From contig JAUWCU010000002.1 in the NCBI GenBank assembly GCA_030609135.1, forward strand, positions 4,798 to 68,797: 64,000 nucleotides of DNA. Reading direction: 5' to 3'. Under the pieces are notes generated by a model. It had not been told where the DNA came from, made no database searches, and worked only from the letters and a program-made list of their open reading frames with translations. Made by a program: the position numbers and the translations under genes. Numbering within the stretch: position 1 is the stretch's first letter; each line of letters opens with the position of its first letter. Of the stretch, positions 1 to 64,000 are shown piece after piece. This DNA comes from Candidatus Stahliibacteriota bacterium (GTDB lineage: Bacteria; Hydrothermota; Tepidihabitantia; SM23-42).

Positions 1-294
1 TCCTTCTGCATCAGTAAAAGAAGGTCTTCTTCCATGCGCTGTATCAGCCAATAAAGTAAATTGAGAAACTACAAGTGCGTTACCGTTTACATCCTTAATA
101 GAAAGATTAAATTTTCCATTACTATCTTCAAATATACGCAAATTAGCACACTTTTCAGCCAACTCTTTTGCATGGTTTTCTTTATCACCCTTTTTAATTC
201 CAATCAGAATCATTAATCCATTTCCAATTTCTGAAACTAATTTATCTTTCACAGTAACATGTGCTTTTGAAACCCTTTGAATCACTGCTTTCAT
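1..294 (-). CDS. dtd: D-aminoacyl-tRNA deacylase (Dtd), 3' end truncated by window edge
   Basis: Reverse-complement translation from the ATG at 292-294 gives [15 protein letters not shown]...[20 protein letters not shown], the Dtd family signature (SQFTL.AD). Not in the ORF track because the stop lies outside the window. Confidence 0.85.
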
Positions 295-343
295 ATTTTT
301 AACGCGAGATAAGTCTTCGCTACTCCTTTTATTTTTATAAAAT

Positions 344-420
344 TGTAGTTGCCCAATTTATTGGGCTGTTTATTATAGTCTTTAGACTCCTATTTTATGC
401 CTGATGAATCAGGCAACTAC
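344..420. mobile_element. MITE-like hairpin repeat, copy 1 (divergent variant)
   Basis: TGTAGTTGCCCAATTTATTGGGC ... GCCTGATGAATCAGGCAACTAC: terminal inverted repeats of the same family as 9249-9341, 9663-9710, 21394-21442 and 35743-35832. Confidence 0.45.
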
Positions 421-493
421 TTTGCTTTATTACCATATGCTATAAGCCATTAGCCATATGCCGCCCAGCGCTTTTTTCAAAAGTGTTGGGCAA

Positions 494-565
494 AGCGGGA
501 GACGGGATTTGAACCCGCAACCAACGGCTTGGAAAGCCGTGACTCTACCATTGAGTTACCCCCGC
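494..565 (-). tRNA. tRNA-Gly (anticodon UCC)
   Basis: Reverse complement folds as a cloverleaf: acceptor GCGGGGG/CTCCCGC, D-arm ACTC-AATGGTA-GAGT, anticodon stem ACGGC/GCCGT with loop TTTCCAA (anticodon TCC), T-arm GCGGG-TTCAAAT-CCCGT, discriminator T. No encoded CCA. Confidence 0.85.
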
Positions 566-573
566 ACATGAGT

Positions 574-601
574 ATTATATTAAACTATTTAAAAAAGTCA
601 A
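574..601 (-). promoter_or_regulatory. sigma70-type promoter for tRNA-Gly (TTGACT-16-TATAAT, about 8 nt before the mature 5' end)
   Basis: Minus-strand reading TTGACTtttttaaatagtttaaTATAATactcatgt followed by the tRNA 5' G. Confidence 0.45.
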
Positions 602-966
602 TAACACAAAGAGTGTATGAGAAGGCAGAAGGAGGTAAAAAGATGGCTAAGAAATAAGATTAATGACAAAATTTAAAATTTGATATTCGGCATTTGGAAT
701 TCTCTTTTAATAACCTCTCTGAGTCCTCTCATGCCTTGCTCGATAAATCGAGCGACTACAATATGTGGAGTTAGACCACTGGTGTGGGTTTGTAGTCGTT
801 TGACTTCCCACACCAAAATCTTTGGTGAGGGGACTTATCAAACAACACCCGATAAACCCCGCTCCTCTGTGAGGAACGTGGGTAAATCGCACCACTACAT
901 TTTTCGAAATTCATCCTTCAGGGGCAAACCTTTTATAGCAGTGGAGAGGACTCAGCAAACATCGTC

Positions 967-1430
967 TTGACTTCGATTTTTTTAGAATATAATCTTTTTA
1001 TGATTAAATATAAAAGAATTGAACATGATATTTATCCACTTCTTTCGAAATTAAAGGAGTCCTTATCAATAGATAATAATATAGTTTTCGCCTATATCTT
1101 CGGGTCTTATGGAATGGGCAAACCCACTCCACTCAGTGACGTTGATATTGCTGTCTATCTCTCATCCAAAGAAAACATCTGGGGCAAAAAGATGGAATTG
1201 ATTGAAAAAATTCTGATGAATTAGATATTGTGGTTCTAAATGAGGCTCCTTTGTCTCTTCAATTTCAGGTACTAAAGACTGGACGGCTACTTTTTTCTAA
1301 AAATGATAAATTGCGAATAAATTTTATCACCAGGGTATATGATATATATTGCGATGTTGAACCTCTAAGAAAGATTGCTCATGAAAATCTAATTAGGCGA
1401 ATCCACGAGGGCAAAATTGGAATTAGCTGA
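967..1430 (+). pseudogene. MNT-type minimal nucleotidyltransferase (Pol-beta superfamily), split by a frameshift in an A6 run at 1205-1210
   Basis: The first ORF carries the GS...DVDIAV nucleotidyltransferase motif (FGSYGMGKPTPLSDVDIAVYL). After stop 1222-1224 the other frame continues SDELDIVVLNEAPLSLQFQVLKTGRLLF..., the conserved C-terminal half of MNT proteins. The two halves join if one A is added or removed in the GAAAAAATT run. Confidence 0.55.
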
Positions 1431-1576
1431 AGATTGGAGATATAGAAAAGCATGGCGACCTGGATGGAAATATATTTTTGAAGACGCCAATAGTTTTGCC
1501 CTTTGATTCTTTAATCTGTAATCATTTTTATTGACATTCAAAATAAATTGGGTAAACTGTCCTGAGGAGGTAAATT

Positions 1577-2239
1577 ATGCCATTACTACTTATTTTATCA
1601 CTTATTGCTCAAACCGGGACAGGAATATATACTGCTGTGCCTAATATTACAATTGATAAACCTGCCCTGTCAGTTACTGGACAGGGAAATGCCACGCTTG
1701 GTGTTCAGGCAACAGAATACAAAATAATACTATACGCAGATACACATGCCGAAGAAGAAAAAGAAGCACTAAGAGCTTCAGAAGAAATGAGAGAAGAAAT
1801 AGTAAATGTCACGAAGAAAATCGGTGGCAAGAAAAAGGATGTTGTTCTAACAAGTCGTAATACACTTGAACCTATTGAGGGTGATCCTTATTTCCGTGTT
1901 GAACAGGATATCCAGATTTGGTTAAAGAACGTAAAAGACATAAATAAGGTCAAAGAAACATATTTACTTATTGATGGTGTACAGATCGGTTCGGCTACGC
2001 CTGTGATCGACGAAAGTGCAGATTATAGTCCAGCAATCAAAAAGGCAAGAGTAGATGCACTAAAGAACGCAAAACGGGAAGCAAAAGAATTGGCTGCTGA
2101 GATGGAAGTTCTGCTCGGTGATCCGATATTCATTTCGGAAAATATTGTTTACCCGGCATACACTGGGTATGAAACAAGCGAACAAGCAGAGATAGTTGTT
2201 TCAATCACAATTTACTATGGAATAGTATACAAGAAATAG
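1577..2239 (+). CDS. SIMPL/DUF541-like periplasmic protein
   Basis: 220-aa ORF with an AGGAGG Shine-Dalgarno 7 nt upstream; hydrophobic N-terminal segment; composition and length resemble the YggE/SIMPL family. Confidence 0.5.
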   Translation: MPLLLILSLIAQTGTGIYTAVPNITIDKPALSVTGQGNATLGVQATEYKIILYADTHAEEEKEALRASEEMREEIVNVTKKIGGKKKDVVLTSRNTLEPIEGDPYFRVEQDIQIWLKNVKDINKVKETYLLIDGVQIGSATPVIDESADYSPAIKKARVDALKNAKREAKELAAEMEVLLGDPIFISENIVYPAYTGYETSEQAEIVVSITIYYGIVYKK

Positions 2240-2369
2240 CCGATCGAGCTTTTCATAAAGATAGATATCGATATAGAAACGAGGAGGACCTACGCTGGAA
2301 AAAATATTTAAATTACAAGGGCATGGGACCAATGTAAAAACAGAGGTCATAGCTGGACTTACAACCTTT

Positions 2370-3593
2370 ATGACAATGGCATATATAATAGTTGTAAATC
2401 CTGCAATACTTGAGGCTGCTGGCATACCAAAGGGTCCATCCATGGTCGCTACAATTCTCTCAGCTTTTTTTGGAACCCTTCTTATGGGAGTTTATGCAAA
2501 ACGACCATTTGCTATTGCTCCATATATGGGTGAAAATGCATTTGTTGCATATACTGTTGTCAAAATTCTTGGTTATTCCTGGCAAACAGCACTCGGTGCA
2601 ATATTTATTGGTGGGGTGCTCTTCACTATTATAACTATTTTAAAGCTCAGGTCGTGGCTTGCCAATGCAATTCCTAAAAGCCTGAAATACTCATTTGCCG
2701 TTGGAATCGGGTTTTTTCTTGCATTTATAGGATTGAATGATGGAGGCATAGTGCAAGTAGGAGTACCTGGTGCTCCAGTGAGGATTGGAGATATCAGAAG
2801 TCAAGCAGTGCTTCTAGCCATCGCGGGAATTCTGATAATAGGCATTCTTATGGTGAAAAAGGTAAAAGGTTCAATCCTAATAGGGATTCTTGGAACTACC
2901 TTTTTAGCCTTTATTTTTGGTATTGCCAAGCCTCCGAGCCAATTGGTAAGTCTTCCTCCTTCTCTCTCCCCCATTTTTTTGAAATTGGATATTGTAGGAG
3001 CATTGTCATGGGGGTTTTTTGCAGTAATACTTACAGTTTTTATAATGGATTTCGTGGACACGATGGGCACTCTTATTGGTGTATCTGCTCGGGCAGGCTT
3101 TCTTGATGAAAACGGGAATCTACCTGAAATCAAGAAGCCAATGCTTGCGGATGCTCTTGCTACTGTATTTGGAGCATTGGTCGGAACCACTACAGCAGGA
3201 ACATATATTGAATCTGCCGCTGGTGTTGAAGAAGGAGGTAGAACAGGTCTTACTGCTGTGGTAACTGCGTTCCTATTTCTGATATGCCTATTTTTTGCTC
3301 CTCTTTTTACATCAATTCCCCCACAGGCTTATGGGGCTGCACTTGTTGTTGTAGGCATGATGATGATTTCTGTAGTTACAAAAATTGATTTTAAGGATTT
3401 CACAGAGTTAATCCCTAGTTTCTTTGTAATAATACTAATGAGCTTCACTTTTAATTTAGGTATTGGGATAACGGCAGGATTTGTGCTTTATCCTATATTT
3501 AAAGTCGTTACAGGAAGGTGCAAAGAGATACATCCCGGGTTATGGGTTCTTTTTGTTCTTTCGGCTCTTTTTTACATATTCTACCCATACTAA
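2370..3593 (+). CDS. NCS2-family purine permease (AzgA/PbuG-like guanine/hypoxanthine permease). True start may be a CTG at 2295.
   Basis: Multi-TM protein with the GLTTFMTMAYIIVVNP and AzgA-type permease motifs. The in-frame upstream sequence LEKIFKLQGHGTNVKTEVIAGLTTF matches the AzgA N-terminus and follows a perfect GAGGAGG Shine-Dalgarno 7 nt before the CTG at 2295. Confidence 0.8.
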   Translation: MTMAYIIVVNPAILEAAGIPKGPSMVATILSAFFGTLLMGVYAKRPFAIAPYMGENAFVAYTVVKILGYSWQTALGAIFIGGVLFTIITILKLRSWLANAIPKSLKYSFAVGIGFFLAFIGLNDGGIVQVGVPGAPVRIGDIRSQAVLLAIAGILIIGILMVKKVKGSILIGILGTTFLAFIFGIAKPPSQLVSLPPSLSPIFLKLDIVGALSWGFFAVILTVFIMDFVDTMGTLIGVSARAGFLDENGNLPEIKKPMLADALATVFGALVGTTTAGTYIESAAGVEEGGRTGLTAVVTAFLFLICLFFAPLFTSIPPQAYGAALVVVGMMMISVVTKIDFKDFTELIPSFFVIILMSFTFNLGIGITAGFVLYPIFKVVTGRCKEIHPGLWVLFVLSALFYIFYPY

Positions 3594-3828
3594 TTTAATA
3601 TTAAGGATATATTAATCACCGACAATCGCAATGTCTTTATTAGTGCGCTCCTTGATACGTCAAGTAAGATTGCCAAATTCTTAAAAAAACATTGAGCAGA
3701 TAGATAAGCAAAAATGATCTGTATTTGTGTTTATTTGGCGATAATCTTAAAGGAATTTATGTACTTTACAAATTTCCAAAAGCAAGTAAGAATGCCTGGT
3801 TATTCTTTAAGATAAAAAAGTCAATCTC

Positions 3829-3856
3829 TTGACTATTCTAAATATATCAGTATAAT
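3829..3856 (+). promoter_or_regulatory. sigma70-type promoter TTGACT-16-TATAAT, followed by a Shine-Dalgarno AAGGAGAAGGAGA, for the 3875 gene
   Basis: TTGACTattctaaatatatcagTATAAT at 3829-3856, then a purine-rich Shine-Dalgarno and the ATG at 3875. Confidence 0.55.
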
Positions 3857-3874
3857 AACCAAAGGAGAAGGAGA

Positions 3875-4162
3875 ATGCAAGATAATAAGAAGCACATAGA
3901 TATCGAACTGAGTGCTGAGCAATCTGAAGGGATATATGCCAATGGTGTTGGTATTAGCCATACGCCATCTGAATTTATCCTTGATTTTATGCGTTTTTTG
4001 CCGGGTGCTCAGAAAGCCAAGGTCTTTGCAAGGGTTATTATGACACCACAAAATGCCCATATCCTGAAACAAGCCTTAGAGCAACATTTGCAGAAATATG
4101 AGGACAAATTTGGCAAAATTAAAATCTTTGGTAAACCAGCAACAGAAATCGGTTTTAAGTAA
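3875..4162 (+). CDS. DUF3467-family small protein
   Basis: 95-aa ORF with a strong promoter and Shine-Dalgarno; the segment GIYANGVGISHTPSEFILDFMRFLPG matches DUF3467. Confidence 0.65.
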   Translation: MQDNKKHIDIELSAEQSEGIYANGVGISHTPSEFILDFMRFLPGAQKAKVFARVIMTPQNAHILKQALEQHLQKYEDKFGKIKIFGKPATEIGFK

Positions 4163-5261
4163 AACAATCGATTTCTTTGTTCAATCGATACATCATGCGT
4201 ATCTTGTAGGCGGATATGTACGAGATACAACGCTCGGCATAGAACCTCGTGATATCGACTTGGTGGTTGAAGGTGACGCGATAAAGGCAGCCAAGCAGCT
4301 AAATGCAAAGTTGAAAGGCAGCCTTGTTATACACAAAGAATTCGGTACTGCTTCTATTACCAAAGGACAGACAAGGATTGACCTGGCAAGCGCTCGGTTC
4401 GAGAAATATGCCTCACCTGCAAAACTACCCCATGTTTATCCATCAACTGTTAATGAGGACCTTAATCGCCGAGATTTCACGATCAATGCTATAGCTATGT
4501 CTATCTCAAATGAAAATTTTGGGGAAATTTTCGATCCCTTTAACGGTTTGGAGGATATCAAGAAAGGTGTAATTCGAGTTCTTCACAAAGAAAGTTTCAA
4601 TGATGATCCGACACGGATTTTCCGTGCCCTTAGATATAAAAATCGTTTTCGTTTCAAAATAGGCAAAAAAACAAAATCATTAATGACTGAGGCAATAAAT
4701 AAACGAATGATCCAATGTTTGAGCGGTCAGAGGACTATCAACGAAATAAGGTTAATCTTCAAGGAAAAGAACTATATAGACATTATTAAAGATCTTTCAA
4801 ATATGACATCACTGAAAATAAAGAAAAAAGACCTGGAACTATTGCCGGTTTTGGGACAAAACCGCATGTATTTTTATTTATCCACGGTCAAATCCTCCAA
4901 GTTTCCAATTACAAAAACAGAGAAACTCTTAGTCAAGGATTTTTATAACTTTAGCAAAACAATCGCACGTTTGGACAAAGCAACCAAGCACAGTACAATC
5001 TTTGCAATTCTCTTGCCTATTTCAATTGATGTCATCGATATTATACCTGTTGTGCTGCCTAAACTAAAACAAAAGGTCAGGACATTTAGACAGCTCAAGA
5101 AGAGAAAACTTCTGGTAACAGGCAGTGATTTGAAAAGACTTGGTTACAAACCCGGGAGGAGATTCAAAACTCTCCTGAATAAGATGCGCGATTGGCAATT
5201 CGACAAAAAAATAAAAAACAGAAAAGAAGCCCTTGAGTATTTGAAAAACATAAAACACTAA
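4098..5261 (+). CDS. cca: tRNA nucleotidyltransferase (CCA-adding enzyme) / poly(A) polymerase family
   Basis: GGYVRDTTLGIEPRDIDLVV ... RRDFTINAIA ... DPTRIFRALRY are head-domain motifs of class II CCA/PcnB enzymes. The start overlaps the upstream ORF by 65 nt; alternative TTG starts exist at 4110 and 4128. Confidence 0.8.
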   Translation: MRTNLAKLKSLVNQQQKSVLSKTIDFFVQSIHHAYLVGGYVRDTTLGIEPRDIDLVVEGDAIKAAKQLNAKLKGSLVIHKEFGTASITKGQTRIDLASARFEKYASPAKLPHVYPSTVNEDLNRRDFTINAIAMSISNENFGEIFDPFNGLEDIKKGVIRVLHKESFNDDPTRIFRALRYKNRFRFKIGKKTKSLMTEAINKRMIQCLSGQRTINEIRLIFKEKNYIDIIKDLSNMTSLKIKKKDLELLPVLGQNRMYFYLSTVKSSKFPITKTEKLLVKDFYNFSKTIARLDKATKHSTIFAILLPISIDVIDIIPVVLPKLKQKVRTFRQLKKRKLLVTGSDLKRLGYKPGRRFKTLLNKMRDWQFDKKIKNRKEALEYLKNIKH

Positions 5262-5893
5262 TGGGAAGTATTGTTTCCTTTTTGCTCTCTCTGCCGCCGA
5301 TTTTGTTCGCCTTAACCATCCACGAATACTCTCATGGGTATATGGCACTCCGTATGGGTGACCCGACCGCGAAGTTTGCTGGTCGGCTTACCCTTAACCC
5401 AATAAAACATATTGACATTATGGGTTTGTTCGCATTTATCATCTTCAGGTTTGGTTGGGCAAAACCCGTACCGATCAACCCTGGTAATTTCAGAGATTTA
5501 AAAAAGGGCATTCTCTACACTTCCTTAGCGGGTCCTCTCTCCAATTTCCTCATCGCAATCCCTTTTGGTCTAATAGCCAGGGGCATTCCGGTCCAGGTGG
5601 ATTTTCTTTTGCCCTTACGGATACTGCTTGAATTATTTGTGTTCTACAACCTCATATTCTGTGCTTTCAATCTTATTCCAATTCCACCCCTTGATGGCTC
5701 ACACGTTCTCTTTGCTTTGCTCCCACCCCAATATCGGCACATTGAACTATGGTTAACACGCTACGGTTTTTTTGTCCTAATCGGACTCATCATGTTTGAT
5801 AGGATCACTGGCATACCAGTTCTTTGGGGTTGGATTGGACCATTCGTGACTTTTTTCAGTACCCTCTTTGCTGGCAACTTAATAATCTTATGA
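5261..5893 (+). CDS. Peptidase M50 (site-2 protease family) membrane metalloprotease
   Basis: HEYSHG (HExxH) within a transmembrane segment and a downstream LDGSH motif; TAATG overlap with cca. Confidence 0.8.
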   Translation: MGSIVSFLLSLPPILFALTIHEYSHGYMALRMGDPTAKFAGRLTLNPIKHIDIMGLFAFIIFRFGWAKPVPINPGNFRDLKKGILYTSLAGPLSNFLIAIPFGLIARGIPVQVDFLLPLRILLELFVFYNLIFCAFNLIPIPPLDGSHVLFALLPPQYRHIELWLTRYGFFVLIGLIMFDRITGIPVLWGWIGPFVTFFSTLFAGNLIIL

Positions 5894-5899
5894 GGAGTA

Positions 5900-8176
5900 A
5901 TGAACAGATTCCTTAAAATCTTACTTGTAATCATAGGTGCAATCATCGTCATCCTGATTGTTGGCTATTTTCTGATAAAGAGTTACCTGACACCCAAAAC
6001 AGTACAAAATATTGCTGAAAAGGTTGCAACTGAGGCTATCCAATATCCAGTTGAGATCGGTCAAGTTGGTTTGCGTTTTGGATTCAAGGTGGGTATTACA
6101 ATAGACGATGTCAAAATACCCAATGCCAAAGGTTTTAGCCGTGAATCTATGGTCGAAATTGACCGAACCACCCTAAATTTAAAACTTCTGCCTTTATTGG
6201 GACGCCGGATAGTCATAAGTGGTCTGGATTTCTCAGGGATAAAGGTCAAAGTTGAAAGAAATAAACAGAACAAACTGAACTTCGCAGCTATCATACCCAA
6301 AGAAGCACAGGGCTCGAGTTGGTCACTATCTCTGTCTTCAGTCACTATTTCCCAAGGTAATGTATCCTATATTGATGCGTTGACCAAAACTGAAATAGAG
6401 GTTAAGGATATCGATCAAGAAATTAAGTTTCAAGGCAGCACGATATCTGCAACTGGTAAGAGCACGGTATACATCCTGAAAAACAAAACACTGCCAGAAA
6501 TAATAGTGAAAGTTGGCAATAACGTTGTGTACGATACCTTGGAAAAGGATTTCCAAATTAAGAAGCTTACAGCGTTGTACGACCCAGTACATCTTTTGAT
6601 TGATGGGACAATAAGCAACTTAGAGAAACTCGATATCGATGCCAAACTTAAAGTTGACGATATGTCAAAACTTACTACATTAATCCCTGCTAATTCACGT
6701 CCAGAAAAGCTTAGCGGCGTGCTTATCACAACATGTTCAGTAACCGGTAAAACTAAAAAGATTGTTGTTGCCGGGAACAGTAAACTCAAAAACGTATCTT
6801 TTACGCCAAAAGGATTGAACCGGGGATTTACAAAAATCCACGGTTCTTTATCATTTACGAGTAAAGCGATTAGAGATATATCACTACATGCGATGTTCGG
6901 AGATACGAAGCTGGAACTCAACGGAGCAGTAAGCAACCTTAACAACCCGATGTTGAACCTCAAAACCAAAGCAGTAGGAGATCTCCAAGATTTAGAGATG
7001 CTCACAACCGACATGAAAGATGTACAATTGAAAGGTCCACTTACCCTCAATATAACGATTAAAGGTAGCGCTGAAAAACCGTCATACCAAGGAAATTATA
7101 ATATAAGCAGCGGATTTATAAATGGCATCGGTTTAGCGAAACCGATAAGCAATTTTATTCTCAAAGGTACAATAGAAAATAGTGTTGCCAAAATAAATAG
7201 ATGTGGTGGCAGCATTGGGCGTTCTGATTTTTCATTGACCGGTAAGGTAACCAACTTTAAAAAACCAGTAATTGAAATCAACAATACCTCACATCTTATT
7301 GATCTTGACGAAATTCTACCAAAGCCAGAAAATCGCAAGCAACAACAAGGAAAGACAGCACCTATCACACTCCGTGGTAAGACCAAAATAAACAAGTTTA
7401 TCGGCGCAAACATGGAGTTCAGAAACATAAACACAAGTTTCTCCTATGAAAATGAAGTAATAGATTTGAGAAAATGTACGGCAGATGCTTTTGATGGCAA
7501 AGTGCAGTTTGATCTTTATTATAATGCAAATAGCCCTGAACCCTATCGTATCAACACGAAAATGACTTCGGTGTCGACCAAAAAAATTCTAAAACGCTTC
7601 TTGAATTTTGAGAATCTGGAAGGCAAACTAACTGGCGTCAGTAACTTCCAAGGCCGCGGTTTCAGTAAAAATGATGTTATCGCCAATCTCAGTGCCTCGG
7701 GTAATATCAAGTTAATTAACGGTGTATTCAGAAATTTCGATTTCATTACGAAACTCCTTGCTTGGCTCGGTATAAAAGACTACAAGATACTGAATTTCAA
7801 CAATTTGGTGGCCAATTTCAATATCGATAAGGGTAATACAAAAGTGAAAGACTGGGCCCTATCATCAAAAGTCGGTACTTTTCTTACAAATGGTTTCATA
7901 GGATTAAATGGAAACGTGAATTTGAACGTAACCACTACGCTCAAGAAGGAATACTCAGATATTGTGAAAAAGTACCACGGCGATTGGATATTCCCGATTG
8001 ATAATAAAGGACAGGCAACAATCGATATTAAGATCACCGGAAAACTCAACTCACCTAAATTCAGTCTTGATAAGGATAAAATTAAGCAACGCATCAAAGG
8101 TAAGTTGAAGAATGAATTCAATAAGAAAAAGAAAGAATGGGAAAAGAAACTGAAAGAATTACTGAAAGGGAAATGA
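5900..8176 (+). CDS. AsmA-family outer-membrane biogenesis protein
   Basis: 758 aa with an N-terminal TM anchor, a long beta-rich repetitive body and a lysine-rich C-terminus; AsmA/DUF748-like architecture. Confidence 0.65.
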   Translation: MNRFLKILLVIIGAIIVILIVGYFLIKSYLTPKTVQNIAEKVATEAIQYPVEIGQVGLRFGFKVGITIDDVKIPNAKGFSRESMVEIDRTTLNLKLLPLLGRRIVISGLDFSGIKVKVERNKQNKLNFAAIIPKEAQGSSWSLSLSSVTISQGNVSYIDALTKTEIEVKDIDQEIKFQGSTISATGKSTVYILKNKTLPEIIVKVGNNVVYDTLEKDFQIKKLTALYDPVHLLIDGTISNLEKLDIDAKLKVDDMSKLTTLIPANSRPEKLSGVLITTCSVTGKTKKIVVAGNSKLKNVSFTPKGLNRGFTKIHGSLSFTSKAIRDISLHAMFGDTKLELNGAVSNLNNPMLNLKTKAVGDLQDLEMLTTDMKDVQLKGPLTLNITIKGSAEKPSYQGNYNISSGFINGIGLAKPISNFILKGTIENSVAKINRCGGSIGRSDFSLTGKVTNFKKPVIEINNTSHLIDLDEILPKPENRKQQQGKTAPITLRGKTKINKFIGANMEFRNINTSFSYENEVIDLRKCTADAFDGKVQFDLYYNANSPEPYRINTKMTSVSTKKILKRFLNFENLEGKLTGVSNFQGRGFSKNDVIANLSASGNIKLINGVFRNFDFITKLLAWLGIKDYKILNFNNLVANFNIDKGNTKVKDWALSSKVGTFLTNGFIGLNGNVNLNVTTTLKKEYSDIVKKYHGDWIFPIDNKGQATIDIKITGKLNSPKFSLDKDKIKQRIKGKLKNEFNKKKKEWEKKLKELLKGK

Positions 8177-8185
8177 TAAGAAAAG

Positions 8186-8375
8186 GCAGGATCACTTCGT
8201 TCGCAGGATCATCCGCCTTTAGGCGGGATTCGCAGAAAACGCCATTTTTTAGCAAGCAGAGTGATATTGCAAGTTCCGCCATGTAAGGATGGCGAAACGA
8301 TACTGCAAGCCAAGACCATGGTCTTGGTGATACTGCGAGTTCCGCCCCTTTGAAAAAGGGCGGGACGATACTGCG
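8186..8375. repeat. Palindromic repeat array (GATACTGCRAGTTCCGCC-hairpin-GGCGGRACGATACTGC units plus CAGGATCAYYCG units)
   Basis: Two units, gatattgcaagttccgccatgtaaggatggcgaaacgatactgcaag and gatactgcgagttccgcccctttgaaaaagggcgggacgatactgcg, separated by the palindrome ccaagaccatggtcttgg. The same unit family occurs inverted at 32283-32476. It ends 7 nt before the mutM ATG. Confidence 0.55.
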
Positions 8376-8382
8376 TTTTATT

Positions 8383-9207
8383 ATGCCTGAACTCCCTGAA
8401 GTAGAGACTATCAAAAGAGAGTTGAAGCCCAAGATCATTAATAAAAAAATCCTGGCATGTATCGTTTTGCATAGTGATGTAATTGCATACCCAAAACCAA
8501 AGACATTTTGTAGAGCAATCATTAACGAAAGAGTGACTAATATAACGCGCAAAGCCAAATACCTACTTCTTGAGCTCACCAATGAAAAGAAAATTGTCTT
8601 CCATTTTAGGTTGTCTGGTACTATCTCATTGAGAAAACTGCACGTTAAACCTGAAGGTTTTACTAGGGTAATAATAAAGATCAACGGCTACCAGCTTTTC
8701 TTCAATGAACCAAGGGTGTTGGGTAGAATCTACCTTTTGAAAGGCAAAAAGAGATTGCCGTTTTTAAAAGGACTGTACAACCTCGGACTTGAACCGATTG
8801 CTGATGCATTCGACTTAGTCTATCTTCGCAACAAAATAAAAGGAAGAAAGGCAAAAATAAAAGCCTTGCTTCTTGACCAGAGTATCTGTGCCGGAGTCGG
8901 TAATATATATTCTGATGAAGCACTTTTCCATGCCGGAATAAGACCCTTGCGCCGTGCTAAGCGTATAACGACCAGAGAAACCGCAAAACTTGTAAGAACC
9001 CTAAAATACGTAATACAAAAAGGGATAGAGAATTACGGAACATCGGTTTCTGATTATCACCGAACCGATGGCAAAGATGGGAATTTTCAAAAACTTCTGT
9101 ATGTCTACGGCAAAGAGGATGAACCTTGTAAAGTCTGCGGGACAAAAATTGTCTTGGCGAAACTCGGCAACCGGTCCACTAGATACTGTCCTAAATGCCA
9201 GAAGTAA
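8383..9207 (+). CDS. mutM: Formamidopyrimidine-DNA glycosylase
   Basis: Starts MPELPEVE (catalytic Pro2/Glu3) and ends with the C-terminal zinc finger CKVCGTKI...RYCPKCQK. The ORF-track start at 8350 is an upstream extension running into the repeat array. Confidence 0.88.
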   Translation: MPELPEVETIKRELKPKIINKKILACIVLHSDVIAYPKPKTFCRAIINERVTNITRKAKYLLLELTNEKKIVFHFRLSGTISLRKLHVKPEGFTRVIIKINGYQLFFNEPRVLGRIYLLKGKKRLPFLKGLYNLGLEPIADAFDLVYLRNKIKGRKAKIKALLLDQSICAGVGNIYSDEALFHAGIRPLRRAKRITTRETAKLVRTLKYVIQKGIENYGTSVSDYHRTDGKDGNFQKLLYVYGKEDEPCKVCGTKIVLAKLGNRSTRYCPKCQK

Positions 9208-9210
9208 ATA

Positions 9211-9248
9211 CAAATTCCTAAATACCTAAAATCCAAAATGCCTAAAAT
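9211..9248. repeat. Mosaic repeat module (AAATACCTAAAATCCAAAATGCCTAAA)
   Basis: Reverse complement of the module present at 35895-35925 and 55215-55245. Confidence 0.45.
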
Positions 9249-9341
9249 TGTAGTCGCCCGATTTATCGGGCAATGTCTGATAAATCCCGCAATCCTATTT
9301 GTAGAATTATAATACGAAGCGGGATAAATCAGACAACTACA
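9249..9341. mobile_element. MITE-like hairpin repeat, copy 2 (full length)
   Basis: TGTAGTCGCCCGATTTATCGGGC at the left end and GTCTGATAAATCAGACAACTACA at the right end (about 23-bp imperfect terminal inverted repeats). Internal long inverted repeat GTCTGATAAATCCCGC...GCGGGATAAATCAGAC with a TATAAT-containing loop. Confidence 0.6.
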
Positions 9342-9381
9342 GTGCTATACTCTCTATTAAGTAACGGTGTATTGGAGTATG
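9342..9381. repeat. 40-nt direct repeat (copy a) flanking the MITE copies
   Basis: gtgctatactctctattaagtaacggtgtattggagtatg is repeated exactly at 9711-9750. Confidence 0.6.
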
Positions 9382-9584
9382 GGAGTAATCGTGTAAAACA
9401 GTTATTGAGTTATAAAAAACGTATCGTTCGTTTAATTCGTTATTATCGTTTAGATCGTTTCGTCCATTGTCTTCTGTTAAGATGGTTTTTTTACGAATAC
9501 GATATTCTTTGTTTCTTCGTTGATCTGGTTTTCTTGTTTCTTACTTCTCACTTCTCACTTCTTGCCTCTTATCTCGGTAGCTAC

Positions 9585-9632
9585 GGAGTGCAGTAGCTTG
9601 CTACTGCATGCAACGGCAAGCCGTTGCACTCC
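9585..9632. repeat. Nested palindrome / potential structured element
   Basis: Outer stem GGAGTGCA/TGCACTCC encloses two hairpins, CAGTAGC-TTG-GCTACTG and GCAACGGC-AA-GCCGTTGC, joined by CATGC. Confidence 0.4.
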
Positions 9633-9662
9633 ATCTACTCTCTACGCCCTACGTTCTTTATC

Positions 9663-9710
9663 GTAGTCGCCCGATTTATCGGGCAATGTCTGATAAATCA
9701 GACAACTACA
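9663..9710. mobile_element. MITE-like repeat, copy 3 (internally deleted short form)
   Basis: GTAGTCGCCCGATTTATCGGGCAATGTCTGATAAATCAGACAACTACA: same terminal inverted repeats as copy 2 with the central hairpin reduced to GTCTGATAAATCAGAC. Confidence 0.55.
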
Positions 9711-9920
9711 GTGCTATACTCTCTATTAAGTAACGGTGTATTGGAGTATGCGAGTATCAGAGGATATCGTATTCGTAAATCGTCCCGCAAAGCGGGATCC
9801 TCGATTTACCGATCATTATATGCATCAATATGAAAAATCGGGATGCATCGTACTTGTAATTTTGGATTAAAACGAATACGATTTACGAAATACGAGTACG
9901 ATTATCATCTCTGCTGTTTA

Positions 9921-9948
9921 TTGACAGCAAAAGAAAATTGACTATAGT
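9921..9948 (+). promoter_or_regulatory. sigma70-type promoter TTGACA-16-TATAGT, 7 nt upstream of the valS ATG (leaderless)
   Basis: TTGACAgcaaaagaaaattgacTATAGTtatgctaATGgatgag. Confidence 0.5.
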
Positions 9949-9955
9949 TATGCTA

Positions 9956-12589
9956 ATGGATGAGTTTCCAAACAAATATGACTCTCAGGGCATTGAAGAT
10001 CAATGGTATGAGTTCTGGCTGAACGCGAATCTTTTCACGCCTGATCCACATTCCAAAAAACCACCCTATACAATTATGATACCACTACCCAATATTACGG
10101 GTCGACTCACTCTGGGGCATACCCTGAATAACTCTATCCAGGATATCCTCATCAGATATAATAAACTGACCGGGCATGAAACCTTATGGATGGTCGGCAT
10201 GGACCATGCCGGGATCGCCACCCAAGTGGTTGTTGAGGAAAAACTACTGAAACAAGGCATTAAGAAGGAAGACTTGGGTCGGGAAAAATTCCTCCAAATT
10301 GTTTGGAAATGGAAAGAAGAATACGCCACAACAATTCGAAAACAACTGAAAAAAATGGGTTTTGCCCTTGACTGGTCGCGTGAGCAATTCACGTTATCTG
10401 AAGACTATTCAAAGAAAGTAATTAAAATATTCGTTGATTTGTACAAGAAAGGACTTATCTACCAGGGTGAATACATCATTAACTGGTGTCCGCGTTGTCT
10501 ATCTGCTTTATCCGATGAACAAGTCGAGACTGAAGAAGAACCTGGTAAGCTATTTTATATCAGGTATCCGATAATCGGTACCGAGAATTTCATCACTGTA
10601 GCAACAACCAGACCTGAAACTATGCTCGGCGATACCGGAATCTGCGTTAATCCAAAGGACCGCCGTTACAAGAAACTCATTGGGGGTACTGCCTTATTAC
10701 CGATCATGAAGCGTGCCATCCCCATTATCTGTGATGATTATGTTGATCCGGATTTCGGCACGGGTGCGTTAAAGATCACACCAGCGCATGATCCTTTTGA
10801 CTTTGATTTGGCTAAAAAACACAACCTTGAGTTTATCAATATCATGAACCCTGATGCGACACTCAATGAAAATGCCAAAGAATACAATACATTAGACCGT
10901 TATGAAGCACGCGCCAAAATCATCGTTGCTTTGGAAAAAGAGAATCTGCTTGAAAAAGTCGAAAAATATAAGGTACCCCTTGCTAAATGTCAACGCTGTC
11001 ATACCGCGATTGAACCAAGAATTAGCAAACAATGGTTCGTTCGCATGAAACCCTTGGCTAAACCCGCCTTAGAGGTAGTAAAGAATGAGACTGTGAAGCT
11101 GTATCCAAAAAGGTGGGTAAACCTCTATAATCACTGGATGGAGAACGTTCGAGATTGGTGTATTTCCAGGCAACTCTGGTGGGGACACAGGATACCGGTG
11201 TACTACTGTTCAAAATGCCATGACGCAGAAAGCACAGAAGTCAACAAAACACGACTGAATGTAGAGATAAAGAATCCAAAAGGTATGTTTGTCTCAACGA
11301 AAATGCCTAAGAAGTGTCCAGACTGCGGTTCTTGTGATATTTATCAGGACGAGGATGTTCTCGATACCTGGTTCAGTTCCTGGATCTGGCCCTTTGCAAC
11401 GCTTGGTTGGCCAAGTAAAACAAAAGATTTCAAGCGTTTCTATCCAACTCAAACTCTGGTAACAGCTTGGGATATTATTTACCTTTGGGTTGCCCGCATG
11501 ATCATGGCGGGTTTAGAATTCACTGGGCAAATACCTTTTTCCAGTGTTGTATTCCACCCCATGGTCAGGGATAAAAAGCGTAGAAAGATGTCGAAAAGTC
11601 TGGGTAATTCTCCAGATCCAATGGATTTGATCGCCAAATATGGAGCTGACGCATTGCGTTACGGGTTACAACTTATTACACCGAAGGAACAGGATGTTCT
11701 GTACTCTGAGAAAACAATCGATGTAGGTCGGAAGTTCTGTAATAAGTTGTGGAATGCAGCCCGATTAGTCTGGATGAATCACAAGAACGACAATGAAACA
11801 GCACCATCAAAACCCTCAATATATGATGCTTGGATCATTTCAGAATTCAATCAATTCATTAAGAATACTAACAACCATTTTTCAAACTTTGAACTAAATG
11901 CCATTGCTCGGGACATATACGATTTTGTCTGGCATACGTTCTGCGATTGGTATCTTGAGATTATTAAAATCTGCCCGTCAAAAGATACCCCGAAATACCT
12001 GTTAAAACAAATCATAATTATGCTCCATCCCTACATACCTTTTATCACTGAAGAAATATATCACAAATTCAATTTCGCAAAAAAGAGCATACTTCTCGAG
12101 GATTGGCCAAAGACAACAATTGTGAAAACTGATATCGTAAATGTCCAAATCACGAAACGTTTGATTGAGGAAATCCGAAATATCCGTGGTCTCTTCAATA
12201 TTAATCCAAAAGAGAAACTTCAAGCAATAATAAACACGAGAAAAGATTTCAAGGATTTTATCGAAAGAAACATCGCGGTCTTGCAGGGGCTTACCGCTCT
12301 TGAAATAATAGAATATGACAAAACCCCGGGTCAATCCGTGGCAAGTATTATTATGCCAGATGTCGAATGCTATGTCGTACTTGCCGGTATTGATATAGCA
12401 AAAGAGAAAAAACGTCTGACAAAAGAAATAACCGCACTCTCAAAGAGAATCGATGAAATTAAATATCGTTTGAATAACCCAAACTACATACGTAAAGCAA
12501 CTGTTGATGTCAAGCAACGCGAGCGAGAACGCCTCGAATGTTTTTTGAAGAAAAAAGAAGGAATTGTTAGAGCAATAGAAAAACTATGA
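9956..12589 (+). CDS. valS: Valine--tRNA ligase
   Basis: Class I aaRS motifs (PNITGRLTLGHTLN HIGH-like region; KMSKSLGN), a ValS-type editing/CP1 region and a C-terminal coiled coil. MDEFPNKYDSQGIEDQWYEFW matches the canonical ValS N-terminus. The ORF-track start (TTG 9938) lies inside the -10 box, so the ATG at 9956 is preferred; the same stop applies either way. Confidence 0.9.
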   Translation: MDEFPNKYDSQGIEDQWYEFWLNANLFTPDPHSKKPPYTIMIPLPNITGRLTLGHTLNNSIQDILIRYNKLTGHETLWMVGMDHAGIATQVVVEEKLLKQGIKKEDLGREKFLQIVWKWKEEYATTIRKQLKKMGFALDWSREQFTLSEDYSKKVIKIFVDLYKKGLIYQGEYIINWCPRCLSALSDEQVETEEEPGKLFYIRYPIIGTENFITVATTRPETMLGDTGICVNPKDRRYKKLIGGTALLPIMKRAIPIICDDYVDPDFGTGALKITPAHDPFDFDLAKKHNLEFINIMNPDATLNENAKEYNTLDRYEARAKIIVALEKENLLEKVEKYKVPLAKCQRCHTAIEPRISKQWFVRMKPLAKPALEVVKNETVKLYPKRWVNLYNHWMENVRDWCISRQLWWGHRIPVYYCSKCHDAESTEVNKTRLNVEIKNPKGMFVSTKMPKKCPDCGSCDIYQDEDVLDTWFSSWIWPFATLGWPSKTKDFKRFYPTQTLVTAWDIIYLWVARMIMAGLEFTGQIPFSSVVFHPMVRDKKRRKMSKSLGNSPDPMDLIAKYGADALRYGLQLITPKEQDVLYSEKTIDVGRKFCNKLWNAARLVWMNHKNDNETAPSKPSIYDAWIISEFNQFIKNTNNHFSNFELNAIARDIYDFVWHTFCDWYLEIIKICPSKDTPKYLLKQIIIMLHPYIPFITEEIYHKFNFAKKSILLEDWPKTTIVKTDIVNVQITKRLIEEIRNIRGLFNINPKEKLQAIINTRKDFKDFIERNIAVLQGLTALEIIEYDKTPGQSVASIIMPDVECYVVLAGIDIAKEKKRLTKEITALSKRIDEIKYRLNNPNYIRKATVDVKQRERERLECFLKKKEGIVRAIEKL

Positions 12590-12996
12590 AATATATTGGA
12601 TGGATCGTAAGCCTTATTCTATTAGCTGGAGTGTTTGCCGCATATAAAACTCAATACGTGCCAATAAAAAGGGATATTGATAAGCTTGAAAAAGAAATCG
12701 CAATGTGGGAAGATGTCCTCAAGAACGAAAAAGGGTTGATCGGCGACCGTAACCGCTTTCCCCTGGATCGATTTTTCAAGAACAACAAGCTCACCCCTTA
12801 TGGTGAAGTCGAGATCCTTCGTAAATTCAGTATGGAGTATAAGAACCTCGAATTATACGTATCAGCACCACGAGCTTTGGATCGAGCTGCCGATATAATG
12901 CGTTTCCTTGACGAGCAACGAATTGAATACAGGATTCTGCGCTGTATCGTGGTAATCGATTCGGTCGAGCGCTTTGAATACAAGTTTTCCAAATAA
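12586..12996 (+). CDS. Hypothetical membrane-anchored coiled-coil protein (FtsB/DivIC-like architecture)
   Basis: 136 aa with an N-terminal TM helix and a predicted coiled coil; ATGA overlap with the valS stop suggests translational coupling. Confidence 0.5.
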   Translation: MKYIGWIVSLILLAGVFAAYKTQYVPIKRDIDKLEKEIAMWEDVLKNEKGLIGDRNRFPLDRFFKNNKLTPYGEVEILRKFSMEYKNLELYVSAPRALDRAADIMRFLDEQRIEYRILRCIVVIDSVERFEYKFSK

Positions 12997-13372
12997 CGTG
13001 AAATCCGCACCGTTTAAAATTTGGAGATTGGTCATATTCTTACTAATCGGCAGTATTGCTTTGGCTAATGGTTTCAAGAAAAAGGATGCCAGTTTGGCGA
13101 TGCTGCTCTGTGTCTTCCCGGGTGGTGGACAGTACTACACCGAAAGATATGTGCCCGGTATTGTTATCAGCGCAAGTGAATTGGCGATCGGCTATTATGC
13201 TTACAAATACCATAAAGAAGAGGAGTATGAGAAAAGGAATTCCATGCTTTGGTGGGGTCTTTTTATCTTTGGATACTCGCTCGCTGATGCCTATGTGGGC
13301 GCGAAAATGTACGGTTTTGATATTGAGGCGGACATAGATAAGGTATCACTAAGTTACACATTCAAATGGTAA
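12974..13372 (+). CDS. Hypothetical membrane protein
   Basis: 132-aa ORF with two hydrophobic segments; TTG start at 12974. An in-frame GTG at 12998, immediately after the upstream stop, is an equally plausible start. Confidence 0.45.
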   Translation: MNTSFPNNVKSAPFKIWRLVIFLLIGSIALANGFKKKDASLAMLLCVFPGGGQYYTERYVPGIVISASELAIGYYAYKYHKEEEYEKRNSMLWWGLFIFGYSLADAYVGAKMYGFDIEADIDKVSLSYTFKW

Positions 13373-13654
13373 TTGCCAACGGCAATAATCAAGGAATGAT
13401 AACCGCGATTCCAAAATCTTAGACTATTATTCTGTAACATAAATTCTTGAAAACACCATATTGTCATTGCCCGATCCCCTGATCCCTTCGACATATAACT
13501 CAGGACTACAGCAAGTCAGAGGACAAGCTTGATCCTCCGGTCAAGCCGGAGGACGCAATCCATAGTAAGCAACTTTCTGGATTCCCGCTAGAGTTTACCC
13601 CGTACTTGATACGGGGCGGGAATGACAGCTATCGGAAATTAATGTTACACTGCA

Positions 13655-13927
13655 CTAGTGATTTGGGCTATTCTTGACCTGTTTTATGGCTTTAAGTAGC
13701 TCAACCATGACTTGTGTATGGAGCTGGTTTTTGGTGAGATGGTACATGGTCATTATGTGTCCTACGTCGCTCGATACATACATCGGTGGCAGATTGTTTA
13801 AGGTTAAAGTCATGATGTCACGGTAGCAGACATCACATTTACATAAATCCTTATCATCCTCATACCTTCTGTTCAATTCTTTTCGGACTATTTTTTCAAT
13901 ATAGTTTTCATAGCTCGATTGCTTCAT
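13655..13927 (-). CDS. ComFB-like late competence development family protein
   Basis: 90-aa protein MKQSSYENYIEKIVRKEL...DLCKCDVCYRDIMTLTLNNLPPMYV matches the ComFB family (the four-Cys CxC/CxxxxC region and LN.LPP.Y). Confidence 0.55.
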   Translation of the reverse strand: MKQSSYENYIEKIVRKELNRRYEDDKDLCKCDVCYRDIMTLTLNNLPPMYVSSDVGHIMTMYHLTKNQLHTQVMVELLKAIKQVKNSPNH

Positions 13928-13929
13928 AT

Positions 13930-15939
13930 TTATCTACCTTTTCCTATCAAATCAAGGAATTTCTGCTCAGACAAAATCTTAACACCAAAACTCTTTGCCC
14001 GATCAAATTTAGAACCGGGTTTTGTACCGCAAACAAGATAGTCGGTTTTTTTAGAGATAGTCGATCCTGGATGACCGCCATATTTACGAACCATTGCTTG
14101 AGCCTTTCTTCTTGCTATTGATCTAAGTTTTCCAGTGAAAACAAATGTCTTGCCTCGTAAAAACAGGATCTCCTTTTGTTTTTGATCTAATGCAAAATGC
14201 AAACCTATTTTCTTAAGCGCCTCTATTAATTTGAGGTTATGTTTATTCCTAAAGTAATTTATTATACTTTGCGCAATAACATTCCCAATTCCATCTATTT
14301 TTTCATATTCTTCAATTTTTGCATTAATAATTGTATCAATGCAGCCAAATTCATTGGCTAAAATGTTAGCACAGTTGACGCCAATATTCGGGATGCCCAG
14401 ACCGTATAATACTTTCATGAAATTCCGGTCCTTACTCTGTTCAATGGAACGCACAAGATTCTTTGCCGACTTTTCAGCCATTCTCTCCAGATTTACAAGA
14501 ACACCTTTTTTAAGGCGATATATTTCGTCGAAACTCCGAACTAAACCCCTGTCAACAAGCTGGCCTGTCAGGGTTATCCCGAGTCCTTTAATGTCCATTG
14601 CCGGACGGGAAGCAAAGTGCAAAATAGCACCTTTGATTTGTGCTGGACATGATCTATTAACACAACGCCAGTCTGCCTCATCTGGTAGCCTGACTATTTT
14701 CTCCTTGCAAACCGGACAGATTCCAGGGAATCTAAAAACCTTTTCTCTTCTCCGGCGTCGATCGATTACAACGGACACTACTTTTGGAATAACCTCTCCC
14801 CCTTTTTCAATTACCACAAAATCCTTGATCCTAATATCCTTTCTCTTAATTTCGTCTTCATTATGCAGGGTGGCGCGGGAAATAGTTGAACCTGATAACA
14901 AGACTGGTTCCAAGAGACCAACTGGAGTTATCCGACCAGTCCTGCCTACTTGGAGCGTTATATCATTGAGTTTAGTTATTACCTGACGTGCAGGATATTT
15001 GTACGCAATTGCCCAGCGTGGACTTTTTATAGTAGTACCCAATACCTCGCGCTGCTTATAATTATCGACTTTTATCACCAACCCATCCACTTCGTAGCCC
15101 AAGGTTTCTCTTTTATTCTGCCATTCGCTAATACAATCAAGGACTTGCTCAATGGACGTACATAATCTCATATGAGGGATAATTTTGAAACCGCTATTAC
15201 CAAATGCTTTGAGGGTTTTGTAGTGAGAGCTATACAGTCTGCCAGGCGAACGCGGTACAGTATGAATAAAAATATCAAGGCCACGTTTGGCGACCTTTTG
15301 CGCAGCAAGCAGTTTCAGTGTTCCGGCAGCTGCATTGCGCGGATTTGCAAATGATGGTACATCTGATTTCTCCCGTTCTTTGTTGAGTTTTGTAAATGAT
15401 GATATCGGCAAAAATACCTCACCCCTCACTTCGATATTCTTCAAAGCAGAATCTTCAGTCATAATACGTAATGGTACTGACCTAATCGTCCTCAGGTTTA
15501 ACGTGATATCATCACCGTAAACACCATCGCCCCGGGTCGAGCCAAGTACCAATTTACCATTTTCATAAATGAGCGCAACAGCAACCCCATCCACTTTGAG
15601 CGTAACCTCATAGTTAACACCACTTTCAAGTACCTTTTTGACTCGTCGGTCAAATTCCTTGACTTCATCTTCTGAATAAGTGTTGTCTAGACTCAACATT
15701 CTTGTTTCATGTTCGACAGTTTTGAACTCTTTAAGTGGCTCGCCACCTATTCGCTGGGTCGGTGAATCTGGTGTGATGAGTTGAGGAAAACATTCTTCCA
15801 CTGACTGGAGCCTTTTGTACAACTTATCATATTCATAATCAGTTATCAGGGGACGGTTCAGTACATAATAGTGATAGTTGTGTGTATCGATTTGTTTTGT
15901 TAGCCGTGCAATCTCTTTTTTCGCCTGCGCTACGGTCAT
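13930..15939 (-). CDS. ligA: NAD-dependent DNA ligase
   Basis: KVDG adenylation motif (KVDGVAVALIY), OB fold, zinc finger (CPVCKEKIVRLPDEADWRCVNRSCPAQ), HhH and BRCT regions. The start is placed at the second ATG (MTVAQAKKEI...): the ORF-track ATG at 15963 lies inside the spacer of the promoter (-35 at 15968-15973, -10 at 15946-15951), and the shorter N-terminus matches LigA homologues. Confidence 0.9.
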   Translation of the reverse strand: MTVAQAKKEIARLTKQIDTHNYHYYVLNRPLITDYEYDKLYKRLQSVEECFPQLITPDSPTQRIGGEPLKEFKTVEHETRMLSLDNTYSEDEVKEFDRRVKKVLESGVNYEVTLKVDGVAVALIYENGKLVLGSTRGDGVYGDDITLNLRTIRSVPLRIMTEDSALKNIEVRGEVFLPISSFTKLNKEREKSDVPSFANPRNAAAGTLKLLAAQKVAKRGLDIFIHTVPRSPGRLYSSHYKTLKAFGNSGFKIIPHMRLCTSIEQVLDCISEWQNKRETLGYEVDGLVIKVDNYKQREVLGTTIKSPRWAIAYKYPARQVITKLNDITLQVGRTGRITPVGLLEPVLLSGSTISRATLHNEDEIKRKDIRIKDFVVIEKGGEVIPKVVSVVIDRRRRREKVFRFPGICPVCKEKIVRLPDEADWRCVNRSCPAQIKGAILHFASRPAMDIKGLGITLTGQLVDRGLVRSFDEIYRLKKGVLVNLERMAEKSAKNLVRSIEQSKDRNFMKVLYGLGIPNIGVNCANILANEFGCIDTIINAKIEEYEKIDGIGNVIAQSIINYFRNKHNLKLIEALKKIGLHFALDQKQKEILFLRGKTFVFTGKLRSIARRKAQAMVRKYGGHPGSTISKKTDYLVCGTKPGSKFDRAKSFGVKILSEQKFLDLIGKGR

Positions 15940-15945
15940 CAGCAA

Positions 15946-15973
15946 ATTATATATATATAACATCTTGAGTCAA
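15946..15973 (-). promoter_or_regulatory. sigma70-type promoter TTGACT-16-TATAAT, 6 nt before the ligA ATG at 15939 (leaderless)
   Basis: Minus-strand reading TTGACTcaagatgttatatataTATAATttgctgATGacc. Confidence 0.5.
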
Positions 15974-15997
15974 TAAGAACCCCTAACCTGTTGAATA

Positions 15998-16025
15998 TTG
16001 ACATTTACGTAGTTTTATATAGAAT
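15998..16025 (+). promoter_or_regulatory. sigma70-type promoter TTGACA-16-TAGAAT, 5 nt before the nadB ATG (leaderless); divergent from the ligA promoter
   Basis: TTGACAtttacgtagttttataTAGAATttagtATGctg. Confidence 0.5.
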
Positions 16026-16030
16026 TTAGT

Positions 16031-17566
16031 ATGCTGAAAAAGGTGGATTTCCTTATTGTAGGATCAGGGATAGCCGGCTTGACATTTGCCATCAACTCTG
16101 CACAATATGGTCAAATACTCATTCTGACTAAAAAGAACAGAGCTGATTCGAATACCAACTATGCACAAGGGGGTATCGCATCAGTTTTTAGCGATGCGGA
16201 TTCATTTGATTGCCATATCAATGATACAATCAAAGCTGGTGAAGGGTTGAGCCACCAAGATGCTGTGAAAATAATGGTCGAGAATGGTCCAAAGCTAGTA
16301 AGGAAACTGTATGATAAGGGTTGTCGTTTTACGCTCGATGACCAGGACAATTTCGCCCTCGGTAAAGAAGGTGGTCATTCCCAACGCCGTATTGTACATG
16401 CCAAGGACTATACTGGTTATGAGATCGAACATATCCTCTTGGAGGAAGTCAAGAGAAAAAACGTTATAATAAGTGAAAATGAAATTGCACTTGATTTAAT
16501 AATAATCGACGGCGAATGTTTGGGACTCTACTTTTTTGACGCTAACAAACAAAAAATTGACTACATCTTAGCCAATGCTACAGTACTCGCGACCGGCGGC
16601 ACAGGACAAATATATCTTCACACCACAAATCCACCGATTGCCACAGGCGATGGTATTGCCATGGCTTTTCATGCTGGTGCGAGAGTGGCAAATATGGAGT
16701 TTGTACAATTCCACCCTACATCAGTCTACAACATACAAATCGATGGTCGGGCTTTTCTGATATCAGAGGCGTTACGCGGCGAGGGCGGCATATTGAAAAC
16801 AAAGAATGGTAAACCATTCATGGATAAATACGACCCGGCTGGGAACCTTGCTCCCCGGGATATCGTAGCACGAGCTTGTGTTTCTGAAATGTATGCAACG
16901 AAGTCAAAATATGTACTGCTTGATATTTCGCATGTCAATGCTGGCTATCTGAAGAATAGATTTCCGACGATCTATGAAACATGCATGAAATGGGGTATTG
17001 ATATGACTCGTGAACCAATACCAGTAGTACCAGCTGCCCATTATACATGTGGCGGGATTTTGGTTAACACCTGGGGTGAATCGTCCATCAACCGGTTATT
17101 CGCCCTGGGCGAATGCAGTTGTACTGGGGTACACGGCGCAAATAGGCTCGCGTCCAATTCCTTACTTGAAGCCCTGGTTTTTTCAACTAGAGCATCGGAA
17201 AGAGCGAAAAAGATAAAATCTATTAGAACAAAAACAAGGATACCCGTGAAACAAGCCGCGCAGACCGGACCAGATTATAGATTGCAGATTAAAGAAATCA
17301 TGGATCAATACGTTGGTGTCATACGAACTGTAAAGGGATTGGAAAAGGCACACGAATCCATCAGTGACTTCTGCAGCAAGTATGATGATGGCATACACCT
17401 AAAAAACGCCGAAGCTCGAAATGTCGCCGATATTGCAATGCTCATAGTCAAATCCGCCATCATGCGTACTGAATCCCGTGGTCTCCACTATATCAGGGAA
17501 TACCCTAAGAAAAAGAAAAAATTCATGAAGGATACGGTTATTGAGAAGAAGGATATCGGAAGATGA
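16031..17566 (+). CDS. nadB: L-aspartate oxidase
   Basis: FAD-binding dinucleotide motif DFLIVGSGIAGL, an NadB/fumarate-reductase flavoprotein-family core (HYTCGG, RLASNSL) and an NadB-length C-terminal domain. Confidence 0.9.
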   Translation: MLKKVDFLIVGSGIAGLTFAINSAQYGQILILTKKNRADSNTNYAQGGIASVFSDADSFDCHINDTIKAGEGLSHQDAVKIMVENGPKLVRKLYDKGCRFTLDDQDNFALGKEGGHSQRRIVHAKDYTGYEIEHILLEEVKRKNVIISENEIALDLIIIDGECLGLYFFDANKQKIDYILANATVLATGGTGQIYLHTTNPPIATGDGIAMAFHAGARVANMEFVQFHPTSVYNIQIDGRAFLISEALRGEGGILKTKNGKPFMDKYDPAGNLAPRDIVARACVSEMYATKSKYVLLDISHVNAGYLKNRFPTIYETCMKWGIDMTREPIPVVPAAHYTCGGILVNTWGESSINRLFALGECSCTGVHGANRLASNSLLEALVFSTRASERAKKIKSIRTKTRIPVKQAAQTGPDYRLQIKEIMDQYVGVIRTVKGLEKAHESISDFCSKYDDGIHLKNAEARNVADIAMLIVKSAIMRTESRGLHYIREYPKKKKKFMKDTVIEKKDIGR

Positions 17567-17778
17567 ATTTCAAATGACAAATTACAAATAAATCCAAATG
17601 TCAAATGACCAACATAAAAAGAAAGAATTCTTGAAGAATACGGTTATTAGTAGGTCGATGTTTTGGGTAAGGATACAGGAAATCATTAATAGATTAATAA
17701 GCGTATTGCGAATGTCTGGACATTTTCACTTAATTCGCTGTCATTCGCATTTATTCGTTTTTTAAAAAGGGAAGGAGA

Positions 17779-18078
17779 ATGGAACAAGGCGAGATTGAGG
17801 TTTTACTAGAATTAGGGCAATCATATCTCTTAAACAAAGAATATGAACATGCAATTAAGAAATTCAACGAAGCCCTAAGTATAAACCCGTATGACCCCGA
17901 ATTGTATTATAATTTAGGGCTTGCTTATGAAGGAGCCAATAGGCTTTTAGAAGCAATATCAATGTATGAAAAAACATTATACCTGGATAAAACGTTCAGT
18001 AATGCTGAGATACGTCTCAATAAACTCAAGGGGAAAAAGACAGAAGCAAAGGAGAAATCAACCGAAGAAACAAAATGA
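17779..18078 (+). CDS. Small TPR-repeat protein (paralogue of 33036-33293)
   Basis: 99 aa with two TPR-like helical repeats; shares PELYYNLGLAYEG with the minus-strand ORF at 33036-33293; Shine-Dalgarno AAGGGAAGGAGA upstream. Confidence 0.6.
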   Translation: MEQGEIEVLLELGQSYLLNKEYEHAIKKFNEALSINPYDPELYYNLGLAYEGANRLLEAISMYEKTLYLDKTFSNAEIRLNKLKGKKTEAKEKSTEETK

Positions 18079-18223
18079 AATGCCCACGTTGCGGTAGAGA
18101 CATGAAAGAAACTAAAGGAACACACCACAAGAAAAAAAATGGAAATGCCTGCATTGCGGCAAGGTCCGTTTCAGCAACTTAAGGGAAAAACATAAAAAAG
18201 TCTTGACAAACAACAATATTTAA
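18075..18223 (+). pseudogene. Small zinc-ribbon protein interrupted at an A8 homopolymer (frameshift or -1 slippery site)
   Basis: The ATG at 18075 (overlapping the TPR gene stop) gives MKCPRCGRDMKETKGTHHKKK, then an A8 run. The -1 frame continues WKCLHCGKVRFSNLREKHKKVLTNNNI*, completing a CxxC...CxxC zinc ribbon. In frame 0 the product ends after 34 aa without the second CxxC. Confidence 0.4.
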
Positions 18224-18232
18224 TTATATTAT
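18204..18232 (+). promoter_or_regulatory. sigma70-type promoter TTGACA-17-TATTAT, 9 nt before the ATG at 18242
   Basis: TTGACAaacaacaatatttaattaTATTATtcacatagtATG. Confidence 0.4.
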
Positions 18233-18241
18233 TCACATAGT

Positions 18242-18883
18242 ATGGAAACATTTTACTCAATCTTAGGAGTCACGCTTTATTCGACGGCTGAGGAAATCAA
18301 AAAATCCTATCTTAGATTAGCACAAAAATATCATCCAGATCGTCATTTTAACCCCGAGGATAAAATCAAAGCCAATGAAAAATTCGCCAAGATCACTGAA
18401 GGCTACCGTGTTCTGTCAGATGAGAAACTCAAAACAGAATATGATAAATCGCTAGAAAAGGGGGTTAAACCAAAGGATGAAGCTAAGAAAACACAAGCGG
18501 GGAATGCCTTCAAAAGGGCTATTGCATTCCTTAAACAAAATGATCCATGGCGAGCAGTTAACCTTTTGCGCATTGCCTGTCGCTACCACGAACAACCCAT
18601 GTACCTATCATATTTAGGACTTGCTCTGGTTTATACCAAGCAGTATCAAAAAGAAGGCTTTGAAAAAATCGAAAGTGCAATCAAACAAGTAATGTTCAAC
18701 CCGATATTCTATGTTAACCGTGGATTGGCACACGAACACATCGGCGATAAGTCAAGAGCACTTGAATCATATTATGAGGCACTCAACTGGGACGCGAACA
18801 ACCGGACAGCGAAAAAAGGTATTGAAAGACTGCAACGTAAGAAAAAGGGGTTATTAAGGAAATTGTTTGGCGGGGACAAATGA
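18242..18883 (+). CDS. J-domain (DnaJ-like) protein with a TPR-like C-terminal region
   Basis: The N-terminus FYSILGVTLYSTAEEIKKSYLRLAQKYHPDR contains the HPD motif of the J domain. Confidence 0.75.
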   Translation: METFYSILGVTLYSTAEEIKKSYLRLAQKYHPDRHFNPEDKIKANEKFAKITEGYRVLSDEKLKTEYDKSLEKGVKPKDEAKKTQAGNAFKRAIAFLKQNDPWRAVNLLRIACRYHEQPMYLSYLGLALVYTKQYQKEGFEKIESAIKQVMFNPIFYVNRGLAHEHIGDKSRALESYYEALNWDANNRTAKKGIERLQRKKKGLLRKLFGGDK

Positions 18884-19149
18884 AAAAAACCAATATTCTC
18901 ACCGGCTTTGAAAAACTCTGCCGCGATTTAGAGATAGTGGTAAAATACGATAGGTTTTTTGGTCGCGGTGGCTTTTGCAGACTCAGGGATCAATCCTATT
19001 TTATAATCAATGAAAGGCTTTCCAATGAAGCTAAAGAACAGATATTTGTCGATGAACTAAAGGCATTCGACTTAACTTCTACACAGATCCCCCTACAATT
19101 AAAAGACCTACTCAGCAAACCCGGTAGGGAAAAAGATAAGAGATTCTAA
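18880..19149 (+). CDS. Hypothetical protein
   Basis: 89-aa ORF with an ATGA overlap with the upstream stop (translational coupling); no recognisable domain. Confidence 0.4.
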   Translation: MKKTNILTGFEKLCRDLEIVVKYDRFFGRGGFCRLRDQSYFIINERLSNEAKEQIFVDELKAFDLTSTQIPLQLKDLLSKPGREKDKRF

Positions 19150-19163
19150 ACATCCTACGGGGT

Positions 19164-20090
19164 TTACTGTTCATCCCTAATTTCTCCAATCAATTCCTCA
19201 AGCAAATCCTCTAAGGTCACAAGCCCAATCGCCATACCCTGGCTACTAAGAACAATTGCCATGTGCTCACCTTTTTGTTTCATCGCGGTGAAAATCGGCA
19301 TACAACGCTCTTTTGCATCAATAAAGAGTGGTTTTCTCAAAACAACTCTATTTTTGTAGAAGTAGTCTTTTATATTAAAAATGCCAACGATATTGCTTTT
19401 TTTACCTTGGTAAACAGGAATCCTTGTATATATCCTTTTGTGTTTTTCAGTAAGCGATTTCAATTCAGCCCCTTTGCGACACGTGAAGGCGGTATCCAAA
19501 GGTATTACTATTTCGCCGATTGTACGCTTGGAGAAATTAAAAAGCCTGGTAGCAAACTTCCTTGCCTCCTCTTCATACTCGCTCATCGCGTGGATAATAT
19601 CAGATCTTCGTATTGAATCAGTTCTTGCTTCAGTCCTGAAGAGGTAAGCCAGTCTTTTGGAGATAAAAGCATAAAAACTAACAATGGGATAAGTGACGAC
19701 TTCATTGTAATAAATCAAATTACTAAGGTGGCTCATAACCTTACTTGGATAAGAAAGGGCTATTGACTTAGGAATGAATAAACCAACCGTTAATGAAAAC
19801 AACGAGAGTACGATAGTTGAAAAAACTACTCCATTGTCGCCGAAAAGGTCAATGAAGAACTTGGCGAAGAGAGTCGATGCCACCACAATAATGAAGTTAT
19901 CGCTCACTGAAATTGTCGAGAAAAAACGCTCGGGTCGAGCCATAAAATTGCTAACCCGTAGTGCCCAGAGTTTTTTTTCACGCTTTGCTCTAAGCACATG
20001 CATTTTTTCAAGACTAATTAAACCGGTCTCACTCGCCGCGAAGAAACCTTGTAGCACAACAAGCAATAGTGGTAGTATAAAGTATATCAT
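19164..20090 (-). CDS. CNNM/DUF21 membrane domain plus CBS-pair protein (HlyC/CorC family, lacking the CorC_HlyC C-terminal domain)
   Basis: N-terminal DUF21 TM region with the SETGLISL motif and a tandem CBS region; paralogue of the adjacent gene; 4-nt overlap with it. Confidence 0.75.
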   Translation of the reverse strand: MIYFILPLLLVVLQGFFAASETGLISLEKMHVLRAKREKKLWALRVSNFMARPERFFSTISVSDNFIIVVASTLFAKFFIDLFGDNGVVFSTIVLSLFSLTVGLFIPKSIALSYPSKVMSHLSNLIYYNEVVTYPIVSFYAFISKRLAYLFRTEARTDSIRRSDIIHAMSEYEEEARKFATRLFNFSKRTIGEIVIPLDTAFTCRKGAELKSLTEKHKRIYTRIPVYQGKKSNIVGIFNIKDYFYKNRVVLRKPLFIDAKERCMPIFTAMKQKGEHMAIVLSSQGMAIGLVTLEDLLEELIGEIRDEQ

Positions 20091-21346
20091 TGCCCCACCT
20101 TCTCAATAAGAACCCTTTCTATTATTCGATCTCGCGTCTCTTCGATTTTAATCTTAAGACCCGGCAGTTTTATGCTCTCCTTTTCATTGGGGATTTTCCC
20201 AAAGTGATTTAGGATGAAACCAGATAACCTTTCTCCTTCATCAGCAAACGGTTCTACTTCGAGCACGCGGGCAAGCTCGCCAATGCTGATATCACCATCA
20301 AAAATATATCGATTGACACCAACCTTTTTATAGGGAAGATCAGTGACCTCATCATATTCATCGACTATCTCACCAAAGAGAGATTCAAGAATATCCTCAA
20401 GCGTTACGATCCCGCTGAAACTACCAAATTCATCAACAATAATACTAATGTGAATGCCATTTCGCCTGAATTCACTGAGCAGGTTGTCAATTAACTTTGT
20501 CTCGGGGACTATATAAGGATCACGCATAAGTTCCTTCACAGTGATTTCTTTGTTGGCTTTGCTGTTCATATGACTGATAAAAACGTTCTTTGCATACAGG
20601 ATACCAACGACATCATGGTTTTTGTTGAAAACACAAATTCTCGAGTGCTTCTCTGAAACCATTGTTTCCCGAACGTCTTGCAAACTGGCATCAACCGCGA
20701 CCCCCACAACTTTGTATCGCGGGGTCATAATATCGCTTACTCGCATCTTACCAAACTGGAGGATTTGATAACCGAATTTTTCTTCGCCTTCATCTAACAC
20801 GCTGTTCTTTTTTGCCTCACTCAACATGATTCTAATTTCTTCATCTGAAATTGCAGTATGGTCCTCAGGAGGCTGTTTGCTTATAATCGCCTTGGTAAAC
20901 ACCATCATCAAAGATGAAATCGGCCGAAAAACGTAGGAAATAATGCTAATTATCTTGCTGAATTTGAGTGACAAATATTCCGCATTTGAAAACGCGATTG
21001 TCTTAGGAGTGATTTCTCCAAAGATCAAGAGCAAAGATGTCATGATTATAAAGTAAACAATGAAAGAGAGTGTGGTATTTATTCGGCTGCTTGCAATTAT
21101 TTGGATCAGGATGATGGCACCGACTGAGGAAGCAGCGATGTTCACGAGAATATTTGCCAACAAGATAGCGGCAAGTGTTTTCCCCGATTCCTTTTTCAAG
21201 CGATCGAGTGTTTGAGCCCCTTTTCTTTCTTCGTAGATGAGGGTCTTAATACGGAAACGCGACAAGGAGAAAATTGCTGCTTCGATACCTGAAAAAAAGG
21301 CACTCAAAACCAGAAATATCACTATTAGGGCAAAGTATAATAACAT
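20087..21346 (-). CDS. corC: HlyC/CorC-family protein (DUF21 + CBS pair + CorC_HlyC transporter-associated domain)
   Basis: FFSGIEAAIFSL DUF21 motif, CBS pair and a C-terminal CorC_HlyC-like domain (GDISIGELARVLEVE...); ybeX-equivalent position after ybeY. Confidence 0.8.
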   Translation of the reverse strand: MLLYFALIVIFLVLSAFFSGIEAAIFSLSRFRIKTLIYEERKGAQTLDRLKKESGKTLAAILLANILVNIAASSVGAIILIQIIASSRINTTLSFIVYFIIMTSLLLIFGEITPKTIAFSNAEYLSLKFSKIISIISYVFRPISSLMMVFTKAIISKQPPEDHTAISDEEIRIMLSEAKKNSVLDEGEEKFGYQILQFGKMRVSDIMTPRYKVVGVAVDASLQDVRETMVSEKHSRICVFNKNHDVVGILYAKNVFISHMNSKANKEITVKELMRDPYIVPETKLIDNLLSEFRRNGIHISIIVDEFGSFSGIVTLEDILESLFGEIVDEYDEVTDLPYKKVGVNRYIFDGDISIGELARVLEVEPFADEGERLSGFILNHFGKIPNEKESIKLPGLKIKIEETRDRIIERVLIEKVGQ

Positions 21347-21393
21347 GTTACTGAGGAAAAAATGAAATGGTTCTCATATCATCCACGATATGA

Positions 21394-21442
21394 TGTAGTC
21401 GCCTGATTTATCAGGCTTTGTCCAATAAATTGGACAACTACA
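21394..21442. mobile_element. MITE-like repeat, copy 4 (short form) between ybeY and corC
   Basis: TGTAGTCGCCTGATTTATCAGGC ttt GTCCAATAAATTGGACAACTACA. Confidence 0.5.
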
Positions 21443-21557
21443 ATTATTAATGCCCGATTCCCACAGTTCCTATATCCATTACCCAAAATGAGAACTATTT
21501 CATGTTCTCCGTAATAAATTGAGATTAGGAATCCAGGTGATGTAACCATGTGCTCTG

Positions 21558-21956
21558 CTACACACTTGACTGCGCTGTCTTCACCAACTTAAGATATTGA
21601 AGACATTTGCTTTCCATCGTTTTGGTTTCCGCTTTTGTCTTATGGTCATAACCTACGATATGCAGTAAACCGTGTATAATGTAATAGTACAATTCGTCAA
21701 TGTTGCTGATCCGGTCATATGATATATAGATTTCCGAAACCTCTTCCATACGAAATGAAATCACATTTGTTGGTTTGTCTTTTTTAAGGAACTTTCTGTT
21801 TAATTCCTTGAGATAATTGTCATTGGTTAGGATTATGTTGAGATTTTTGAGCTCAGTTTTTTCGTCTACTAACGTCTTTTCAACAAGAGCAATGATATCT
21901 TTTCTAACGTTCGACGATAGACAACAGGCGGCCTGGTTGAAAATATTAACTTGCAA
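21558..21956 (-). CDS. ybeY: Endoribonuclease YbeY (rRNA maturation factor)
   Basis: The HGLLHIVGYDH zinc-binding motif (H..LH..G.DH) is characteristic of YbeY; size 132 aa. Confidence 0.85.
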   Translation of the reverse strand: MQVNIFNQAACCLSSNVRKDIIALVEKTLVDEKTELKNLNIILTNDNYLKELNRKFLKKDKPTNVISFRMEEVSEIYISYDRISNIDELYYYIIHGLLHIVGYDHKTKAETKTMESKCLQYLKLVKTAQSSV

Positions 21957-24053
21957 TCAAAGTTTTCTGTTTTTTCCGTCTACCTTTTCGCCGGTCTTTT
22001 CTCCACTCAGATCATATTCTAAACGGGGATGGAAAACACCAGTAAGGATTGACAGAAATGCGGTACTCACTTGGACCAGGTCCTGTCGCGTAATAGGACA
22101 TTCGTCGAGTTGACCGTCGGCAAATTTCTTTTCAATATTATCTTTAAGCATTTTTTGCAACTTCGTGACCGTGATGTTTTTCTCACTCCTCGCTGCAGCC
22201 TCAATAGAATCGGCAAGCATGACCACTGCAGATTCCTTGGTTTTTGGTTTAGGACCTGGATACCGAAAAGTATCTTCGTCGATATCCGGAGAAGTATCCA
22301 GTGCTTTCTTATAAAACAATTCAATGGCTGTTGTACCATGGTGTTGCTCGATAATATTAATGAGCTCCTTTGGCAATTTCATTTTCTTCGCCATTTCCAC
22401 ACCGTCTTTGACATGGGATATGATGACCAGAGTACTCATTTGGGGCTTGAGCGTATCATGCGGATTTTCAACGCCGAGTTGATTCTCAATATAATACTCA
22501 GGTTTCTTCAGCTTGCCGATATCATGATAGTACGCGCCGACCCTCGCCAGAATCGGATCCGCCCCAATCACCCGGGCGGCGGCTTCAGCCAGGCTACCGA
22601 CAACAATTGAATGATGATAAGTACCTGGCGCCTCAATAGCCATCTCTTTGAATAATGGCAGATTAAGGTTGCCTTGTTCGAGTAGCGTTAGATCTGTGCA
22701 GAAATCAAAAAGTTTCTCAAACAACGGTAATAGAAGAACGAAAAGAACGCTCCCCAAAATGCTGTTTAGGATACCTTCACCAAGATGCAATAAGATGAGT
22801 TTGCCTTTCAATAAATACATATCGGCAAAGAGTATCGCCGTCATGTTGGCGATTGCAATATATATCATCGGTCTGTAAAGAGATAATCTGGAACTGATCG
22901 CTCGTGATGAAAAAGCAGCTACTACCCCGCTGACTAACAAAAAAATGAATATCGACAGGGAATTCAGGGTAACACCAAACAAGGAAGCAAAGACCAAAGT
23001 TATGATAATCGCTATGTAGAAATCAAAATACAGTGCAAACAACAGAATGAAAAAAGAAATTGGTAAAAGATATATTGTATCAATTGCATATGCAGTTTTA
23101 CCAACCACTAAATAGATGGCTGAAAGTACAGCAACAAAATAAATATTTTTTCCCTCGAAGAGTTTCACTTTCACAACTAAACTTATATTTAGTAAAAGAA
23201 ATATTGCGGCAGAGTAAAGTAAATTCCGAAAGAGCATAGTTTTCAGTATTTCCCAGGTGCCAACGGATATATAAGTAGTTTCCAATGCCGCGATTATTTC
23301 TCTTGCTTCCTTGGTGACCCGCTTATGTTTCTCTACAATGATCTCGCCTTTCAGTATCTTCCCTTTTGTCTTGGGTACGTTGGCAAAAACCCCATCTATT
23401 CTCTCTTCTGTTTTCTCTACGTTGTAGATAACATTCGGGATAAGCAGAAAACTAACCAACATTTGCTGTTCAGGCTTTTTTCGATAACTGAGTATACTCT
23501 CTGCCTCAGCAATTGAGTATAGCCTTTCTAAGGATTCAACTATTTCTTTATCGCCACTTGCGATCGTGATTATTCTAAACTGAAGGGGTTTTGCATCAAC
23601 GACGCCAGCTGCATATATGTTACCAAGTTCATCAATGAGGTCTTCGTAAGTGTTCCTAAATCGAGTTCTGGTCAGGTATCTTATTACAATACCATCAAGA
23701 GCATATTCTTTCTGGGTTAAGAAAACCAGGGAATCTTCGGTGAGCGACGAAAGATCACGAAGTGAATCAATGAGGTTTACAAGACCATCCAGTTTTTTAA
23801 TAACCATTTTGTATACAGAATTATTCAAATCAAAGACAGGTGGAATCCTTGCTGCAATTTCCGCCTTCTCTGCATATAGTTCCTGTTCGGTTTTAGGGAT
23901 GAAAAAATCATAAGGAGCGATTATATTTGAAGTCGCTATTTTACCTTCATTGATGGTATATTTCGTGGGTACTCTCGGCGGTGGGAATATTACATTTAGT
24001 AAGAAGAAAATACCAATGAGTATGAGGTATTTAGGTTGTATCTTTGGCTTCAT
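21957..24053 (-). CDS. 7TM-receptor-linked HD-family phosphohydrolase (PgpH/YqfF-like)
   Basis: N-terminal extracellular segment, a 7TM block, and a C-terminal HD domain ([21 protein letters not shown]...GAYYHDIGK); conserved phoH-pgpH-ybeY neighbourhood. Confidence 0.8.
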
Positions 24054-24936
24054 AAGCTTTGATTATTTTCTGAACCAGATTATGCCTGGCTACATCTTTT
24101 TCATTCAAATACACAAATCGTATCGGCTGAATGTCTTTCAGAATATGTTGAATTTCAATCAAACCAGAATATATGTTAGATGGTAAATCGACCTGAGTGA
24201 TGTCACCGGTAATAACTACCTTTGACCTCCAGCCCATCCTTGTTAAGAACATCTTCATCTGTATGCTGGTCGTATTCTGTGCTTCATCAAGTATGATAAA
24301 TGAATCGTTGAGTGTTCTACCCCGCATGAAAGCAAGGGGTGCGACTTCTATAGTCTTCATTGTGAGGTATTTCTTGACACGATCATAGGGAAGAAAATCG
24401 TGGAGCGCGTCATAGAGCGGTCTCAGATAAGGGTCAACCTTTTCCTCAAGCGCACCGGGTAAAAAACCCAAGGACTCACCAGCTTCAACTGCTGGTCTCG
24501 TTAGGATTATTCGTTCAACCCTTTTAGACATCAAATACGATACAGCCTTTGCCACACCGAGATACGTTTTACCCGTACCAGCCGGTCCTATACTAATTAC
24601 AATATCATAGTCATCGATAGCTTTCAGATACCCTGCCTGTCCAGTGCTTTTTGCCTTAACCAACCGCTTTGGCGTGGTTACGCATGACGGGTTTTTTTCT
24701 TCCGCTTTACTAATCCTCTGGTGCTCGTCCTTTCTTGCCTTGTCCAAATCCCTCAACACTTTTATCACCGCCTTGGCTGCCTTTTTGATATTTGCTTCCT
24801 CGCCCTTTAAGTGAATACACTGATCGCGCATAGATGCAATGATGCTGAATTTAGCCTGGATGTTTTTGAGAAGTTCATCTTGGAAACCAAGAACTTCAGT
24901 GGGGGCGTAGTCAGATATGGAGATTGTTACTTTCAC
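24031..24936 (-). CDS. phoH: PhoH-family ATPase (YbeZ)
   Basis: Walker [13 protein letters not shown], PhoH-like C-terminal region; GTG start. Confidence 0.85.
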
Positions 24937-24975
24937 ATTTAAGGGAGGGGCAGTTAACTGCCCCTCCCATAATTT

Positions 24976-25572
24976 TTAGTCGTGTGGTATTACAAATTCC
25001 TGTCTTGGGTATATCCAATCAGGATCTTTGATTTTGTCTTTGTTTGCCTCATATATTTCAGGCCATCTTCTTGAATTAGAGTAGATTGAATAATATGAAG
25101 CAATTAACGTAAGACAATCGCCAGGTATTACGCTATAGTCCTCTAAATAGGGAATCATTAATACCCAACCCGGATATATAAGGTTTGGATTATTGATTTT
25201 ATCCTTGTTTGCTTCGAATATCATAGGCCATTTTGCGCCTGCATGATACACTTCCCTCATGCCGGCAATCTTGGACAACCAATCTCCCTCCACAACCTTA
25301 TAACGTCCATACTGGCATATTCCCCAGGTTTCTTTTAATTCATCGAGTTTTGCCGCAAGTCCATCACGAGTTGTTTCTAGACCAGCAACCTCTGATCGCA
25401 GTGCTTCAACATCGGAAACGAGCTCCGATATTTTGGCTTCAGCTTCTGCAATCTGCTGTTGTAGGGCTAATAGCTCGACTTGAGCTTGTTCCTCGGTTAG
25501 TTTATCCTCGGCAAACATGAAGGCAGGAACCAATAAGAAAAGAACCAGACAAGTAGAAACGATCTTTTTCAT
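24976..25572 (-). CDS. Secreted coiled-coil protein with two C-terminal LysM-like domains
   Basis: Signal peptide MKKIVSTCLVLFLLVPAFMFA, a coiled coil, and two repeats of ...GDWLSKIAG...W..I...N and ...GDCLTLIAS...RWPEIYEAN. Start chosen at the ATG at 25572 with a GGAGG Shine-Dalgarno; the longer ORF-track extension lacks a ribosome-binding site and buries the signal peptide. Confidence 0.65.
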   Translation of the reverse strand: MKKIVSTCLVLFLLVPAFMFAEDKLTEEQAQVELLALQQQIAEAEAKISELVSDVEALRSEVAGLETTRDGLAAKLDELKETWGICQYGRYKVVEGDWLSKIAGMREVYHAGAKWPMIFEANKDKINNPNLIYPGWVLMIPYLEDYSVIPGDCLTLIASYYSIYSNSRRWPEIYEANKDKIKDPDWIYPRQEFVIPHD

Positions 25573-25582
25573 TTTATCCTCC

Positions 25583-25840
25583 TTATTTCTTGCAGCGTGT
25601 GTCGATCTTGTTCTGCAACTCTTCGATTTGACTATTGAGGTTAGCAATCTCGCTTTCGAGCGCCATTTTCATCGAGGTCAGTTCATCGAATTCAGCTTCA
25701 AGCTCAGCTATTTTTGATTGTGCGGCTTCCAGGGCGGCTCTAGTTTCCGCAAGTGCATCTAAAGTCTCCTGATTTGCCATTTTTGGACCACAACCAATAA
25801 CGACAATAGTGAGGAGAAGAACCGCAAGTATTTTTTTCAT
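25583..25840 (-). CDS. Small coiled-coil lipoprotein
   Basis: Signal peptide with lipobox VVIGC and a heptad-rich coiled coil; strong Shine-Dalgarno GGAGGTGG. Confidence 0.6.
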   Translation of the reverse strand: MKKILAVLLLTIVVIGCGPKMANQETLDALAETRAALEAAQSKIAELEAEFDELTSMKMALESEIANLNSQIEELQNKIDTRCKK

Positions 25841-26054
25841 AATGCCACCTCCTTATGGGCTTATTTATACTAAATCATATTCATAATTCCTCAAATGTCA
25901 ATAGGGAAATAGAAAGAAGCACGAAATGCAAATCTTCAAAACCACTACCACCTCCATAAAATACCATAATTGTGTGACTTTCAGAAAATGAGCGTTTGTT
26001 GTTTCAATATTTGAATTTTGAAATTGTTTCGAATTTAGGGCTTAGGTTTTAGAT

Positions 26055-26099
26055 ATTGTCAAGAGGTTCTCTTGACAATCTGTTGAATCTGACTATTAT
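26055..26099 (+). promoter_or_regulatory. ispD promoter (TTGACA 26072-26077, TATTAT 26094-26099; ATG 5 nt downstream) with a perfect 11-bp inverted repeat over the -35
   Basis: ATTGTCAAGAGgttCTCTTGACAATctgttgaatctgacTATTATttccaATG. Confidence 0.5.
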
Positions 26100-26104
26100 T
26101 TCCA

Positions 26105-26767
26105 ATGCGTAATTACGCTATTGTCGTAGCTGCTGGAAAGGGTAAGAGATTCGGGACTGCTAAGCAATTCCACCTGATCTACGGTATCCCGATGTTTATC
26201 TACAGCGTCCAGTCTTTTCATCAAAATAGACATATCCACACCATAATTCTTGTTGTACCAAAGCGGAAAATAGAAACTACCACGCAGCTCATTAAAAGAT
26301 TCAAACTGGAAAAGGTCAAGAAAATAGTCGCTGGAGGGAAGCGCCGTCAAGATTCAGTATTAAAAGGCTTGAACCAACTGAAGCGACAATCAGGTATTGT
26401 ACTAATCCATGACGGTGTCCGACCCCTGGTTGCTCAATCCTTGATAGATAAGGGTATAAAACTATGCAAAAGGCACAAGGCTGTTATTTTCGGTACGGCG
26501 ATTGGCGATACTGTAAAAGAAGCCGCAAACCGCCGCGTTGTGCGTACCGTACCGCGGCGCAACCTCTTCCTCGTTCAGACCCCTCAGTTCTTTGATATAA
26601 AACTCCTAAAAAAAGCCTTCCGTCAGACTATAAAATTTGATGAGTACACGGATGAGGCAGCAATACTTGAGGCACAAAGCATCCCCGTACATATCTTCCA
26701 AGGTCAACGCGACAATATCAAAGTAACGAGAAAAGAAGATCTCAGATTAATCGAAAAGCTATTGTGA
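26105..26767 (+). CDS. ispD: 2-C-methyl-D-erythritol 4-phosphate cytidylyltransferase
   Basis: AIVVAAGKGKRFG nucleotide-binding motif and IspD-family length. Confidence 0.85.
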   Translation: MRNYAIVVAAGKGKRFGTAKQFHLIYGIPMFIYSVQSFHQNRHIHTIILVVPKRKIETTTQLIKRFKLEKVKKIVAGGKRRQDSVLKGLNQLKRQSGIVLIHDGVRPLVAQSLIDKGIKLCKRHKAVIFGTAIGDTVKEAANRRVVRTVPRRNLFLVQTPQFFDIKLLKKAFRQTIKFDEYTDEAAILEAQSIPVHIFQGQRDNIKVTRKEDLRLIEKLL

Positions 26768-27891
26768 AAAAGGTCATCCTGCTTGGCTCAACTGGTTCCA
26801 TAGGACGTAACGCAATAAAAGTTATTAAAGACCTTCATGATTTCAAAATCGTCGGGTTAGCCGCCTACACTAATTATCAAATGCTTTCTGAACAAGCCAA
26901 GTATATAAAACCGCGTAGTGTTACCTTGGTTGATAAGAAACACTATGCAGTACTCAAGGGTGAAATAAGTAGAGCCAAGGTTTTCTGCGGTGAATCTGGT
27001 ATCACCGAGATGATCGATGCTACACAGGCAGATATTTTGATTGCCGCGTTTGCCAGCGCAGTCGGCATCCTCGGTATAAAAAGGGCAATCGAGAAACGTC
27101 TGCGTCTCTGTCTTGCGACCAAAGAAATACTGGTTAGTTTCGGCGATGTCATCATGCATGAAGTTCACCGGCATAACATAGATCTCATACCTATTGACAG
27201 CGAACATTCGGCAATATATCAATGCCTTGAAGGTAGAAATAGTGATGAAGTCAAGGCAATAATATTAACTGCCTCAGGTGGACCATTCCTTAAAAAATCG
27301 ATGAAGAATGTAACAAAAGCTGACGTGCTGAATCATCCAGTTTGGAAAATGGGTGCTAAAATTACCGTAGATTCAGCAACGATGATGAACAAAGGGCTTG
27401 AAGTTATTGAAGCACACCATCTTTTCAATATACCAGCTGAGCGCATCAAGGTTGTGATACACCCTGAAGCAATATGTCACTCGCTCGTGCAGTTTATCGA
27501 TGGCACAATGCTCGCTCAAATGTCCACACCAGATATGCAATTACCTATCCAACATTCACTCACATATCCTAAGCGTCGTCCATCAATGGTGCAACACTTG
27601 GATATAAGCCAGGTGAAACATTTGAGGTTTATGCCTCCTAACCATAGGAAATTTCCATGTCTTACATTTGCCTATGATGCTCTTATCACAGGTAAAAGCA
27701 TGCCTGCCGTGCTCAACGCCGCAAATGAAGAAACAGTCAAGTTATTTCTCGAAGATAAGATTGAATTTCACCAAATTCCGCGTATAATTAAGAAAGTCAT
27801 GAGTGAACATAAACCCCAAAAGGGTTCTATTGAAAACTACATAGAACAGGCATCATGGGCTAAGCAAACAGTTAGGAGGATAACTTGTTAG
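26764..27891 (+). CDS. dxr: 1-deoxy-D-xylulose 5-phosphate reductoisomerase
   Basis: N-terminal NADPH motif LGSTGSIGRNA, Dxr core (DSEHSAI, NKGLEVIEAH); overlaps the ispD stop. Confidence 0.9.
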   Translation: MKKVILLGSTGSIGRNAIKVIKDLHDFKIVGLAAYTNYQMLSEQAKYIKPRSVTLVDKKHYAVLKGEISRAKVFCGESGITEMIDATQADILIAAFASAVGILGIKRAIEKRLRLCLATKEILVSFGDVIMHEVHRHNIDLIPIDSEHSAIYQCLEGRNSDEVKAIILTASGGPFLKKSMKNVTKADVLNHPVWKMGAKITVDSATMMNKGLEVIEAHHLFNIPAERIKVVIHPEAICHSLVQFIDGTMLAQMSTPDMQLPIQHSLTYPKRRPSMVQHLDISQVKHLRFMPPNHRKFPCLTFAYDALITGKSMPAVLNAANEETVKLFLEDKIEFHQIPRIIKKVMSEHKPQKGSIENYIEQASWAKQTVRRITC

Positions 27892-29246
27892 AACTAGCAA
27901 CTTCAGGCTTTTGGTCTCCAATAGCTGATTTCGTAATATATCTAATATTACCATTTATGCTGCTGCTTGCCTTTTGTATAACAATTCATGAGTTTGGCCA
28001 TTTTTTGTTTGCCAAAATATTTGGCATACCGGTGGAGAAATTCTCAATAGGCTATGGTCCACCTCTTATAAGAGTGAAGATCGGTGAGACTGATTTTCGA
28101 ATTGCTTATTTCCCGTTGGGTGGTTACATAAAGATGGCTGGCGAAGATGAAGGTAAAATTCTAAAACATGAGAATGAACCGTTGCCAGAGCCCAAAACCA
28201 AACTACCTCGAGAAGAAAAGGCTGGTTTCTATGATGCGCCCATATATAAACGTATTATCGTGGTGTCAGCCGGACCAATGTTCAACATAATATCCGCAAT
28301 TATTGTCATGGCATTCACCTTTAGCATACTAGGCATTGCGGTTGATTATTCAACAACGATAGAAGTTGAGGAAAACGGCTATGCTGCACAGGTGGGATTT
28401 ATGAGCGGTGACTCAGTTATATCGGCAAATGACATACCAATTAATAACTGGGACGAATTCATTGAAATCTTGGCAAAAAACATCGATGGTGAAATCATAG
28501 TTAGCATAATAAGAGATGGCGAGGAAATTACACGTGCACTGAGAGTTGTCCCTGACTCGCTCGGTTTTACGAATTTCGTTGAACCACGCGCAGGTGCTGT
28601 AAAAAAAGGTGGTCCCGCTCACAAGGCAGGTATAACAGCAGGTGATAGGATACTGACAATAGATGGGTGCGATGTGCAGTCATGGACCGAGATGGTTAAT
28701 ATTGTAAGAAATTCTAAAAAGCCAGAGCTTCTATTTGAATGGGAACATAATGGTGAAACTAAAACTGCGTACATCGCGCCAGAGTCGGACTATGATTTTC
28801 TGTTAAATGATACGATTCGGAAAGTTGATATTCTTAAACCTCATAGACGTCAGTTCATTTCGATCCTTAGAGCACTAAGACTTTCATTTACTCGTACTCA
28901 TAACTTGATTGTGCTCACGTTGGATATGTTATATCAAATGATTACAGGTAAAATATCAAGAAAGGCACTCGGCGGTCCGATTGCGATTGCGAAATTAAGC
29001 AGGGAATCTGCTAAGTGGGGATTTGAGTTCCTGCTCGGTCTTCTGGCAGTTATTTCCGTAAATCTTGGGATTGTAAACCTCTTTCCTATCCCAGCACTTG
29101 ATGGTGGTCACATTCTTATCGGTACAATAGAAGCGGTAAGACGTAAGCGCTTCAGCAAAAAAACAATACTTATTATGCAACAGATTGGCTATGCGTTCAT
29201 TCTCCTCCTCATTTTGTTCGTTACATTCAACGATATCACGAGATGA
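27885..29246 (+). CDS. rseP: RIP metalloprotease RseP (M50 zinc protease with PDZ domain)
   Basis: HEFGHFLFAK HExxH in TM1, an internal PDZ domain, and a C-terminal LDGGH motif. Confidence 0.85.
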   Translation: MLELATSGFWSPIADFVIYLILPFMLLLAFCITIHEFGHFLFAKIFGIPVEKFSIGYGPPLIRVKIGETDFRIAYFPLGGYIKMAGEDEGKILKHENEPLPEPKTKLPREEKAGFYDAPIYKRIIVVSAGPMFNIISAIIVMAFTFSILGIAVDYSTTIEVEENGYAAQVGFMSGDSVISANDIPINNWDEFIEILAKNIDGEIIVSIIRDGEEITRALRVVPDSLGFTNFVEPRAGAVKKGGPAHKAGITAGDRILTIDGCDVQSWTEMVNIVRNSKKPELLFEWEHNGETKTAYIAPESDYDFLLNDTIRKVDILKPHRRQFISILRALRLSFTRTHNLIVLTLDMLYQMITGKISRKALGGPIAIAKLSRESAKWGFEFLLGLLAVISVNLGIVNLFPIPALDGGHILIGTIEAVRRKRFSKKTILIMQQIGYAFILLLILFVTFNDITR

Positions 29247-29351
29247 TTGACATCATCTCAGAATTTAGACAGATTATTGCGGATTCAAACGGATATTGTC
29301 ATCTGTATACATCTGCTGTAATCCGTCTGAATCAAATAGTTCTTTAGAACT

Positions 29352-30656
29352 ATGAGAATTTTATTCTACAACCCGGCAACAACCCAGAAAAGATATGAGT
29401 CCTACGAGGCAATAAAGGGAAGCGCCTTTTTCCGCAGACCCAATTATGACGCAATGCGTCTTTCTTTCCTATCAAAAACACATGACTTCAGATATTATGA
29501 TGAACGTATTGAAAAAAAGCCCGAGTTCACACCCGATCTGGTCGTTGTCAACGTACCTCTTAACCTTTCGCGCTACGTTTCATCGACAATAAGAAAAAAC
29601 TGGCCGCGGGATACCAAGGTGATCTCATATGGATTCTTCCCAACGCTCTTTCCTGAACGCAACAAGAAATTCGCCGATAGTACAATAATCGGTGACGTAG
29701 CTAATATCTGGAAAAGAATTCTTGCACACGCAGAAAGCGGCAAGCTTTTAAAAGCCTACAACTCAAATCGGAAAGACCAGTTCAGCATTGACCGCACAAT
29801 TGAAATTAAGTATGGCTTAACCCCGGCGCTGTCACAACTGAAAACATCCTTTGGCTGCACGTGTCTCAAACGCAACAAGGATTTCTGCTATGAGAACATC
29901 ATGTACAAAAGACTGGTCCAGTGGGATCTCGACGAGGCAATCCATGCAGTCGCGCATATAAAGCGGAAAATTGTTTTCTTGCGTGATGATGACTTCTTCC
30001 ATGATATTGACTATGCAATTAACTTTCTAGAAAAGTGCTGGCGCTTCAAGAAAATGTGGATATGTCAAAGTACAGGACGATTGTTCGAGCACCCTAAATT
30101 GTTCCCTGTACTACGCGACAATGGCGTCCGCATCATACACCTAAAAGAAGACTGGTTAGGCAATGACCTGGTGTACAAAATTGATGACCCGGATTTCCTT
30201 AAGGATAAGAAGCGTCAAATCGAACTACTCCATAGTAACAGAATAGCATGTGGTCTTTTGTTGAGACTTGGTTTTGAAGGTGAAGATTTTACTTTCTATC
30301 GAAAATTGCTGAAGCTTCTTCTGAATGTTAAAGTCGATATGGTCAAGGTTACTGTTCAGACACCAATGCCGAATACTGAGACCTTTCGCCGATATCAAAA
30401 GGATGGTTTCATCGCACAAGATCTGACCCTCTACGATCAATGGATGCCGGTCGTTCAAATCCCGGGCATGAGCCCACAAGCCCTTTATTCATGGATGGAG
30501 TGGTTGCGTGATAGGTTCTATTCCTGGGATTCTATTCTCTACAGAAACATCTCGGTTTCACCAAGACTCGGTCTTTACAATACTATGCTGTTCAACCTTT
30601 TACCTAATCTTTCATATCGTAACAATTTCCTTGAGAAAGTGGGCTATCCGCCCTAA
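29352..30656 (+). CDS. B12-binding-domain/radical-SAM-like protein with a non-canonical cysteine motif
   Basis: The N-terminal Rossmann-like region (RILFYNP...) resembles the cobalamin-binding domain of class B radical SAM enzymes; TIM-barrel-like core and DUF4070-like C-terminus. In place of CxxxCxxC the sequence is GCTCLKRNKDFC (CxC-x8-C). Confidence 0.55.
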   Translation: MRILFYNPATTQKRYESYEAIKGSAFFRRPNYDAMRLSFLSKTHDFRYYDERIEKKPEFTPDLVVVNVPLNLSRYVSSTIRKNWPRDTKVISYGFFPTLFPERNKKFADSTIIGDVANIWKRILAHAESGKLLKAYNSNRKDQFSIDRTIEIKYGLTPALSQLKTSFGCTCLKRNKDFCYENIMYKRLVQWDLDEAIHAVAHIKRKIVFLRDDDFFHDIDYAINFLEKCWRFKKMWICQSTGRLFEHPKLFPVLRDNGVRIIHLKEDWLGNDLVYKIDDPDFLKDKKRQIELLHSNRIACGLLLRLGFEGEDFTFYRKLLKLLLNVKVDMVKVTVQTPMPNTETFRRYQKDGFIAQDLTLYDQWMPVVQIPGMSPQALYSWMEWLRDRFYSWDSILYRNISVSPRLGLYNTMLFNLLPNLSYRNNFLEKVGYPP

Positions 30657-31540
30657 TTACCGAGTATTTTTAACCGCGCTTCAGTTCTAACCAAATAATT
30701 TTTTGCACCTTCGTGAGTGGGTTGATACTTGAGGACAGTTTTGAGTAGAGATAAGGCGCCGTTGTAATCTTCGTCAAGAAATTTACTGACCGCGGTGCTA
30801 TACATCCTCTCTATCTCTTCAGCAGAAATCTTCGCAGTTTTGCTTTTTTGTTTACTTACGTCTTTCTTTTTTTGAAATAACCGTGAATCGGCTTCTTCCA
30901 TTTGTGCAAGTGCTGTCTCGTTGAGCGAATCGATAGCAACCACTTTGTTATAGTAATAATAGGCATCGGCAAGTTTGCCAGAATCTTCGAGCGCGCGGGC
31001 GTAGTCAAGTAGACTACCTATGCAGACTATCTTTTTCGCCTCGTATAGTTCATTAATACTGTCCCTGGTGGCAACAGGATAATCATATTTTTCAAGCGCG
31101 GCAATATATCGCTCGGCTAATGTGATTTCACCATTCTCAATGGCATTGTGAAATGCTTCCAGATAGATATTTAGAGAATCGGTTTGTTTTTCCAAGGCAA
31201 GGCGATCAAAAGTCTTTACCATGTCAAAAACAAATCGTTTACCTTCAGTACTTATTGCTATGGATTTTTTTAACATCTCGTAGTCTTCGGCTTCAAGAAT
31301 AAAAGCGTACGTATCTGGCTTAAGTGCAACGCAAAAACTGCTTCGTGTCGTCTTGAAAGACTGACCGAGTTCTTCAACCGTCACCTTGACTAATGGTATG
31401 GAATCATGAGTAAGCGAATCACGAATCACTGCAGAAACATTGATTGTTTCCGCCTGGAGAAATGCACTACTATATAGATCGCCGTTATTGAAAGATACAA
31501 TCAGTTGTGCGATCATAGCTAAAATTATCGATCTTAACAC
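30653..31540 (-). CDS. Secreted hypothetical protein with a TPR-like helical region
   Basis: 295 aa with an N-terminal signal/TM segment and an alpha-helical repeat C-terminus. Confidence 0.5.
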   Translation of the reverse strand: MLRSIILAMIAQLIVSFNNGDLYSSAFLQAETINVSAVIRDSLTHDSIPLVKVTVEELGQSFKTTRSSFCVALKPDTYAFILEAEDYEMLKKSIAISTEGKRFVFDMVKTFDRLALEKQTDSLNIYLEAFHNAIENGEITLAERYIAALEKYDYPVATRDSINELYEAKKIVCIGSLLDYARALEDSGKLADAYYYYNKVVAIDSLNETALAQMEEADSRLFQKKKDVSKQKSKTAKISAEEIERMYSTAVSKFLDEDYNGALSLLKTVLKYQPTHEGAKNYLVRTEARLKILGN

Positions 31541-31592
31541 TCACACCCCCTTCTACGATATTATAGTAAATAATAGTAAAAAATCAATAGAC

Positions 31593-32276
31593 CTATGCCA
31601 TGCCAAGATACTTGTGGACCTGAGGTATTATCCTCACATCATTTAGCCGCTCAAGTGCAGTTTTCTGAATATCGAGGATATTTGGTATAACACATTCAAA
31701 GACCGGCTGAATAATGAGTGGTATGTTCTTATCTACACCGACGATGATTTCACACACTTTGTCCAATTCCTGAGGCAATAGATTTTCATTAATCACCATC
31801 TTCACGAACACGTTTTTACAGGCGGCTATCTTAAGACATTTCTTATGTTCATTCCAGAGTTTGGGACGTCCAGTTGCCGTGGGGATCTTGAAATCCAGTG
31901 ATACCGTATTCATGTACTTAATGAGCTTCTTGAGTTTATCAGGCAAAGCACCGTTGGTGTCGAGGTAGATATCCTTTTTCATCTGACGAATACTCCTGCA
32001 CAACTCACCAAGAAAATCCATTTGCAGCAAAGGTTCACCACCAGTAATCGCGATTTCATCAGCATCCAGTTTATCAAGGAGGAAATCTACTTCAACCGGG
32101 TTAGGCGATAGTTCTCCAGCATAGACAAAAGGACCTTCCGTTTTTTGAGTGTTTGGTGTATCGCAATAATTGCAGGAAAGGTTGCATCCTAAAAATCTTA
32201 TAAAGGTCTGTCGCTTCCCCACCTTAATGCCTTCACCCTGGATAGATGTAAATATTTCTCTAATATAACCCTTCAT
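31593..32276 (-). CDS. queE: 7-carboxy-7-deazaguanine synthase
   Basis: MKGYIREIFTSIQGEG...GCNLSCNYCDTP is the QueE N-terminus with its CxxxCxxC cluster motif. Start set at the ATG at 32276; the 28-codon upstream extension in the ORF track runs through the repeat array. Confidence 0.8.
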   Translation of the reverse strand: MKGYIREIFTSIQGEGIKVGKRQTFIRFLGCNLSCNYCDTPNTQKTEGPFVYAGELSPNPVEVDFLLDKLDADEIAITGGEPLLQMDFLGELCRSIRQMKKDIYLDTNGALPDKLKKLIKYMNTVSLDFKIPTATGRPKLWNEHKKCLKIAACKNVFVKMVINENLLPQELDKVCEIIVGVDKNIPLIIQPVFECVIPNILDIQKTALERLNDVRIIPQVHKYLGMA

Positions 32277-32282
32277 GCAGAA

Positions 32283-32476
32283 AAACGCAGCATCATCCCT
32301 TTGGGATTCGCAGTACCACCCCGACAAAGTCGAGGTTTGCAGTATCGCCCCGCCATGCAAGAATGGCGGAACTTGCAGTATCGCCTTCGGCTCGCAATGT
32401 AAAATAAAAGAAAGCGTTTTCTGCGAACGTAGTGATCCTGCGAACGTGGTGATCCTGCGAGCGTAGCGATCCTACG
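32283..32476. repeat. Palindromic repeat array (inverted copy of the 8186-8375 family) including 17-nt tandem repeats
   Basis: gcagtatcgccccgccatgcaagaatggcggaacttgcagtatcgcc is the reverse complement of the GATACTGCAAGTTCCGCCAT...unit. The 17-mer TGCGAACGTRGTGATCC is repeated about 3.3 times at 32422-32476; the array sits between the queE ATG and the upstream gene stop. Confidence 0.55.
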
Positions 32477-32481
32477 TTTAA

Positions 32482-33039
32482 TTATTCCACCCATTTCACT
32501 TTACAACGCGCCTTATCAATGTTTGCGTACTCTTCTTTGTATTTAGTCATGACTTGTTCGGCAAACCTATGCGGATCAATATCAAAGTCTTTCAAACCCC
32601 TTGTCTTCACCGGCGTATTATCGGACACAATATTAATGCCAAAGTGTATGAGTGAAGATAACGGTGTTACTGTTGCAATGGAAATCGACAGCTTGGCATC
32701 GCCATCATATAAATCACTACCTCGCCTTGTAATGTTAATGTCACGGCACATCTCATTCAAGACTTCGCCAATAATGGTGGTCAAGACAAGTTGCCTTAGT
32801 ACTGCTTTTTCAAGATCAGTATCATAGTGTTCTATAATGAAATGCAACATCGACGCAGAGTATATTTTTGCATCGGCTTTGACATCCTCAATATCAGCCA
32901 TCTGCTCAGTCGGAATATCGCACTTGCCACAAAAAGCAATGATTGAATCGCCAAGCATGTCAAATTCAGTAAATGCATAATTGCTGTGTAATTGTCCACC
33001 AGTATAGGCTATCTCTTGCTTAATATATTTCGTTTTCAT
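32482..33039 (-). CDS. Conserved hypothetical protein (possibly DUF366-like)
   Basis: 185 aa, no TM; weak recollection of DUF366-type proteins. Function unknown. Confidence 0.5.
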   Translation of the reverse strand: MKTKYIKQEIAYTGGQLHSNYAFTEFDMLGDSIIAFCGKCDIPTEQMADIEDVKADAKIYSASMLHFIIEHYDTDLEKAVLRQLVLTTIIGEVLNEMCRDINITRRGSDLYDGDAKLSISIATVTPLSSLIHFGINIVSDNTPVKTRGLKDFDIDPHRFAEQVMTKYKEEYANIDKARCKVKWVE

Positions 33040-33293
33040 TCTTCAACTAACTTAATAAGGTGTTCCTGGGCTGATTTGTAATCCGGGTTCAATTTTAAGA
33101 CGAGTCTGAACGAATCACGTGCCTTATCTTTTTCGTTCAAACCTTCGTAAGCCATACCCAAATTGTAATACAGCTCAGGATTCATCTTGTTTATCTTTTC
33201 AGCTCTTTTCATAACCTTGATAGCCTCTTCAAACTTTTGGCTCAGAATATAGAAATTGCCCAGCTCAAGGAGGTCATCGAATATTTGATTCAT
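33036..33293 (-). CDS. Small TPR-repeat protein (paralogue of 17779-18078)
   Basis: 85 aa; shares NPELYYNLGMAYEG with the other small TPR ORF. Confidence 0.6.
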   Translation of the reverse strand: MNQIFDDLLELGNFYILSQKFEEAIKVMKRAEKINKMNPELYYNLGMAYEGLNEKDKARDSFRLVLKLNPDYKSAQEHLIKLVEE

Positions 33294-33976
33294 AGTTTCT
33301 CGATCTTTTCGAGGTCCTCATTTTTACCGAGCATTATCAATACGTCACCTGATATTACTTCATCGTCACCACCCGGGCCTACAACGATCTCCTCCTTAAA
33401 ATCTGTTGAGCCATCGGGCAGGGTAAACGGCAACTTCCTCTTAATGGCAATCACACTTACTTTGAATTTCTCACGCATTTTCAATTCACTGAGAGTTTTA
33501 TTAACAAGTTTCTTAGGGATAACCATTTCGATTATGCCGTAGGTTTTTGAGAGCTCGATAAAATCAAAGATCTTCGGACTGGCTAGGCTTTCCGCGAGTC
33601 TTTCAGCCATCTCTCTTTCCGGGAAGATAATTCGATCTGCCCCAACTTTTCTTAAGATCTTCGAGTGAAGTTCACTTTTTGCCTTTACGATCACCTTCCT
33701 CAAACCCAGTTCTTTCAAGGATAAGGTGATCATAATACTATCTTCAATGGTCTCGCCCATACTCACTATTGCCGTGTCAAAATCAGTAATACCAAGTTCT
33801 TTCAAACCCTTTTCATCGGTTGCGTCCATGACCACAGCTTGGGAAACAATGCCTTCCATTTCTTTAACGCGTTCTTCATCTTCGTCGATAGCCAGAACAT
33901 CAAAACCCTTTGCGCTAAGTGCCTGGGCAATACTTGATCCAAAGCGGCCTAATCCTATGACGACAAATTGCTTCAT
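33290..33976 (-). CDS. trkA: TrkA/KtrA-type K+ transport regulatory protein (RCK N- and C-domains)
   Basis: N-terminal GLGRFG Rossmann motif (TrkA_N) and a C-terminal TrkA_C region. Confidence 0.8.
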   Translation of the reverse strand: MKQFVVIGLGRFGSSIAQALSAKGFDVLAIDEDEERVKEMEGIVSQAVVMDATDEKGLKELGITDFDTAIVSMGETIEDSIMITLSLKELGLRKVIVKAKSELHSKILRKVGADRIIFPEREMAERLAESLASPKIFDFIELSKTYGIIEMVIPKKLVNKTLSELKMREKFKVSVIAIKRKLPFTLPDGSTDFKEEIVVGPGGDDEVISGDVLIMLGKNEDLEKIEKL

Positions 33977-33985
33977 TAATTCCTC

Positions 33986-34492
33986 CTAATTACCTAAGAT
34001 ACCGAGTTTCTTCTTCAAATATGGTATCAAACCATTGTTCGTAACTATCTTTAAAATAAAATCCGGCAGTTTCTTTGCTTTAATGATTTCATTAGTGCGC
34101 ATGTTTTTAATTATACCGATTAGTAGATCAATTTCAATATCATCGTTGTGCTCAACCTGCTGCGTAATCCCCGGCGCGATAATCACTGGCAGACCCAAAT
34201 TGATTGCATTCCTGTAGAAAATCCGGGCAAAGGTTTCCGCAACAACCGCTCTGACACCAAAATACTTAAGGCAAGTGGCGGCTTGCTCACGGGATGAACC
34301 GCAGCCGAAGTTCTTGCCGCCGACTATGATATCACCGGGATTTGCATTTTTCAGGAATTCAGGATGGACCGCTTCAAAACAATGCTTTGCCATTTCCTCG
34401 CGATCTGCAGTAATAGATAGATACTTACCCGGATAGATCACGTCAGTATTTATATTGTTGCCGAATTTGTATACATGTCCCTTAATCAACAT
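33986..34492 (-). CDS. leuD: Aconitase-family small subunit (3-isopropylmalate dehydratase LeuD-type)
   Basis: NTDVIYPGKYL...GKNFGCGSSREQA signature of LeuD/HacB small subunits. Confidence 0.85.
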   Translation of the reverse strand: MLIKGHVYKFGNNINTDVIYPGKYLSITADREEMAKHCFEAVHPEFLKNANPGDIIVGGKNFGCGSSREQAATCLKYFGVRAVVAETFARIFYRNAINLGLPVIIAPGITQQVEHNDDIEIDLLIGIIKNMRTNEIIKAKKLPDFILKIVTNNGLIPYLKKKLGILGN

Positions 34493-35742
34493 GGTTCAGT
34501 TATCTCCCCTTTCAGCGCTGAAGCCGCCACGGTCCCCGGTGAAGCCAGATAAACAAAAGCTTCCGGACTGCCCATCCGCCCCTTAAAATTGCGATTTGTC
34601 GTTGCCAGACAAATTTCTTCAGGAGCAAGTAAACCCTGATGTGCACCGAGGCAAGGTCCGCAACCTGGATTCAATACAAGTCCACCGGCTCGGACAAAAA
34701 TCTCAATATAGCCTTTATGTAGAGCCTCAAGATAGACTCTGCGTGAAGCCGGGATCACTAATAACCGGGTGTCTGGATGTACTGTTTTACCCTCTAAAAT
34801 CTCGGCTGCGGCAGCCAAATCTTCTAATCTCCCATTAGTACACGACCCGATTAATGCCTGGTCAATCTTTAGGCCGGTTATTTCACTGACCGGTTTGACA
34901 TTGTCAACTGAATGTGGACAGGCAACTTGACTCGTTAAGCTACTGACATTGATATTCAATTCACCACTATATTCAACATCTTGATCAGGTAAGATAACCT
35001 GGAAATGTTTATCGGTCCTCTTTTTTAGATACGCTATGGTTTGTTCATCCGGGGGCACAAACGCGACTTTTGCCCCCATTTCCATAGGCAGATTGGAAAG
35101 AACCATACGTGATGCGATAGTCATATGAGATATTGTTTCACCATGGAATTCTACTGCCTGGTAATTGGCACCATCCGCACCCAATATCCCGATAATATGC
35201 AAGATAAGATCCTTTGCCGTTACACAAGGTTTGAATTTCCCATCCACATTAATCTTTATTGATTCCGGTACGCGCAACCATAGTTCTCCGGTTGCCCAAA
35301 CGCCAGCCATTTCCGTAGCCCCAATTCCGGTTGCAAAAGTGCCAAAAGCACCATGTGTAGTTGTATGAGAATCAGTGCCTACTAAGACCTCGCCAGGTAA
35401 ATCATGCCCCAATTCCGCTAAAACCTGGTGACAAATCCCTTGTCTCAAATCATAGAAGTACTTGATCTGCTGTTCTTTTGCAAATGTCCGTAAACGACGA
35501 TGAGTAGCTGCGGTCCTTTCACTATCTGCAGGTATACGGTGATCGAATAGTATGACAATTCTCTCCTTATCCCAAACTTTTTTAACACCGATTTCTTTAA
35601 ACGATCTTAACACAACATCGGCATTTTCATGGGACATAGCCACATCAACTCTTGCCATAACAATTTCGTTAGGCGATACTACTTTTTTACCTGACGCTCT
35701 GGCTAAGATTTTTTCAGCAATCGTTTTATTCATAGAAATCAT
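34486..35742 (-). CDS. leuC: Aconitase-family large subunit (3-isopropylmalate dehydratase LeuC-type, short archaeal-type form)
   Basis: Fe-S cluster ligands and motifs VGTDSHTTTHGA, GSCTNGRLEDL, NPGCGPCLG. Alternative start at Met4 (MNKTIAEKIL). Confidence 0.85.
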   Translation of the reverse strand: MISMNKTIAEKILARASGKKVVSPNEIVMARVDVAMSHENADVVLRSFKEIGVKKVWDKERIVILFDHRIPADSERTAATHRRLRTFAKEQQIKYFYDLRQGICHQVLAELGHDLPGEVLVGTDSHTTTHGAFGTFATGIGATEMAGVWATGELWLRVPESIKINVDGKFKPCVTAKDLILHIIGILGADGANYQAVEFHGETISHMTIASRMVLSNLPMEMGAKVAFVPPDEQTIAYLKKRTDKHFQVILPDQDVEYSGELNINVSSLTSQVACPHSVDNVKPVSEITGLKIDQALIGSCTNGRLEDLAAAAEILEGKTVHPDTRLLVIPASRRVYLEALHKGYIEIFVRAGGLVLNPGCGPCLGAHQGLLAPEEICLATTNRNFKGRMGSPEAFVYLASPGTVAASALKGEITEPC

Positions 35743-35832
35743 TGTAGTCGCTCAATTCATTGAGCAGCCTGATAAATCCCGCAATCCTGTTTGTAGAATT
35801 ATAATACGAAGCGGGATAAATCAGGCAACTAC
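35743..35832. mobile_element. MITE-like repeat, copy 5 (full length), immediately abutting the leuC start codon
   Basis: TGTAGTCGCTCAATTCATTGAGC ... GCCTGATAAATCCCGC...GCGGGATAAATCAGGCAACTAC. The left terminal inverted repeat begins 1 nt after the leuC ATG (35740-35742). Confidence 0.6.
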
Positions 35833-35865
35833 GTTTTTGAAAATCAGATTCATCAAAAGCGTTTA

Positions 35866-36063
35866 ATCCGTCCCTTCGGTGATCTGGTTCATTTAGGTAT
35901 TTAGGCATTTTGGATTTTAGGTATTTGCTTTTTCTCCGGTACACCGTTACTCCCTTACGCCGTTTCCCCCAGTCTCCTTGTCCCCTTATCTTCAAAGATC
36001 CCCTGATCTCCTGACCCCACGTGTCTCCATGTCTCCGTTTCTCCATTTCTCTGTTTCTCCGTT
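35866..36063. repeat. Mosaic repeat modules plus five tandem octamers (GTKTCTCC / reverse-complement GGAGAMAC) ending at the ccl stop codon
   Basis: 35876-35985 share about 100 nt with 55195-55300 (gatctggttcatttagg...acaccgt.actccc.tacgccgtttccccc.gtctcc). 36020-36059 = gtgtctcc atgtctcc gtttctcc atttctct gtttctcc. Confidence 0.5.
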
Positions 36064-36828
36064 TCATTTCGTAATGTCCCGCTCCCATGGTCCATCATAG
36101 GTAACTTCTTGTTCACACATACGACGCATAGGCTTCTGCGTCGTCATTTCCTCGTACACATGTGCGATAAGACCAGCACATCGACCAATTAAAAAGAAAG
36201 CTTTACCGAGTTTCCAATCAAACCCCATATCTGATATGATCGCAGCGATTGCTCCATCGACATTTATGGGTAATGCTTTGCCCTCAGCGAATTCTTCTTT
36301 CAGCGCAAGGCTCAGCTTTATATGCTCTTTAGTGATTTTTAAATCATCAGCCATTTCATAGAGCCGTTTGGTTCGGGGGTCGTTTTTATGGAGGCGATGA
36401 CCAAACCCGGGCATGCGTCTACCCTGCTTTTTAAGAGTCTTTAGTAGTGTCTGAGCAGTTCTTTCATAATCCCACTTTTCCTCTTGCCTTTTCTTTACCC
36501 AATTCTGTAAAATGCGTGCACCATCTTCAATTGCTCCACCGTGGACATCACCAACTGCCAAAATCCCTGCAGCAACTGCACTAGGCAAAGGTACACCAGC
36601 TGAGGCAACGATGCGCGCAGCGTGTGTTGAGGGTGGAGTAACACTGTGGTCAATTGAGGAAGTAATGATTGCATCGATCATTTTCGCTTCTTTTTTATCC
36701 GGCATTCTTCCTCTTATCAGAAGAAAAAATACTGAACTAAATGGTATATTACCGATAAGGTCTTCCTGACGATAGCCGCGTGTTACAATATTATCTGGTT
36801 CAACCTTTGAAATCTTTGTTTGCCACAT
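36064..36828 (-). CDS. Citrate-synthase-like short protein, candidate citryl-CoA lyase (Ccl-like; equivalent to the AclA C-terminal domain)
   Basis: 254 aa containing the citrate synthase signature GFGHRLHKNDPR and catalytic His/Asp region but lacking the N-terminal half of a true citrate synthase. Lies directly downstream of SucC/SucD-like genes. Confidence 0.6.
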   Translation of the reverse strand: MWQTKISKVEPDNIVTRGYRQEDLIGNIPFSSVFFLLIRGRMPDKKEAKMIDAIITSSIDHSVTPPSTHAARIVASAGVPLPSAVAAGILAVGDVHGGAIEDGARILQNWVKKRQEEKWDYERTAQTLLKTLKKQGRRMPGFGHRLHKNDPRTKRLYEMADDLKITKEHIKLSLALKEEFAEGKALPINVDGAIAAIISDMGFDWKLGKAFFLIGRCAGLIAHVYEEMTTQKPMRRMCEQEVTYDGPWERDITK

Positions 36829-36944
36829 AATTGTTCCTCCAAATACCTAAAGTTGTGGGAGAGCCTTTCCAGGCTCGATTTTCGCGGGCAGCCCGCCCCC
36901 AAATATTTTTCCATAGCTTCTTGCCATTAATCGCCTTCTTTGCC

Positions 36945-37841
36945 TTATCCTGGCTTCTCCTGCCTTTTTCTGTCTTCTAAAGCCCTTTTCACAAGTATCG
37001 GTATCTCGCTCAGTGTTTGCGCAAGTATTGCGCCGTGCTTTTGTAAAGCTTCAATTTTGCCATGAGCAGTACCCATATTACCCTCAATGATCGCACCAGC
37101 ATGACCGAGCCGCTTACCTTGAGGTGCTGCTTTACCTGTTATATAAGCAATAACTGGTTTTAACATATGTTCAATAAAAGGAGCTGCTAATTCTTCATAA
37201 ACCCCACCGATTTCACCGGCCATCACAACCGCATCGGTCTCAGGGTCATTTTCAAACAATCGTAATATGTCCTCGTAGTTTGCTCCCAGGATTGGATCCC
37301 CACCCAGACCAACTGAAGTCGATTCACCAAAGCCAGCAAGGTTTAGAGAATTTGCCAAATAATATGTCACGGCGCCGCTGCGTGCAATCGTACCTATGCG
37401 TCCGGGTTTAAAGGTAATTTTTGGGAGCATACCAACGAGTGCCTTACCTGGTGAAATTACACCTGGCGTATTGCCTCCTATAACGACGACACCCTTTTCT
37501 TTGGCTTTCTGGCGTGCGTATAGCATATCGTGAATTGGGATGCATTCAGTTATTACAATGACCGTTTTAATACCGGCATCAATTGCCTCAAGTATTGCAT
37601 CCTTTGCAAAACGTGGCGGTACCCAAATGCTTGACACAGCAGCATCCGGATGTTTTTCCAAACACTGGTGTACAGTATCATACACTCTTACACCTTCAAC
37701 TTCCTGACCACCTTTGCCCGGCGTCACACCACCAGCGATCTTTGTCCCGTATTCGAGCATGAACTTTGTATGGAGTGATGCATTTTTTCCAGTAATCCCC
37801 TGGACTATCGTTTTCGTTTCATTATCAATAACAATACTCAT
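36945..37841 (-). CDS. Succinyl-CoA synthetase alpha-subunit-like protein (candidate citryl-CoA synthetase small subunit / split AclA N-domain)
   Basis: CoA-binding Rossmann N-domain and the phosphohistidine loop GHAGAII. Confidence 0.7.
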   Translation of the reverse strand: MSIVIDNETKTIVQGITGKNASLHTKFMLEYGTKIAGGVTPGKGGQEVEGVRVYDTVHQCLEKHPDAAVSSIWVPPRFAKDAILEAIDAGIKTVIVITECIPIHDMLYARQKAKEKGVVVIGGNTPGVISPGKALVGMLPKITFKPGRIGTIARSGAVTYYLANSLNLAGFGESTSVGLGGDPILGANYEDILRLFENDPETDAVVMAGEIGGVYEELAAPFIEHMLKPVIAYITGKAAPQGKRLGHAGAIIEGNMGTAHGKIEALQKHGAILAQTLSEIPILVKRALEDRKRQEKPG

Positions 37842-37846
37842 TGTTA

Positions 37847-39079
37847 TTATTCCTTATCTGCGCAATCTGTGTCCGCCTCTGGCGGATTTTCTGTGTCAAT
37901 CTGTGTCTTGGCCACCCGGATCGTTTCCTTAATCACTTGCTCAATAGGTGTATCAACCGCATATATCTTGATTTTTTTGAATAGCTCTGGAAAATTTCTT
38001 TTTGCTTGTTCCAGTATTTTTCTGCCCTGCTCTTCCATATTACCGGCCATCCTCATGATCATCGGTTTTTCAGGTTTGTTTTCCTTTACATATTGCACTA
38101 TTGCCCTTGCCCAATCATCACACCGAGAAATGCCTCCAAAACGGGCACCGAATATAGCTTTCACTTTAGGGTTATCAACAAGCAATCCAAGCATAGCCCG
38201 GAGCTTTTCTTGAGTCGGAGCACCACCTGAATCCATAAAGTTAGCCGGTTTTCCTTGATAAAGTGTTATCAAATCTATCGCCGCAATGCCAAAACCAGCA
38301 CCTCCGGGGAATACACCGATATCACCATCAAGATCCACATAAGGGATACCTTTCGCCTTAGCTATTTGTTCGCGTTGGGTCAACTCCCCGAGCTCGTGCC
38401 TTGCCACAATACCCATTTCTTTGAGTTCTCGGTGCTTAAACATAGCATCTTCGTCAAGGTCAATTTTGGCATCGAGCGCATAAATGTTTCCGTCTTTTGA
38501 TAAAACCAGCGGGTTAATTTCAACTAACTTACAATCAAAGCCTAAGAAAAGTTTGTACACCTTCAAGATAATACCCGCAACTATCCCTAACCCATCACTC
38601 GAGAATCCCAAATCACCTGATATAGTTCTTGCCTTAAAACCATGCATTATTTCACCTGGATTAAAGTAATACTTTAATAATGCACCAGGATCGTCTTTAG
38701 TAATTGCTTCTATGTCCACGCCGCCTTTTTTGCTCGCCATAAATAAGAGCTTATGCTCGAGCCGATCGATCAATGCAGCAATATATACTTCTCTTTCAAT
38801 ATTTATTTTCTTCTCCAGGAGAACTTTCTCAATGACAAATGGACCATGCTTCTTACCTAAAATTGAGCATATCATGGCCTCAGCCTCTTCTCTACACTCG
38901 GCAAATTGAACAAGCCCAGCTTTGCCCCGGCCGCCTAAAAACGCCTGTCCTTTAATAACCACCGGATAGACGACCTTATCCAGCTCATTGAAGCTATCCC
39001 TACTGATGACAACTGACTCGGGTACTGGTATCATGTACTTTCTGAATAGTTTTTTTGCTTCGAATTCGTATAATCTCAT
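37847..39079 (-). CDS. Succinyl-CoA synthetase beta-subunit-like ATP-grasp protein (candidate citryl-CoA synthetase large subunit / AclB-like)
   Basis: The ATP-grasp N-terminus MRLYEFEAKKLF..GGRGKAG parallels SucC; the C-terminal CoA-ligase domain differs from the canonical SucC glycine-rich loop. Confidence 0.7.
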   Translation of the reverse strand: MRLYEFEAKKLFRKYMIPVPESVVISRDSFNELDKVVYPVVIKGQAFLGGRGKAGLVQFAECREEAEAMICSILGKKHGPFVIEKVLLEKKINIEREVYIAALIDRLEHKLLFMASKKGGVDIEAITKDDPGALLKYYFNPGEIMHGFKARTISGDLGFSSDGLGIVAGIILKVYKLFLGFDCKLVEINPLVLSKDGNIYALDAKIDLDEDAMFKHRELKEMGIVARHELGELTQREQIAKAKGIPYVDLDGDIGVFPGGAGFGIAAIDLITLYQGKPANFMDSGGAPTQEKLRAMLGLLVDNPKVKAIFGARFGGISRCDDWARAIVQYVKENKPEKPMIMRMAGNMEEQGRKILEQAKRNFPELFKKIKIYAVDTPIEQVIKETIRVAKTQIDTENPPEADTDCADKE

Positions 39080-39150
39080 CGGCTATAATTATATAAAAAT
39101 AAAAATATATTGCAATAGGCAGTGACCACAGTGTGGTATTGCAGGTATCG

Positions 39151-39660
39151 CTATTTTGATCTTTCTATATCAAAATCTATAAAATCGCAGTGATGTATAA
39201 TTACAGCTTCATTAGAACGCTTCACCTTCTCGCCTTCAACTGAATGGGCTGCCACGATGTGGGCAACTTCAATGGGCAAACCAGCATCAAGGGTTAAACC
39301 ATATCCTGCTACTGGATGCCGAATAAGTTTACCAAAACTGGACTTAGTGTATTTTTTACCAAGCTTTTTGTATTCAAGTAATTTCCCGACGTCATGGACC
39401 AACCCGCCGGCAATAATGTGGTCTATTTTAACATCCTGGCGTTTACCTGCTACTGCTATTGCCATACGCGTAACTGCCCTGGTATGTTCAACGAGTGTCT
39501 TTTTTGTCTTGATGAGCAGAGTAAACGGTATTTTGTCAATTCTCTGCCACTTGCCTTTTTTCATAGCTAATAGCCATACTGCGATAACGCCTTCGCGAAG
39601 TGATTTACTTGTTATCTTTTCAATCTCAGGAAATAGCTTTATTATGTATTTTTTATCCAT
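39151..39660 (-). CDS. HD-domain phosphohydrolase
   Basis: HTRAV...GGLVHDVGK HD motif; 169 aa. Confidence 0.7.
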   Translation of the reverse strand: MDKKYIIKLFPEIEKITSKSLREGVIAVWLLAMKKGKWQRIDKIPFTLLIKTKKTLVEHTRAVTRMAIAVAGKRQDVKIDHIIAGGLVHDVGKLLEYKKLGKKYTKSSFGKLIRHPVAGYGLTLDAGLPIEVAHIVAAHSVEGEKVKRSNEAVIIHHCDFIDFDIERSK

Positions 39661-39712
39661 AATTCCCCTTTCTGATAAACTGCTAAGTCAATGATCTCCC
39701 CGCCCCAGAAAG

Positions 39713-39741
39713 CAGGGTATCTTATTTTCTATTTCACCCTC
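39713..39741. repeat. Conserved 29-nt intergenic motif CAGGGTATCTTAYTTTCTATTTCACCCTC (copy 1)
   Basis: Near-identical to 45529-45557; contains AGGGT...ACCCT inverted ends. Confidence 0.5.
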
Positions 39742-39798
39742 TCCGCCGCTTGCCGCGGCACGATGTTTTAAATATTTGAACTTCACACACATCAGATT

Positions 39799-42700
39799 CT
39801 ACTGCCCGGACAGAGGCTGTACCAAAACGTCGTCGTAATCAGTCACCATACCCTCTTGTTCCAAGACCCCAATACCAATACCTCCATTGATAAATGGATT
39901 ATCATTGTCCGTATAGCTAATTCGAAGGCTGTCATTCAAGTAGCCTTTAATCTGATGAGGTTGGGATTGAATTTCAACCTTGAGGTTGTACCAGACATTT
40001 TGCTCGGGCTTGAAAGGATAGCTTGCGAGGAATATCCAAATTCCGTTGACTCGTTTGTAAAGGTCAATGCAACCTGCATCACCATGAATGCCGAAGCGGT
40101 AGTAATTCAAATCATCCTGTACCCGGAAAAAGACGTATGATTTCAACCAAGACACACTAGCACTACCTATTATTCTGGTCCTAACCTGATATTGGTAATT
40201 CGTCCAGTCGCAAGCCTCAGCCACGGTGGCAAAATGCGTGCTGCCGCTACCCCGGGCAAAACTAGGTTCTTCGGGCGGAACGAACCATGTTCCTTGGCGT
40301 TTGTTCCATAGGGTATCCATCACACCACTATCAAAGTTGTCAGCGAACAATGTATCTGGTGGTTCGAGCGGACGCACGACAATGTCATCGTAATAGTTGG
40401 TCATATTGCCTTCAGTAATACCGATGCCGATACCACCATACTGATATTTTGTGTCATTGGCAGTAATTACTTGCTTACCATTGAAGAAACAACGAATCCA
40501 ATTGCCCTGAACCTTAACCGCAAGATTGTACCAGCTGTCCTTCTGGGGTTGAAAATCATAAGTACCAAGCCTTGTCCATCCATGTAAGCTATCGCGTCGA
40601 TAGAGCACGAGCCTTGGTTCATCTCCCTTTATTCCGTATCTGTAGTACTGAGTGTCATTTTGGACACGGAAGAAAACATAAGATTTGAGATACGGTATAT
40701 CCGGATGAGTACTTCCCGCCATTTTAGTATTGACCTGAAAACGGTAATTGGTCCATCCTTCATCACCCGCACCGACTGTGGCAAGGTAAGAAGAATAATT
40801 CCCACTGCCTTTTGCACTGCTGTCCTCAACCGACCACGCATTTGGATCATCCCATTTATACCATTGACTACTCATTGAACCAGAATTAAAATCGTCATAG
40901 AAAATATCTCCGGGTAATGGTCTCATTGCCCGGTTAACCTGCTCTGTAATACTACCAACCGTATCACTGTTACTAATAGCGGTTATGTAGAGGGTACCGA
41001 CAGTATCTTTTAATTCTAAAAATACTTCAACTTCTTTGGTTCCATGTCCGGGGAGTGTAACCGGATTGTTCCCAATGAATGCTATCTCTCCATGTCCTTG
41101 TGTAAATGCTCCAGTCAAGGTAACAGACATCGTATCAGTTGTGTTGTTTATCAAAGTCAATGGAAAGCTATCACCAGTCGGAAACTTTATGAATAAATCT
41201 TCGGGTAGCTCAAGGCTCACCGGGTCATAAACCCATACTGTAAACAATGTTGAATCATCTGGCGTCGGGCTAGTATTAATCACCCAGAAAGTATCTTCAC
41301 CAAGGGGATGGGTATCTGGGATTGTAAAATCATATTGAATCTCCCGAACTTCACACTGACGCAGCCAAAAAGTACGAAAAGAGCAATTCCCAAATGGTGT
41401 GGTGATTAGCAACGCGTATTGTTTAGAGCCGAACTCAAGATTCTGAACCCGGAGTTTGAATTTTCCAGCCTTACCTTGGCAGAGCACTGGTGAAGACATC
41501 GATGAATATTCGTACCTCGGTTCCTGACTGAGCCGAACAAGTGCGGAAACCATGTGTTCGGGCACATTAAGCATATCCATGGCAGTAGGATCGTAATAGA
41601 CCCATCTTGGTCCAAAATAATCTCCTGACAAAACATAACAATGATCATACGTGCCTAATCCGGGGAACATTATTTTAACACCCAGATTGTATCTAAATGG
41701 ATCCATGCTGACTTGTGACCTATCCATGTTCACCATTGGAATAAGCAAGTCATTATCTGGGATTTTAAAAATATTGCCTTTAATATCTGCAGGCAGTCGT
41801 AGAGCATGGGCATTAAGTACCCATGTCTTACCCTTATACAAATTAAAAAGAGGTTGATACTTAAGGTCTATTAAGCGACTTAAGGGTTCATCTACATTAG
41901 CCTCAAGGCTTGGATAAAGTCCACCATACAAAGCAGTCTTGTCCTTGGTTTCGGTCTCACTAGCTAATGTGTCAATGACAAAAAGTATTAAAGGGCGGGA
42001 TAGACCAAGATACTGCAGACAACTTACTACTTCAGGATGTCTTTCAACCATGATTCCATCGATGTTTTTACATACCTCCACGCTTGTGGGCCCATTGGCT
42101 AAAATGCCTTTGTTACGATTATGCACCTCTCTACAGATTTTTTCATTTATTTCTTCCAGCGCAAATCCAAGCATATAGACAGGAGTAGTATTAATCATGG
42201 TCACGCTATCGTTGTGAGCGTAATCATAATAGTGGTAATCATCCCGGTCATAGAAGATACCTGCCGCTGGAAAACTATCTAAAACAGCCGTTATCTGAGT
42301 GTCGATGTATGCCGCCCAGGAACGTTCACCCGGGGGATAAAAGGACAAAAGATTCGTGTCCGGATTCATAAGTCGGCATGCTTGAAAAGCTTTAAGGGGA
42401 TTTCCATCCTGATCTTTCGCAAGAGATGAATCAAAAGGAAAAGGTATTGTGTCATTATATACCCAACTTTTCCATGCCTCCATAGACTGAGTATATGGAT
42501 ATGAACCAATCTGATGATCATTAAATAAATTCATAATGTACGTAATGGTATCGTAGGTATAATAATCATTGCCGGCGTGTCGAAGCCAATATTTATAAGT
42601 CGTAGTGCTATCTCCATCTCTTATGCCCAGCCATTTGAAACGGTCCTGGGGTACATAGAGGCCAAAAAATGCCTTGTTGTGATAGTATTCTTCCCATTTT

Positions 42701-43905
42701 ACTCCGAATATTTGACAGGTATCTATTTTTTCCAGCTCACCAAATGTCCAGGAACCTGCTATGAAGAATCGTCCTTCATAGTCTTGTATTTGGGAACTGT
42801 CATGAGGTGTAAAATATTCTGGATACCGTGTTTGCATATAGGCAAGCCCTGGTCGCCAGTCGCCTTCATGAGGGACAAGATACAATGAAGTCTGGGCAGC
42901 CTGGCTCTGCGGTACGTACATTTGCATATAATTGTATGAGACCCTAAAAGTATCGGAAGCAGGGGTTTTTCTTAATTTAAATTGCAGTCGCGGTTTTTTC
43001 ACTTCAAATGGGCAGATAAAAGATACACCATAATCCAAAGTGGTATCATATAGAGTTACAGACGGCAAAATGCAGAAATTCTCACGATAGATGATTGTTT
43101 TATTGAAGTAGTCTTCGATGAAATACGGTGCATTGGCATCAGCCCAGAACGCATATTGCATTGTATCAAGAAGCGGTAAAGAAAAATCCAGACGCAATGA
43201 GCGTCTTGTCGGATTCTCAATATTGAGCCAGACATGATTATCCCAACGTAATCCGAGTGTATCCATTGTATAACTAACCAGTGCCTGATGATTCGGAAAA
43301 TTAATTTGAAAGCTGATCATCCCCTGTGTGGGAGTATTAACCGTGTCAATATAAACTAAGGAATCAACATCCTCATCTTGCAGATATTCCTGACTTATCA
43401 GCGTGTCCCGGAATACTATTTGTCCTGGCTCATTAGCTGAGAGCAACCCACTATGACCTTTTACTGTCAGACCGCGTATCACGCCTGTTTGCCTCCAGAA
43501 TATCACCTCCATGTGGATGTTGCGTAATATGATTAAGGTATCATTACTCTCGAATTCCACTTTCACCAGCTCAACTTCACCCATATTCACCGGTCCGATT
43601 TCAGGGTCATAAGTAATAACCTTGTTTCTAAAATATGAACCATATTCAAAATGAACATCATACTTACCTGCAGGAAGTGCACCGAACCGAGAAGCATGAA
43701 AATAACCATCTCCATACATCGGATGATGATAACTTACTGTATCAAGCACAATGCTCGTGTCGTTTTGATACACCGCCTTGATGTGGACTCCATTGGTTCT
43801 TACACCCTCTACCTTGGTAAAACCGTAGCAAAGTGTTTCTGCATAAGCAGTTTGCACAGCGCCCAGGCAAAACAATGCTACTATGAGTGACAAAATGTTC
43901 TTCAC
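39799..43905 (-). CDS. Large secreted protein (1368 aa) with two tandem C-terminal DUF1080/LamG-like jelly-roll domains
   Basis: Signal peptide MKNILSLIVALFCLGAVQTAYA. The last ~340 aa are two ~170-aa repeats (...W.NY.....K.YVFFRVQ.D..YYR.GI.GD...L.R...G.W..L..Y.F.P...WYNL.V..Q.....Y...D..........GGIGIG...). No recognisable catalytic motif in the N-terminal 1000 aa. Confidence 0.7.
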   Translation of the reverse strand: MKNILSLIVALFCLGAVQTAYAETLCYGFTKVEGVRTNGVHIKAVYQNDTSIVLDTVSYHHPMYGDGYFHASRFGALPAGKYDVHFEYGSYFRNKVITYDPEIGPVNMGEVELVKVEFESNDTLIILRNIHMEVIFWRQTGVIRGLTVKGHSGLLSANEPGQIVFRDTLISQEYLQDEDVDSLVYIDTVNTPTQGMISFQINFPNHQALVSYTMDTLGLRWDNHVWLNIENPTRRSLRLDFSLPLLDTMQYAFWADANAPYFIEDYFNKTIIYRENFCILPSVTLYDTTLDYGVSFICPFEVKKPRLQFKLRKTPASDTFRVSYNYMQMYVPQSQAAQTSLYLVPHEGDWRPGLAYMQTRYPEYFTPHDSSQIQDYEGRFFIAGSWTFGELEKIDTCQIFGVKWEEYYHNKAFFGLYVPQDRFKWLGIRDGDSTTTYKYWLRHAGNDYYTYDTITYIMNLFNDHQIGSYPYTQSMEAWKSWVYNDTIPFPFDSSLAKDQDGNPLKAFQACRLMNPDTNLLSFYPPGERSWAAYIDTQITAVLDSFPAAGIFYDRDDYHYYDYAHNDSVTMINTTPVYMLGFALEEINEKICREVHNRNKGILANGPTSVEVCKNIDGIMVERHPEVVSCLQYLGLSRPLILFVIDTLASETETKDKTALYGGLYPSLEANVDEPLSRLIDLKYQPLFNLYKGKTWVLNAHALRLPADIKGNIFKIPDNDLLIPMVNMDRSQVSMDPFRYNLGVKIMFPGLGTYDHCYVLSGDYFGPRWVYYDPTAMDMLNVPEHMVSALVRLSQEPRYEYSSMSSPVLCQGKAGKFKLRVQNLEFGSKQYALLITTPFGNCSFRTFWLRQCEVREIQYDFTIPDTHPLGEDTFWVINTSPTPDDSTLFTVWVYDPVSLELPEDLFIKFPTGDSFPLTLINNTTDTMSVTLTGAFTQGHGEIAFIGNNPVTLPGHGTKEVEVFLELKDTVGTLYITAISNSDTVGSITEQVNRAMRPLPGDIFYDDFNSGSMSSQWYKWDDPNAWSVEDSSAKGSGNYSSYLATVGAGDEGWTNYRFQVNTKMAGSTHPDIPYLKSYVFFRVQNDTQYYRYGIKGDEPRLVLYRRDSLHGWTRLGTYDFQPQKDSWYNLAVKVQGNWIRCFFNGKQVITANDTKYQYGGIGIGITEGNMTNYYDDIVVRPLEPPDTLFADNFDSGVMDTLWNKRQGTWFVPPEEPSFARGSGSTHFATVAEACDWTNYQYQVRTRIIGSASVSWLKSYVFFRVQDDLNYYRFGIHGDAGCIDLYKRVNGIWIFLASYPFKPEQNVWYNLKVEIQSQPHQIKGYLNDSLRISYTDNDNPFINGGIGIGVLEQEGMVTDYDDVLVQPLSGQ

Positions 43906-44003
43906 GCTATCCTCCTTTCCCCTTACTTTAATCGTTCGACTGAGATCACGTCGAAGTCCTCTCCCCTATGGGGAGAGGGAAGGGTGAGGGGAGTCAAGAT
44001 TCC

Positions 44004-45401
44004 CTATTTCATCTTCACAACCCGCACAGGCTTGAAACTCTTGTCTTCAGGGATGAAAAAATAAACCCCGGCAGAAAGACCAAAACCGATTTTATCCCCA
44101 GAATAACTACCAACCTGTCTCCCCATGATATCATAGAGAATAAAGTGTTCCCTTTCACAACCGAGAGCGGATGCAAAAGAAACAAATGGATTAGGAACAA
44201 CTTGTAAATTTGACGTGTAAGGTCGATGCCAAGCACTATTATTATCCTCGATCCCTGTATTTCCATCCGCATCGGTTTTGACAAGATAAACCTGACGCTG
44301 ATTTCCGAATGAATACGTAAACCCGGCGATGATATACCCACCATCTGTGGTCTGCTGGACAGAGTAGCTGCCATCGTTGGAGTTCCCGCCGTAGCATCTT
44401 ATCCATTGATCATTACCAAGAGAATCGATCTTTGCTACGTAGGCACTACCAAGCCCGAGAGCATCGGTATATCCTGCAACGATATACCCTCCATCAGTAG
44501 TCTGCTGAATACAAAATCCCTGTTCATAACCCTGACCTGATATCACCCCATACCCTCTGGTCCACAAAGTATCCCCGAGAGAATCAGTCTTTATGAGATA
44601 GACATCTTCATTGTTACTCGATATATACCAGTAGTATCCCGCGATGATATATCCACCATCTGTGGTCTGCTGGACAGAGTAGCCTTCTTGTACATTCGCA
44701 ACTCCTCTTTGGTATCTCCCTGTCCAGAGTGTATCACCAAGAGAGTCGGTCTTCACCAGGTAGACATCGTTTCCTATCATCCCCGCTGCAATATAACCCC
44801 CATTCTGCGTCTGCTGAACTGAATAGCCATTGTCATCGAAATTTCTAGTCCATAGAGTATCTCCGAGAGAGTCGGTTTTGATAAGGATAAAGTTACCTTG
44901 ACGGTCACAATAATCCCACCAATAAGGACCGCCAACAATAATATACCCTCCATCAGTAGTCTGCCGAACACAATTCCCACATGAGGCACCTCCATATGTT
45001 TTAGTCCATAAAGTGTCTCCAAGAGAATCGATTTTAACAAGATAAATATGTTCATTATTTCCAAAAGAAGTAGTGTAACCGGTGATGATATAGCCTTCAT
45101 CAACGGTTTGCTGGACAGAGTAGCCCCAATCTCTCCCTGTCCCTCCATAGATCTTAGCCCAGAGCGTATCTCCGAGAGAATCGGTCTTCACCAGGTAGAT
45201 CTGGTCGCTATCTCCATAAGAACTAGTATATCCTACCACTATATAGCCACCATCTGTGGTTTGGTCTACAGAACGACCTTCCTCATAGCCCGCCCCTCCA
45301 TAGTTCCTCTCCCACATCAGTTGAGAAAAACCTGTGCCTGCAAAGACCATGACAAGCAGCACCCAGAGCACAAGCCGAAGTGGATTAAAATCTTTTTCCA
45401 T
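44004..45401 (-). CDS. SBBP beta-propeller-repeat surface protein with a T9SS-type C-terminal sorting domain
   Basis: Signal peptide, then about 9 repeats of ...GG.G.D.GYSVQQTTDGGYIIAGYT.S.G....YLVKTDSLGDTLW...; the C-terminus ...GVYFFIPEDKSFKPVRVVKMK resembles Por-secretion CTDs. Confidence 0.7.
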   Translation of the reverse strand: MEKDFNPLRLVLWVLLVMVFAGTGFSQLMWERNYGGAGYEEGRSVDQTTDGGYIVVGYTSSYGDSDQIYLVKTDSLGDTLWAKIYGGTGRDWGYSVQQTVDEGYIITGYTTSFGNNEHIYLVKIDSLGDTLWTKTYGGASCGNCVRQTTDGGYIIVGGPYWWDYCDRQGNFILIKTDSLGDTLWTRNFDDNGYSVQQTQNGGYIAAGMIGNDVYLVKTDSLGDTLWTGRYQRGVANVQEGYSVQQTTDGGYIIAGYYWYISSNNEDVYLIKTDSLGDTLWTRGYGVISGQGYEQGFCIQQTTDGGYIVAGYTDALGLGSAYVAKIDSLGNDQWIRCYGGNSNDGSYSVQQTTDGGYIIAGFTYSFGNQRQVYLVKTDADGNTGIEDNNSAWHRPYTSNLQVVPNPFVSFASALGCEREHFILYDIMGRQVGSYSGDKIGFGLSAGVYFFIPEDKSFKPVRVVKMK

Positions 45402-45416
45402 TTATCCTCCTAAATA

Positions 45417-45444
45417 ATAATAATCTTTTTGAATAATATGTCAA
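45417..45444 (-). promoter_or_regulatory. sigma70-type promoter TTGACA-16-TATTAT with a downstream Shine-Dalgarno AGGAGG for the SBBP gene
   Basis: Minus-strand reading TTGACAtattattcaaaaagatTATTATtatttAGGAGGataaATG. Confidence 0.45.
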
Positions 45445-45528
45445 GCCTTATTGGTAACTGTTCAGATAAATCGAAAGTAGGATTAGAAAAAGGGGAATGT
45501 TCAAAATAGACAGGTTATAATACTTTGG

Positions 45529-45557
45529 CAGGGTATCTTACTTTCTATTTCACCCTC
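45529..45557. repeat. Conserved 29-nt intergenic motif (copy 2)
   Basis: cagggtatcttactttctatttcaccctc; see 39713-39741. Confidence 0.5.
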
Positions 45558-45794
45558 ACCCCTGAAACAAGTTCAGGGCAGGCTCTACCCCATGAAATAC
45601 AACGTTTTTTGACCCGTTAGATACTGAGCTTCAAATATGCTTATGCTCTTCAATCGTATAACAGGGTGTTATCTAACGGGGTTGACGGTAATAAGACTGA
45701 AAGTTTGGTAGCGAACATAGTAATGGATTTATCAAGTTTCAATCAGTATTATTTCACAGGGTGAACTCTCTCCCGTCAGCGTAGTTCATACTCT

Positions 45795-46307
45795 TTATTC
45801 ATTATGGTTTTTCTTCTTCAGATAATCAAGTAAGCCGCCCGCCTTCATGATTTTCATTTCAAGCGGTGTAATAGCGATGCCTTGATAAACCTTATTCTGT
45901 GATAAATTAGTGATTTTACCATTTTCAATGTTAACCTCAAGCCGGTCTTTCTGTTCAATCTCCCCGGTTCTATCAAATAGCACAATCGGTAAACCAGTAT
46001 TAACCGCATTTCTATGGAATATCCTGGCAAAAGACCTGGCGATCACAAGAGAAACACCAATACCATGGATACCTACAGTCGCATGCTCACGTGAAGAACC
46101 GCAGCCGAAATTCTTGCCGGCTACAATAATATCACCCGGTTCCACGTTTTCTATGAATTCTTCCCCGCCAGGCGCGCCTTCCATAGCATGGAGCGCCATT
46201 TCCTGCTTGTCAGTAATGGGCAGATACTTACCCGGATATATCTGGTCAGTATCAATATCATCTCCAAAGCACCATACCTTTCCTTTAATTATCACATTAC
46301 ACCTCAC
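45795..46307 (-). CDS. Aconitase-family small subunit, second copy (LeuD-type)
   Basis: DTDQIYPGKYL...GKNFGCGSSREHA. Confidence 0.85.
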   Translation of the reverse strand: MRCNVIIKGKVWCFGDDIDTDQIYPGKYLPITDKQEMALHAMEGAPGGEEFIENVEPGDIIVAGKNFGCGSSREHATVGIHGIGVSLVIARSFARIFHRNAVNTGLPIVLFDRTGEIEQKDRLEVNIENGKITNLSQNKVYQGIAITPLEMKIMKAGGLLDYLKKKNHNE

Positions 46308-47592
46308 GTGGATCAGTAATGACTCCTGTCAAAGCAGTCGCGGCAGCGGTTGCTGGCGATGCAAGAAAAACTTTAGCACCTTGACCGAGCTTGCCTATGA
46401 AATTACGATTTGAAGTAGAAACCATTACTTCACCAGGTGCAAGAATACCAGGGTGTCCAGTCGTACACAGTGCACAACCCGGGTTGGTCACCACGGCGCC
46501 AGCATTTATAAAAATGTCGTACAAGCCTTGTTTCAGTGATTTTTTTGCTACTTCCATGGTTGCTGGCACAATAATTAAACGCATACCAGGTTTAATTTTA
46601 TTCCCTTTTAATATTTGTGCAGCGATATTCAAATCCTCAAATCTACCATTAGTACAAGAACCTATGAAAACCTGATCAACCTCAGTCTTGGCAATATTTT
46701 TAACATCCTTTACATTATCCGGTGAATGGGGACAGGCGATCTGGGGTTGCAGATCATCGATATTGAATTCATGTATTTCTTCGTATACAGCATCTGAGTC
46801 AGGTTCAATTGTTTCAACCTTTTCTTTAGTCCTCGTTTTGATATAATCCAAAATCTCATGGTTAGGCTGTATAAAACCGATATCTCCAGACATCTCGGTT
46901 ACCATACTTGCCATTGTTATACGTTCAGCAAGATTCAAATGGTCGATTGTCTGACCAGAGAATTCGACTGCCCGGTTGAGCGCACCGTCAGTCTTCAATG
47001 TCTTGAGTAGAAAAAGTATTATATCTTTTGCCGTAACGAACTTCTTTAGTTTACCAGTAACTTCAATCTTGATCGTTGGTGGTATACGAAAATATAACTC
47101 ACCCTTGTACATTGCGCCGGCAATATCGGTTGTGCCCATACCAAACCCTGCAGCACCGACCCCACCAAGCAGATTCATATGACTATCAGTACCAACAATA
47201 ATATCCCATGGTTTTGCCAAACCGTTTTCAAAAAGAATATGCTGACCAATACCTGTATCGATGTCAAAGAGTTTTACACCTTGACGAGCAGCAAATTCCC
47301 TCAAGAATTTTTGATTTACCGCGACTTTCTCGTCACGAGCAGGGATATGAAGGTCAAAAGTTATCACTACTTTTCTATTATCAAATACCGACTGTTCACC
47401 AAACTTGTTCTGATATTCCTGGATAACATTTGGTCCGCCAAAATCGCGCATCGCTACAAGATTCAATTTCGCCCAGATATATTCACCTGGTTTAACATCT
47501 TTACCTGCCGCGCGTGCAAAAATCTTCTCAATGATTGTCATGGCTTTGCCAAGCTTACAAAATCCAAGTTCCAAGAACCAAGAGTTAAGCAC
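46297..47592 (-). CDS. Aconitase-family large subunit, second copy (LeuC-type)
   Basis: VGTDSHMNLLGG, GSCTNGRFEDL, NPGCALCTTGH Fe-S cluster motifs. Confidence 0.85.
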   Translation of the reverse strand: MLNSWFLELGFCKLGKAMTIIEKIFARAAGKDVKPGEYIWAKLNLVAMRDFGGPNVIQEYQNKFGEQSVFDNRKVVITFDLHIPARDEKVAVNQKFLREFAARQGVKLFDIDTGIGQHILFENGLAKPWDIIVGTDSHMNLLGGVGAAGFGMGTTDIAGAMYKGELYFRIPPTIKIEVTGKLKKFVTAKDIILFLLKTLKTDGALNRAVEFSGQTIDHLNLAERITMASMVTEMSGDIGFIQPNHEILDYIKTRTKEKVETIEPDSDAVYEEIHEFNIDDLQPQIACPHSPDNVKDVKNIAKTEVDQVFIGSCTNGRFEDLNIAAQILKGNKIKPGMRLIIVPATMEVAKKSLKQGLYDIFINAGAVVTNPGCALCTTGHPGILAPGEVMVSTSNRNFIGKLGQGAKVFLASPATAAATALTGVITDPREV

Positions 47593-47595
47593 ATA

Positions 47596-48021
47596 CTAAT
47601 CTTTGACTTTGTTATAGATTGATCCGAAAATATTTCTGAGTTCATATGATTCCTGGACCAATATTACTACTGTTTCTTGATTACCAATCTGCGTTCTTCG
47701 CATAATGCGTAGCCAATAATTCGATTCTCTTGTCTCTTTAAGAACAATGCTAATCTTATGCCTAAAGTCTGCTTTTGAACTGGTCGCCTGAGCTTCCTCA
47801 TAATTAGCGCCGACTGAAGTACCTGATTTTGCCAGTTGATACCTAATAACATCATTTTCTTTTTCGTAGGGAACTGTTTTCAGGAGATCAATAATGGCAA
47901 CTGCAAATTCAAATGTTCTCTCTTTTAAATCAATGATATATTCTGCTCCTGGTTCCTTGACCTCAAATCTTAATGGTGCTTTTTGAATGATCTCATATAC
48001 TTTTTCTTGTTGACACTTCAT
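47596..48021 (-). CDS. Four-helix-bundle protein of the 23S rRNA intervening-sequence protein family
   Basis: ERTFEFAVAIIDLLKTVP...IRYQLAKSGTSVGANYEEAQ...SKADFRHKISIVLKETRESNYWLRI is the TIGR02436-type signature. Start placed at MKCQQ (48021); the ORF-track extension overlaps the upstream gene by 17 nt. Confidence 0.7.
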   Translation of the reverse strand: MKCQQEKVYEIIQKAPLRFEVKEPGAEYIIDLKERTFEFAVAIIDLLKTVPYEKENDVIRYQLAKSGTSVGANYEEAQATSSKADFRHKISIVLKETRESNYWLRIMRRTQIGNQETVVILVQESYELRNIFGSIYNKVKD

Positions 48022-48073
48022 TATTCCTATCACTCTCTTGGTTCTTGGAACTTGGTTCTTGGAACTTGAGAAA

Positions 48074-49165
48074 TTACAATTTCTCTGCAATGGCTTCTGC
48101 CATTTCTAAGCTCGTCGCCTCACCGCCCATATCATACGTTTTGGTTTTTCCTTCCTCGATAACCTGGGCAACCGCTTTCTCGAACCGGTCCGCAGCAGCG
48201 TGTTCGCCAAGCCATTCAAGCATCATTTTAGCAGCAAGGATTGTTGCGATCGGGTTTACCTTATACATACCAGCATATTTTGGCGCTGAGCCGTGGGTCG
48301 GTTCAAAAACTGCATAGCTGTCACCAATATTACCGCTCGAGCCAAAACCGAGACCCCCGGTCATCTGCGCACATAAATCAGAAATAATATCACCATATAG
48401 GTTGGGTGCAACCAGAATGTCGTAGTTAAATGGTTTCTTAAGCAACCACTGACAAAGAGAATCAACATTCGCATTATCAGCTTCAATACCAGGGTAGTCT
48501 GCAGCAACCTGATCAAATTTTTCAAGGAATAAACCATCTGTTGCTCTCACGACATTTGCCTTATGGACACACGTAACCTTTTTCCTTTTGTGCTTTTGTG
48601 CAAAATCAAAAGCTGCTCGGACAATCCTCTCGCACCCTTTGGGCGTATTGACCTTCACAGAAATAGCTGCATCCCTGGCTACATTTTCCATTCCCTTGAT
48701 CGACAACATTTCTACAGGAACTTGATTATACTCAATGCCCGAGTACAGATCTTCAGTATTCTCCCGAAAAATGACAAAATCAATACCCTCTTTAAAGTTC
48801 AGTGGGTTACCTTTATACGCCTTACACGGACGTTTGCATATGTATAAATCAAACTTCTGACGCATTCGCACAATCGGACTTCGGTAAACCAAACCTTTGT
48901 TTCTTAAGCTTGGTACGAGTTCAGTATCGGCAATACTCTTTGGTTTTGAAGTTATTGCACCGAACATCGCACAATCAGTACTCCTCATTAGTTCAACAGT
49001 TCGCTTAGGCAGAGGCTCGCCTTCTTTGCACCAGAATTCCCAACCTACATCACCATGTATGTATTGAGCATCAAGACCAATTCTATCAAGGACGATTCTT
49101 GTTGCGTCGAGAACATCCTTTCCTATACCATCACCAGGTAACCAGGCAATCTTATATTTTGCCAT
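48074..49165 (-). CDS. Beta-decarboxylating dehydrogenase of the isocitrate/homoisocitrate/3-isopropylmalate dehydrogenase family (HICDH-like subgroup)
   Basis: FGAITSKP (compare GAATSP of Thermus homoisocitrate dehydrogenase), DLYICKRP, FVIFRENTEDLYSGIE, NLYGDIISD, HGSAPKYAGMYKVNP (Icd-like APKYAG rather than the LeuB APDIAG). Confidence 0.8.
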   Translation of the reverse strand: MAKYKIAWLPGDGIGKDVLDATRIVLDRIGLDAQYIHGDVGWEFWCKEGEPLPKRTVELMRSTDCAMFGAITSKPKSIADTELVPSLRNKGLVYRSPIVRMRQKFDLYICKRPCKAYKGNPLNFKEGIDFVIFRENTEDLYSGIEYNQVPVEMLSIKGMENVARDAAISVKVNTPKGCERIVRAAFDFAQKHKRKKVTCVHKANVVRATDGLFLEKFDQVAADYPGIEADNANVDSLCQWLLKKPFNYDILVAPNLYGDIISDLCAQMTGGLGFGSSGNIGDSYAVFEPTHGSAPKYAGMYKVNPIATILAAKMMLEWLGEHAAADRFEKAVAQVIEEGKTKTYDMGGEATSLEMAEAIAEKL

Positions 49166-49277
49166 CTTTACTCCTTAACGAATGGACACTGGATTAGGGT
49201 TCGGATACTATATTCTTATTCCAGTTTCCAAACCCAAACCTATCATCTGTTTTGTTCAGCATCCTAACCCATAGACC

Positions 49278-50393
49278 TTATACTATCCCCTCATATATGC
49301 GGTATTTTTTGTAGAGCTTACCACCCATTTTTGTAACAGCATTGTTGGTCGGGTGGTTATCCTCAAGTACCCATGATAGCTCACCTGCATTGTAGCCGAG
49401 CTGCTGAGCGGCTCGAAAAGACTCAAGGAAAAGTAATGACTCTAAACCCATTTTTCTGTACTGCTTGCGTACACCCATGATTATCATACGCGCGTCTTTT
49501 ATTTTCTTTTTGTAATACAGGAATTTCAGCATCTCAATAGGCCCCAATCGTCCGTTCAGTTTTTTTAGAACCGTATTGTAATTCGGTACAGCAAGCGAGA
49601 CTGCTACTGGAACACCGTCTATTTCTATGATCGGCACCAACTCCGGGATAATCAATGATTTCATATTCTCGGCAAAGGCACTTATTTCCTCATCAGTCAT
49701 CGGTACAAAGCCCCAATTACGGCTCCACGCATCATTATAGATCTCTTGTATTTTCTTTACTTCATTTTCAAAGTCAGCAACATTAATCGGTCTGACCTTC
49801 ATATCATGTACTCGTCTCCGTACAATAGAACAAATTCTTTCCAGATATTCAAAGGGTGCATCTTTCATATCACAGTAATACGCAAAGAGATCTTTGGTTT
49901 TCTTAAGCCCGCACTTTTTTATCAAATCATCGTAATACTCATAATTGTAAGGCATCATTATAAAAGGCGTTGTATAAAAACCCTCAATCAGAACTCCACA
50001 TTCATTATTAGTCGATGGATTCAAAGGACCGATGTATTTGGTGATATTTTTGTCACTAAGATATTCCTTTACATGTTCAAAAAGGGCTTTTCCTGCATCT
50101 TCATCATCATCACACTCAAAGAACCCAAAATATGCTGTCTTTTCATCCCAGAATTCCATGAAGTTATAGTCAATAATCGCGCATATCCTCCCGGACAACT
50201 GTTTATCCCGGTAGACAAGAAACAATTCCTTTTCAGCATGGCTCCAGAACGAATTCTTTGTTTTATCAAAGAGATTACGTACCTCACGTTTAAGCGGAGG
50301 CACCCAATAGCGATTTTTTTTATACAATTTAAAAGGAAGGTTTATAAAATCCTTCAGTTCTTTTTCGGTTTTTACAGGAACTACAGTAATCAT
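49278..50393 (-). CDS. GNAT-fold N-acyltransferase-family protein (about 370 aa)
   Basis: N-terminal MITVVPVKTEKELKDFINLPFKLYKKNRYWVPPL... family commonly annotated as GNAT N-acetyltransferase; C-terminal acyl-CoA N-acyltransferase-like core; co-transcribed with the alpha-oxoamine synthase (stop/start overlap at 50393). Confidence 0.5.
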   Translation of the reverse strand: MITVVPVKTEKELKDFINLPFKLYKKNRYWVPPLKREVRNLFDKTKNSFWSHAEKELFLVYRDKQLSGRICAIIDYNFMEFWDEKTAYFGFFECDDDEDAGKALFEHVKEYLSDKNITKYIGPLNPSTNNECGVLIEGFYTTPFIMMPYNYEYYDDLIKKCGLKKTKDLFAYYCDMKDAPFEYLERICSIVRRRVHDMKVRPINVADFENEVKKIQEIYNDAWSRNWGFVPMTDEEISAFAENMKSLIIPELVPIIEIDGVPVAVSLAVPNYNTVLKKLNGRLGPIEMLKFLYYKKKIKDARMIIMGVRKQYRKMGLESLLFLESFRAAQQLGYNAGELSWVLEDNHPTNNAVTKMGGKLYKKYRIYEGIV

Positions 50394-51580
50394 TATTTCT
50401 TTAACCCAAATTCTTCAGCACAGTGTGCAAAAGCCTCTAAGATAATTTCAATGTCTTCATCCGTATGTGTAGACATATAGCTGGTCCGAATCAAAGCGCG
50501 GCCGGGCGGCGTCGCCGGAGAAATAACCGGGTTTGCAAAAATACCGCTCGCAATCAGTTTTTTCCAAAAGGCAAAGCATTGTTCATCTTCACCAATGATA
50601 ATCGGGATGACCGGCGTCTCACTATCACCAGTATCAAGCCCGATATCTCTAAAACCCTTTAACATACGTCGGGCTACCGCCCACAATCTTTTGCGGCGTT
50701 CAGGTTCGGTTCTGATAATATTCAAAGCCATCTGGGCACTCGCAACTGAAGCAGGAATCATGGACGCCGAAAATATTAATGCCCGGGCACGATGCTTAAT
50801 ATGGGTGATAACGTCTTTATCACCGACAACAAAACCGCCCAGTGATGCAAATGCTTTACTAAACGTCCCCATTAGTAAGTCAACTCTATCGAGCACACCA
50901 AAGTGCTCACATGTACCTTGACCTTTTTCGCCGTGTACACCGACTCCGTGTGCATCGTCAACGAGTAAGCGGCACTTATATTTTTCTTTCAAACGGACGA
51001 TTTCAGGGAGGTTAGCCAAATCACCTTCCATGCTGAATACGCCATCAACAATTATCAATTTACCGCGGTCTTCAGGTAACGTCTTTAATATCCGCTCTAA
51101 ATCTTCCATATCATTGTGCCGATACTTCTTAACATCGGCAAATGATAAACGGCAGCCATCAATGATAGAAGCATGGTCCTGACGATCAATGATCAAGAGA
51201 TCGTCTTTGCCGCCGAGTGCTGAAATAATACCCAAATTCGTTTGAAAACCAGTGGAAAAAATAATCGCCCCGTCTTTTTCATAGAACTCAGCCAGGTCTT
51301 TTTCAAGTTTGACGTGAATATCGAGTGTCCCATTGAGAAACCTTGAACCAGAACATGTCGAGCCATACTTTTCCACGGCTTTGATCGCTGCTTCCTTCAT
51401 GCGCGGATCAGCAGCCAGACCAAGGTATCCATTAGATCCGATCATTATAAATTCTTTACCATCTATTTTGACGCGGTGACCCTGGGCAGATTCTATCGGT
51501 GTGAAATATGGATAAATCCCCAATTCCTGTGTTTTTTTCACTCGTTCAACGGTGAAAGCACACTTTTTAAATAAATCCAT
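50393..51580 (-). CDS. Alpha-oxoamine synthase (PLP-dependent; KBL/BioF/serine-palmitoyltransferase family)
   Basis: GSNGYLGL, DGVFSMEGD, the PLP lysine region TFSKAFASLGG, and an ELGIYPYF N-terminal motif typical of Spt/CFAT-like members. Confidence 0.8.
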   Translation of the reverse strand: MDLFKKCAFTVERVKKTQELGIYPYFTPIESAQGHRVKIDGKEFIMIGSNGYLGLAADPRMKEAAIKAVEKYGSTCSGSRFLNGTLDIHVKLEKDLAEFYEKDGAIIFSTGFQTNLGIISALGGKDDLLIIDRQDHASIIDGCRLSFADVKKYRHNDMEDLERILKTLPEDRGKLIIVDGVFSMEGDLANLPEIVRLKEKYKCRLLVDDAHGVGVHGEKGQGTCEHFGVLDRVDLLMGTFSKAFASLGGFVVGDKDVITHIKHRARALIFSASMIPASVASAQMALNIIRTEPERRKRLWAVARRMLKGFRDIGLDTGDSETPVIPIIIGEDEQCFAFWKKLIASGIFANPVISPATPPGRALIRTSYMSTHTDEDIEIILEAFAHCAEEFGLKK

Positions 51581-51609
51581 TGGATAGTATAGTTACTTTT
51601 TGTCTGAAG

Positions 51610-52878
51610 TCAACCTATGTTCCTCAGGAACCATTTCAGGTCAAAAATCTTTGCGATCTCTTTTTCATTAAGGTATTGACACACTTTTTTGTCCTTAAGA
51701 ACTGTCTTTTTCAGATCTTCTTTTGCCGCAATAGTCTTGAAAGACAAACGCTGTACAGTGTTATAAGCCTCTCCCCTGCTCATACCATGTTGTACGAGTT
51801 TGTTCATTAAATTCTGGGAGGCGTAAACACCGTAGCTTGCCTCAATATTCTCCATCATGCGTTTTGGATACACATTCAGGTTCTCAAGCACCCAGCGTGT
51901 TTTTAGAGTAAGGTAATGTGCCAAGTGAAATGCATCCGGGAAAATAACCCGTTCGACTGAAGAATTAGTAATATCCCGTTCATGCCAGAGCGTGATATTC
52001 TCGTAAGCCGGGATTAGATAGCTACGCAGAACCCGCACCAAACCGCTTATGCGTTCACAGGTAATCGGATTTTTCTTATGCGGCATGGCAGAAGAACCCT
52101 TTTGCCCACGAGTAAACGGTTCAAGCACCTCACCTATTTCAGTACGGGAAAGGTTCCGGATTTCAGTAGCAATCCTTTCCAAGGCGCATGCATACAGTGC
52201 AATAATAGCAAGCAGCAAAGCGAAACGATCCCTTGGTAGAACTTGAGTTGACACGGGTTCTGGTTTCAAACCTAACTTCCTCATAACTCTTTTCTCAAGC
52301 GCTGGTGATAGCATTGTATAGGTACCAACTGCACCAGACAGCTTACCAAAGGACATTTCTTTCCTAGCAAGGATAAGACGCTGATACGCCCGCTTGACTT
52401 CTTCATACCAGGAAGCGACTTTGTAACCGAATGTAATAGGTTGAGCAAAAACACCATGTGTTCTGCCCATCTGGGGCGTTTTTTTGTATTTCAAGGAAAG
52501 CCTTTTCAACACGGTCAGGAGTTTCTTCACATCACCCAGCAAAACATCAATAGCTTCAAGGAGCATCAACACAAAGGCGGTATCAACAAGATCGTACGAG
52601 GTCAGTCCAAAGTGCAACCATTTACCAGCTCGCTTGTCGAGTTTTTCCCGGGCAGCTTCTAAAAAAGCAATAACGTCATGGTTGGTGACTTTTTCTATGG
52701 TTCGAACTCGTTCTGGTTTCACCTTTATCTTGGCTAGTTTGCTACTGAGTCCACGCGGAATCACCCCGGATTTTTCCTCAATCCCAGCAACAATTCGTTC
52801 GACAAAAAGCCATTTCTTTAATTTGTATTCATCATTGAATATTCTTGCCATCTCTTTTGTCTGATAACGTGTTATCAT
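51610..52878 (-). CDS. purB: Adenylosuccinate lyase
   Basis: The MITRYQTKEMARIF N-terminus and the fumarate-lyase signature GSSAMPHKKNP. Confidence 0.9.
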   Translation of the reverse strand: MITRYQTKEMARIFNDEYKLKKWLFVERIVAGIEEKSGVIPRGLSSKLAKIKVKPERVRTIEKVTNHDVIAFLEAAREKLDKRAGKWLHFGLTSYDLVDTAFVLMLLEAIDVLLGDVKKLLTVLKRLSLKYKKTPQMGRTHGVFAQPITFGYKVASWYEEVKRAYQRLILARKEMSFGKLSGAVGTYTMLSPALEKRVMRKLGLKPEPVSTQVLPRDRFALLLAIIALYACALERIATEIRNLSRTEIGEVLEPFTRGQKGSSAMPHKKNPITCERISGLVRVLRSYLIPAYENITLWHERDITNSSVERVIFPDAFHLAHYLTLKTRWVLENLNVYPKRMMENIEASYGVYASQNLMNKLVQHGMSRGEAYNTVQRLSFKTIAAKEDLKKTVLKDKKVCQYLNEKEIAKIFDLKWFLRNIG

Positions 52879-52894
52879 ATTATTGCTCCTTGCA

Positions 52895-54340
52895 TTATGA
52901 ACCCAGATACAACTGGATTATTAAACCACCTCGGTCCAAAATAAAATAAAGGAAACGGTCACTTTTCATTGCTTCATTAAAATCATTCTTATTCCGTATG
53001 CGTTTGTTATCGATTCTTAGAATAACATCACCCGCTCTAATGCCCAATCGTTCTCCAGTGCTGCCTTTTTCAACCTCTAAGACAACAACACCATCTTTGT
53101 ACCCTGATTTATATCTCTTGGCTAGTTGCGTACTTATATCTTCAACGTACAATCCAAACCTGCTTATCATCTTCGAGTATTTGAATTCCTCAACTATGAG
53201 TTTGACTTTGATGGTGTTCTCATCCCTTAAACCAGTGATTTGGAGTTCCTCATCCACAAAAACATTGGCGATAAAATTATCCCAGTCTGACACCCGTTTT
53301 ATTAAGATGCCATTGACTTCAACGATTCTATCGCCGATCTTTATGCCGGCTTTTTTTGAAGGACTTAGCGAATCAACGTTAGTTACTATCACACCAAAGA
53401 CAGGAATCCTAAAGTTTTCAACAATATCCGGGGGGATATCCTGTAACCATAAACCAACCCAAGCCTGACGGATCTTGCTGTGCTCTTTAGCCTCAGCGAT
53501 GAACTTCCTTGCAAAATTGATGGGTCGGGCAAACCCAATACCTTCAGACCCACCGCTCGATGTAAAAATGAAATTATTTATGCCGATTACCTGACCAAGA
53601 ACATTGACTAAAGGACCGCCTGAATTACCCGGATTTATTGCCGCATCAGTCTGGATCATGTTTTTATAGACTCTTTCATCATGGCTTGATTTTATTGATC
53701 TATTCAGTGCCGAGACAACGCCAACTGTAACTGTAGGGCTTGTATCTTCAAGCAAAAATCCAAATGGGTTGCCAAAAGCGATCACCCATTCCCCGATCAT
53801 CAAATCGTCAGAATTCCCAAATTCAACATACGGTAAGTCATTTGTATCGATCTTCATCAGTGCCAGGTCCATAGTACGGTCAGCGACCACAACCATACCC
53901 TCTATTTGCCGACCATCGGGCAAGGTTATCTTAATTTTGGTTGCATTGGATATCACGTGTTCATTCGTTAAAATATAGCCATCCTGGGAAATAATAACGC
54001 CTGTACCAAGACTCTTAACTTGTTGTTTATGATATCGTTCGGGGAAAAAATCACGGAAAAAATCACGGAACATATTATCTGCATAAGGTGAGAAAAAAGG
54101 AGAAGTTGCCACAACTTTTGTTTGAATCACCGATATGGAAACTACTGCATCCGTGACTTTATTGGCGGCTAGAACAATGGCATTTGTCCTTTGTATCGAA
54201 ACATTTTTGTTCCGACTTAGCCTTTCGTCTTGCCGGTTACGAAAAAACTGCGGTCCTACTGTACTGTATAGGGTTATTGCAAAAATTGTGACCACAATGC
54301 CGAAAAATCCGTAAAAAATGTTCTTCTTTGTTATTATCAT
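52895..54340 (-). CDS. htrA: HtrA/DegP-family serine protease with two PDZ domains
   Basis: N-terminal TM anchor, catalytic triad region with GNSGGPLVN, then two PDZ domains. Confidence 0.85.
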   Translation of the reverse strand: MIITKKNIFYGFFGIVVTIFAITLYSTVGPQFFRNRQDERLSRNKNVSIQRTNAIVLAANKVTDAVVSISVIQTKVVATSPFFSPYADNMFRDFFRDFFPERYHKQQVKSLGTGVIISQDGYILTNEHVISNATKIKITLPDGRQIEGMVVVADRTMDLALMKIDTNDLPYVEFGNSDDLMIGEWVIAFGNPFGFLLEDTSPTVTVGVVSALNRSIKSSHDERVYKNMIQTDAAINPGNSGGPLVNVLGQVIGINNFIFTSSGGSEGIGFARPINFARKFIAEAKEHSKIRQAWVGLWLQDIPPDIVENFRIPVFGVIVTNVDSLSPSKKAGIKIGDRIVEVNGILIKRVSDWDNFIANVFVDEELQITGLRDENTIKVKLIVEEFKYSKMISRFGLYVEDISTQLAKRYKSGYKDGVVVLEVEKGSTGERLGIRAGDVILRIDNKRIRNKNDFNEAMKSDRFLYFILDRGGLIIQLYLGS

Positions 54341-54380
54341 GTTCAGTCCTTTCTTGCTATCATAGACACGGCAGGCGTAA

Positions 54381-55109
54381 TCAGTACTTCACTTCCACAA
54401 GAAATAACCCCTGTGGAGGTGCGAAAAAGAGATCTCTTATCTTACCGTCTAAAACATCTTGTGTCTGCGCTGGCTTATAATGACCACGACCCACATCATG
54501 CAGAAAACCGACTATGCCGCGCACCATCTTTCTGAAGAAGCGATCACCCTTAATTTGTATTATAATACGTGAATTCTGTTCTGTCAAGCTAATGCTGTAG
54601 AGAATGCAGAATGTATTATCCTTGTCATTTTCAGCAGAGAAGTATTTGAAATTGCGTTGGCCAATCAAACAATCCTTTGCCTTTTCCATTTTGGATAAAT
54701 CGAGCGGGTACCTCACATACCAATTGTATCGCAGCTTGAATGGCGATGGTTGAAGAACTATATTATACTCATAAACCTTATATTGTGCAGAATATCTGCT
54801 ATGAAAATCGTCGTTCACCTTAAAAATCTGCTTAATATATATATCGTTACCTGTCAACGAATTGAGTGCCTTGCGGATCTTGGCTAATTCAAGAGAAGAG
54901 GATGTGTGGAAATTTGCAACCTGACCAAATGCATGGACTCCTTGGTCAGTTCTCCCAGCTCCGATTATCCTGATGTTCTCGCTGGTTAGTTGCTTTAAAG
55001 CATGCTCGACCTCACCCTGGACAGTCCGTTCATTGGGCTGGTACTGCCACCCGCAGAAATCAGTCCCGTCGTATTCAATAACGACCTTAATGTTTTTCAT
55101 CTTAATCAT
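54381..55109 (-). CDS. truA: tRNA pseudouridine(38-40) synthase
   Basis: IEYDGTDFCGWQYQ...RTDQGVHAFGQVANF with the catalytic Asp in RTD.GVHA. Confidence 0.85.
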   Translation of the reverse strand: MIKMKNIKVVIEYDGTDFCGWQYQPNERTVQGEVEHALKQLTSENIRIIGAGRTDQGVHAFGQVANFHTSSSLELAKIRKALNSLTGNDIYIKQIFKVNDDFHSRYSAQYKVYEYNIVLQPSPFKLRYNWYVRYPLDLSKMEKAKDCLIGQRNFKYFSAENDKDNTFCILYSISLTEQNSRIIIQIKGDRFFRKMVRGIVGFLHDVGRGHYKPAQTQDVLDGKIRDLFFAPPQGLFLVEVKY

Positions 55110-55165
55110 TCAATAAGTTATTCAGTTATCAGGTCATTATGTCACTGAGTCATTAAGTCATTTTT
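55110..55165. repeat. Tandem octamer array (RATGACYN x about 7) immediately upstream of the truA start
   Basis: Minus-sense reading aatgactt aatgactc agtgacat aatgacct gataactg aataactt attgaATG. Confidence 0.45.
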
Positions 55166-55312
55166 TACGAATACGATATTCTCCGTTTCTTCGTTGATCT
55201 GGTTCATTTAGGCATTTTGGATTTTAAGTATTTACTTTTTCTCCAATACACCGTCACTCCCCTACGCCGTTTCCCCCGGTCTCCGTGTCTCCAGCAAAGC
55301 GTGTTCATTCCG
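55166..55312. repeat. Mosaic repeat modules (TTTACGAATACGATATTCT... and CATTTAGGCATTTTGGATTTTAAGTATTT...CCGTTTCCCCCGGTCTCC)
   Basis: 55161-55205 matches 9487-9535; 55195-55300 matches 35876-35985; a reverse-complement partial copy lies at 9211-9248. Confidence 0.5.
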
Positions 55313-56776
55313 TTACGCCAGCGGTAGTATTACCTTAAAAGTGGTCCCTCTACGCATTTCACTATGCACCTCGATACTTCCGTCATGTGCCTCAATTATG
55401 TTCTTGGCTATTGCTAAACCAAGACCTATGCCACCTTTTTTTGTTGTAAAGAAAGGCTCGAAGATCTTTTCCATGGCTCGTTTGGAAATGCCTTTGCCGG
55501 TATCCTGTATTTCAACCATACCTTTCTTTTTGTCTATATATGTCCTTATCTTAACAGTCTTACCTTCAGGGGTAGCTTCGCAGGCATTACTAATAATATT
55601 CACCAGACCGGCTTTCAGTTTATTGAGATCACCAAGGATGAAGAAATCATTGTCTTCTCTTTTTATCACTATCTTGTTGGTTTTGGCACGCGGCAACGCA
55701 TCAATGAATGCCTCGTTTATGACTTCACTGATACGCAAACGATTTTTCTTGAACGGCACAAACTGGGCAAAGTTCAAGAAATCAGTAACAATTTCATTCA
55801 ACCTTATTGATTCGTCTAATGCCATATTTGTAAAATGGAGGATATCAGCATCCTTCTGTGAATCCCGGATTACTTCAAGGGATCCTCTTATTGACGATAA
55901 GGGATTCCGGATCTCATGTGCCAAAGAACCACCTAATTCCGCAAGGAGTTGTGTCTGTTTGGAGACGCGTGATTTTTCTTCCAGTTTTCTAATAGCTGTA
56001 ATATCCTGAAGTATACCAAGACCGATTTTTGAACTGTAAATTCTGGCGCACGACAATACAAAATACCGTTTACCAATCTTCAGTTCAATCGACCTTTTTG
56101 CGTGACGTGCCTTAAGAAATTTTGCAATATAGAGGTGAACTCTTGACTGTATTGGACCTTCTGGGATATTGGTATGTATTATCGTGCCGCGCCGGTCGAT
56201 GGTTATGATCCCTGAAGGAAGATTCTTTAATATTTCTTCGGTTGTGAGCCTTAATCTCGCGGCTTCTTCAGTACGGTTTTGGTAGCGCTTTGACCATGCG
56301 CCACTCAGTATCCCGGTAAAGAGAAAGAGTAGTCCAAAGACATAGAATCGATACATGACATATTGCATTGTCGCACTTGTCTCGCGCATTTCATAGAATA
56401 GCAAGCCGAGAAAGAAAATCACCGAAATAACACTAACCGTATAGGCACCAGTTTTATAAAGGTATAAGGATACGACAATAATCAACAATATGTAGAGCAA
56501 TGGGAAGATAGATTCAACCCCGCCTGAGTAGTGAATCATAGAACCAATGAGCGGGATATCGACCAAAAAAATGATGTAAAGGGAAGTTTTTTCTGGTAGC
56601 CAGGTCTGCAAGAGTAGAAAAACCGAAGCTAATATGAAAGATGCAAGGATAATAAACCAAAAAGGTGTTGGGATACTGTGAATTATTGGATATGAGGATA
56701 ACAGAATAAAAGTTATCACCAGTGGGTGAAGAATAATCAGACCAGCTTTTCTACTGAAGAACGTCGAATATACCAC
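55313..56776 (-). CDS. Membrane sensor histidine kinase (PilS-like context)
   Basis: 6-TM N-terminal domain, HisKA H-box LAHEIRNPLSSI, HATPase_c N/G boxes (GGIGLGLAIAK); adjacent to pilC/pilT/pilB. Confidence 0.8.
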   Translation of the reverse strand: MVYSTFFSRKAGLIILHPLVITFILLSSYPIIHSIPTPFWFIILASFILASVFLLLQTWLPEKTSLYIIFLVDIPLIGSMIHYSGGVESIFPLLYILLIIVVSLYLYKTGAYTVSVISVIFFLGLLFYEMRETSATMQYVMYRFYVFGLLFLFTGILSGAWSKRYQNRTEEAARLRLTTEEILKNLPSGIITIDRRGTIIHTNIPEGPIQSRVHLYIAKFLKARHAKRSIELKIGKRYFVLSCARIYSSKIGLGILQDITAIRKLEEKSRVSKQTQLLAELGGSLAHEIRNPLSSIRGSLEVIRDSQKDADILHFTNMALDESIRLNEIVTDFLNFAQFVPFKKNRLRISEVINEAFIDALPRAKTNKIVIKREDNDFFILGDLNKLKAGLVNIISNACEATPEGKTVKIRTYIDKKKGMVEIQDTGKGISKRAMEKIFEPFFTTKKGGIGLGLAIAKNIIEAHDGSIEVHSEMRRGTTFKVILPLA

Positions 56777-56876
56777 TATCTATTCCCAACCTGCACCCAA
56801 ACATATGCAATAGCGTTTGCCTACACAGCTATCCGCACTCAGTAACTCTGTCACAACCTATTGTTTGCTTATAAAG

Positions 56877-58082
56877 TTATTCCGTAATTGTGCCGGCTAA
56901 TTGGAATATGGGCAGGTACATGGAAATAACCAAGAATCCAACAATCCCACCCAAAAAGACCATGATAAGAGGTTCGAGAGCAGCGGTCAGGTTCTCGACT
57001 GCTTGATCTACCTCTTCATCGTAGAAATCAGCGACTTTAGCAAGCATCTCGTCCAAACCTCCCGATGCTTCGCCGATCGCAATCATTTGCGTAACCATCG
57101 GTGGAAAGACCGCAGTTTTGGACAACGGATCAGCGATGTTTTCACCGCCTTTAATCGAGATTCGAGCTTTTAAAATGGCATCCTCGACAACCCAGTTCCC
57201 GGCACTGCGTGCGGTTATTTCCAGAGCATCAATTATGGGTACACCACTGGAAAGCAAAGTTGATAGGGTTCTTGCGAAACGAGCAATTGACTGTTTTCTT
57301 ATTAGATCGCCGAAGACCGGGAACTTAAGGAATATTGGATCCATTGCCTTTGCACCAGAGCTAGTTTTATGCCACCGTCTGAGGATCGTAAATAGGGCAA
57401 TGACGATAATCACTAATGGTATTATCGCAACCTTGAGAAAATCAGACATTTTCATGACCAAGCGTGTCATAGCTGGTAATTCAGCTCCTACGCCAGCATA
57501 CATTTTTGCAAAAATAGGTATCACAAAAAGGAGCATTACCGAAATAGCGCCAACTGCAACGAGCGAAATAATGGCCGGATAAATCATCGCACCCTTTATC
57601 TTCCGTCTCAGCGCCGCGCTCTTTTCCAAATATACAGCCAGACGCATGAGGATGACATCCAAAGCACCGCCGGTTTCACCTGACTCGATCATATTCACAT
57701 ACAGGTTATCAAAGGCCTTTGGTTGTCGACGTAACGCATCAGCAAGTGACAAACCACCTTCAACATCGCCTCTCACTTCAGTCAAGATTTTACGCAGCGC
57801 CAGACTTTCCGTCTGTTTACCGAGAATCTCCAGACACGTTAACAACGGAAGACCAGCGTTGAGCATAGTCGAAAATTGTCTAGTAAAAACAGCCAGTGCA
57901 CGTCCTGTAACCCGGCCCGCAAATAGCGTCAACTTTTTCTTCTCTTCTTTAACCTTTATTGAAGTGGGAATAATTTTCTTCTGGCGCAGCGCAGCTACAA
58001 CGTCGGTTTGAGAACCTGCAGCAATTTCACCAGTAGCTGAGGCCCCTGATGCTGTTCTACCTTTCCAGACAAAAGTTGGCAT
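56877..58082 (-). CDS. pilC: Type IV pilus assembly platform protein PilC (GspF family)
   Basis: Two T2SSF repeats and 3 TM segments; Shine-Dalgarno AAGGAGGTGA. Confidence 0.85.
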   Translation of the reverse strand: MPTFVWKGRTASGASATGEIAAGSQTDVVAALRQKKIIPTSIKVKEEKKKLTLFAGRVTGRALAVFTRQFSTMLNAGLPLLTCLEILGKQTESLALRKILTEVRGDVEGGLSLADALRRQPKAFDNLYVNMIESGETGGALDVILMRLAVYLEKSAALRRKIKGAMIYPAIISLVAVGAISVMLLFVIPIFAKMYAGVGAELPAMTRLVMKMSDFLKVAIIPLVIIVIALFTILRRWHKTSSGAKAMDPIFLKFPVFGDLIRKQSIARFARTLSTLLSSGVPIIDALEITARSAGNWVVEDAILKARISIKGGENIADPLSKTAVFPPMVTQMIAIGEASGGLDEMLAKVADFYDEEVDQAVENLTAALEPLIMVFLGGIVGFLVISMYLPIFQLAGTITE

Positions 58083-58260
58083 TTCACCTCCTTATGTTAT
58101 AAAGGTTACGTTTTGCGGTTTGGGTTTTTAAAAAACGATTCGTTTATCGATAATCGATAGTCGTTATATCGAAACCCTTCCACGAAACCGTTTCGCGTTT
58201 CGCTCAACGCAACCAATAAATTGTTATCAGACCGAATTCTATTAAACCCCATAAGCTATC

Positions 58261-59331
58261 TTAAGCCCTCTGTCCTTGCTCAACCATATGTTCAAATTCT
58301 TCTATGTTAGGCGTATAATCAAAGGCTGTTTCTAATGTAATCGTGCGTTTTGCATACAGATTAAACAAAGAATTGTTCATTGTCTGCATACCATATTTCG
58401 AACCGGCTTGGATCGTTGAATAAATTTGATGTTCTTTTTCATCACGGATAAGAGCACGGATAGCTGGAGTTGCGATCATAACCTCGCACGCAAGAACCCG
58501 CCCACCACCGATTTTCGGAAGTAACTGTTGCGTAATCACACCTTCAACCACAAAAGCAAGTTGTGCTCTTACCTGGCCTTGCTGGTGAGGGGGAAAAACG
58601 TCGATGATACGGTGAATTGACTCAGCGCATGAATTAGTATGCAAAGTGGCTAGGGTAAGGTGACCTGTTTCGGCAATAGTAAGCGTCGTACCGATAGTCT
58701 CCGTATCACGCATCTCACCGATCATAACAACATCAGGGTCTTCACGTAAAACATATTTCAATGCATTACCAAAGGATTTCGTATCGCTACCTACCTGACG
58801 TTGGTTAATTATCGCCTTTTTGTGCCTAAACAGATACTCAATAGGATCCTCGACAGTGACTATGTGACATCGACGTTCATTATTCACCTTATCGATCACT
58901 GCCGCCAAGGTGGTTGATTTTCCGCTACCGGTTGGACCAGTACAGAGTATTAAACCCTTTGGTCTACTGGAAAGTTCCTGAACAACGAGTGGGATCCCCA
59001 GTTCTTTAAACCCCCTGATCTCAAACGGGATGGTTCGTAGAGCTGCAGCAACGCTACCCCGTTGTTGGAAACAATTACCTCGAAAACGCGATAAACCAGC
59101 AATACCAAAGGAGAAGTCCAATTCCCACTCCATCTCGAATTTCTTTTTTTGCTGATCATTTAATACGCTGTATATCAGGTTTTGAATCAATTCCGGGGTC
59201 ATAATCTCATAGTTGGTTGGCACCAAATCACCATCGATTCGATACATCGGCGGCGCACCAGTAGTCAAGTGCAAGTCGGTTGAATTCCTCTGCACCATTT
59301 CTTCTAAAAGTTGTTTCATTGTTACAGGCAT
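58261..59331 (-). CDS. pilT: Twitching-motility retraction ATPase PilT
   Basis: Walker A GPTGSGKSTT, Asp box, His box and an AIRALIRD-type PilT C-terminal motif; 356 aa without the N-terminal GspE_N domain. Confidence 0.88.
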   Translation of the reverse strand: MPVTMKQLLEEMVQRNSTDLHLTTGAPPMYRIDGDLVPTNYEIMTPELIQNLIYSVLNDQQKKKFEMEWELDFSFGIAGLSRFRGNCFQQRGSVAAALRTIPFEIRGFKELGIPLVVQELSSRPKGLILCTGPTGSGKSTTLAAVIDKVNNERRCHIVTVEDPIEYLFRHKKAIINQRQVGSDTKSFGNALKYVLREDPDVVMIGEMRDTETIGTTLTIAETGHLTLATLHTNSCAESIHRIIDVFPPHQQGQVRAQLAFVVEGVITQQLLPKIGGGRVLACEVMIATPAIRALIRDEKEHQIYSTIQAGSKYGMQTMNNSLFNLYAKRTITLETAFDYTPNIEEFEHMVEQGQRA

Positions 59332-59365
59332 AGAGCCTCCTTTAAATTAATCATAGAGCATGTAT

Positions 59366-61087
59366 CTAAAATGCCGTAGTTTCCCTCATTAATTCTTCAA
59401 CAGTCGTAACCCCTTGTTTTATCTTATCCATCCCATCCTCACGCAGCGTTACCATACCTTCTTTGGCAGCTTGTCTTGCAAGCTCGTCTGAAGAAGCACC
59501 TTTCAGTATCATCTGTCTTAGTTCCGGAGATATCGGCATTACTTCATAAAGACCAACTCTGCCTTTATACCCGGTCTGGTTGCAGTGACTGCATCCTTTT
59601 CCCTTAAAGACTATGCCATCTGGAAAAGTACCTTCAGGTATGCCAGCGTCTTCAATGAGCTTTTCGCTTACCTTAATCTTCTCTTTACACTTCGGACAAA
59701 TTCTTCTTACCAGACGCTGTGCTTGAATAAGAACCAGAGCACTCGACACTAGATATCGTTTTATACCGATATCAACTAATCGGTTAACTGTTGTCGGTGC
59801 ATCATTGGTATGAATCGTCGAAAAGACCAAGTGCCCGGTTAGCGCAGCTCTTATGGCGATGTCCGCTGTTTCATTATCACGGATTTCACCAACGAGTATT
59901 ATATTCGGCGACTGACGCAAAAAAGCACGCAATGCACTGGCAAAAGTTAAACCAATCTCTTCATGAACTTGTATTTGATTAATGCCACGCAAATTATACT
60001 CGACCGGATCTTCAACCGTCATTATCTGGCGCTTAGGTTTGTTTAACCGTGCAAGTGTAGAATAAAGAGTGGTTGTTTTACCGCTACCAGTTGGGCCGGT
60101 TACAAGAACTATACCGTAAGGGCTTTCAATCGCCCTCAAAAATTTCTTTAAAGCTTTTGGAGCAAAACCAAGTTTCGAGAGGTCGAGCATCAAAGAACTC
60201 CGATCCAATATTCGCATAACGACTTTTTCGCCGTACAAAGTCGGGATTACGGAAACACGTAAGTCAATCATCTTATCGCCGACCTGAATATTTATACGAC
60301 CGTCCTGACATCGCCTATGTTCAGCGATATTCATCTTCGCCATAAGCTTCAACCTGGTAATAATACCAGCTTTTAGATTTAGGGGCGGCGACTGTTGTTC
60401 TTGAAGCACGCCATCGATTCTAAAACGAACCCTGACCACCTTTTCAAAAGGTTCAATATGAATATCTGAAGCAAGTCTATTTACGGCATCGGCAATATAG
60501 AAATTAACCAACCTTATAACTGGGCCGCCTTCGGCATCAGCTCTCAGTTTATTTTCCTCTACTTCTTCTTGGAATTCAGTTTCGAGAAGTTCCATGTCCT
60601 CAATACCCAGTTCCTTGGCACCACCAGTGGTGGTCTCCGCGGTCACTTCAGCAATACCTTTTTCCATTGTGTAGTAGCGATCCAGTGCTTCCCTGATGCT
60701 CGATTCAGCAGCCAAAACAGGGTTTATTTCCATGGACGTAATGAAACGCAAATCTTCAATCGCACTTATGTCAGTCGGGTCAACCATTGCCACGGTCAGG
60801 TATCTTCCTTTTCGGTCAATAGGCAGCACTTCATAATGGTACACTTTTTCCGCCGGGATCATTTTGAGAACTTCTTTTTCAGGAATAATATAATCGAGGT
60901 CAACAACCTCCATTTTATAAAGGTTGCTCAATTGCGCAAGCAACTTACTTTCCGGGATCATCTCAAGACGGTTCAAAACATTGACCAAACGCTGTCCAGT
61001 TTCGCGCCGCTCCTGCATAGCCTCGCGTAATTGTTCCTCAGTTATTAGACCACTATCTATTAAATATGAAGCAAGTCTTTCTTCCAT
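59366..61087 (-). CDS. pilB: Type IV pilus assembly ATPase PilB / GspE-family (copy 1)
   Basis: N-terminal T2SSE_N domain, Walker A GPTGSGKTTT, and a tetracysteine motif CPKCK...CSHCNQTGY. Confidence 0.85.
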   Translation of the reverse strand: MEERLASYLIDSGLITEEQLREAMQERRETGQRLVNVLNRLEMIPESKLLAQLSNLYKMEVVDLDYIIPEKEVLKMIPAEKVYHYEVLPIDRKGRYLTVAMVDPTDISAIEDLRFITSMEINPVLAAESSIREALDRYYTMEKGIAEVTAETTTGGAKELGIEDMELLETEFQEEVEENKLRADAEGGPVIRLVNFYIADAVNRLASDIHIEPFEKVVRVRFRIDGVLQEQQSPPLNLKAGIITRLKLMAKMNIAEHRRCQDGRINIQVGDKMIDLRVSVIPTLYGEKVVMRILDRSSLMLDLSKLGFAPKALKKFLRAIESPYGIVLVTGPTGSGKTTTLYSTLARLNKPKRQIMTVEDPVEYNLRGINQIQVHEEIGLTFASALRAFLRQSPNIILVGEIRDNETADIAIRAALTGHLVFSTIHTNDAPTTVNRLVDIGIKRYLVSSALVLIQAQRLVRRICPKCKEKIKVSEKLIEDAGIPEGTFPDGIVFKGKGCSHCNQTGYKGRVGLYEVMPISPELRQMILKGASSDELARQAAKEGMVTLREDGMDKIKQGVTTVEELMRETTAF

Positions 61088-62796
61088 TAAACCACCTTTG
61101 TTTCACGGATCACTTCCTCAACCGATGTTAGTCCCTGTTCGAGCTTGCGTATTGCTGAATCATGAAGGGTCTCCATACCTTGTTCGACCGCGGTTTTTTC
61201 AAGTTCTTCACTCGTTGCACCCTTTAGGATCAAATCACGTATCTCGGCAGTAATCATCATGTTTTCAAAAATTCCAATCCTTCCTTTATAGCCGGTGCCC
61301 CGACATTGCTCACAGCCTTCACCACGAACCAATGAATAATCTATCTTTCCAGGTTCAAGTCCAGCATCCATGAGTACTTCGTCTGGATATTTAACTTCTT
61401 GTCGGCATTTGCTACAGACTTTTCTCAACAATCTCTGTGACTCGATTGCCAACACCGTAGATGCAATCAAAAAGGGTTCAACATTCATATTAATCAATCT
61501 GGTTACCGTTGCCCCAGCTGAATTTGTATGGACCGTTGATAAAACAAGGTGTCCAGTCAATGATGCACGGATTGATATTTGAGTAGTTTCCAAATCACGA
61601 ATTTCACCGACCATTATGATGTTCGGGTCCTGTCGAAGATATGAACGCAATGCACGAGCAAAGGTTAAACCAATCTTTTCGTGAACTTGCAGCTGATTAA
61701 TCCCATGCAGCGAGTATTCAATTGGATCTTCAGCCGTAATTATGTTGAGACCAGGATCATTCAGTTCAGTCAATGCAGAATACAAGGTCGTCGTCTTACC
61801 AGAACCAGTTGGACCAGTAACAAGAACGATACCATAAGGTGTTTGAATCGCACTGCGGAAGGTCTTTAGGGTTTTCTCCTCAAAACCTAAAAGATCAAGG
61901 TTCAGCTGTACCGTTGAACGGTCAAGGATACGTAAGGCAATCTTTTCACCAAAAAGCGTCGGTACCGTCGAAACACGAATGTCAATGATCTTGTTGTGAA
62001 TTCTTGCTTTAATTCGACCGTCTTGCGGTAATCTCTTCTCTTCGACTTTCAGTTTTCCCATCACTTTTATAACCGTCGCCAAAGCACGGTTCATCCGCTT
62101 TGGCGGTTTCAACATCTCGTGGAGTATGCCATCAATACGATAGCGTATCCTCATATCATCTTCGTACGGCTCAATATGTACATCCGATACATTCAGGTCA
62201 ACTGCGTCAGTAATGATCTTGCTGACAAGCTTGAGGGCTGGTCCACTATCACGGTCATCCTGAACAGATGATAAATCTTCCTCAGCCGCCTTGACTTCTG
62301 TGCCATCAATAACTTTGACATCTGCATCGCCAGCATCGGCCATTTCTATCTCGTACATAACATCAGATAACATTTTCTGAACATTATAGTGGTCTTGCAC
62401 TACCTTTAGTAAAGCATCTTCGCCAGCAACAACTGCATCTACCTCAAAGCCTGTCGCAAATTGGATATCCTCAATCGCCGCCACATCGCCAGGGTTAATC
62501 ATCGCGACGGTGAGGGTACGTCCGAAGCGTGAAACCGGCACGATAAGATATTTCCCGGCGAGATCACTGGGGACTAACTTTAACAATGATTCATCAATTT
62601 CTATGTTTCTAAGATCAACTGATTTAACACCATAATGTTTTGAAAGTGCTACCAACATCTCTTCTTCTTTTACATAGCCGAGATTTATCAGCGTAGTTCC
62701 AAGTCTAGTCCCGTCTTTCTTCTGGGCTTCTAAAGCTTGAGCAAGCATATCCTCAGAAATTGTACCCTGTTTAACTAATAACTCGCCTAATTTCAT
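61087..62796 (-). CDS. GspE/PilB-family secretion ATPase (copy 2, tandem paralogue)
   Basis: Same architecture (T2SSE_N, GPTGSGKTTT, CSKCRQ...CEQCRGTGY); 1-nt overlap with copy 1. Confidence 0.85.
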   Translation of the reverse strand: MKLGELLVKQGTISEDMLAQALEAQKKDGTRLGTTLINLGYVKEEEMLVALSKHYGVKSVDLRNIEIDESLLKLVPSDLAGKYLIVPVSRFGRTLTVAMINPGDVAAIEDIQFATGFEVDAVVAGEDALLKVVQDHYNVQKMLSDVMYEIEMADAGDADVKVIDGTEVKAAEEDLSSVQDDRDSGPALKLVSKIITDAVDLNVSDVHIEPYEDDMRIRYRIDGILHEMLKPPKRMNRALATVIKVMGKLKVEEKRLPQDGRIKARIHNKIIDIRVSTVPTLFGEKIALRILDRSTVQLNLDLLGFEEKTLKTFRSAIQTPYGIVLVTGPTGSGKTTTLYSALTELNDPGLNIITAEDPIEYSLHGINQLQVHEKIGLTFARALRSYLRQDPNIIMVGEIRDLETTQISIRASLTGHLVLSTVHTNSAGATVTRLINMNVEPFLIASTVLAIESQRLLRKVCSKCRQEVKYPDEVLMDAGLEPGKIDYSLVRGEGCEQCRGTGYKGRIGIFENMMITAEIRDLILKGATSEELEKTAVEQGMETLHDSAIRKLEQGLTSVEEVIRETKVV

Positions 62797-62804
62797 AGTT
62801 TATT

Positions 62805-62905
62805 ATAATATATTGAAATATTTTAACTTGTCAAGGCTTTATTTGCACTATTATTGTTTGAAACACTACTTGCTGGCTTGACACTTTTTCATATATCATT
62901 ATAAT
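62805..62905. promoter_or_regulatory. Divergent leaderless promoter pair (minus: TTGACA 62829-62834 / TATTAT 62805-62810; plus: TTGACA 62878-62883 / TATAAT 62900-62905)
   Basis: Plus strand TTGACActttttcatatatcatTATAATtccccggtATG; minus strand TTGACAagttaaaatatttcaataTATTATaataaactATG. Confidence 0.45.
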
Positions 62906-62913
62906 TCCCCGGT

Positions 62914-63306
62914 ATGAATAAATGTATTGCACTTGTTTTAGTCTCAATTTTTTTACTGATTGCTCAAAAAATTACCCCTCTATCTGGGAAAACACGTCCA
63001 ACTGGATACAATCTAGCACCGGAAATACTTGCGGTATTGCAACATAATCCTGATCCGTGGTTTTCTGAAGACAAGTTCTACCACCTCACAGCATGTGCAG
63101 TAATTCCGTGCTTGACCTTTCATTTATATACCAACTTTGGAAACGGCGATGTAACCAAGGCAAAGGTGTATTCAGTATCAGCGACCGCTCTTGTCGGTAT
63201 TGGCAAAGAAATATGTGATAAAAAGAAAAAGAACCATTTCTCATGGAAAGATTTATTCTGGGATAGCGTTGGTCTGGCAATAGGTTATTTTTTATTTATC
63301 GATTGA
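62914..63306 (+). CDS. Hypothetical membrane/secreted protein
   Basis: 130-aa ORF with an N-terminal hydrophobic segment and the leaderless-type promoter directly upstream. Confidence 0.45.
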   Translation: MNKCIALVLVSIFLLIAQKITPLSGKTRPTGYNLAPEILAVLQHNPDPWFSEDKFYHLTACAVIPCLTFHLYTNFGNGDVTKAKVYSVSATALVGIGKEICDKKKKNHFSWKDLFWDSVGLAIGYFLFID

Positions 63307-63310
63307 TTTC

Positions 63311-64000
63311 TTAAGCCATGGTTTTTGCAGTAATTTCGACAAGCTGCTGCCTTACTTCTGGCATAAAATCAGCACGCACTACCGGGTGCACCGCATTAGT
63401 AAGAAATACAACAATGCTATCCTTAATCGGATCAACAAGACACATAGTACCGGTAAAACCAGAGTGGTAGAAAGACCTGCTTGAAACGAAATTAGGGAAC
63501 GGGTTTATTATCCAACCGAGTCCTCGTTTTTCCTTACCATTCGTTTGAACCCGTGTCATCATCTTCACCGTTTTTTTACTGACTATACCACCTGCTGTAT
63601 ACACACGCACGAGTTTTGCCAATTCCTGAGCAGTCGAGAAAAGTCCCGCATTACCTGATACACCATTGAAACCGTAGAATGAATTCCCGTCATGAACTTC
63701 ACCCTTGAGCACGTAGTTGCGCCATTTTATTGCTTTGGTCCTACCATACTGCGCCGCGGTCTGCTCCTCATATTTATTGCCGAATTCAGTTGCCGCAACA
63801 TTTTTCTTCTTGACCGGACCAAACATTGTTTTGCTCAATCCCAAAGGTTTAAAGATGTATTCTTTACAGAATCTATCAAGGCGCAGATTTGCTACTTTTT
63901 CTACAATCATGCCTAAGAGTATGTACCCAAGGCAAGAATAAAGAACCCCTTTGTTCTTGCTTGCTACACTTGCTAAATACTGCAGTCGCTCTTGTTGAGG
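63311..64000 (-). CDS. Serine hydrolase of the beta-lactamase/PBP4*-like family, N-terminus beyond the window edge
   Basis: The C-terminal two thirds of a class-C-like beta-lactamase fold (YGRTKAIKW.., GLGW, HSGFTGT). The reading frame is open through position 64000 with no stop, and the SxxK motif is still upstream. Confidence 0.7.
   Translation of the reverse strand, partial: PQQERLQYLASVASKNKGVLYSCLGYILLGMIVEKVANLRLDRFCKEYIFKPLGLSKTMFGPVKKKNVAATEFGNKYEEQTAAQYGRTKAIKWRNYVLKGEVHDGNSFYGFNGVSGNAGLFSTAQELAKLVRVYTAGGIVSKKTVKMMTRVQTNGKEKRGLGWIINPFPNFVSSRSFYHSGFTGTMCLVDPIKDSIVVFLTNAVHPVVRADFMPEVRQQLVEITAKTMA

Follow-up and report, generated by a model that had tools for sequence, protein, structure and literature searches.

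A 64,000-nt stretch of the genome of Candidatus Stahliibacteriota bacterium (hereafter, the window) carries palindromic repeat arrays directly upstream of two unrelated genes, mutM and queE, which raises the question of whether such arrays are leaders dedicated to these genes or elements that have settled in front of them. The first-pass annotation, made from the sequence alone, favoured the former and considered the arrays to be REP/BIME-like elements co-opted as 5′ regulatory structures.

Each array fills the gap between two co-oriented genes

Read directly from the sequence, both arrays were located where they had first been described, at window positions 8186-8375 and 32283-32476, and each was found to take up the whole same-strand gap of its junction, AsmA|mutM and DUF366|queE, respectively (Table 1). 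At both loci the upstream gene is on the same strand and the array starts 5-9 nt past its stop codon, while the last core of the array is 8 nt (mutM) or 10 nt (queE) away from the ATG. In agreement with the original description of starts lacking a Shine-Dalgarno sequence, no AGGAGG-like motif was found between the last core and the ATG at either locus. Both start codons are supported, the former by the same 274-aa length in MutM homologues and the latter by the same position being kept in the related contigs L102, L117 and L144; an exact look-up of the window MutM protein gave no match on record. The motif GATACTGC is enriched in the window, with 8 occurrences vs. 1.2 expected, a number reached in none of 100 shuffles, and five of the eight are inside the two arrays. 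Likewise, GATACTGCRAG with at most one mismatch had 8 matches in the window vs. 1.3 expected. Strict and loose pattern searches of the window found no further copies of the family beyond the two loci.

The two arrays had been described as reverse complements of each other. They do pair as inverted repeats in a repeat search of the window (54 nt at 78% and 26 nt at 92%), but only through the opposite strands of the two genes, and in gene orientation they are colinear. Both share a layout in which a left arm of inverted units containing GCAGGATC is followed by a short A/T-rich centre, bordered by degenerate cores, and then by a right arm. The right-arm module consists of GATACTGC, the dinucleotide RA and a hairpin of variable sequence, after which the next core begins (GATACTGC-GA-GTCCCGAAGGGAC is one example of a core + GA + hairpin module), and the arm closes with a terminal core followed by (R)TTTT. 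The left arm contains three 17-nt units at queE, and two cores with one hairpin at mutM; on the opposite strand, left-arm units are modules of the same type, made of GATCCTGC, RA and a mini-hairpin such as AC-GTA-GT. The 17-nt tandem repeat noticed at the second locus was recovered by Tandem Repeats Finder (32421-32473, 3.1 copies). The other repeat units proposed at first sight are present but have to be read differently: the TTCCGCC...GGCGG palindrome is one of many interchangeable hairpins, the conserved unit being the 8-nt core and RA, and the "CAGGATCAYYCG" units are no separate unit but the same module inverted (GATCCTGC-RA-minihairpin on the other strand).

Table 1. Features of the two arrays and of the genes next to them (window coordinates; locus 2 is described in gene orientation).
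Feature	Position	Strand	Remarks
AsmA/YhdP-like gene	5900-8176	+	Pfam
AsmA stop codon	8174-8176	+	Locus 1 left arm begins 9 nt beyond
Locus 1 left arm	8186..8239	+	GCAGGATC at 8186-8193 and 8203-8210
Locus 1 left-arm hairpin ATCCGCC-TTTA-GGCGGGAT	8211-8229	+	
Locus 1 degenerate inner core GCAGAAAA	8232-8239	+	
Locus 1 A/T-rich centre	8240..8262	+	Position of the PF05635 gene in full-length relatives
Locus 1 right arm	8263..8374	+	Cores GATATTGC 8263-8270; GATACTGC 8299-8306, 8329-8336, 8367-8374
Locus 1 right-arm end-anchored hairpins	8273-8298, 8309-8328, 8339-8366	+	Each core, then RA
GTTTTATT and mutM ATG (8383-8385)	8375..8385	+	Without Shine-Dalgarno motif
mutM/Fpg	8383-9207	+	Pfam
DUF366 gene	33039-32482	-	Pfam
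DUF366 stop codon	32482-32484	-	5 nt from end of locus 2 left arm
Locus 2 left arm	32421..32476	-	Three 17-nt units CGCAGGATCACYACGTT
Locus 2 left-arm cores	32434-32441, 32451-32458; 32468-32475	+ (reading)	GATCCTGC (first two); GATCCTAC (third)
Locus 2 centre	32392..32420	-	Degenerate inner cores and A/T-rich TTTCTTTTATTTTACATTGCGA
Locus 2 right arm	32287..32391	-	Cores GATACTGC 32382-32375, 32346-32339
Locus 2 right-arm variant cores	32317-32310; 32294-32287	-	GGTACTGC; GATGCTGC
Locus 2 right-arm hairpins	32383-32391, 32347-32372, 32318-32336, 32295-32307	-	First one GCC-GAA-GGC
GTTTTTCTGC and queE ATG (32276-32274)	32274..32286	-	Without Shine-Dalgarno motif
queE, radical SAM protein	32276-31593	-	Pfam; homologues named QueE

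A family of core-plus-hairpin modules in WOR-3 and Stahlbacteria

A scan of 185,579 species-representative genomes with the pattern GATACTGCRAGN{12,42}GATACTGCRA returned at least 114 loci. Among the 114 matches listed, at least 41 are WOR-3-type loci with a shared architecture; they derive from at least about 20 metagenome-assembled genomes (MAGs), most of them labelled candidate division WOR-3 or Candidatus Stahlbacteria, a few just "bacterium" and one Neomarinimicrobiota. In the same set of listed matches, the end-anchored stem of the inter-core segment averaged 5.9 in the 41 WOR-3-type loci vs. 1.24 in the other 73, and with this mean stem the listed matches from other phyla are at chance level. 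Nearest to the window among the matches listed are L102 (Stahlbacteria CSMAG_2384, ~84% nucleotide identity) and L117 (WOR-3 RS_18_8, ~70%). All comparison sequences used here are MAGs or metagenome contigs.

The core of the module is the 8-nt GAT(A/C)CTGC, followed by RA and then by a hairpin, free in sequence, which ends exactly at the next core. In 176 distinct inter-core segments the hairpin always starts 2 nt past the core: at this offset the mean stem length is 4.94 vs. 1.17 in shuffled segments, while offsets of 0, 1, 3 and 4 give at most 1.6. The stems of these segments contain 761 Watson-Crick, 79 G:T and 8 A:C pairs, and GNA accounts for 36 of their 73 triloops and TNC for none. Since G:T pairs greatly outnumber A:C pairs and GNA triloops occur without TNC, the structure is maintained on the strand reading GATNCTGC. 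C(GNA)G triloops form unusually stable DNA mini-hairpins, e.g. d(GCGAAGC), and their occurrence here is a hint, and only a hint, toward single-stranded DNA. The ends of the element read AAAYGCAG...CTGCRTTT.

Some elements contain, in or near the centre, a conserved insert of ~120 nt (CCCGTTAAATAAT...GTGGTAAAAACCAC...TTGTATTTTACAGGGCGAGC) that has no open reading frame and is common to several species; it is carried by L018, by the third array of L058 and the first array of L089, and partly by L013, L070, L122 and L128. A search by eye for a promoter-like conserved motif in element centres yielded only the loose TYGCAAAAGA...GCGAGCC.

Modules read outward from the centre on the strand that bears the hairpin signature

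The arrangement of modules was "<<<>>>" in 49 of the 50 clusters examined and ">>><<<" in none, the one exception (L081) being "<<<><". The modules of both arms read outward from the centre and the arms are mutual inverted repeats. When elements are oriented by the PF05635 gene described below, left-arm modules occur on the bottom strand only (9 G:T, 1 A:C) and right-arm modules on the top strand only (18 G:T, 0 A:C). This strand-specific bias in G:T over A:C pairs and in triloops indicates that each arm is optimised on its outward-reading strand, and for the left arm such optimisation would not be needed by an RNA acting only in the sense transcript. Where the left arms of the window and L102 differ, the changes compensate each other on the bottom strand (AC-GTG-GT to GC-ATA-GC).

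RNAfold predicts that whole elements fold better than shuffled controls (z = -4.3 and -3.6), the left cores being paired with those of the right arm. Pairing of a typical left core (GCAGGATC) with a typical right core (GATACTGC) leaves one G-A mismatch, and the match between the arms is therefore not obviously optimised.

Full-length elements carry a PF05635 gene between the arms

In four elements (L012, L029, L030 and L043) the centre holds a gene for a protein of ~128 aa that matches PF05635 (E = 1e-28) and TIGR02436, and the closest solved structure to this protein is 2GSC, XCC0516. [quoted passage not shown] The order in a full element is host gene stop codon, left arm, PF05635 gene, right arm and next host gene. 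Scanning metagenomes with the PF05635 protein revealed 18 relatives (L122-L139) at 62% identity or more, every one of them between arms, with the left arm directly before the ATG, the right arm directly past the stop, and the stop codon of a same-strand host gene upstream. PF05635 is the sole gene type seen between the arms. More distant PF05635 genes from other lineages, at 50% and 31% identity, are flanked by inverted arms of other short tandem repeats. Literature searches found no account of flanking repeats around PF05635, S23p or four-helix-bundle genes located outside rRNA.

Gene-bearing and gene-less forms hold the same junction in different species. At accC the gene is present in L012, L030, L122, L126, L135 and L136 and missing from L058, L119 and L097, and at the mcm junction it is present in L043, L130 and L132 and missing from L032 and L058.

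The window contains 8-nt periodic repeat arrays (ATTTAGGT-type and CGTTTCTC-type) at 9212-9246, 35891-35926, 36020-36065, 55110-55162 and 55180-55292, which resemble the short-repeat arms of the distant PF05635 genes, although tblastn found no PF05635 gene in the window. Of these arrays, 9220-9246 is the exact reverse complement of 35900-35926, and an 87-nt block at 35899-35985 recurs at 55206-55292 with 90% identity.

Elements precede many unrelated genes

The genes found downstream of elements, named from N-terminal translations, include accC, both methylmalonyl-CoA mutase subunits, etfB, thiolase, a DUF35-like gene, alanine dehydrogenase (ald), an MvhD-like gene, queE and mutM. The position of the unit relative to start codons, proposed with the original description as a check, was read from the related loci: the GATACTGC arm very often abuts a same-strand start, but the genes concerned are unrelated and convergent gaps are occupied too. 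Among elements between same-strand genes, about 20 point their GATACTGC arm at the start of the downstream gene, covering at least 13 different junctions, and about five have the opposite orientation (L013, L027/L081, L057 and L088/L108). These figures give a trend and not exact numbers, since genes were called by simple open-frame tests and orthologous junctions were counted too. Gaps between convergent genes hold L025, L070 and L091. L094 probably belongs with them, judging from a reverse-strand stop 7 nt beyond its right arm. No clear case of placement between divergent genes was seen among the clusters examined. Selection for some influence on the gene downstream might account for this bias in orientation.

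The downstream start codons fall into two classes, one 6-10 nt past the last core and without a Shine-Dalgarno motif, to which both window loci belong, and the other 19-33 nt past the last core and with AAGGAGG. Scans for sigma-70 promoters and intrinsic terminators found none in either array. In Rfam searches of the whole window at the gathering threshold and of both arrays at E ≤ 10, only tRNA and chance-level matches were obtained, in keeping with the earlier remark that no known riboswitch consensus is recognisable.

In L027 and L081, the outermost repeat of the element overlaps the start codon of the host gene (ATGCAGGATC... = M Q D L...), and the element end may thus supply or overlap the start of a neighbouring gene.

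The element comes and goes at the mutM and queE junctions

At the mutM junction, five syntenic loci (L003-L007; MutM identity 75-77%), which represent two distinct MutM proteins with four of the five loci sharing one, have a 13-nt spacer. Partial arrays occur at this junction in L001 and L002; one left-arm unit is present in an 86% relative, and the left arm together with a decayed last hairpin in a 93% relative. At the queE junction, the two genes overlap in a GTGA stop/start in L143, L145 and L146. In L144, a contig that matches the window at 93-96% identity over 4.7 kb, the element is missing and the genes are separated by 14 nt that include AAGGA.

Elements that are present at the queE junction, one swapped hairpin aside, are 92% (L102) and 94.5% (L117) identical to the window copy, vs. 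53% and 28% identity, respectively, at four-fold degenerate sites of queE. The window element is thus more similar to the copy of the more distant host, L117, and its centre is identical to that of the L117 element in spite of a coding identity of only 68-73%. As judged from these comparisons, recent horizontal spread to the same junction fits the pattern better than an ancient insertion kept under constraint. Alternatively, near-identity of the element across species could mean strong functional constraint and not recent spread.

No target-site duplication was readable from empty vs. filled mutM and queE junctions, the flanks of which are not alignable, and no parent IS with matching ends was found. 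The case for mobility comes from distribution only, because neither a transposase or recombinase nor a readable target-site duplication was identified and no excision product was seen.

Between queE and the next gene, the window has ~930 nt (30662-31591) with a 295-aa ORF (30653-31540, minus strand) giving only a weak TPR match, and the 93-96% identical L144 has only ~25 nt there. The 730-nt mutM-valS spacer (9208-9937) is packed with repeats, including a 65-nt duplicate at 9323-9387 and 9692-9756, and contains an unannotated 107-aa ORF (9273-9596) without a Pfam match; in relatives this spacer measures 317-567 nt.

Insertions or regulators

Cumulatively, our comparisons demonstrate, at the level of sequence, a dispersed family whose presence at a junction differs between close relatives, and in which inverted arms are combined with a PF05635 link, sense insertion past stop codons and hairpin maintenance on the outward strand of each arm. 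We consider it likely, with a probability of roughly 0.7, that both window arrays are gene-less, non-autonomous members of this WOR-3/Stahlbacteria family of inverted-arm mosaic elements, that is, IVS-like mobile cassettes co-transcribed in operons. The best reading of the mutM and queE arrays is that they are polymorphic insertions between genes and not dedicated regulators, a regulatory role being neither shown nor needed. The co-option as 5′ regulatory leaders suggested in the first-pass annotation finds no support, given that the family is associated with many unrelated genes, is absent from the same junctions in relatives and has members bearing PF05635.

It is very improbable that the arrays are leader RNAs dedicated to the cis-regulation of mutM and queE, be it as riboswitch, attenuator or thermometer-like structure, even though they stop 8 and 10 nt ahead of starts without a Shine-Dalgarno motif, the G:U-compatible pairs of right-arm hairpins are on the mRNA-sense strand and three species have a highly conserved element at the queE junction. 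Such a leader should not be missing at the same junctions in close relatives, among them a 93-96% identical contig, nor precede at least 13 unrelated gene types and also sit between convergent genes; furthermore, with interchangeable hairpin sequences nothing like a conserved aptamer core is left, the hairpins of the left arm are optimised for the antisense strand, and there is no Rfam match. A selfish insertion that was later put to use as an intercistronic mRNA element (an RNase III processing site, a stability barrier or a translation uncoupler) and kept by selection at some junctions would agree with several observations: the position is always intergenic and mostly within operons, in the sense direction, the predicted fold is closed by a terminal stem, the queE-junction copy is conserved far beyond synonymous sites, there are two downstream spacing classes (6-10 nt without Shine-Dalgarno; 19-33 nt with AAGGAGG), and RNase III excises 23S rRNA intervening sequences that contain an S23p gene (PMC4990558). 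We nevertheless regard this as unlikely, because presence and absence among near-identical relatives speaks against necessity, and because the closer match of the window queE copy to that of the more distant host suggests transfer and not constraint.

Spread of a classical REP/BIME by RAYT (a REP-associated Y1 transposase of the IS200/IS605 type) would agree with intergenic palindromes in both orientations, a copy number that varies between relatives, and the single-strand hairpin signature of G:T over A:C and C(GNA)G triloops. We hold it to be remote, since REPs conserve a palindrome with a GTAG head whereas in the present family conservation lies in a linear 8-mer and the palindromes differ, modules within an arm are tandem and same-sense instead of alternating, and the gene between the arms is PF05635 and not a Y1 transposase. 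Short direct repeats with variable segments between them might also bring to mind a CRISPR-like array, degenerate or in miniature, or a tandem repeat that codes for protein, either of which can for practical purposes be discounted. The repeats are only 8-11 nt long (vs. 23-50 nt in CRISPR), the "spacers" are repeat-anchored palindromes, whereas those of CRISPR are unique and non-palindromic, and the arrays of 2-5 units are found at many loci and divided between two inverted arms; the open frames that run through the arrays are artefacts.

Based on the insertion reading, the arms would be the cis-acting ends of a selfish IVS-like cassette that lands right behind stop codons in sense orientation and relies on read-through transcription by the host, a mode that would resemble that of 23S rRNA intervening sequences with S23p. 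Recognition of the ends probably involves single-stranded units of core plus hairpin, with the PF05635 protein, supplied in trans, as a possible binder. In the operon transcript, the arms could pair core to core, with a terminal stem of 12-14 bp, and the predicted closed multi-hairpin fold may be an RNase III substrate or may just be tolerated. At mutM and queE, such an insertion would have split formerly coupled genes without forming any purpose-built leader, the window copies being putative non-autonomous derivatives of the gene-bearing cassette. A secondary effect on translation of mutM and queE is possible; both lack a Shine-Dalgarno motif and have lost tight coupling.

A broader hypothesis, which we put forward tentatively and at clearly less than even odds, is that PF05635 genes are the cargo or effector of widespread, site-selective mobile cassettes that would home into operon stop/start junctions as well as rRNA, with outward core-plus-hairpin arrays serving as single-stranded ends and gene-less copies, both window copies included, being mobilised in trans. 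The presence of 92-95%-identical elements at one junction in three species with saturated synonymous divergence, together with a near-identical strain without the element, is in line with ongoing horizontal homing.

Relation to known elements

REP/BIME elements of enterobacteria and pseudomonads are intergenic palindromic mosaics in both orientations, often in operons, which can affect mRNA stability. The present family is likewise intergenic, palindromic and mosaic, occurs in both orientations, varies between relatives and is often within operons, and the initial label of REP/BIME-like is apt in the broad sense of a dispersed palindromic repeat family. It does not extend to the anatomy, as there is no conserved 20-40-nt palindrome with a GTAG head; instead the palindromes vary, the linear GAT(A/C)CTGC and RA are conserved, the "<<<>>>" polarity is fixed, the link is to PF05635 instead of RAYT, and the core is conserved across a phylum.

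Pneumococcal BOX, Neisseria Correia and mycobacterial MIRU elements are MITE-like, modular and non-autonomous, lie in intergenic regions of operons and are co-transcribed, and the orientation of MIRU follows the operon. Our family shares with them the modular, putatively non-autonomous nature, the variable number of internal units and the placement in intergenic regions of operons; it differs in that no transposase-derived terminal repeats or target duplication are recognisable and in that the gene of the parent element codes for a four-helix bundle instead of a transposase. Integron cassettes combine a promoterless gene with attC, an imperfect palindrome with conserved ends, a variable centre, structure on one strand and oriented insertion. 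A gene accompanied by imperfect palindromes, with structure selected on one strand and oriented insertion, is found here as well, but there is no integrase, the arms flank the gene on both sides, the modules are far shorter and tandem, and the copies are dispersed rather than gathered in one array.

The closest parallel is provided by the 23S rRNA intervening sequences with S23p (Leptospira, Coxiella, Xanthomonas and Brucella), where a sense PF05635 four-helix-bundle gene resides inside a host transcript, inverted terminal repeats bound the gene and fold into a stem (in our family, a predicted one), and short tandem repeats, whose number varies between strains, adjoin the gene. Gene-less versions exist too, and the sequences are regarded as selfish with the means of moving unknown (PMC4990558). 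In Coxiella, the S23p gene lies between terminal inverted repeats with a 28-bp stem and a variable number of heptamer repeats, and the sequence is excised by RNase III, its mobility being unknown (PMC4990558). Both the nature of these intervening sequences and the role of the S23p/PF05635 protein have been open since the early 1990s (PMC4990558). Unlike them, both window copies and every related one are located between protein-coding genes and not in a 23S or 16S rRNA helix, the element is multi-copy in a genome, and its arms are arrays of core-plus-hairpin modules, not one long stem. The PF05635 gene in the loop is shared by L012, L029, L030, L043 and L122-L139, the two window copies being without it.

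In this family, genomes have many copies in protein-coding operons, the arms are anatomically clear, forms with and without the gene share sites, and near-identical relatives provide empty ones. It is suitable material for asking whether such elements move, what their ends are and whether the PF05635 protein binds these ends. The annotation of WOR-3/Stahlbacteria genomes is affected as well, as gene callers extend open reading frames into the arrays, e.g. in the 233-aa QueE call P0121.

Other repeats in the window

A second dispersed repeat family, consisting of ATTGTAGTC, the hairpin GCCCGAT-TT-ATCGGGC and ...GATAAATCAG(A/G)CAACTACA, has a GTAG head as in classical REPs and occurs in both orientations at 342-381, 729-762, 9247-9286, 9660-9699, 21392-21431 and 35741-35780. 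In small ORFs of the window near repeats, Pfam found nothing relevant. A 465-aa ORF on the minus strand (44004-45401) has 6-7 internal repeats of ~150 nt and is probably a repeat-domain protein unrelated to the element family. Finally, 34281-34491 and 46081-46294, ~11.8 kb apart, are 73-79% identical and lie inside ORFs 33986-34492 and 45795-46307, which are likely to be paralogous genes.

What the first reader, a model, noticed from the sequence alone, without database searches (positions are those of the whole stretch)
9249..9341. A MITE-like hairpin element family (about 23-bp TIRs TGTAGTYGYCYGATTTATCRGRC) in 5 copies, long and short forms
Five loci (344-420, 9249-9341, 9663-9710, 21394-21442, 35743-35832) share the same imperfect terminal inverted repeats.
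- Long forms (93 and 90 bp) carry an internal 16-bp inverted repeat GYCTGATAAATCCCGC...GCGGGATAAATCAGRC around a TATAAT-containing loop.
- Short forms (about 48 bp) retain only the TIR hairpins.
- Copies are strictly intergenic: one splits the conserved ybeY-corC junction, two lie between mutM and valS, and one begins 1 nt from the leuC ATG.
- The long form contains TTGCCT-16-TATTAT on one strand, so it could act as a portable promoter.
This looks like a non-autonomous transposon or structured repeat family with no recognisable annotation.
Basis: seen in the sequence. Interest (0 to 1): 0.6.

Follow-up and report, generated by a model that had tools for sequence, protein, structure and literature searches.

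The report
REP doublets (REPINs) of a RAYT transposase
The five "MITE-like" hairpin elements are real, but they are REPINs: pairs of inverted GTAG-tagged palindromes served by a single-gene tyrosine transposase (RAYT) encoded elsewhere. This is a known kind of bacterial repeat, seen here in an uncultured WOR-3 bacterium, and its 22-base recognition hairpin is shared across about 19 phylum-level groups.

Summary
**Observation:** confirmed. The window holds five doublets, one lone unit and one diverged doublet. That is 11 arm matches where shuffles give 0.

**Anatomy:** each arm is T-GTAG, a 2-nt linker, a 7-bp stem (G-Y-Y-Y-R-A-T) and a TY loop. The stems covary. This is a GTAG-tagged REP, and the doublets are head-to-head REP dimers, i.e. 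REPINs. They are not classical TIR-MITEs, because there is no target-site duplication.

**Cognate enzyme:**
- About 140-aa Y1/HUH proteins are flanked by the same motif. Their best matches are the NCBIfam REP-associated tyrosine transposase model and E. coli TnpA-REP (4ER8).
- The flanking holds in 3 genomes found through the DNA motif.
- It also holds in 54 (upstream) and 62 (downstream) of 80 metagenome loci found through the protein alone. Motif density is 10.2/kb next to the gene and 0.21/kb away from it.
- One such locus (L158) carries the window's long form at 90% identity.
- No RAYT lies in the window.

**History in close relatives:** one lineage-specific gain (corC-ybeY), and one long form kept orthologously upstream of leuC.

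**Other claims:** the promoter idea is not supported.

**Unexpected extras:**
- The same REP consensus occurs under about 19 phylum-level labels.
- 37 of 80 RAYT genes carry the REP in frame inside their own ORF. The perfect hairpins among them come in compensated variants.

**Verdict:** new member of a known kind; moderate interest.

The parts
344..421 (.). REPIN copy 1 (78 nt). Left REP is TGTAGTT-GCCCAAT-TT-ATTGGGC. A 31-nt spacer with a small hairpin follows. Right REP is GCCTGAT-GA-ATCAGGC-AACTACT. It lies between the dtd-like gene and a tRNA gene (494-565, minus strand).
738..760 (-). Lone REP unit (TGTAGTC-GCTCGAT-TT-ATCGAGC). It sits 30 nt from the next element, with the two GTAG ends facing each other.
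791..899 (.). Diverged doublet with TGTAGTC...ACTACA ends. Both hairpins are extended by extra inner stems, which is the same design as the long form but with different inner sequence.
   Evidence: z = -4.9; no other copy in the held data
9249..9341 (.). Long-form REPIN copy 2 (93 nt). Left REP is 9249-9271. The extended right hairpin runs 9275-9290 and 9319-9334 around a 28-nt loop. The tail AACTACA is 9335-9341. The 8-nt direct repeat GATAAATC at 9279-9286 and 9323-9330 brackets the 44-nt difference from the short form.
   Evidence: (D10); 90% identical over 93 nt to the REPIN beside the RAYT gene in L158
9662..9710 (.). Short-form REPIN copy 3 (49 nt). It is 98% identical to copy 2 apart from the 44-nt indel.
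   Evidence: (D4, D8)
9342..9387 (+). A 46-nt flank that is duplicated together with the REPIN (second copy at 9711-9756). This marks copies 2 and 3 as a local duplication of REPIN plus flank.
   Evidence: (D8)
21394..21442 (.). Short-form REPIN copy 4 (49 nt), between corC and ybeY.
21351..21514 (.). A 164-nt insertion specific to this lineage, containing copy 4. It also holds 43 and 72 nt of unique flank with their own 23-nt inverted repeat (21355-21377 and 21488-21510). It is absent from the 96% and 84% relatives.
35743..35833 (.). Long-form REPIN copy 5 (91 nt), lying 9 nt upstream of the probable leuC start. An orthologous copy is present in the relative L230 (2400-2490).
   Evidence: (D10)

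Best explanation
**What it is.** The elements are REPINs, meaning doublets of repetitive extragenic palindromes.
- Each unit is T-GTAG, a 2-nt linker (TY), a 7-bp stem (G-Y-Y-Y-R-A-T) and a 2-nt TY loop.
- Two units face each other with their GTAG ends outward, separated by a short spacer.

**How it most likely works.**
- The RAYT is probably encoded elsewhere in the genome, itself flanked by the same REPs. This is the expected arrangement; neither presence nor copy number was tested for this genome.
- By analogy with E. coli TnpA-REP, the enzyme binds the GTAG tag and the foot of the hairpin on single-stranded DNA. It then cleaves and transfers strands, so doublets are occasionally copied to new intergenic sites without target-site duplications.
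- Because recognition is at the hairpin foot, the hairpin tip is free to grow. That would explain the long form.

**Shown here.**
- The family, its anatomy and the hairpin covariation.
- The statistical and physical linkage of this REP to one RAYT clade, including the long form.
- HUH and tyrosine motifs, and the homology to TnpA-REP.
- Both gain and orthologous persistence among close relatives.

**Inferred.**
- The catalysis and the single-stranded DNA substrate.
- The cut sites.
- That this particular genome still encodes the RAYT.
For: **Anatomy.**
- GTAG tag, 7-bp stem and TY loop in every arm.
- As single-stranded DNA the doublets fold as two local hairpins closed by a TGTAGT/ACTACA stem, with z-scores of -5.7 to -8.5.

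**Covariation.**
- A structure-blind pattern recovers at least 10 perfectly compensated stem types: GCCTGAT 86, GCCCAAT 83, GCCCGAT 36, GCCCCAT 23, GCTCGAT 22 and others.
- On alignment A2, 72 cells have changes on both sides of a pair, against 23.4 +/- 3.9 in shuffles (0 of 500 shuffles reach the observed value). Structures slid by 1-3 columns pair in only 23-39% of cells, against 94% for the real structure.

**RAYT linkage.**
- Among ORFs next to motif hits, the only recurrent small family is a Y1_Tnp protein.
- It is directly flanked by inverted REPs in Poribacteria, Anaerolineae and Doudnabacteria.
- In 80 RAYT loci fetched through the protein alone, the motif lies within 200 nt upstream in 54, downstream in 62 and on both sides in 48.
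- Motif density is 10.2/kb next to the gene and 0.21/kb more than 500 nt away.

**Protein identity.**
- NCBIfam REP_Tyr_transpos scores 67-76 bits (E 1e-18 to 3e-21), against 18-32 bits for the IS200 model.
- The best solved structure is 4ER8, TnpA-REP, at E 1.3e-13. IS200/IS605 TnpA structures score 3.5e-4 or worse.
- The HUH motif and WQPNYYEH are invariant.

**Link to this window.**
- The RAYT in L158 is bordered by a long-form REPIN that is 90% identical over 93 nt to window 9249-9341.
- That RAYT is 70% identical to a RAYT labelled WOR-3.
- The window itself is from WOR-3.

**Dynamics among relatives.**
- The corC-ybeY insertion is absent from the 96% and 84% relatives.
- The long form upstream of leuC is orthologous in L230.

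**Other.**
- No consistent target-site duplication.
- The mechanistic analogy comes from PMC3479197; the class definitions come from PMC3733652 and PMC3116915.
Against: - There is no RAYT gene in the 64-kb window (tblastn), and the rest of the genome could not be read.
- The NCBIfam scores fall just below the curated cut-off of 80 bits.
- The one clean gain (164 nt at corC-ybeY) does not begin and end at the REPIN boundaries. The unit that moved is therefore not shown to be the doublet itself.
- Copies 2 and 3 are a local duplication, not two transpositions.
- No excision or insertion junction and no biochemistry are available for this clade.
Confidence: 0.82

Rival explanations
1. **Relics.** These are REPINs by origin, but this genome has lost its RAYT. 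The copies would then be immobile remnants that persist or change only by ordinary duplication and deletion.
For: - No RAYT lies in the window.
- Copies 2 and 3 arose by local duplication together with their flank.
- The single gain is larger than the doublet.
- A lone unit and a diverged doublet at 738-899 look decayed.
- The 96% relatives have no REP in 18-22 kb of syntenic DNA.
Against: - Hairpins are intact in all five doublets.
- The two long forms, 26 kb apart, are 97% identical.
- The orthologous long form in L230 is better conserved than its flanks.
- RAYTs of this clade exist in WOR-3.
Confidence: 0.2
2. **Host-function elements.** The hairpins would be maintained mainly because they serve the host as RNA or DNA structures, for example as mRNA 3'-end stabilisers, attenuators, protein-binding sites or promoters. 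RAYT-mediated copying would be secondary or absent.
For: - All copies lie between co-directional genes, so they are probably transcribed.
- Copy 5 sits 9 nt upstream of the probable leuC start and is conserved in L230.
- Some G-T pairs occur in the stems.
- E. coli REPs have such roles (background knowledge; PMC3733652).
Against: - The scan finds no terminator-like sites. The promoter-like matches score only 9 of 12 and are not clearly above shuffles.
- Rfam finds nothing even at E up to 1.
- The relatives do without the elements at the same gene junctions.
- The roughly 50-fold enrichment around RAYT genes is not explained by a host function.
Confidence: 0.1
3. **Derivatives of an autonomous insertion sequence.** The Y1 gene and its flanking hairpins would form a jumping IS200/IS605-type insertion sequence. 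The doublets would then be its deletion derivatives (PATE-like MITEs) rather than a domesticated RAYT/REPIN system.
For: - The superfamily is the same and the gene is flanked by hairpins.
- The wide distribution across phyla suggests horizontal spread.
Against: - The protein matches TnpA-REP far better than IS200/IS605 TnpA.
- In six loci the gene sits in the same chromosomal context, after an MBL-fold gene and a MoxR ATPase gene, with 70-77% DNA identity in the neighbouring genes.
- No relatives are found among 2.9 million viral contigs.
- Doublets far outnumber genes.
Confidence: 0.08
4. **Classical TIR-MITE.** The element would be mobilised by a DDE transposase such as IS630/Tc1.
For: Its size (49-93 nt) and its terminal inverted symmetry.
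Against: - Flanking direct repeats occur at or near shuffle frequency in 123 distinct doublets.
- The arms are self-palindromic and usually differ from each other in their stems.
- No DDE transposase recurs next to the motif.
Confidence: 0.02

Closest known systems
GTAG-tagged REP superfamily, head-to-head dimers (Di Nocera et al. 2013, PMC3733652)
   Same: - An unpaired GTAG tag at one end.
- A 6-13-bp stem with complementary sub-variants.
- A 2-3-nt loop matching the TY consensus.
- A dinucleotide between tag and stem, as in families GTAG-1 and GTAG-2.
- Dimers with the GTAG ends outside.
- Long-loop variants with CCGC/GCGG termini.
- RAYT genes flanked by the repeats.
   Different: - The stem sequence G-Y-Y-Y-R-A-T with an A/T-rich top was not found in any searchable paper. 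The consensus tables of the 24 published families are in figures and could not be read.
- The hosts are uncultured phyla (WOR-3, Poribacteria, Zixibacteria, CPR and others) rather than mainly Proteobacteria.
REPIN/RAYT systems of Pseudomonas fluorescens SBW25 and Enterobacteria (Bertels & Rainey 2011, PMC3116915; Bertels et al. 2017, PMC5581495)
   Same: - Inverted REP doublets with a short spacer.
- The RAYT gene is flanked by the same REPs.
- The RAYT sits in a conserved chromosomal context.
- Tandem duplicates include flanking DNA.
- Long orthologous persistence.
   Different: - Here the two arms usually carry different stems. The doublet therefore folds as two hairpins plus a 6-bp closing stem, not as one long hairpin.
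- The same REP consensus spans about 19 phylum-level groups, whereas published systems are described as lineage-specific and vertically inherited (10.1101/2021.07.10.451892).
E. coli REP/BIME and TnpA-REP (PDB 4ER8; Messing et al. 2012, PMC3479197)
   Same: - It is the best structural relative of the associated protein (E 1.3e-13).
- The HUH motif, the catalytic tyrosine and the GTAG tag 5' of the hairpin foot are shared.
- REPs sit in mosaics with other intergenic repeats.
   Different: - The protein here is about 140 aa, against 165 aa, and lacks most of the inhibitory C-terminal tail.
- The hairpins are perfect and short rather than imperfect and long.
- The cleavage site is unknown here.
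IS200/IS605 insertion sequences and their palindrome-associated MITEs
   Same: - The same HUH/Y1 superfamily.
- Subterminal hairpins.
- No target-site duplication.
   Different: - The gene here is not obviously mobile.
- HMM and PDB matches favour TnpA-REP.
- The two ends are not distinct left-end and right-end structures of an insertion sequence.
Rickettsia palindromic elements (in-frame insertions into genes; from background knowledge)
   Same: In several RAYT genes, REP or REPIN sequence is read through in frame as extra peptide.
   Different: - Only the RAYT gene itself was seen to carry them here.
- All window copies are intergenic.

Membership tests
GTAG-tagged REP superfamily | A conserved, unpaired GTAG tetranucleotide at one end of the palindrome | tested here: met
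   GTAG is present in 10 of the 11 window arms. T precedes it in 70% of 322 doublet ends.
GTAG-tagged REP superfamily | A short stem-loop (6-13-bp stem, 2-3-nt loop) with complementary stem sub-variants | tested here: met
   The stem is 7 bp and the loop is TT or TC. At least 10 compensated stem types exist. The covariation score is 0.412 against 0.185 in shuffles, with 0 of 500 shuffles reaching it.
GTAG-tagged REP superfamily | High copy number, in extragenic positions | tested here: inconclusive
   Seven elements in 64 kb are all intergenic. The whole-genome count cannot be obtained because the genome could not be fetched.
REPIN | Two REPs in inverted orientation with a short spacer, as the predominant arrangement | tested here: met
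   The window holds 5 doublets and 1 lone unit. Across all loci, 125 distinct head-to-head doublets were found, with a modal length of 52-53 nt. The +/- configuration occurs 178 times, against 53-70 for the other configurations; the 178 includes about 25 self-overlap artefacts.
REPIN | Predicted to form a hairpin as single-stranded DNA | tested here: met
   Folding energies are -12.9 to -23.6 kcal/mol with z-scores of -5.7 to -8.5. The shape is a three-way junction, not one long hairpin.
REPIN | A cognate RAYT gene flanked by the same REPs | tested here: met
   Met in related genomes: 3 genome loci and 48-62 of 80 metagenome loci, including the long form in L158. For this genome itself it is not testable, and there is none in the window.
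REPIN | Evidence that the doublet itself is the unit that moves | tested here: inconclusive
   The gain at corC-ybeY is 164 nt, larger than the 49-nt doublet. The other loci are too rearranged to define empty sites.
RAYT (REP-associated tyrosine transposase), for the linked protein | An HUH motif and a catalytic tyrosine, and closer to TnpA-REP than to IS200/IS605 TnpA | tested here: met
   The HxH motif and WQPNYYEH are invariant. PDB 4ER8 scores E 1.3e-13, against 3.5e-4 or worse for IS TnpAs.
RAYT (REP-associated tyrosine transposase), for the linked protein | Passes the curated NCBIfam equivalog threshold (NF047646, 80 bits) | tested here: not met
   Scores are 67.4-75.7 bits, just under the cut-off but far above the IS200 model at 18-32 bits. 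I read this as a divergent clade of the family, not as an equivalog of the curated set.
RAYT (REP-associated tyrosine transposase), for the linked protein | Single copy, at a fixed chromosomal position, not on mobile replicons | tested here: inconclusive
   Six loci share the context MBL-fold gene, MoxR gene, RAYT. No relatives occur in viral contigs. Copy number per genome was not testable.
TIR-MITE of a DDE transposon (IS630/Tc1 and the like) | Regular target-site duplications flanking the element | tested here: not met
   Direct repeats of 2-8 nt occur at or near shuffle frequency in 123 doublets. None flanks the five window copies.
Known structured RNA families (Rfam 15) | A match to any covariance model | tested here: not met
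   Only a tRNA matches at gathering thresholds. Nothing matches at E up to 1 in 9200-9780.

The most novel reading that the evidence does not exclude
One REP-RAYT lineage keeps an almost frozen 22-nt recognition hairpin (GTAG-TY-GYYYRAT-TY-ATYRRRC) across about 19 phylum-level groups, including CPR/Patescibacteria.

About half of its RAYT genes also carry that same REP in frame inside their own ORF. It sits at codon 40 and reads VVAQFIE. Where the hairpin is perfect it comes in compensated variants, two of which cost amino-acid changes (E to G, Q to R).

This would mean two things:
- The transposase recognises its own gene. That could serve autoregulation or self-limitation, or the gene could be the birthplace of the REP.
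- REPIN-RAYT systems are either far older or far more transferable between phyla than the current picture of lineage-specific, vertically inherited systems allows.
Probability: 0.35. Interest if true: 0.65.

Novelty: new member of a known kind. Interest (0 to 1): 0.42.

Why it matters
**For annotation.** These intergenic hairpins in WOR-3 and many other uncultured lineages should be labelled REP/REPIN, not unknown MITEs or candidate small RNAs. They may also help explain fragmented assemblies: one relative's contig ends 46 nt upstream of leuC, where the window has a REPIN.

**For biology.** REPIN-RAYT systems have been studied almost only in Proteobacteria and are described as lineage-specific and vertically inherited. 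Here a single, easily searched REP consensus is tied to one RAYT clade across very distant phyla, and some relatives are close enough to show both gain and persistence. That gives a concrete data set for asking how old these systems are, whether they cross phylum boundaries, and what constrains the hairpin.

**For mechanism.** The REP embedded in the RAYT reading frame offers a direct experiment on self-recognition.

Tried and rejected
- **Finding the source genome.** Exact-protein look-ups for ValS, LeuC, CorC and even the 100%-identical hit P0241 returned nothing. The rest of the genome, and any RAYT in it, could not be read. One search shows only that the proteins come from an 81.8-kb NCBI contig.
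- **Guilt by association.** Clustering 408 ORFs that lie next to motif hits gave no recurrent family except the Y1 transposase. The other clusters (short-chain dehydrogenases, PhyH, PD40 repeats, AAA/DUF4143) are host genes.
- **Rfam.** Nothing was found at gathering thresholds or at E up to 1.
- **Promoter and terminator scans.** No terminator-like sites were found.
- **Target-site duplications.** None is consistent across doublets.
- **Phage carriage.** 22 IMG/VR contigs hold the motif, but no RAYT relative was found among them. There is no support for a viral vehicle.
- **Flanks of the 164-nt corC-ybeY insertion.** Neither the unique flanks nor their 23-nt inverted repeat have another copy in the window or in any held locus. 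I could not tell whether this is a second element carrying a REPIN or a REPIN moved together with donor flank.
- **The long form as a separately mobile insert.**
  - Considered because the 44-nt piece is bracketed by the 8-nt direct repeat GATAAATC and sits inside two different outer stems.
  - Not adopted, because the whole long-form doublet recurs next to a RAYT (L158) and orthologously in L230.
  - The extended hairpin also occurs alone in L205.
  - A hairpin-tip extension, or a deletion between the direct repeats, explains the data equally well.
- **Literature search for the motif.** Only chance primer matches were found.
Full report
**1.

- The arm consensus, with up to 3 mismatches, hits 11 times in the window. 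It hits 0 times in 100 dinucleotide-preserving shuffles.
- Those 11 hits are the ten arms of five doublets plus a lone arm at 738-760 on the minus strand.
- A structure-only scan (GTAG, 0-4 nt, then a perfect stem of 6-9 bp) finds 10 sites, against a shuffle mean of 2.7. Nine of the ten are this family and one is the tRNA.
- A further diverged doublet with extended hairpins lies at 791-899.

The two long forms share a 64-nt core at 97% identity (D10). Copies 2 and 3 are 98% identical except for a 44-nt indel bracketed by the 8-nt direct repeat GATAAATC. They also share 46 nt of right flank, so one of them is a local duplicate (D4/D8).

Pfam confirms mutM, valS, corC, ybeY and leuC as the neighbouring genes.

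**2. Anatomy.**

Each arm reads T-GTAG, a 2-nt linker (TC or TT), a 7-bp stem G-Y-Y-Y-R-A-T, a TT or TC loop, and then the complementary half-stem.
- The arms are not merely inverted copies of each other. Each arm is a hairpin in its own right.
- In about 90% of doublets the left and right stems differ. The commonest pairing is GCCCAAT with GCCTGAT.
- Folded as single-stranded DNA, the doublets form two local hairpins closed by a 6-bp TGTAGT/ACTACA stem. Z-scores are -5.7 to -8.5.
- In the long form the right hairpin continues past an AA/AA mismatch into a second 7-bp stem and a 28-nt loop.

**3. The hairpin is under constraint.**

I collected units with a pattern that fixes only GTAG, the closing G...C and the AT/AT top. 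The four free pairs then covary.
- The abundant stems are all perfectly complementary, and at least ten types exist.
- On 71 distinct units, 94.2% of cells pair. In structures slid by 1-3 columns only 23-39% pair.
- 72 cells show changes on both sides of a pair, against 23.4 +/- 3.9 in shuffles; 0 of 500 shuffles reach the observed value.

**4. What it is: a REP family tied to a RAYT clade.**

Among ORFs within 400 nt of the hits, the only recurrent small family was a roughly 140-aa protein.
- It matches Pfam Y1_Tnp.
- Its best NCBIfam match is REP_Tyr_transpos at 67-76 bits. That is just under the 80-bit cut-off. The IS200 model gives only 18-32 bits.
- In a Poribacteria chromosome, an Anaerolineae contig and a Doudnabacteria contig, the gene is bracketed by inverted copies of the motif.
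- The three proteins are about 50% identical to each other and keep the HUH motif and WQPNYYEH.
- The nearest solved structure is E. coli TnpA-REP, 4ER8, at E 1.3e-13. IS200/IS605 transposases score 3.5e-4 or worse.

*Independent test.* I fetched 80 loci from metagenomes through the protein alone.
- The REP motif lies within 200 nt upstream in 54 of them, downstream in 62 and on both sides in 48.
- Its density is 10.2/kb beside the gene and 0.21/kb more than 500 nt away.
- Where the RAYT is most divergent, the flanking REP changes with it: 6-bp GCCGAT stems, AGCTGAT or GGCAGAGC. That is what co-evolution predicts.
- A homology search found 4339 relatives at E of 1e-10 or better. Several are named "REP element-mobilizing transposase RayT" by JGI.

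**5. Link to this window.**

The window comes from candidate division WOR-3. The named ValS and LeuC hits are WOR-3, and unnamed relatives reach 96% identity.

There is no RAYT in the window, and the rest of the genome could not be fetched.

One metagenome RAYT locus, L158, ties the window's variant to a RAYT.
- It has a long-form REPIN directly upstream that is 90% identical over 93 nt to window 9249-9341 and 87% identical to copy 5.
- It has a second long-form hairpin downstream.
- Its RAYT is 70% identical to a UniRef entry labelled WOR-3.

The long form is therefore a genuine REPIN subtype of a RAYT in a related organism.

In L158 and five other loci the RAYT follows the same MBL-fold and MoxR-ATPase genes, with 70-77% DNA identity in those neighbours. 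That points to a fixed chromosomal gene rather than a jumping insertion sequence.

**6. History in close relatives.**

Syntenic contigs from relatives with 96%, 91%, 84% and 80% ValS identity were fetched.

- *corC-ybeY.* The gap is 53 nt in the 96% relatives and 62 nt in the 84% relative, but 211 nt here.
  - The window has a 164-nt insertion (21351-21514) containing copy 4.
  - Since both a sister and an outgroup lack it, a gain in this lineage is the simplest reading.
  - The insertion is larger than the doublet and has its own 23-nt inverted repeat, found nowhere else. The unit that moved is therefore unresolved.
- *mutM-valS.* The spacer is 149-318 nt in relatives and about 750 nt here.
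  - The 84% relative keeps a lone REP at the same place after the same CCTAAAAT-type repeats.
  - The 80% relative keeps the extended hairpin alone.
- *leuC.* A relative with 89% LeuC identity has the same long-form REPIN at the same position. It differs at very few bases, while the adjoining spacer is about 86% identical. Relatives at 94% and 84% lack it.

The picture is slow turnover with long persistence, as described for REPINs (PMC3116915; 10.1101/2021.07.10.451892).

**7. Mechanism.**

*Established for E. coli TnpA-REP (PMC3479197).*
- The monomeric enzyme binds the 5' GTAG and the bottom of the hairpin on single-stranded DNA.
- GTAG is essential for binding and for cleavage.
- Cuts fall at CT dinucleotides, and strand transfer occurs in vitro.

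*Inferred here.*
- The same happens with this clade.
- Hairpin tips can be extended without loss of recognition, because contacts are at the hairpin foot. That would explain the long form and the element at 791-899.
- The closing stem of the doublet pairs GTAG with the CTAC at the far end. This puts a CT at a fixed position opposite the tag, which makes it a candidate cut site.
- No target-site duplications are seen, as expected for this superfamily.

**8. Rivals.**

- A DDE-type TIR-MITE is excluded by the lack of duplications, by the self-palindromic and mutually different arms, and by the absence of any recurrent DDE gene.
- An autonomous IS200/IS605 element is unlikely, given the TnpA-REP affinity and the fixed gene context.
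- A mainly host-serving RNA or DNA role is not excluded, but nothing supports it. There is no Rfam match, no terminator-like site and only weak promoter-like matches.
- The copies may be relics in a genome that has lost its RAYT. This remains open at about 0.2.

**9. Comparison with what is known.**

The element meets the defining features of the GTAG-REP superfamily and of REPINs (PMC3733652, PMC3116915).

It differs in three respects.
- Its stem sequence was not found in the searchable literature.
- The two arms of a doublet are heterologous.
- The same consensus occurs under about 19 phylum-level labels: Poribacteria, Nitrospirae, Omnitrophota, Elusimicrobia, Chloroflexi, Zixibacteria, Ignavibacteria, Chlamydiae, Planctomycetes, CPR and others. 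Published systems are described as lineage-specific.

Some MAG labels may be wrong, but complete Poribacteria chromosomes and contigs of very different composition are among the hits.

**10. An unplanned finding.**

*A REP inside the RAYT reading frame.* In 37 of the 80 RAYT genes, a REP-like 22-mer sits in frame 0 inside the ORF, in 35 of them at nucleotide 117. It reads GTAGTTGCTCAATTTATTGAGC, which encodes VVAQFIE.
- By my tally of the listing, about 20 keep a perfect 7-bp hairpin.
- Among those loci the perfect hairpins come in three compensated versions: GCTCAAT; GCCCAAT, which changes E to G; and GCTCGAT, which changes Q to R.
- A fourth version is inferred from the protein sequence alone: VVARFIG in P0093 would be encoded by GCCCGAT.

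*REP sequence read through as protein.*
- Three ORFs carry 37-45-aa in-frame insertions containing REP-like sequence. One example is the second in-frame copy of VVAQFIE in L171.
- The L171 insert also holds the peptide PDKSGNY, which is what CCTGATAAATCAGGCAACTAC would encode. The DNA at that spot was not read.
- The same peptide sits in the C-terminal tails of P0093 and P0101, where the downstream REP overlaps the 3' end of the ORF.

I found no description of this in the papers read. It suggests self-recognition by the enzyme, or repeated conversion by genomic REPs.

**11. Verdict.**

- The finding is real.
- It is a new member of a known kind (REPIN/RAYT).
- Interest is moderate. It is raised by the cross-phylum conservation and by the REP embedded in the RAYT gene.

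Noticed in passing
L158:2618-2639; same offset (nt 117 of the ORF) in L123, L127, L129, L130, L143, L145, L146, L148, L156, L168, L173-L175, L183, L187, L191, L193, L195 and others: The RAYT genes of this clade carry their own REP in frame inside the coding sequence. It reads GTAGTTGCTCAATTTATTGAGC, which encodes VVAQFIE. 37 of 80 loci have it. About 20 of these keep a perfect hairpin, in three compensated variants, two of which cost amino-acid changes (E to G, Q to R).
   Followed up: partly
L171:2501-3013, L174:2501-3079, L181:2501-3016 (and L182): These RAYT ORFs are lengthened by 37-45-aa in-frame insertions containing REP-like sequence, such as a second VVAQFIE in L171. The L171 insert also holds the peptide PDKSGNY, which is what CCTGATAAATCAGGCAACTAC would encode. 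This is reminiscent of the in-frame palindromic elements of Rickettsia.
   Followed up: partly
L158:339-2917; also L170, L193, L195, L129, L123: The RAYT sits in a conserved context, after an MBL-fold gene and a MoxR-type AAA ATPase gene, with 70-77% DNA identity across six metagenome loci. This suggests a fixed, vertically kept chromosomal position within this sub-clade.
   Followed up: partly
window 9216-9248, 35891-35926, 55206-55233; L204:1395-1432, L206:9826-9863, L230:2270-2345: AT-rich, roughly 8-nt tandem motifs (CCTAAAAT, ACCTAAAT, CCAAAAT) recur in the same spacers as the REPs. They abut the left REP both in the window and in L206. In L204 they occupy the site where the window has copy 1. 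Together with the REPs they form BIME-like mosaics.
   Followed up: partly
window 35941-36065, 55180-55205, 9487-9530, 55161-55204: Further intergenic repeat families occur. One is an 8-nt tandem (TCTCCGTT, TCTCCATT). Another is a 44-nt unit (TTTTTTACGAATACGATATTC...GATCTGGTT) shared at 95% identity between the mutM-valS spacer and 55161-55204.
   Followed up: no
window 21355-21377 and 21488-21510: A 23-nt inverted repeat (GGARAAMATGAAATRGTTCTCAT) bounds the 164-nt lineage-specific insertion that carries REPIN copy 4. It has no other copy in the window or in any held locus. It may be a second small element, or donor flank moved with the REPIN.
   Followed up: partly
window 9249-9341, 9662-9710, 21394-21442, 35743-35833: In four of the five doublets the GTAG-TC/GC... 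arm is on the left of the + strand and the GTAG-TT arm is on the right. This holds whether the neighbouring genes are on the + or the - strand. It hints at a replication-strand bias rather than a transcription bias, but the sample is too small to test.
   Followed up: no
window 899-1432 compared with L200:451-1978: The nucleotidyltransferase (MNT) gene next to the REP cluster is truncated in the window (85-aa ORF at 967-1224). Its HepT/HEPN partner and a His_Phos_1 gene, both present in the 96% relative, are missing. The stretch between the tRNA gene and the SIMPL gene is a variable island.
   Followed up: no
window 9921-9956: The real valS start is probably at 9956, giving 877 aa as in all relatives, and not the TTG at 9938. 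An 11-of-12 promoter-like site (TTGACA-16-TATAGT) lies at 9921-9948 and is conserved in L200 and L204.
   Followed up: partly
window 44004-45401 (- strand): Seven repeats of about 150 nt (50 aa) lie inside a 465-aa ORF. This is probably a beta-propeller-type repeat protein.
   Followed up: no
L229:1-46: The contig of a 94% LeuC relative ends 46 nt upstream of leuC, where the window has a REPIN and other repeats. Such repeats may fragment MAG assemblies at these junctions.
   Followed up: no
L207-L228 (IMG/VR contigs): 22 contigs classed as viral carry the REP motif, some as doublets. No RAYT relative was found among the 2.9 million viral contigs. These may be host fragments or prophage borders.
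   Followed up: no

What the first reader, a model, noticed from the sequence alone, without database searches (positions are those of the whole stretch)
9921..9958. Recurrent near-consensus TTGACA-16-TATAAT promoters placed 5-9 nt before start codons: leaderless mRNAs and corrected starts for valS and ligA
At least eight genes show a textbook -35/-10 pair with the start codon 5-9 nt after the -10 and no Shine-Dalgarno:
- valS (TATAGT then 7 nt to ATG 9956)
- ligA (TATAAT then 6 nt to ATG 15939)
- nadB (TAGAAT then 5 nt)
- ispD (TATTAT then 5 nt)
- the J-domain gene (18242)
- the 62914 ORF (TATAAT then 8 nt)
- the second pilB/gspE copy (62796)
- tRNA-Gly, with -10 to the mature 5' end about 8 nt.
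Other genes in the same window (3875, 1577, 25840, pilC, pilT) carry strong GGAGG-type Shine-Dalgarno sequences, so both initiation modes coexist. For valS and ligA the longest-ORF starts (TTG 9938, ATG 15963) fall inside the promoter itself and cannot be translated from it. The shorter products also match family N-termini.
Basis: partly seen in the sequence, partly recalled or inferred. Interest (0 to 1): 0.6.

Follow-up and report, generated by a model that had tools for sequence, protein, structure and literature searches.

The report
Leaderless-mRNA promoters in a WOR-3 bacterium
In this uncultured WOR-3/Stahlbacteria genome, many genes, including the essential valS and ligA, have a near-perfect promoter so close to the start codon that the mRNA should begin at the AUG with no ribosome-binding leader; this mechanism is known from other bacteria, and I found no report of it for this phylum.

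Summary
The window (Candidatus Stahlbacteria/WOR-3; ValS 95% identical to a named MAG) has 19 sites matching TTGACA-N16-TAnnnT, against 3.0±1.9 in shuffles. Seven sit 5-8 nt before an ATG that opens a long ORF (about 0.005-0.03 expected): valS, ligA, nadB, ispD, sucC, an aminotransferase and ORF 62914. The J-domain gene and pilB2 sit 10-11 nt away, implying a 3-5 nt leader without SD.

Comparative evidence:
- Across WOR-3 relatives with 53-95% ValS identity, the flanks diverge.
- The hexamers, the 16-nt spacer and the distance to the start stay fixed: 6 nt for valS in 11/11 relatives, 5-6 nt for ligA and nadB.
- The start codon itself switches between ATG and GTG.
- None of 37 valS loci from other phyla has this arrangement.

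The short ValS and LigA N-termini match solved structures. Public calls already use ValS 877 aa, but LigA on this contig is over-called at 677 aa.

Leaderless transcription is therefore well supported, but no transcription start site was mapped. This is the known "group C" architecture in a new lineage. The 16-nt spacer preference is the more unusual feature.

The parts
9921..9958 (+). valS leaderless promoter: -35 TTGACA 9921-9926, 16-nt spacer, -10 TATAGT 9943-9948, 7 nt, ATG 9956
   Evidence: All 11 WOR-3 relatives keep the geometry, with a 6-nt gap. Start is ATG, or GTG in L007 and L011. The public gene call is 877 aa. Residue 9 of the 883-aa form aligns with residue 2 of T. thermophilus ValRS 1gax.
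15937..15973 (-). ligA leaderless promoter: -35 TTGACT 15973-15968, -10 TATAAT 15951-15946, 6 nt, ATG 15939. The longer-ORF ATG 15963 lies in the spacer.
   Evidence: Ten genomes keep TTGACT-16-TATAAT with a 5-6 nt gap to ATG or GTG. Residue 9 of the 677-aa form aligns with residue 1 of T. filiformis LigA 1dgs.
15998..16033 (+). nadB leaderless promoter: TTGACA-16-TAGAAT, 5 nt, ATG 16031. It lies back to back with the ligA promoter, with 24 bp between the two -35 hexamers.
   Evidence: Nine genomes keep it, with a gap of 5-6 nt.
18203..18244 (+). J-domain/TPR gene promoter: TTGACA-16-TATATT, 11 nt, ATG 18242. Predicted leader of about 3-5 nt with no SD.
   Evidence: Conserved in L001, L003 and L005 (gap 11) and L004 (gap 10). 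Absent in L008 and L009.
26072..26107 (+). ispD leaderless promoter: TTGACA-16-TATTAT, 5 nt, ATG 26105
   Evidence: No relatives were examined for this site.
39077..39115 (-). sucC (succinyl-CoA ligase beta) leaderless promoter: TTGCAA-16-TATAAT, 8 nt, ATG 39079.
51578..51613 (-). Class I/II aminotransferase leaderless promoter: TTGACT-16-TATACT, 5 nt, ATG 51580.
   Evidence: Orthologues in L082 and L088 have a gap of 5, L083 a gap of 8 and L097 a gap of 9.
62794..62834 (-). pilB2 (T2SSE ATPase) promoter: TTGACA-16-TATATT, 10 nt, ATG 62796. The stretch after the -10 is AT-rich, so the -10 register is ambiguous. No SD.
   Evidence: About 20 orthologous loci keep TTGACA and an SD-less gap of 5-11 nt in nearly all (14 nt in L090).
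62878..62916 (+). ORF 62914 (130 aa, signal-peptide-like N-terminus) leaderless promoter: TTGACA-16-TATAAT (12/12 match), 8 nt, ATG
   Evidence: Orthologues have gaps of 8, 8, 8, 7 and 6 (GTG in L085).
494..601 (-). tRNA-Gly(UCC) with TTGACT-16-TATAAT ending 8 nt before the mature 5' end
   Evidence: Gap is 8-10 nt in four relatives. tRNA-Ala in L003 has the same layout with a 10-nt gap.
967..1002 (+). Possible leaderless promoter with a 15-nt spacer (TTGACT-15-TATAAT, 6 nt, ATG 1000) before an MNT-like nucleotidyltransferase fragment
   Evidence: No orthologue was found in the related loci.
1531..1579 (+). Contrast class: TTGACA-16-TAAACT, then 18 nt containing GAGGAGG, then ATG 1577 (predicted 5' UTR of about 12 nt)
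3829..3877 (+). Contrast class: TTGACT-16-TATAAT, then 18 nt containing AAGGAGA, then ATG 3875 (DUF3467 gene)
   Evidence: Promoter, SD and spacing are conserved in seven relatives.
45399..45444 (-). Contrast class: TTGACA-16-TATTAT, then 15 nt containing AGGAGG, then ATG 45401
31538..31587 (-). Contrast class: TTGATT-16-TATAAT, then 19 nt containing AAGGGGG, then GTG 31540
25838..25901 (-). Contrast class: TTGACA-16-TATGAT, then 33 nt containing AAGGAGG, then ATG 25840

Best explanation
These are housekeeping sigma-70-type promoters (consensus TTGAC[A/T]-N16-TATAAT) placed so that RNA polymerase starts transcription at, or within a nucleotide or two of, the A or G of the start codon.

Proposed mechanism:
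- The mRNAs of valS, ligA, nadB, ispD, sucC, the aminotransferase and ORF 62914 would begin with 5'-pppAUG and have no 5' UTR and no Shine-Dalgarno sequence.
- They would be translated by the leaderless route, in which a ribosome with initiator tRNA binds the 5'-terminal start codon directly.
- The J-domain gene and pilB2 would carry leaders of only about 3-5 nt, which are functionally equivalent.
- Downstream genes in the operons, and a second class of transcription units, use GGAGG-type SD sequences. The SD-led first genes have very short predicted leaders (about 9-13 nt).

What is shown: the motifs, their excess over chance, their exact register with start codons, their conservation across the WOR-3 phylum, and the agreement of the short N-termini with homologues.

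What is inferred: the transcription start position (from the usual 6-9 nt distance between the -10 and the start site) and the mode of translation.
For: Excess over chance:
- 19 promoter-like sites against 3.0±1.9 in shuffles.
- 7 sites in leaderless register against no more than 0.03 expected.

Conservation at single loci:
- valS, ligA and nadB keep the -35, the 16-nt spacer, the -10 and a 5-6 nt gap in 9-11 WOR-3 genomes with 53-95% ValS identity.
- The upstream flank and the spacer sequence are not conserved, and ATG alternates with GTG.
- The in-frame upstream ATG and TTG codons of the window are not conserved.

Second set of loci: the aminotransferase, ORF 62914 and pilB2 behave the same way in metagenome orthologues, while pilC and pilT keep AAGGAGGT.

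Pooled WOR-3 sequence, 552 kb: the -10-to-start gap is bimodal.
- 61 distinct sites have a gap of 5-8 nt, none with an SD.
- 13 sites have a gap of 15-20 nt with an SD, peaking at 18 nt (8 sites).

Controls and N-termini:
- 0 of 37 valS loci from other phyla have a promoter in this register.
- Solved ValRS and LigA structures start within 1-2 residues of the short forms.
- The geometry matches what GeneMarkS-2 describes for 'group C' genomes, with a Pribnow box 6-8 nt from the gene start (PMC6028130).
Against: - No transcription start site, 5'-end or proteomic data are available for this organism. The search for transcript-like contigs returned only ordinary metagenomic contigs.
- Gaps of 5 nt (nadB, ispD, aminotransferase) are at the short end of normal start-site selection.
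- Gaps of 8-11 nt imply that a few nucleotides of leader remain.
- Not every gene without an SD fits. fpg, whose start is fixed by the catalytic Pro2, has neither an SD nor a promoter in register. About 20 of 50 ORFs fall in no class.
- The related loci are orthologous, so the pooled counts are not independent events.
Confidence: 0.85

Rival explanations
1. The hexamer pairs are chance matches in AT-rich intergenic DNA (window GC is about 40%) and have no relation to the start codons.
For: AT-rich sequence produces many TAnnnT matches. The generic scan of 1..20000 found 68 loose promoter-like sites against 55.4±6.9 expected.
Against: - At the stringent definition there are 19 sites against 3.0±1.9, and 7 in register against no more than 0.03 expected.
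- Only spacer 16 stands clearly above background; spacer 19 gave 10 sites, not examined.
- Hexamers and spacing are conserved across genomes whose flanks do not align.
Confidence: 0.01
2. The promoters are real, but the true start codons lie further downstream. The apparent first codons would then be a 5' UTR, possibly with an internal ribosome-binding site.
For: Internal in-frame GTG or ATG codons exist in some genes, for example GTG 17 nt after the nadB -10.
Against: - Amino-acid conservation begins at the proposed start (M-D/N/K-E/D-F-P...KYD in ValS; MxxK-V-DFL in NadB), with synonymous variation.
- The nadB GTG is GTT in relatives.
- No SD precedes any downstream candidate.
- Solved homologues start within 1-2 residues of the proposed N-termini.
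Confidence: 0.03
3. The genes are mainly transcribed from unrecognised upstream promoters as leadered, SD-less mRNAs. They would be translated by an S1-dependent, A/U-rich-enhancer or coupling mechanism, and the TATAAT-like box would act as an unstructured AU-rich element rather than a -10.
For: Leadered genes without an SD clearly exist here, such as fpg, the permease at 2370 and the CNNM gene at 21346. So an SD-independent, leadered initiation route probably operates in this organism.
Against: - An AU-rich enhancer does not explain an invariant TTGACA exactly 16 nt upstream, or a fixed 5-6 nt distance to the start.
- The ligA-nadB and pilB2-ORF62914 intergenic regions (91 and 117 bp) are fully taken up by the two divergent promoters, leaving no room for another upstream promoter.
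Confidence: 0.06
4. The arrangement gives very short leaders (1-5 nt) rather than strictly leaderless transcripts at most of these genes.
For: - Gaps of 7-11 nt (valS in the window, sucC, ORF 62914, J-domain gene, pilB2) put the usual start position 1-5 nt before the ATG.
- tRNA genes show the same 8-10 nt distance.
Against: - The dominant gaps across WOR-3 are 5 and 6 nt (45 of 106 sites), which put the start exactly on the A or G of the start codon.
- By common convention, leaders of 5 nt or fewer are classed as leaderless. This statement is from general knowledge and was not checked here.
Confidence: 0.2

Closest known systems
Leaderless genes of 'group C' bacteria in the GeneMarkS-2 sense (Actinobacteria, Deinococcus-Thermus; for example Mycobacterium tuberculosis and Deinococcus deserti)
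   Same: - A Pribnow-type -10 box lies 6-8 nt before the start codon of the first gene in an operon.
- There is no SD at those genes.
- Internal and other genes use an SD, so a dual start model applies.
- About 25-50% of transcription units are leaderless (PMC6028130). In the window, roughly 10 of about 25 units fit (rough manual count).
- GTG as well as ATG occurs as the start of predicted leaderless genes (ligA and valS orthologues).
   Different: - The lineage is the candidate phylum WOR-3/Stahliibacteriota. No paper in the library combines 'leaderless' with 'WOR-3'.
- The genome is low-GC (about 40%).
- The -35 is as well conserved as the -10: TTGAC in 27-29 of 29 promoters.
- The spacer is almost always 16 nt rather than 17 nt.
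Thermotoga maritima 'Short 5'UTR' transcription units (PMC3636130)
   Same: - Both hexamers are near consensus.
- Intergenic regions are very short.
- One class of SD-led units has a leader barely long enough to hold the SD: 11-17 nt in T. maritima, and a predicted 9-13 nt here for 1577, 3875, 45401 and 31540.
   Different: - In T. maritima no leaderless transcripts were detected and the spacer distribution centres on 17 bp.
- Here leaderless units outnumber the short-leader class and the spacer is 16 nt.
Canonical E. coli sigma-70 promoter (TTGACA-17-TATAAT)
   Same: The hexamer consensus is identical, and a purine lies at the predicted +1.
   Different: - The spacer mode is 16 nt.
- A survey of 49 species with mapped start sites reports 17 bp as predominant across species (PMC12641261).
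- A T four nucleotides upstream of the -10 is frequent (23 of 29), and there is no TG extended -10.

Membership tests
Bacterial leaderless protein-coding genes (GeneMarkS-2 group C architecture) | A sigma-70-type -10 box (TAnnnT) ends about 5-8 nt upstream of the start codon of the first gene in a transcription unit | tested here: met
   Seven genes in the window have gaps of 5-8 nt. 61 distinct sites do so in 552 kb of WOR-3 sequence.
Bacterial leaderless protein-coding genes (GeneMarkS-2 group C architecture) | No Shine-Dalgarno sequence between the promoter and the start codon, while other genes in the genome use an SD | tested here: met
   No SD motif is present at any site with a gap of 3-14 nt. 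16 SD-only genes and 4 promoter-plus-SD genes are found in the window.
Bacterial leaderless protein-coding genes (GeneMarkS-2 group C architecture) | The codon next to the promoter is the true translation start | tested here: met
   Protein conservation starts at that codon. Upstream in-frame starts are not conserved. Alignment to solved ValRS and LigA agrees. Most public gene calls are 877 and 669 aa.
Bacterial leaderless protein-coding genes (GeneMarkS-2 group C architecture) | The primary transcript 5' end maps at the start codon (5' UTR of 0-5 nt) | not testable with these tools
   No 5'-end data are available. Contigs carrying the gene are ordinary metagenomic assemblies.
Bacterial leaderless protein-coding genes (GeneMarkS-2 group C architecture) | The mRNA is translated without a leader (ribosome binding at the 5'-terminal AUG or GUG) | not testable with these tools
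   This needs reporter assays, toeprinting or ribosome profiling.
Housekeeping sigma-70 promoters | -35 TTGACA and -10 TATAAT hexamers | tested here: met
   Frequency matrix of 29 promoters: TTGAC in 27-29 of 29, sixth base A or T; -10 T1, A2 and T6 in 29 of 29.
Housekeeping sigma-70 promoters | Optimal spacer of 17 bp | tested here: not met
   Spacer 16 dominates: 12 sites against 3 for spacer 17 in the window, and 48 against 2 in L001-L012. Loci from other phyla give 12 against 16. Sixteen is inside the accepted 15-19 bp range but is not the usual mode.
T. maritima-type minimal SD leaders | 5' UTR of 11-17 nt carrying only the SD | tested here: inconclusive
   A -10-to-ATG gap of 15-19 nt with an SD is found at four window promoters and is conserved for the DUF3467 gene. 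The UTR length is inferred, not measured.

The most novel reading that the evidence does not exclude
The WOR-3/Stahliibacteriota transcription machinery may have a shifted promoter geometry, with a spacer optimum of 16 bp rather than 17 bp and start sites 6-7 nt after the -10. The whole phylum may run a 'minimal 5' end' expression architecture:
- most recognisable housekeeping promoters abut start codons, producing leaderless AUG- or GUG-initiated mRNAs even for essential genes;
- the rest carry leaders just long enough for an SD;
- tRNA genes are transcribed with only about 0-4 nt of 5' leader.

Such an architecture would leave almost no room for regulation through the 5' UTR or through operators.
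Probability: 0.5. Interest if true: 0.55.

Novelty: new member of a known kind. Interest (0 to 1): 0.4.

Why it matters
Annotation:
- Gene callers that assume an SD or the longest ORF mis-place starts in this phylum. LigA on this contig is on record as 677 aa, with 8 residues encoded by the promoter itself.
- WOR-3 MAGs should be annotated with a dual leaderless/SD start model.

Biology:
- Leaderless initiation would extend to a phylum outside the Actinobacteria and Deinococcus-Thermus.
- Essential genes (valS, ligA) would have no 5' UTR to regulate them.
- The lineage would have an unusually information-rich promoter with a 16-bp spacer, which is convenient for predicting transcription units in uncultured genomes and for studying spacer-length preference of RNA polymerase.

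A cultured WOR-3 strain now exists (PMC12285271), so all of this can be tested.

Tried and rejected
- **Transcript-derived contigs.** I looked for contigs that might begin at the start codon, using ValS cluster representative P0002. Only normal metagenomic contigs were returned.
- **Rfam scan of the window.** Only the tRNA was found. No riboswitch, T-box or leader RNA lies upstream of valS or any other gene.
- **fpg as an independent test case.** Its start is fixed by the catalytic Pro2. It has neither a promoter in register nor an SD, so not every SD-less gene is leaderless.
- **Repeat or mobile-element explanation.** Rejected, because the spacer and flank sequences of the 15 window promoters are unrelated.
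- **Alternative 18-nt-spacer readings for the J-domain gene and pilB2.** Rejected for the J-domain gene, because only the spacer-16 TATATT is conserved. Left open for pilB2, where the AT-rich run makes the register ambiguous and a few relatives fit spacer 17 with a gap of 5.
- **Literature.** I found no prior description of leaderless genes or promoter structure in WOR-3. The library is incomplete.
Full report
**Source of the window**

The window is about 40% GC. A ValS-based scan of one genome per species found its closest relatives among Candidatus Stahlbacteria and candidate division WOR-3 MAGs. L001 has 95% ValS identity, L002-L005 have 74-91%, and L006-L012 have 53-68%, including three complete WOR-3 chromosomes. 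The exact ValS sequence is on record from a single NCBI contig of 81,818 bp. Gene order around valS is conserved across these genomes. That allowed phylogenetic footprinting of several promoters at once.

**Check of the observation**

Reading the sequence confirms the stated anatomy.
- valS: TTGACA (9921-9926), 16 nt, TATAGT (9943-9948), 7 nt, ATG 9956.
- ligA (- strand): TTGACT (15973-15968), 16 nt, TATAAT (15951-15946), 6 nt, ATG 15939.
- nadB: TTGACA-16-TAGAAT, 5 nt, ATG 16031.
- ispD: TTGACA-16-TATTAT, 5 nt, ATG 26105.
- ORF 62914: a perfect TTGACA-16-TATAAT, 8 nt, ATG.
- tRNA-Gly: TTGACT-16-TATAAT, 8 nt, mature 5' end at 565.

The longest-ORF starts TTG 9938 and ATG 15963 lie inside the 16-nt spacers.
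- sucC (TTGCAA-16-TATAAT, 8 nt, ATG 39079);
- a class I/II aminotransferase (TTGACT-16-TATACT, 5 nt, ATG 51580);
- a spacer-15 candidate before ATG 1000.

Two distances need correcting. For the J-domain gene the conserved hexamer is TATATT at spacer 16, which is 11 nt from the ATG. For pilB2 the spacer-16 reading gives 10 nt.

**Is it more than chance?**

I used a stringent definition: TTG fixed, TAnnnT, at most 2 mismatches to the 12 consensus positions, spacer 16.
- The window has 19 sites, against 3.0±1.9 (maximum 11) in 200 dinucleotide-preserving shuffles.
- Spacers 14, 15, 17 and 18 give only 3-4 sites each; spacer 19 gives 10, which I did not follow up.
- Seven sites have an ATG or GTG opening an ORF of at least 100 aa exactly 5-8 nt after the -10.
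- About 0.005 such sites are expected from shuffle density, or 0.03 from the observed density (Poisson P < 1e-14).
- Fifteen of the 19 sites lie directly upstream of a gene or tRNA.
- The promoters are not copies of a repeat, because their spacers and flanks are unrelated.

**Comparative evidence**

This is the strongest line of evidence.
- **valS.** All 11 WOR-3 relatives have TTGACA, 16 nt, TA(t/a)a(g/t)T and 6 nt before the start. The upstream flank and the spacer sequence are unalignable among the distant genomes. The start is GTG in two of them. The window's in-frame upstream ATG 9950 and TTG 9938 have no counterpart.
- **ligA.** Ten genomes keep TTGACT-16-TATAAT with 5-6 nt to ATG (six) or GTG (four), although the first residues differ.
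- **nadB.** Nine genomes keep the arrangement, with a gap of 5-6 nt.
- **J-domain gene.** The promoter is kept in four Stahlbacteria (gap 10-11) but not in L008 or L009.
- **Second locus set.** These came from the metagenome collection using pilB2 as the query. The aminotransferase has gaps of 5, 5, 5, 8 and 9. ORF 62914 has gaps of 8, 8, 8, 7 and 6. pilB2 has an SD-less, AT-rich gap of 5-11 nt in nearly all of about 20 loci (14 nt in L090).
- **SD-led genes in the same alignments.** pilC and pilT keep AAGGAGGT 5-6 nt before the ATG. The DUF3467 gene keeps TTGACT-16-TATAAT and an 18-nt stretch containing AAGGAGA.
- **Negative control.** None of 37 valS loci from other phyla has a promoter in this register.

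**Pooled picture**

In 552 kb of WOR-3 sequence there are 149 distinct spacer-16 sites. For 106 of them an ORF start follows within 60 nt. The distribution of the gap from the -10 to the start is bimodal.

| Gap (nt) | Sites | With SD |
|---|---|---|
| 5 | 23 | 0 |
| 6 | 22 | 0 |
| 7 | 4 | 0 |
| 8 | 12 | 0 |
| 9-11 | 17 | 0 |
| 18 | 8 | 8 |

The second cluster spans 15-20 nt and is centred on 18 nt; 13 of its 14 sites carry an SD. These counts include orthologous sites, so they are not independent. They do show the two classes clearly.

In the window, a rule-based classification of 50 ORFs gives:
- 8 leaderless;
- 2 near-leaderless;
- 4 with a promoter plus a short SD leader;
- 16 with an SD only, mostly internal genes of operons;
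- 20 unclassified, some with uncertain starts or translational coupling.

**The two 'corrected starts'**

Solved homologues support the shorter proteins.
- Residue 9 of the 677-aa LigA aligns with residue 1 of Thermus filiformis LigA (1dgs), and residue 16 with residue 6 of E. coli LigA (2owo).
- Residue 9 of the 883-aa ValS aligns with residue 2 of T. thermophilus ValRS (1gax).

An exact-sequence look-up shows that public gene calls already use the 877-aa ValS. LigA of this contig is recorded as 677 aa, as are 2 of the other 14 cluster members; the remaining 12 are 669 aa. The ligA correction therefore addresses a real mis-call. The valS one only corrects the naive longest-ORF rule.

**Mechanism**

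The following rests on established knowledge of sigma-70 promoters and was not tested here. Transcription normally starts 6-9 nt downstream of the last base of the -10, most often at the 7th, and prefers a purine.
- Gaps of 5-6 nt therefore put +1 on the A or G of the start codon.
- Gaps of 7-8 nt give 0-2 nt of leader.
- Gaps of 10-11 nt give 3-5 nt of leader.

Such mRNAs cannot carry an SD and must use the leaderless route. The ligA-nadB intergenic region is 91 bp, with 24 bp between the two -35 hexamers. The pilB2-ORF62914 intergenic region is 117 bp, with 43 bp between them. Both are filled by two back-to-back promoters, which leaves no room for another upstream promoter. I rate this explanation at 0.85. 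The missing step is a mapped 5' end.

**Comparison with what is known**

- The layout is the 'group C' architecture of GeneMarkS-2. That paper describes a Pribnow box 6-8 nt from the start of first genes, a dual promoter/RBS start model and 25-50% leaderless operons. It reports group C as frequent in Actinobacteria and Deinococcus-Thermus (PMC6028130).
- Promoter signals next to start codons have also been used to infer leaderless genes across phyla (PMC5397173).
- No paper in the searchable library combines 'leaderless' with 'WOR-3'. None of the titles or abstracts listed for 'Stahlbacteria' concerns promoters or translation starts; I did not read those papers.
- The SD-led class resembles the 'Short 5'UTR' group of Thermotoga maritima (11-17 nt). 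In T. maritima no leaderless transcripts were detected and the spacer distribution centres on 17 bp (PMC3636130).

**What is unusual**

The spacer is the more distinctive feature.
- With TTGAC[AT] and a -10 within one mismatch of TATAAT, spacer 16 accounts for 12 of 23 pairs in the window, against 3 for spacer 17.
- In L001-L012 it accounts for 48 of 71, against 2 for spacer 17.
- In the distant WOR-3 genomes L006-L012 it accounts for 20 of 28, against 0 for spacer 17.
- The 68 loci from other phyla give 12 for spacer 16 and 16 for spacer 17.
- A recent survey of 49 species with mapped start sites reports 17 bp as predominant across species (PMC12641261).

The -35 is as strongly conserved as the -10. 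tRNA genes share the geometry, with 8-10 nt from the -10 to the mature 5' end for tRNA-Gly in five genomes and for tRNA-Ala in L003. This implies 5' leaders of only about 0-4 nt.

**Verdict**

The leaderless interpretation is well supported computationally but not experimentally. It is a new lineage-level instance of a known mechanism. It has practical value for annotating WOR-3 genomes, and the 16-bp spacer preference is a modestly novel side result. Interest is 0.4.

Noticed in passing
window-wide; L001-L012; L081-L104: The promoter spacer is almost always 16 nt in WOR-3 genomes: 12 sites against 3 for spacer 17 in the window, and 48 against 2 in L001-L012. Loci from other phyla show spacer 16 about as often as 17. 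A T four nucleotides upstream of the -10 is present in 23 of 29 promoters, and there is no TG extended -10.
   Followed up: yes
window 54559-54587 (- strand), inside truA: A perfect TTGACA-17-TATAAT lies in frame within the truA coding sequence (codons L-T ... I-I-I). The same hexamers, down to codon choice, are kept in L082 and L083 although the residues between them differ. It may be an internal promoter for the downstream genes, about 210 nt before ATG 54340.
   Followed up: partly
window 494-601 (-); L001 1665-1774; L003 1108-1218 and 3401-3509: tRNA-Gly and tRNA-Ala genes have the -10 only 8-10 nt before the mature 5' end. The primary transcripts would carry about 0-4 nt of 5' leader. No CCA is encoded after tRNA-Gly.
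   Followed up: partly
window 13930-15963 (-): The public gene call for LigA on this contig is the 677-aa form, whose first 8 codons are the promoter spacer and -10. Two of the other 14 cluster members have the same over-extension and 12 are 669 aa.
   Followed up: yes
window 8263-8375 and 32336-32382: A short repeat, GATACTGC(A/G)AG, alternates with small GC-rich hairpins in two intergenic regions: 8 matches at one mismatch or fewer, against 1.3 expected. It creates spurious ORF starts at 8350 and 32360. A similar element lies before fpg in L004.
   Followed up: partly
window 9865-9905; 420-490 (- strand, after tRNA-Gly); 55110-55175: Intergenic DNA contains stuttering 5-7 nt motifs: ATACGA-like before valS, ATGGCT-like after tRNA-Gly, and AATGAC-like before truA. 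Relatives show other such motifs at the same places.
   Followed up: no
window 8383-9207 (+): fpg starts at ATG 8383 (M-PELPEV; Pfam aligns from residue 12 of the longer ORF). It has neither an SD nor a promoter in register, here or in most Stahlbacteria relatives. L006 has an AGGAG and L008 an AGGA just before the start. This points to a third, leadered SD-less class.
   Followed up: partly
window 9208-9955: The fpg-valS intergenic region is 748 nt here and holds a 107-aa ORF (9273-9596) with no Pfam match. In relative L161 the same interval is 149 nt with no ORF. The ORF is probably spurious or part of an insertion.
   Followed up: partly
window 1000-1430 (+): An MNT-like nucleotidyltransferase appears split into a 74-aa piece (Pfam Polbeta/NTP_transf_2) and a following 66-aa ORF. 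No orthologue was found in the related loci. It is preceded by TTGACT-15-TATAAT, 6 nt, ATG.
   Followed up: no
window 2239-2370; L001 2563-2610: The xanthine/uracil permease ORF (2370-3593, 407 aa) has no SD or promoter. In L001 the orthologue opens 26 codons earlier, behind TTGACA-16-TAAACT plus GAGGAGG. This suggests a 5' truncation or rearrangement in the window.
   Followed up: no
L004, L006, L007, L008, L011, L012, L085, L088: Predicted leaderless orthologues of ligA, valS, ORF 62914 and truA start with GTG instead of ATG at the same distance from the -10. GUG-initiated leaderless mRNAs therefore appear to be tolerated in this lineage.
   Followed up: partly
L083, L085, L088, L095, L096, L098 (truA orthologues): truA itself has a leaderless-type promoter (TTGATT or TTGCAT, 16 nt, TATAAT or TATACT, 5-8 nt to the start) in most of these relatives; L085 shows only the -10. 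No such promoter is recognisable before truA in the window.
   Followed up: partly
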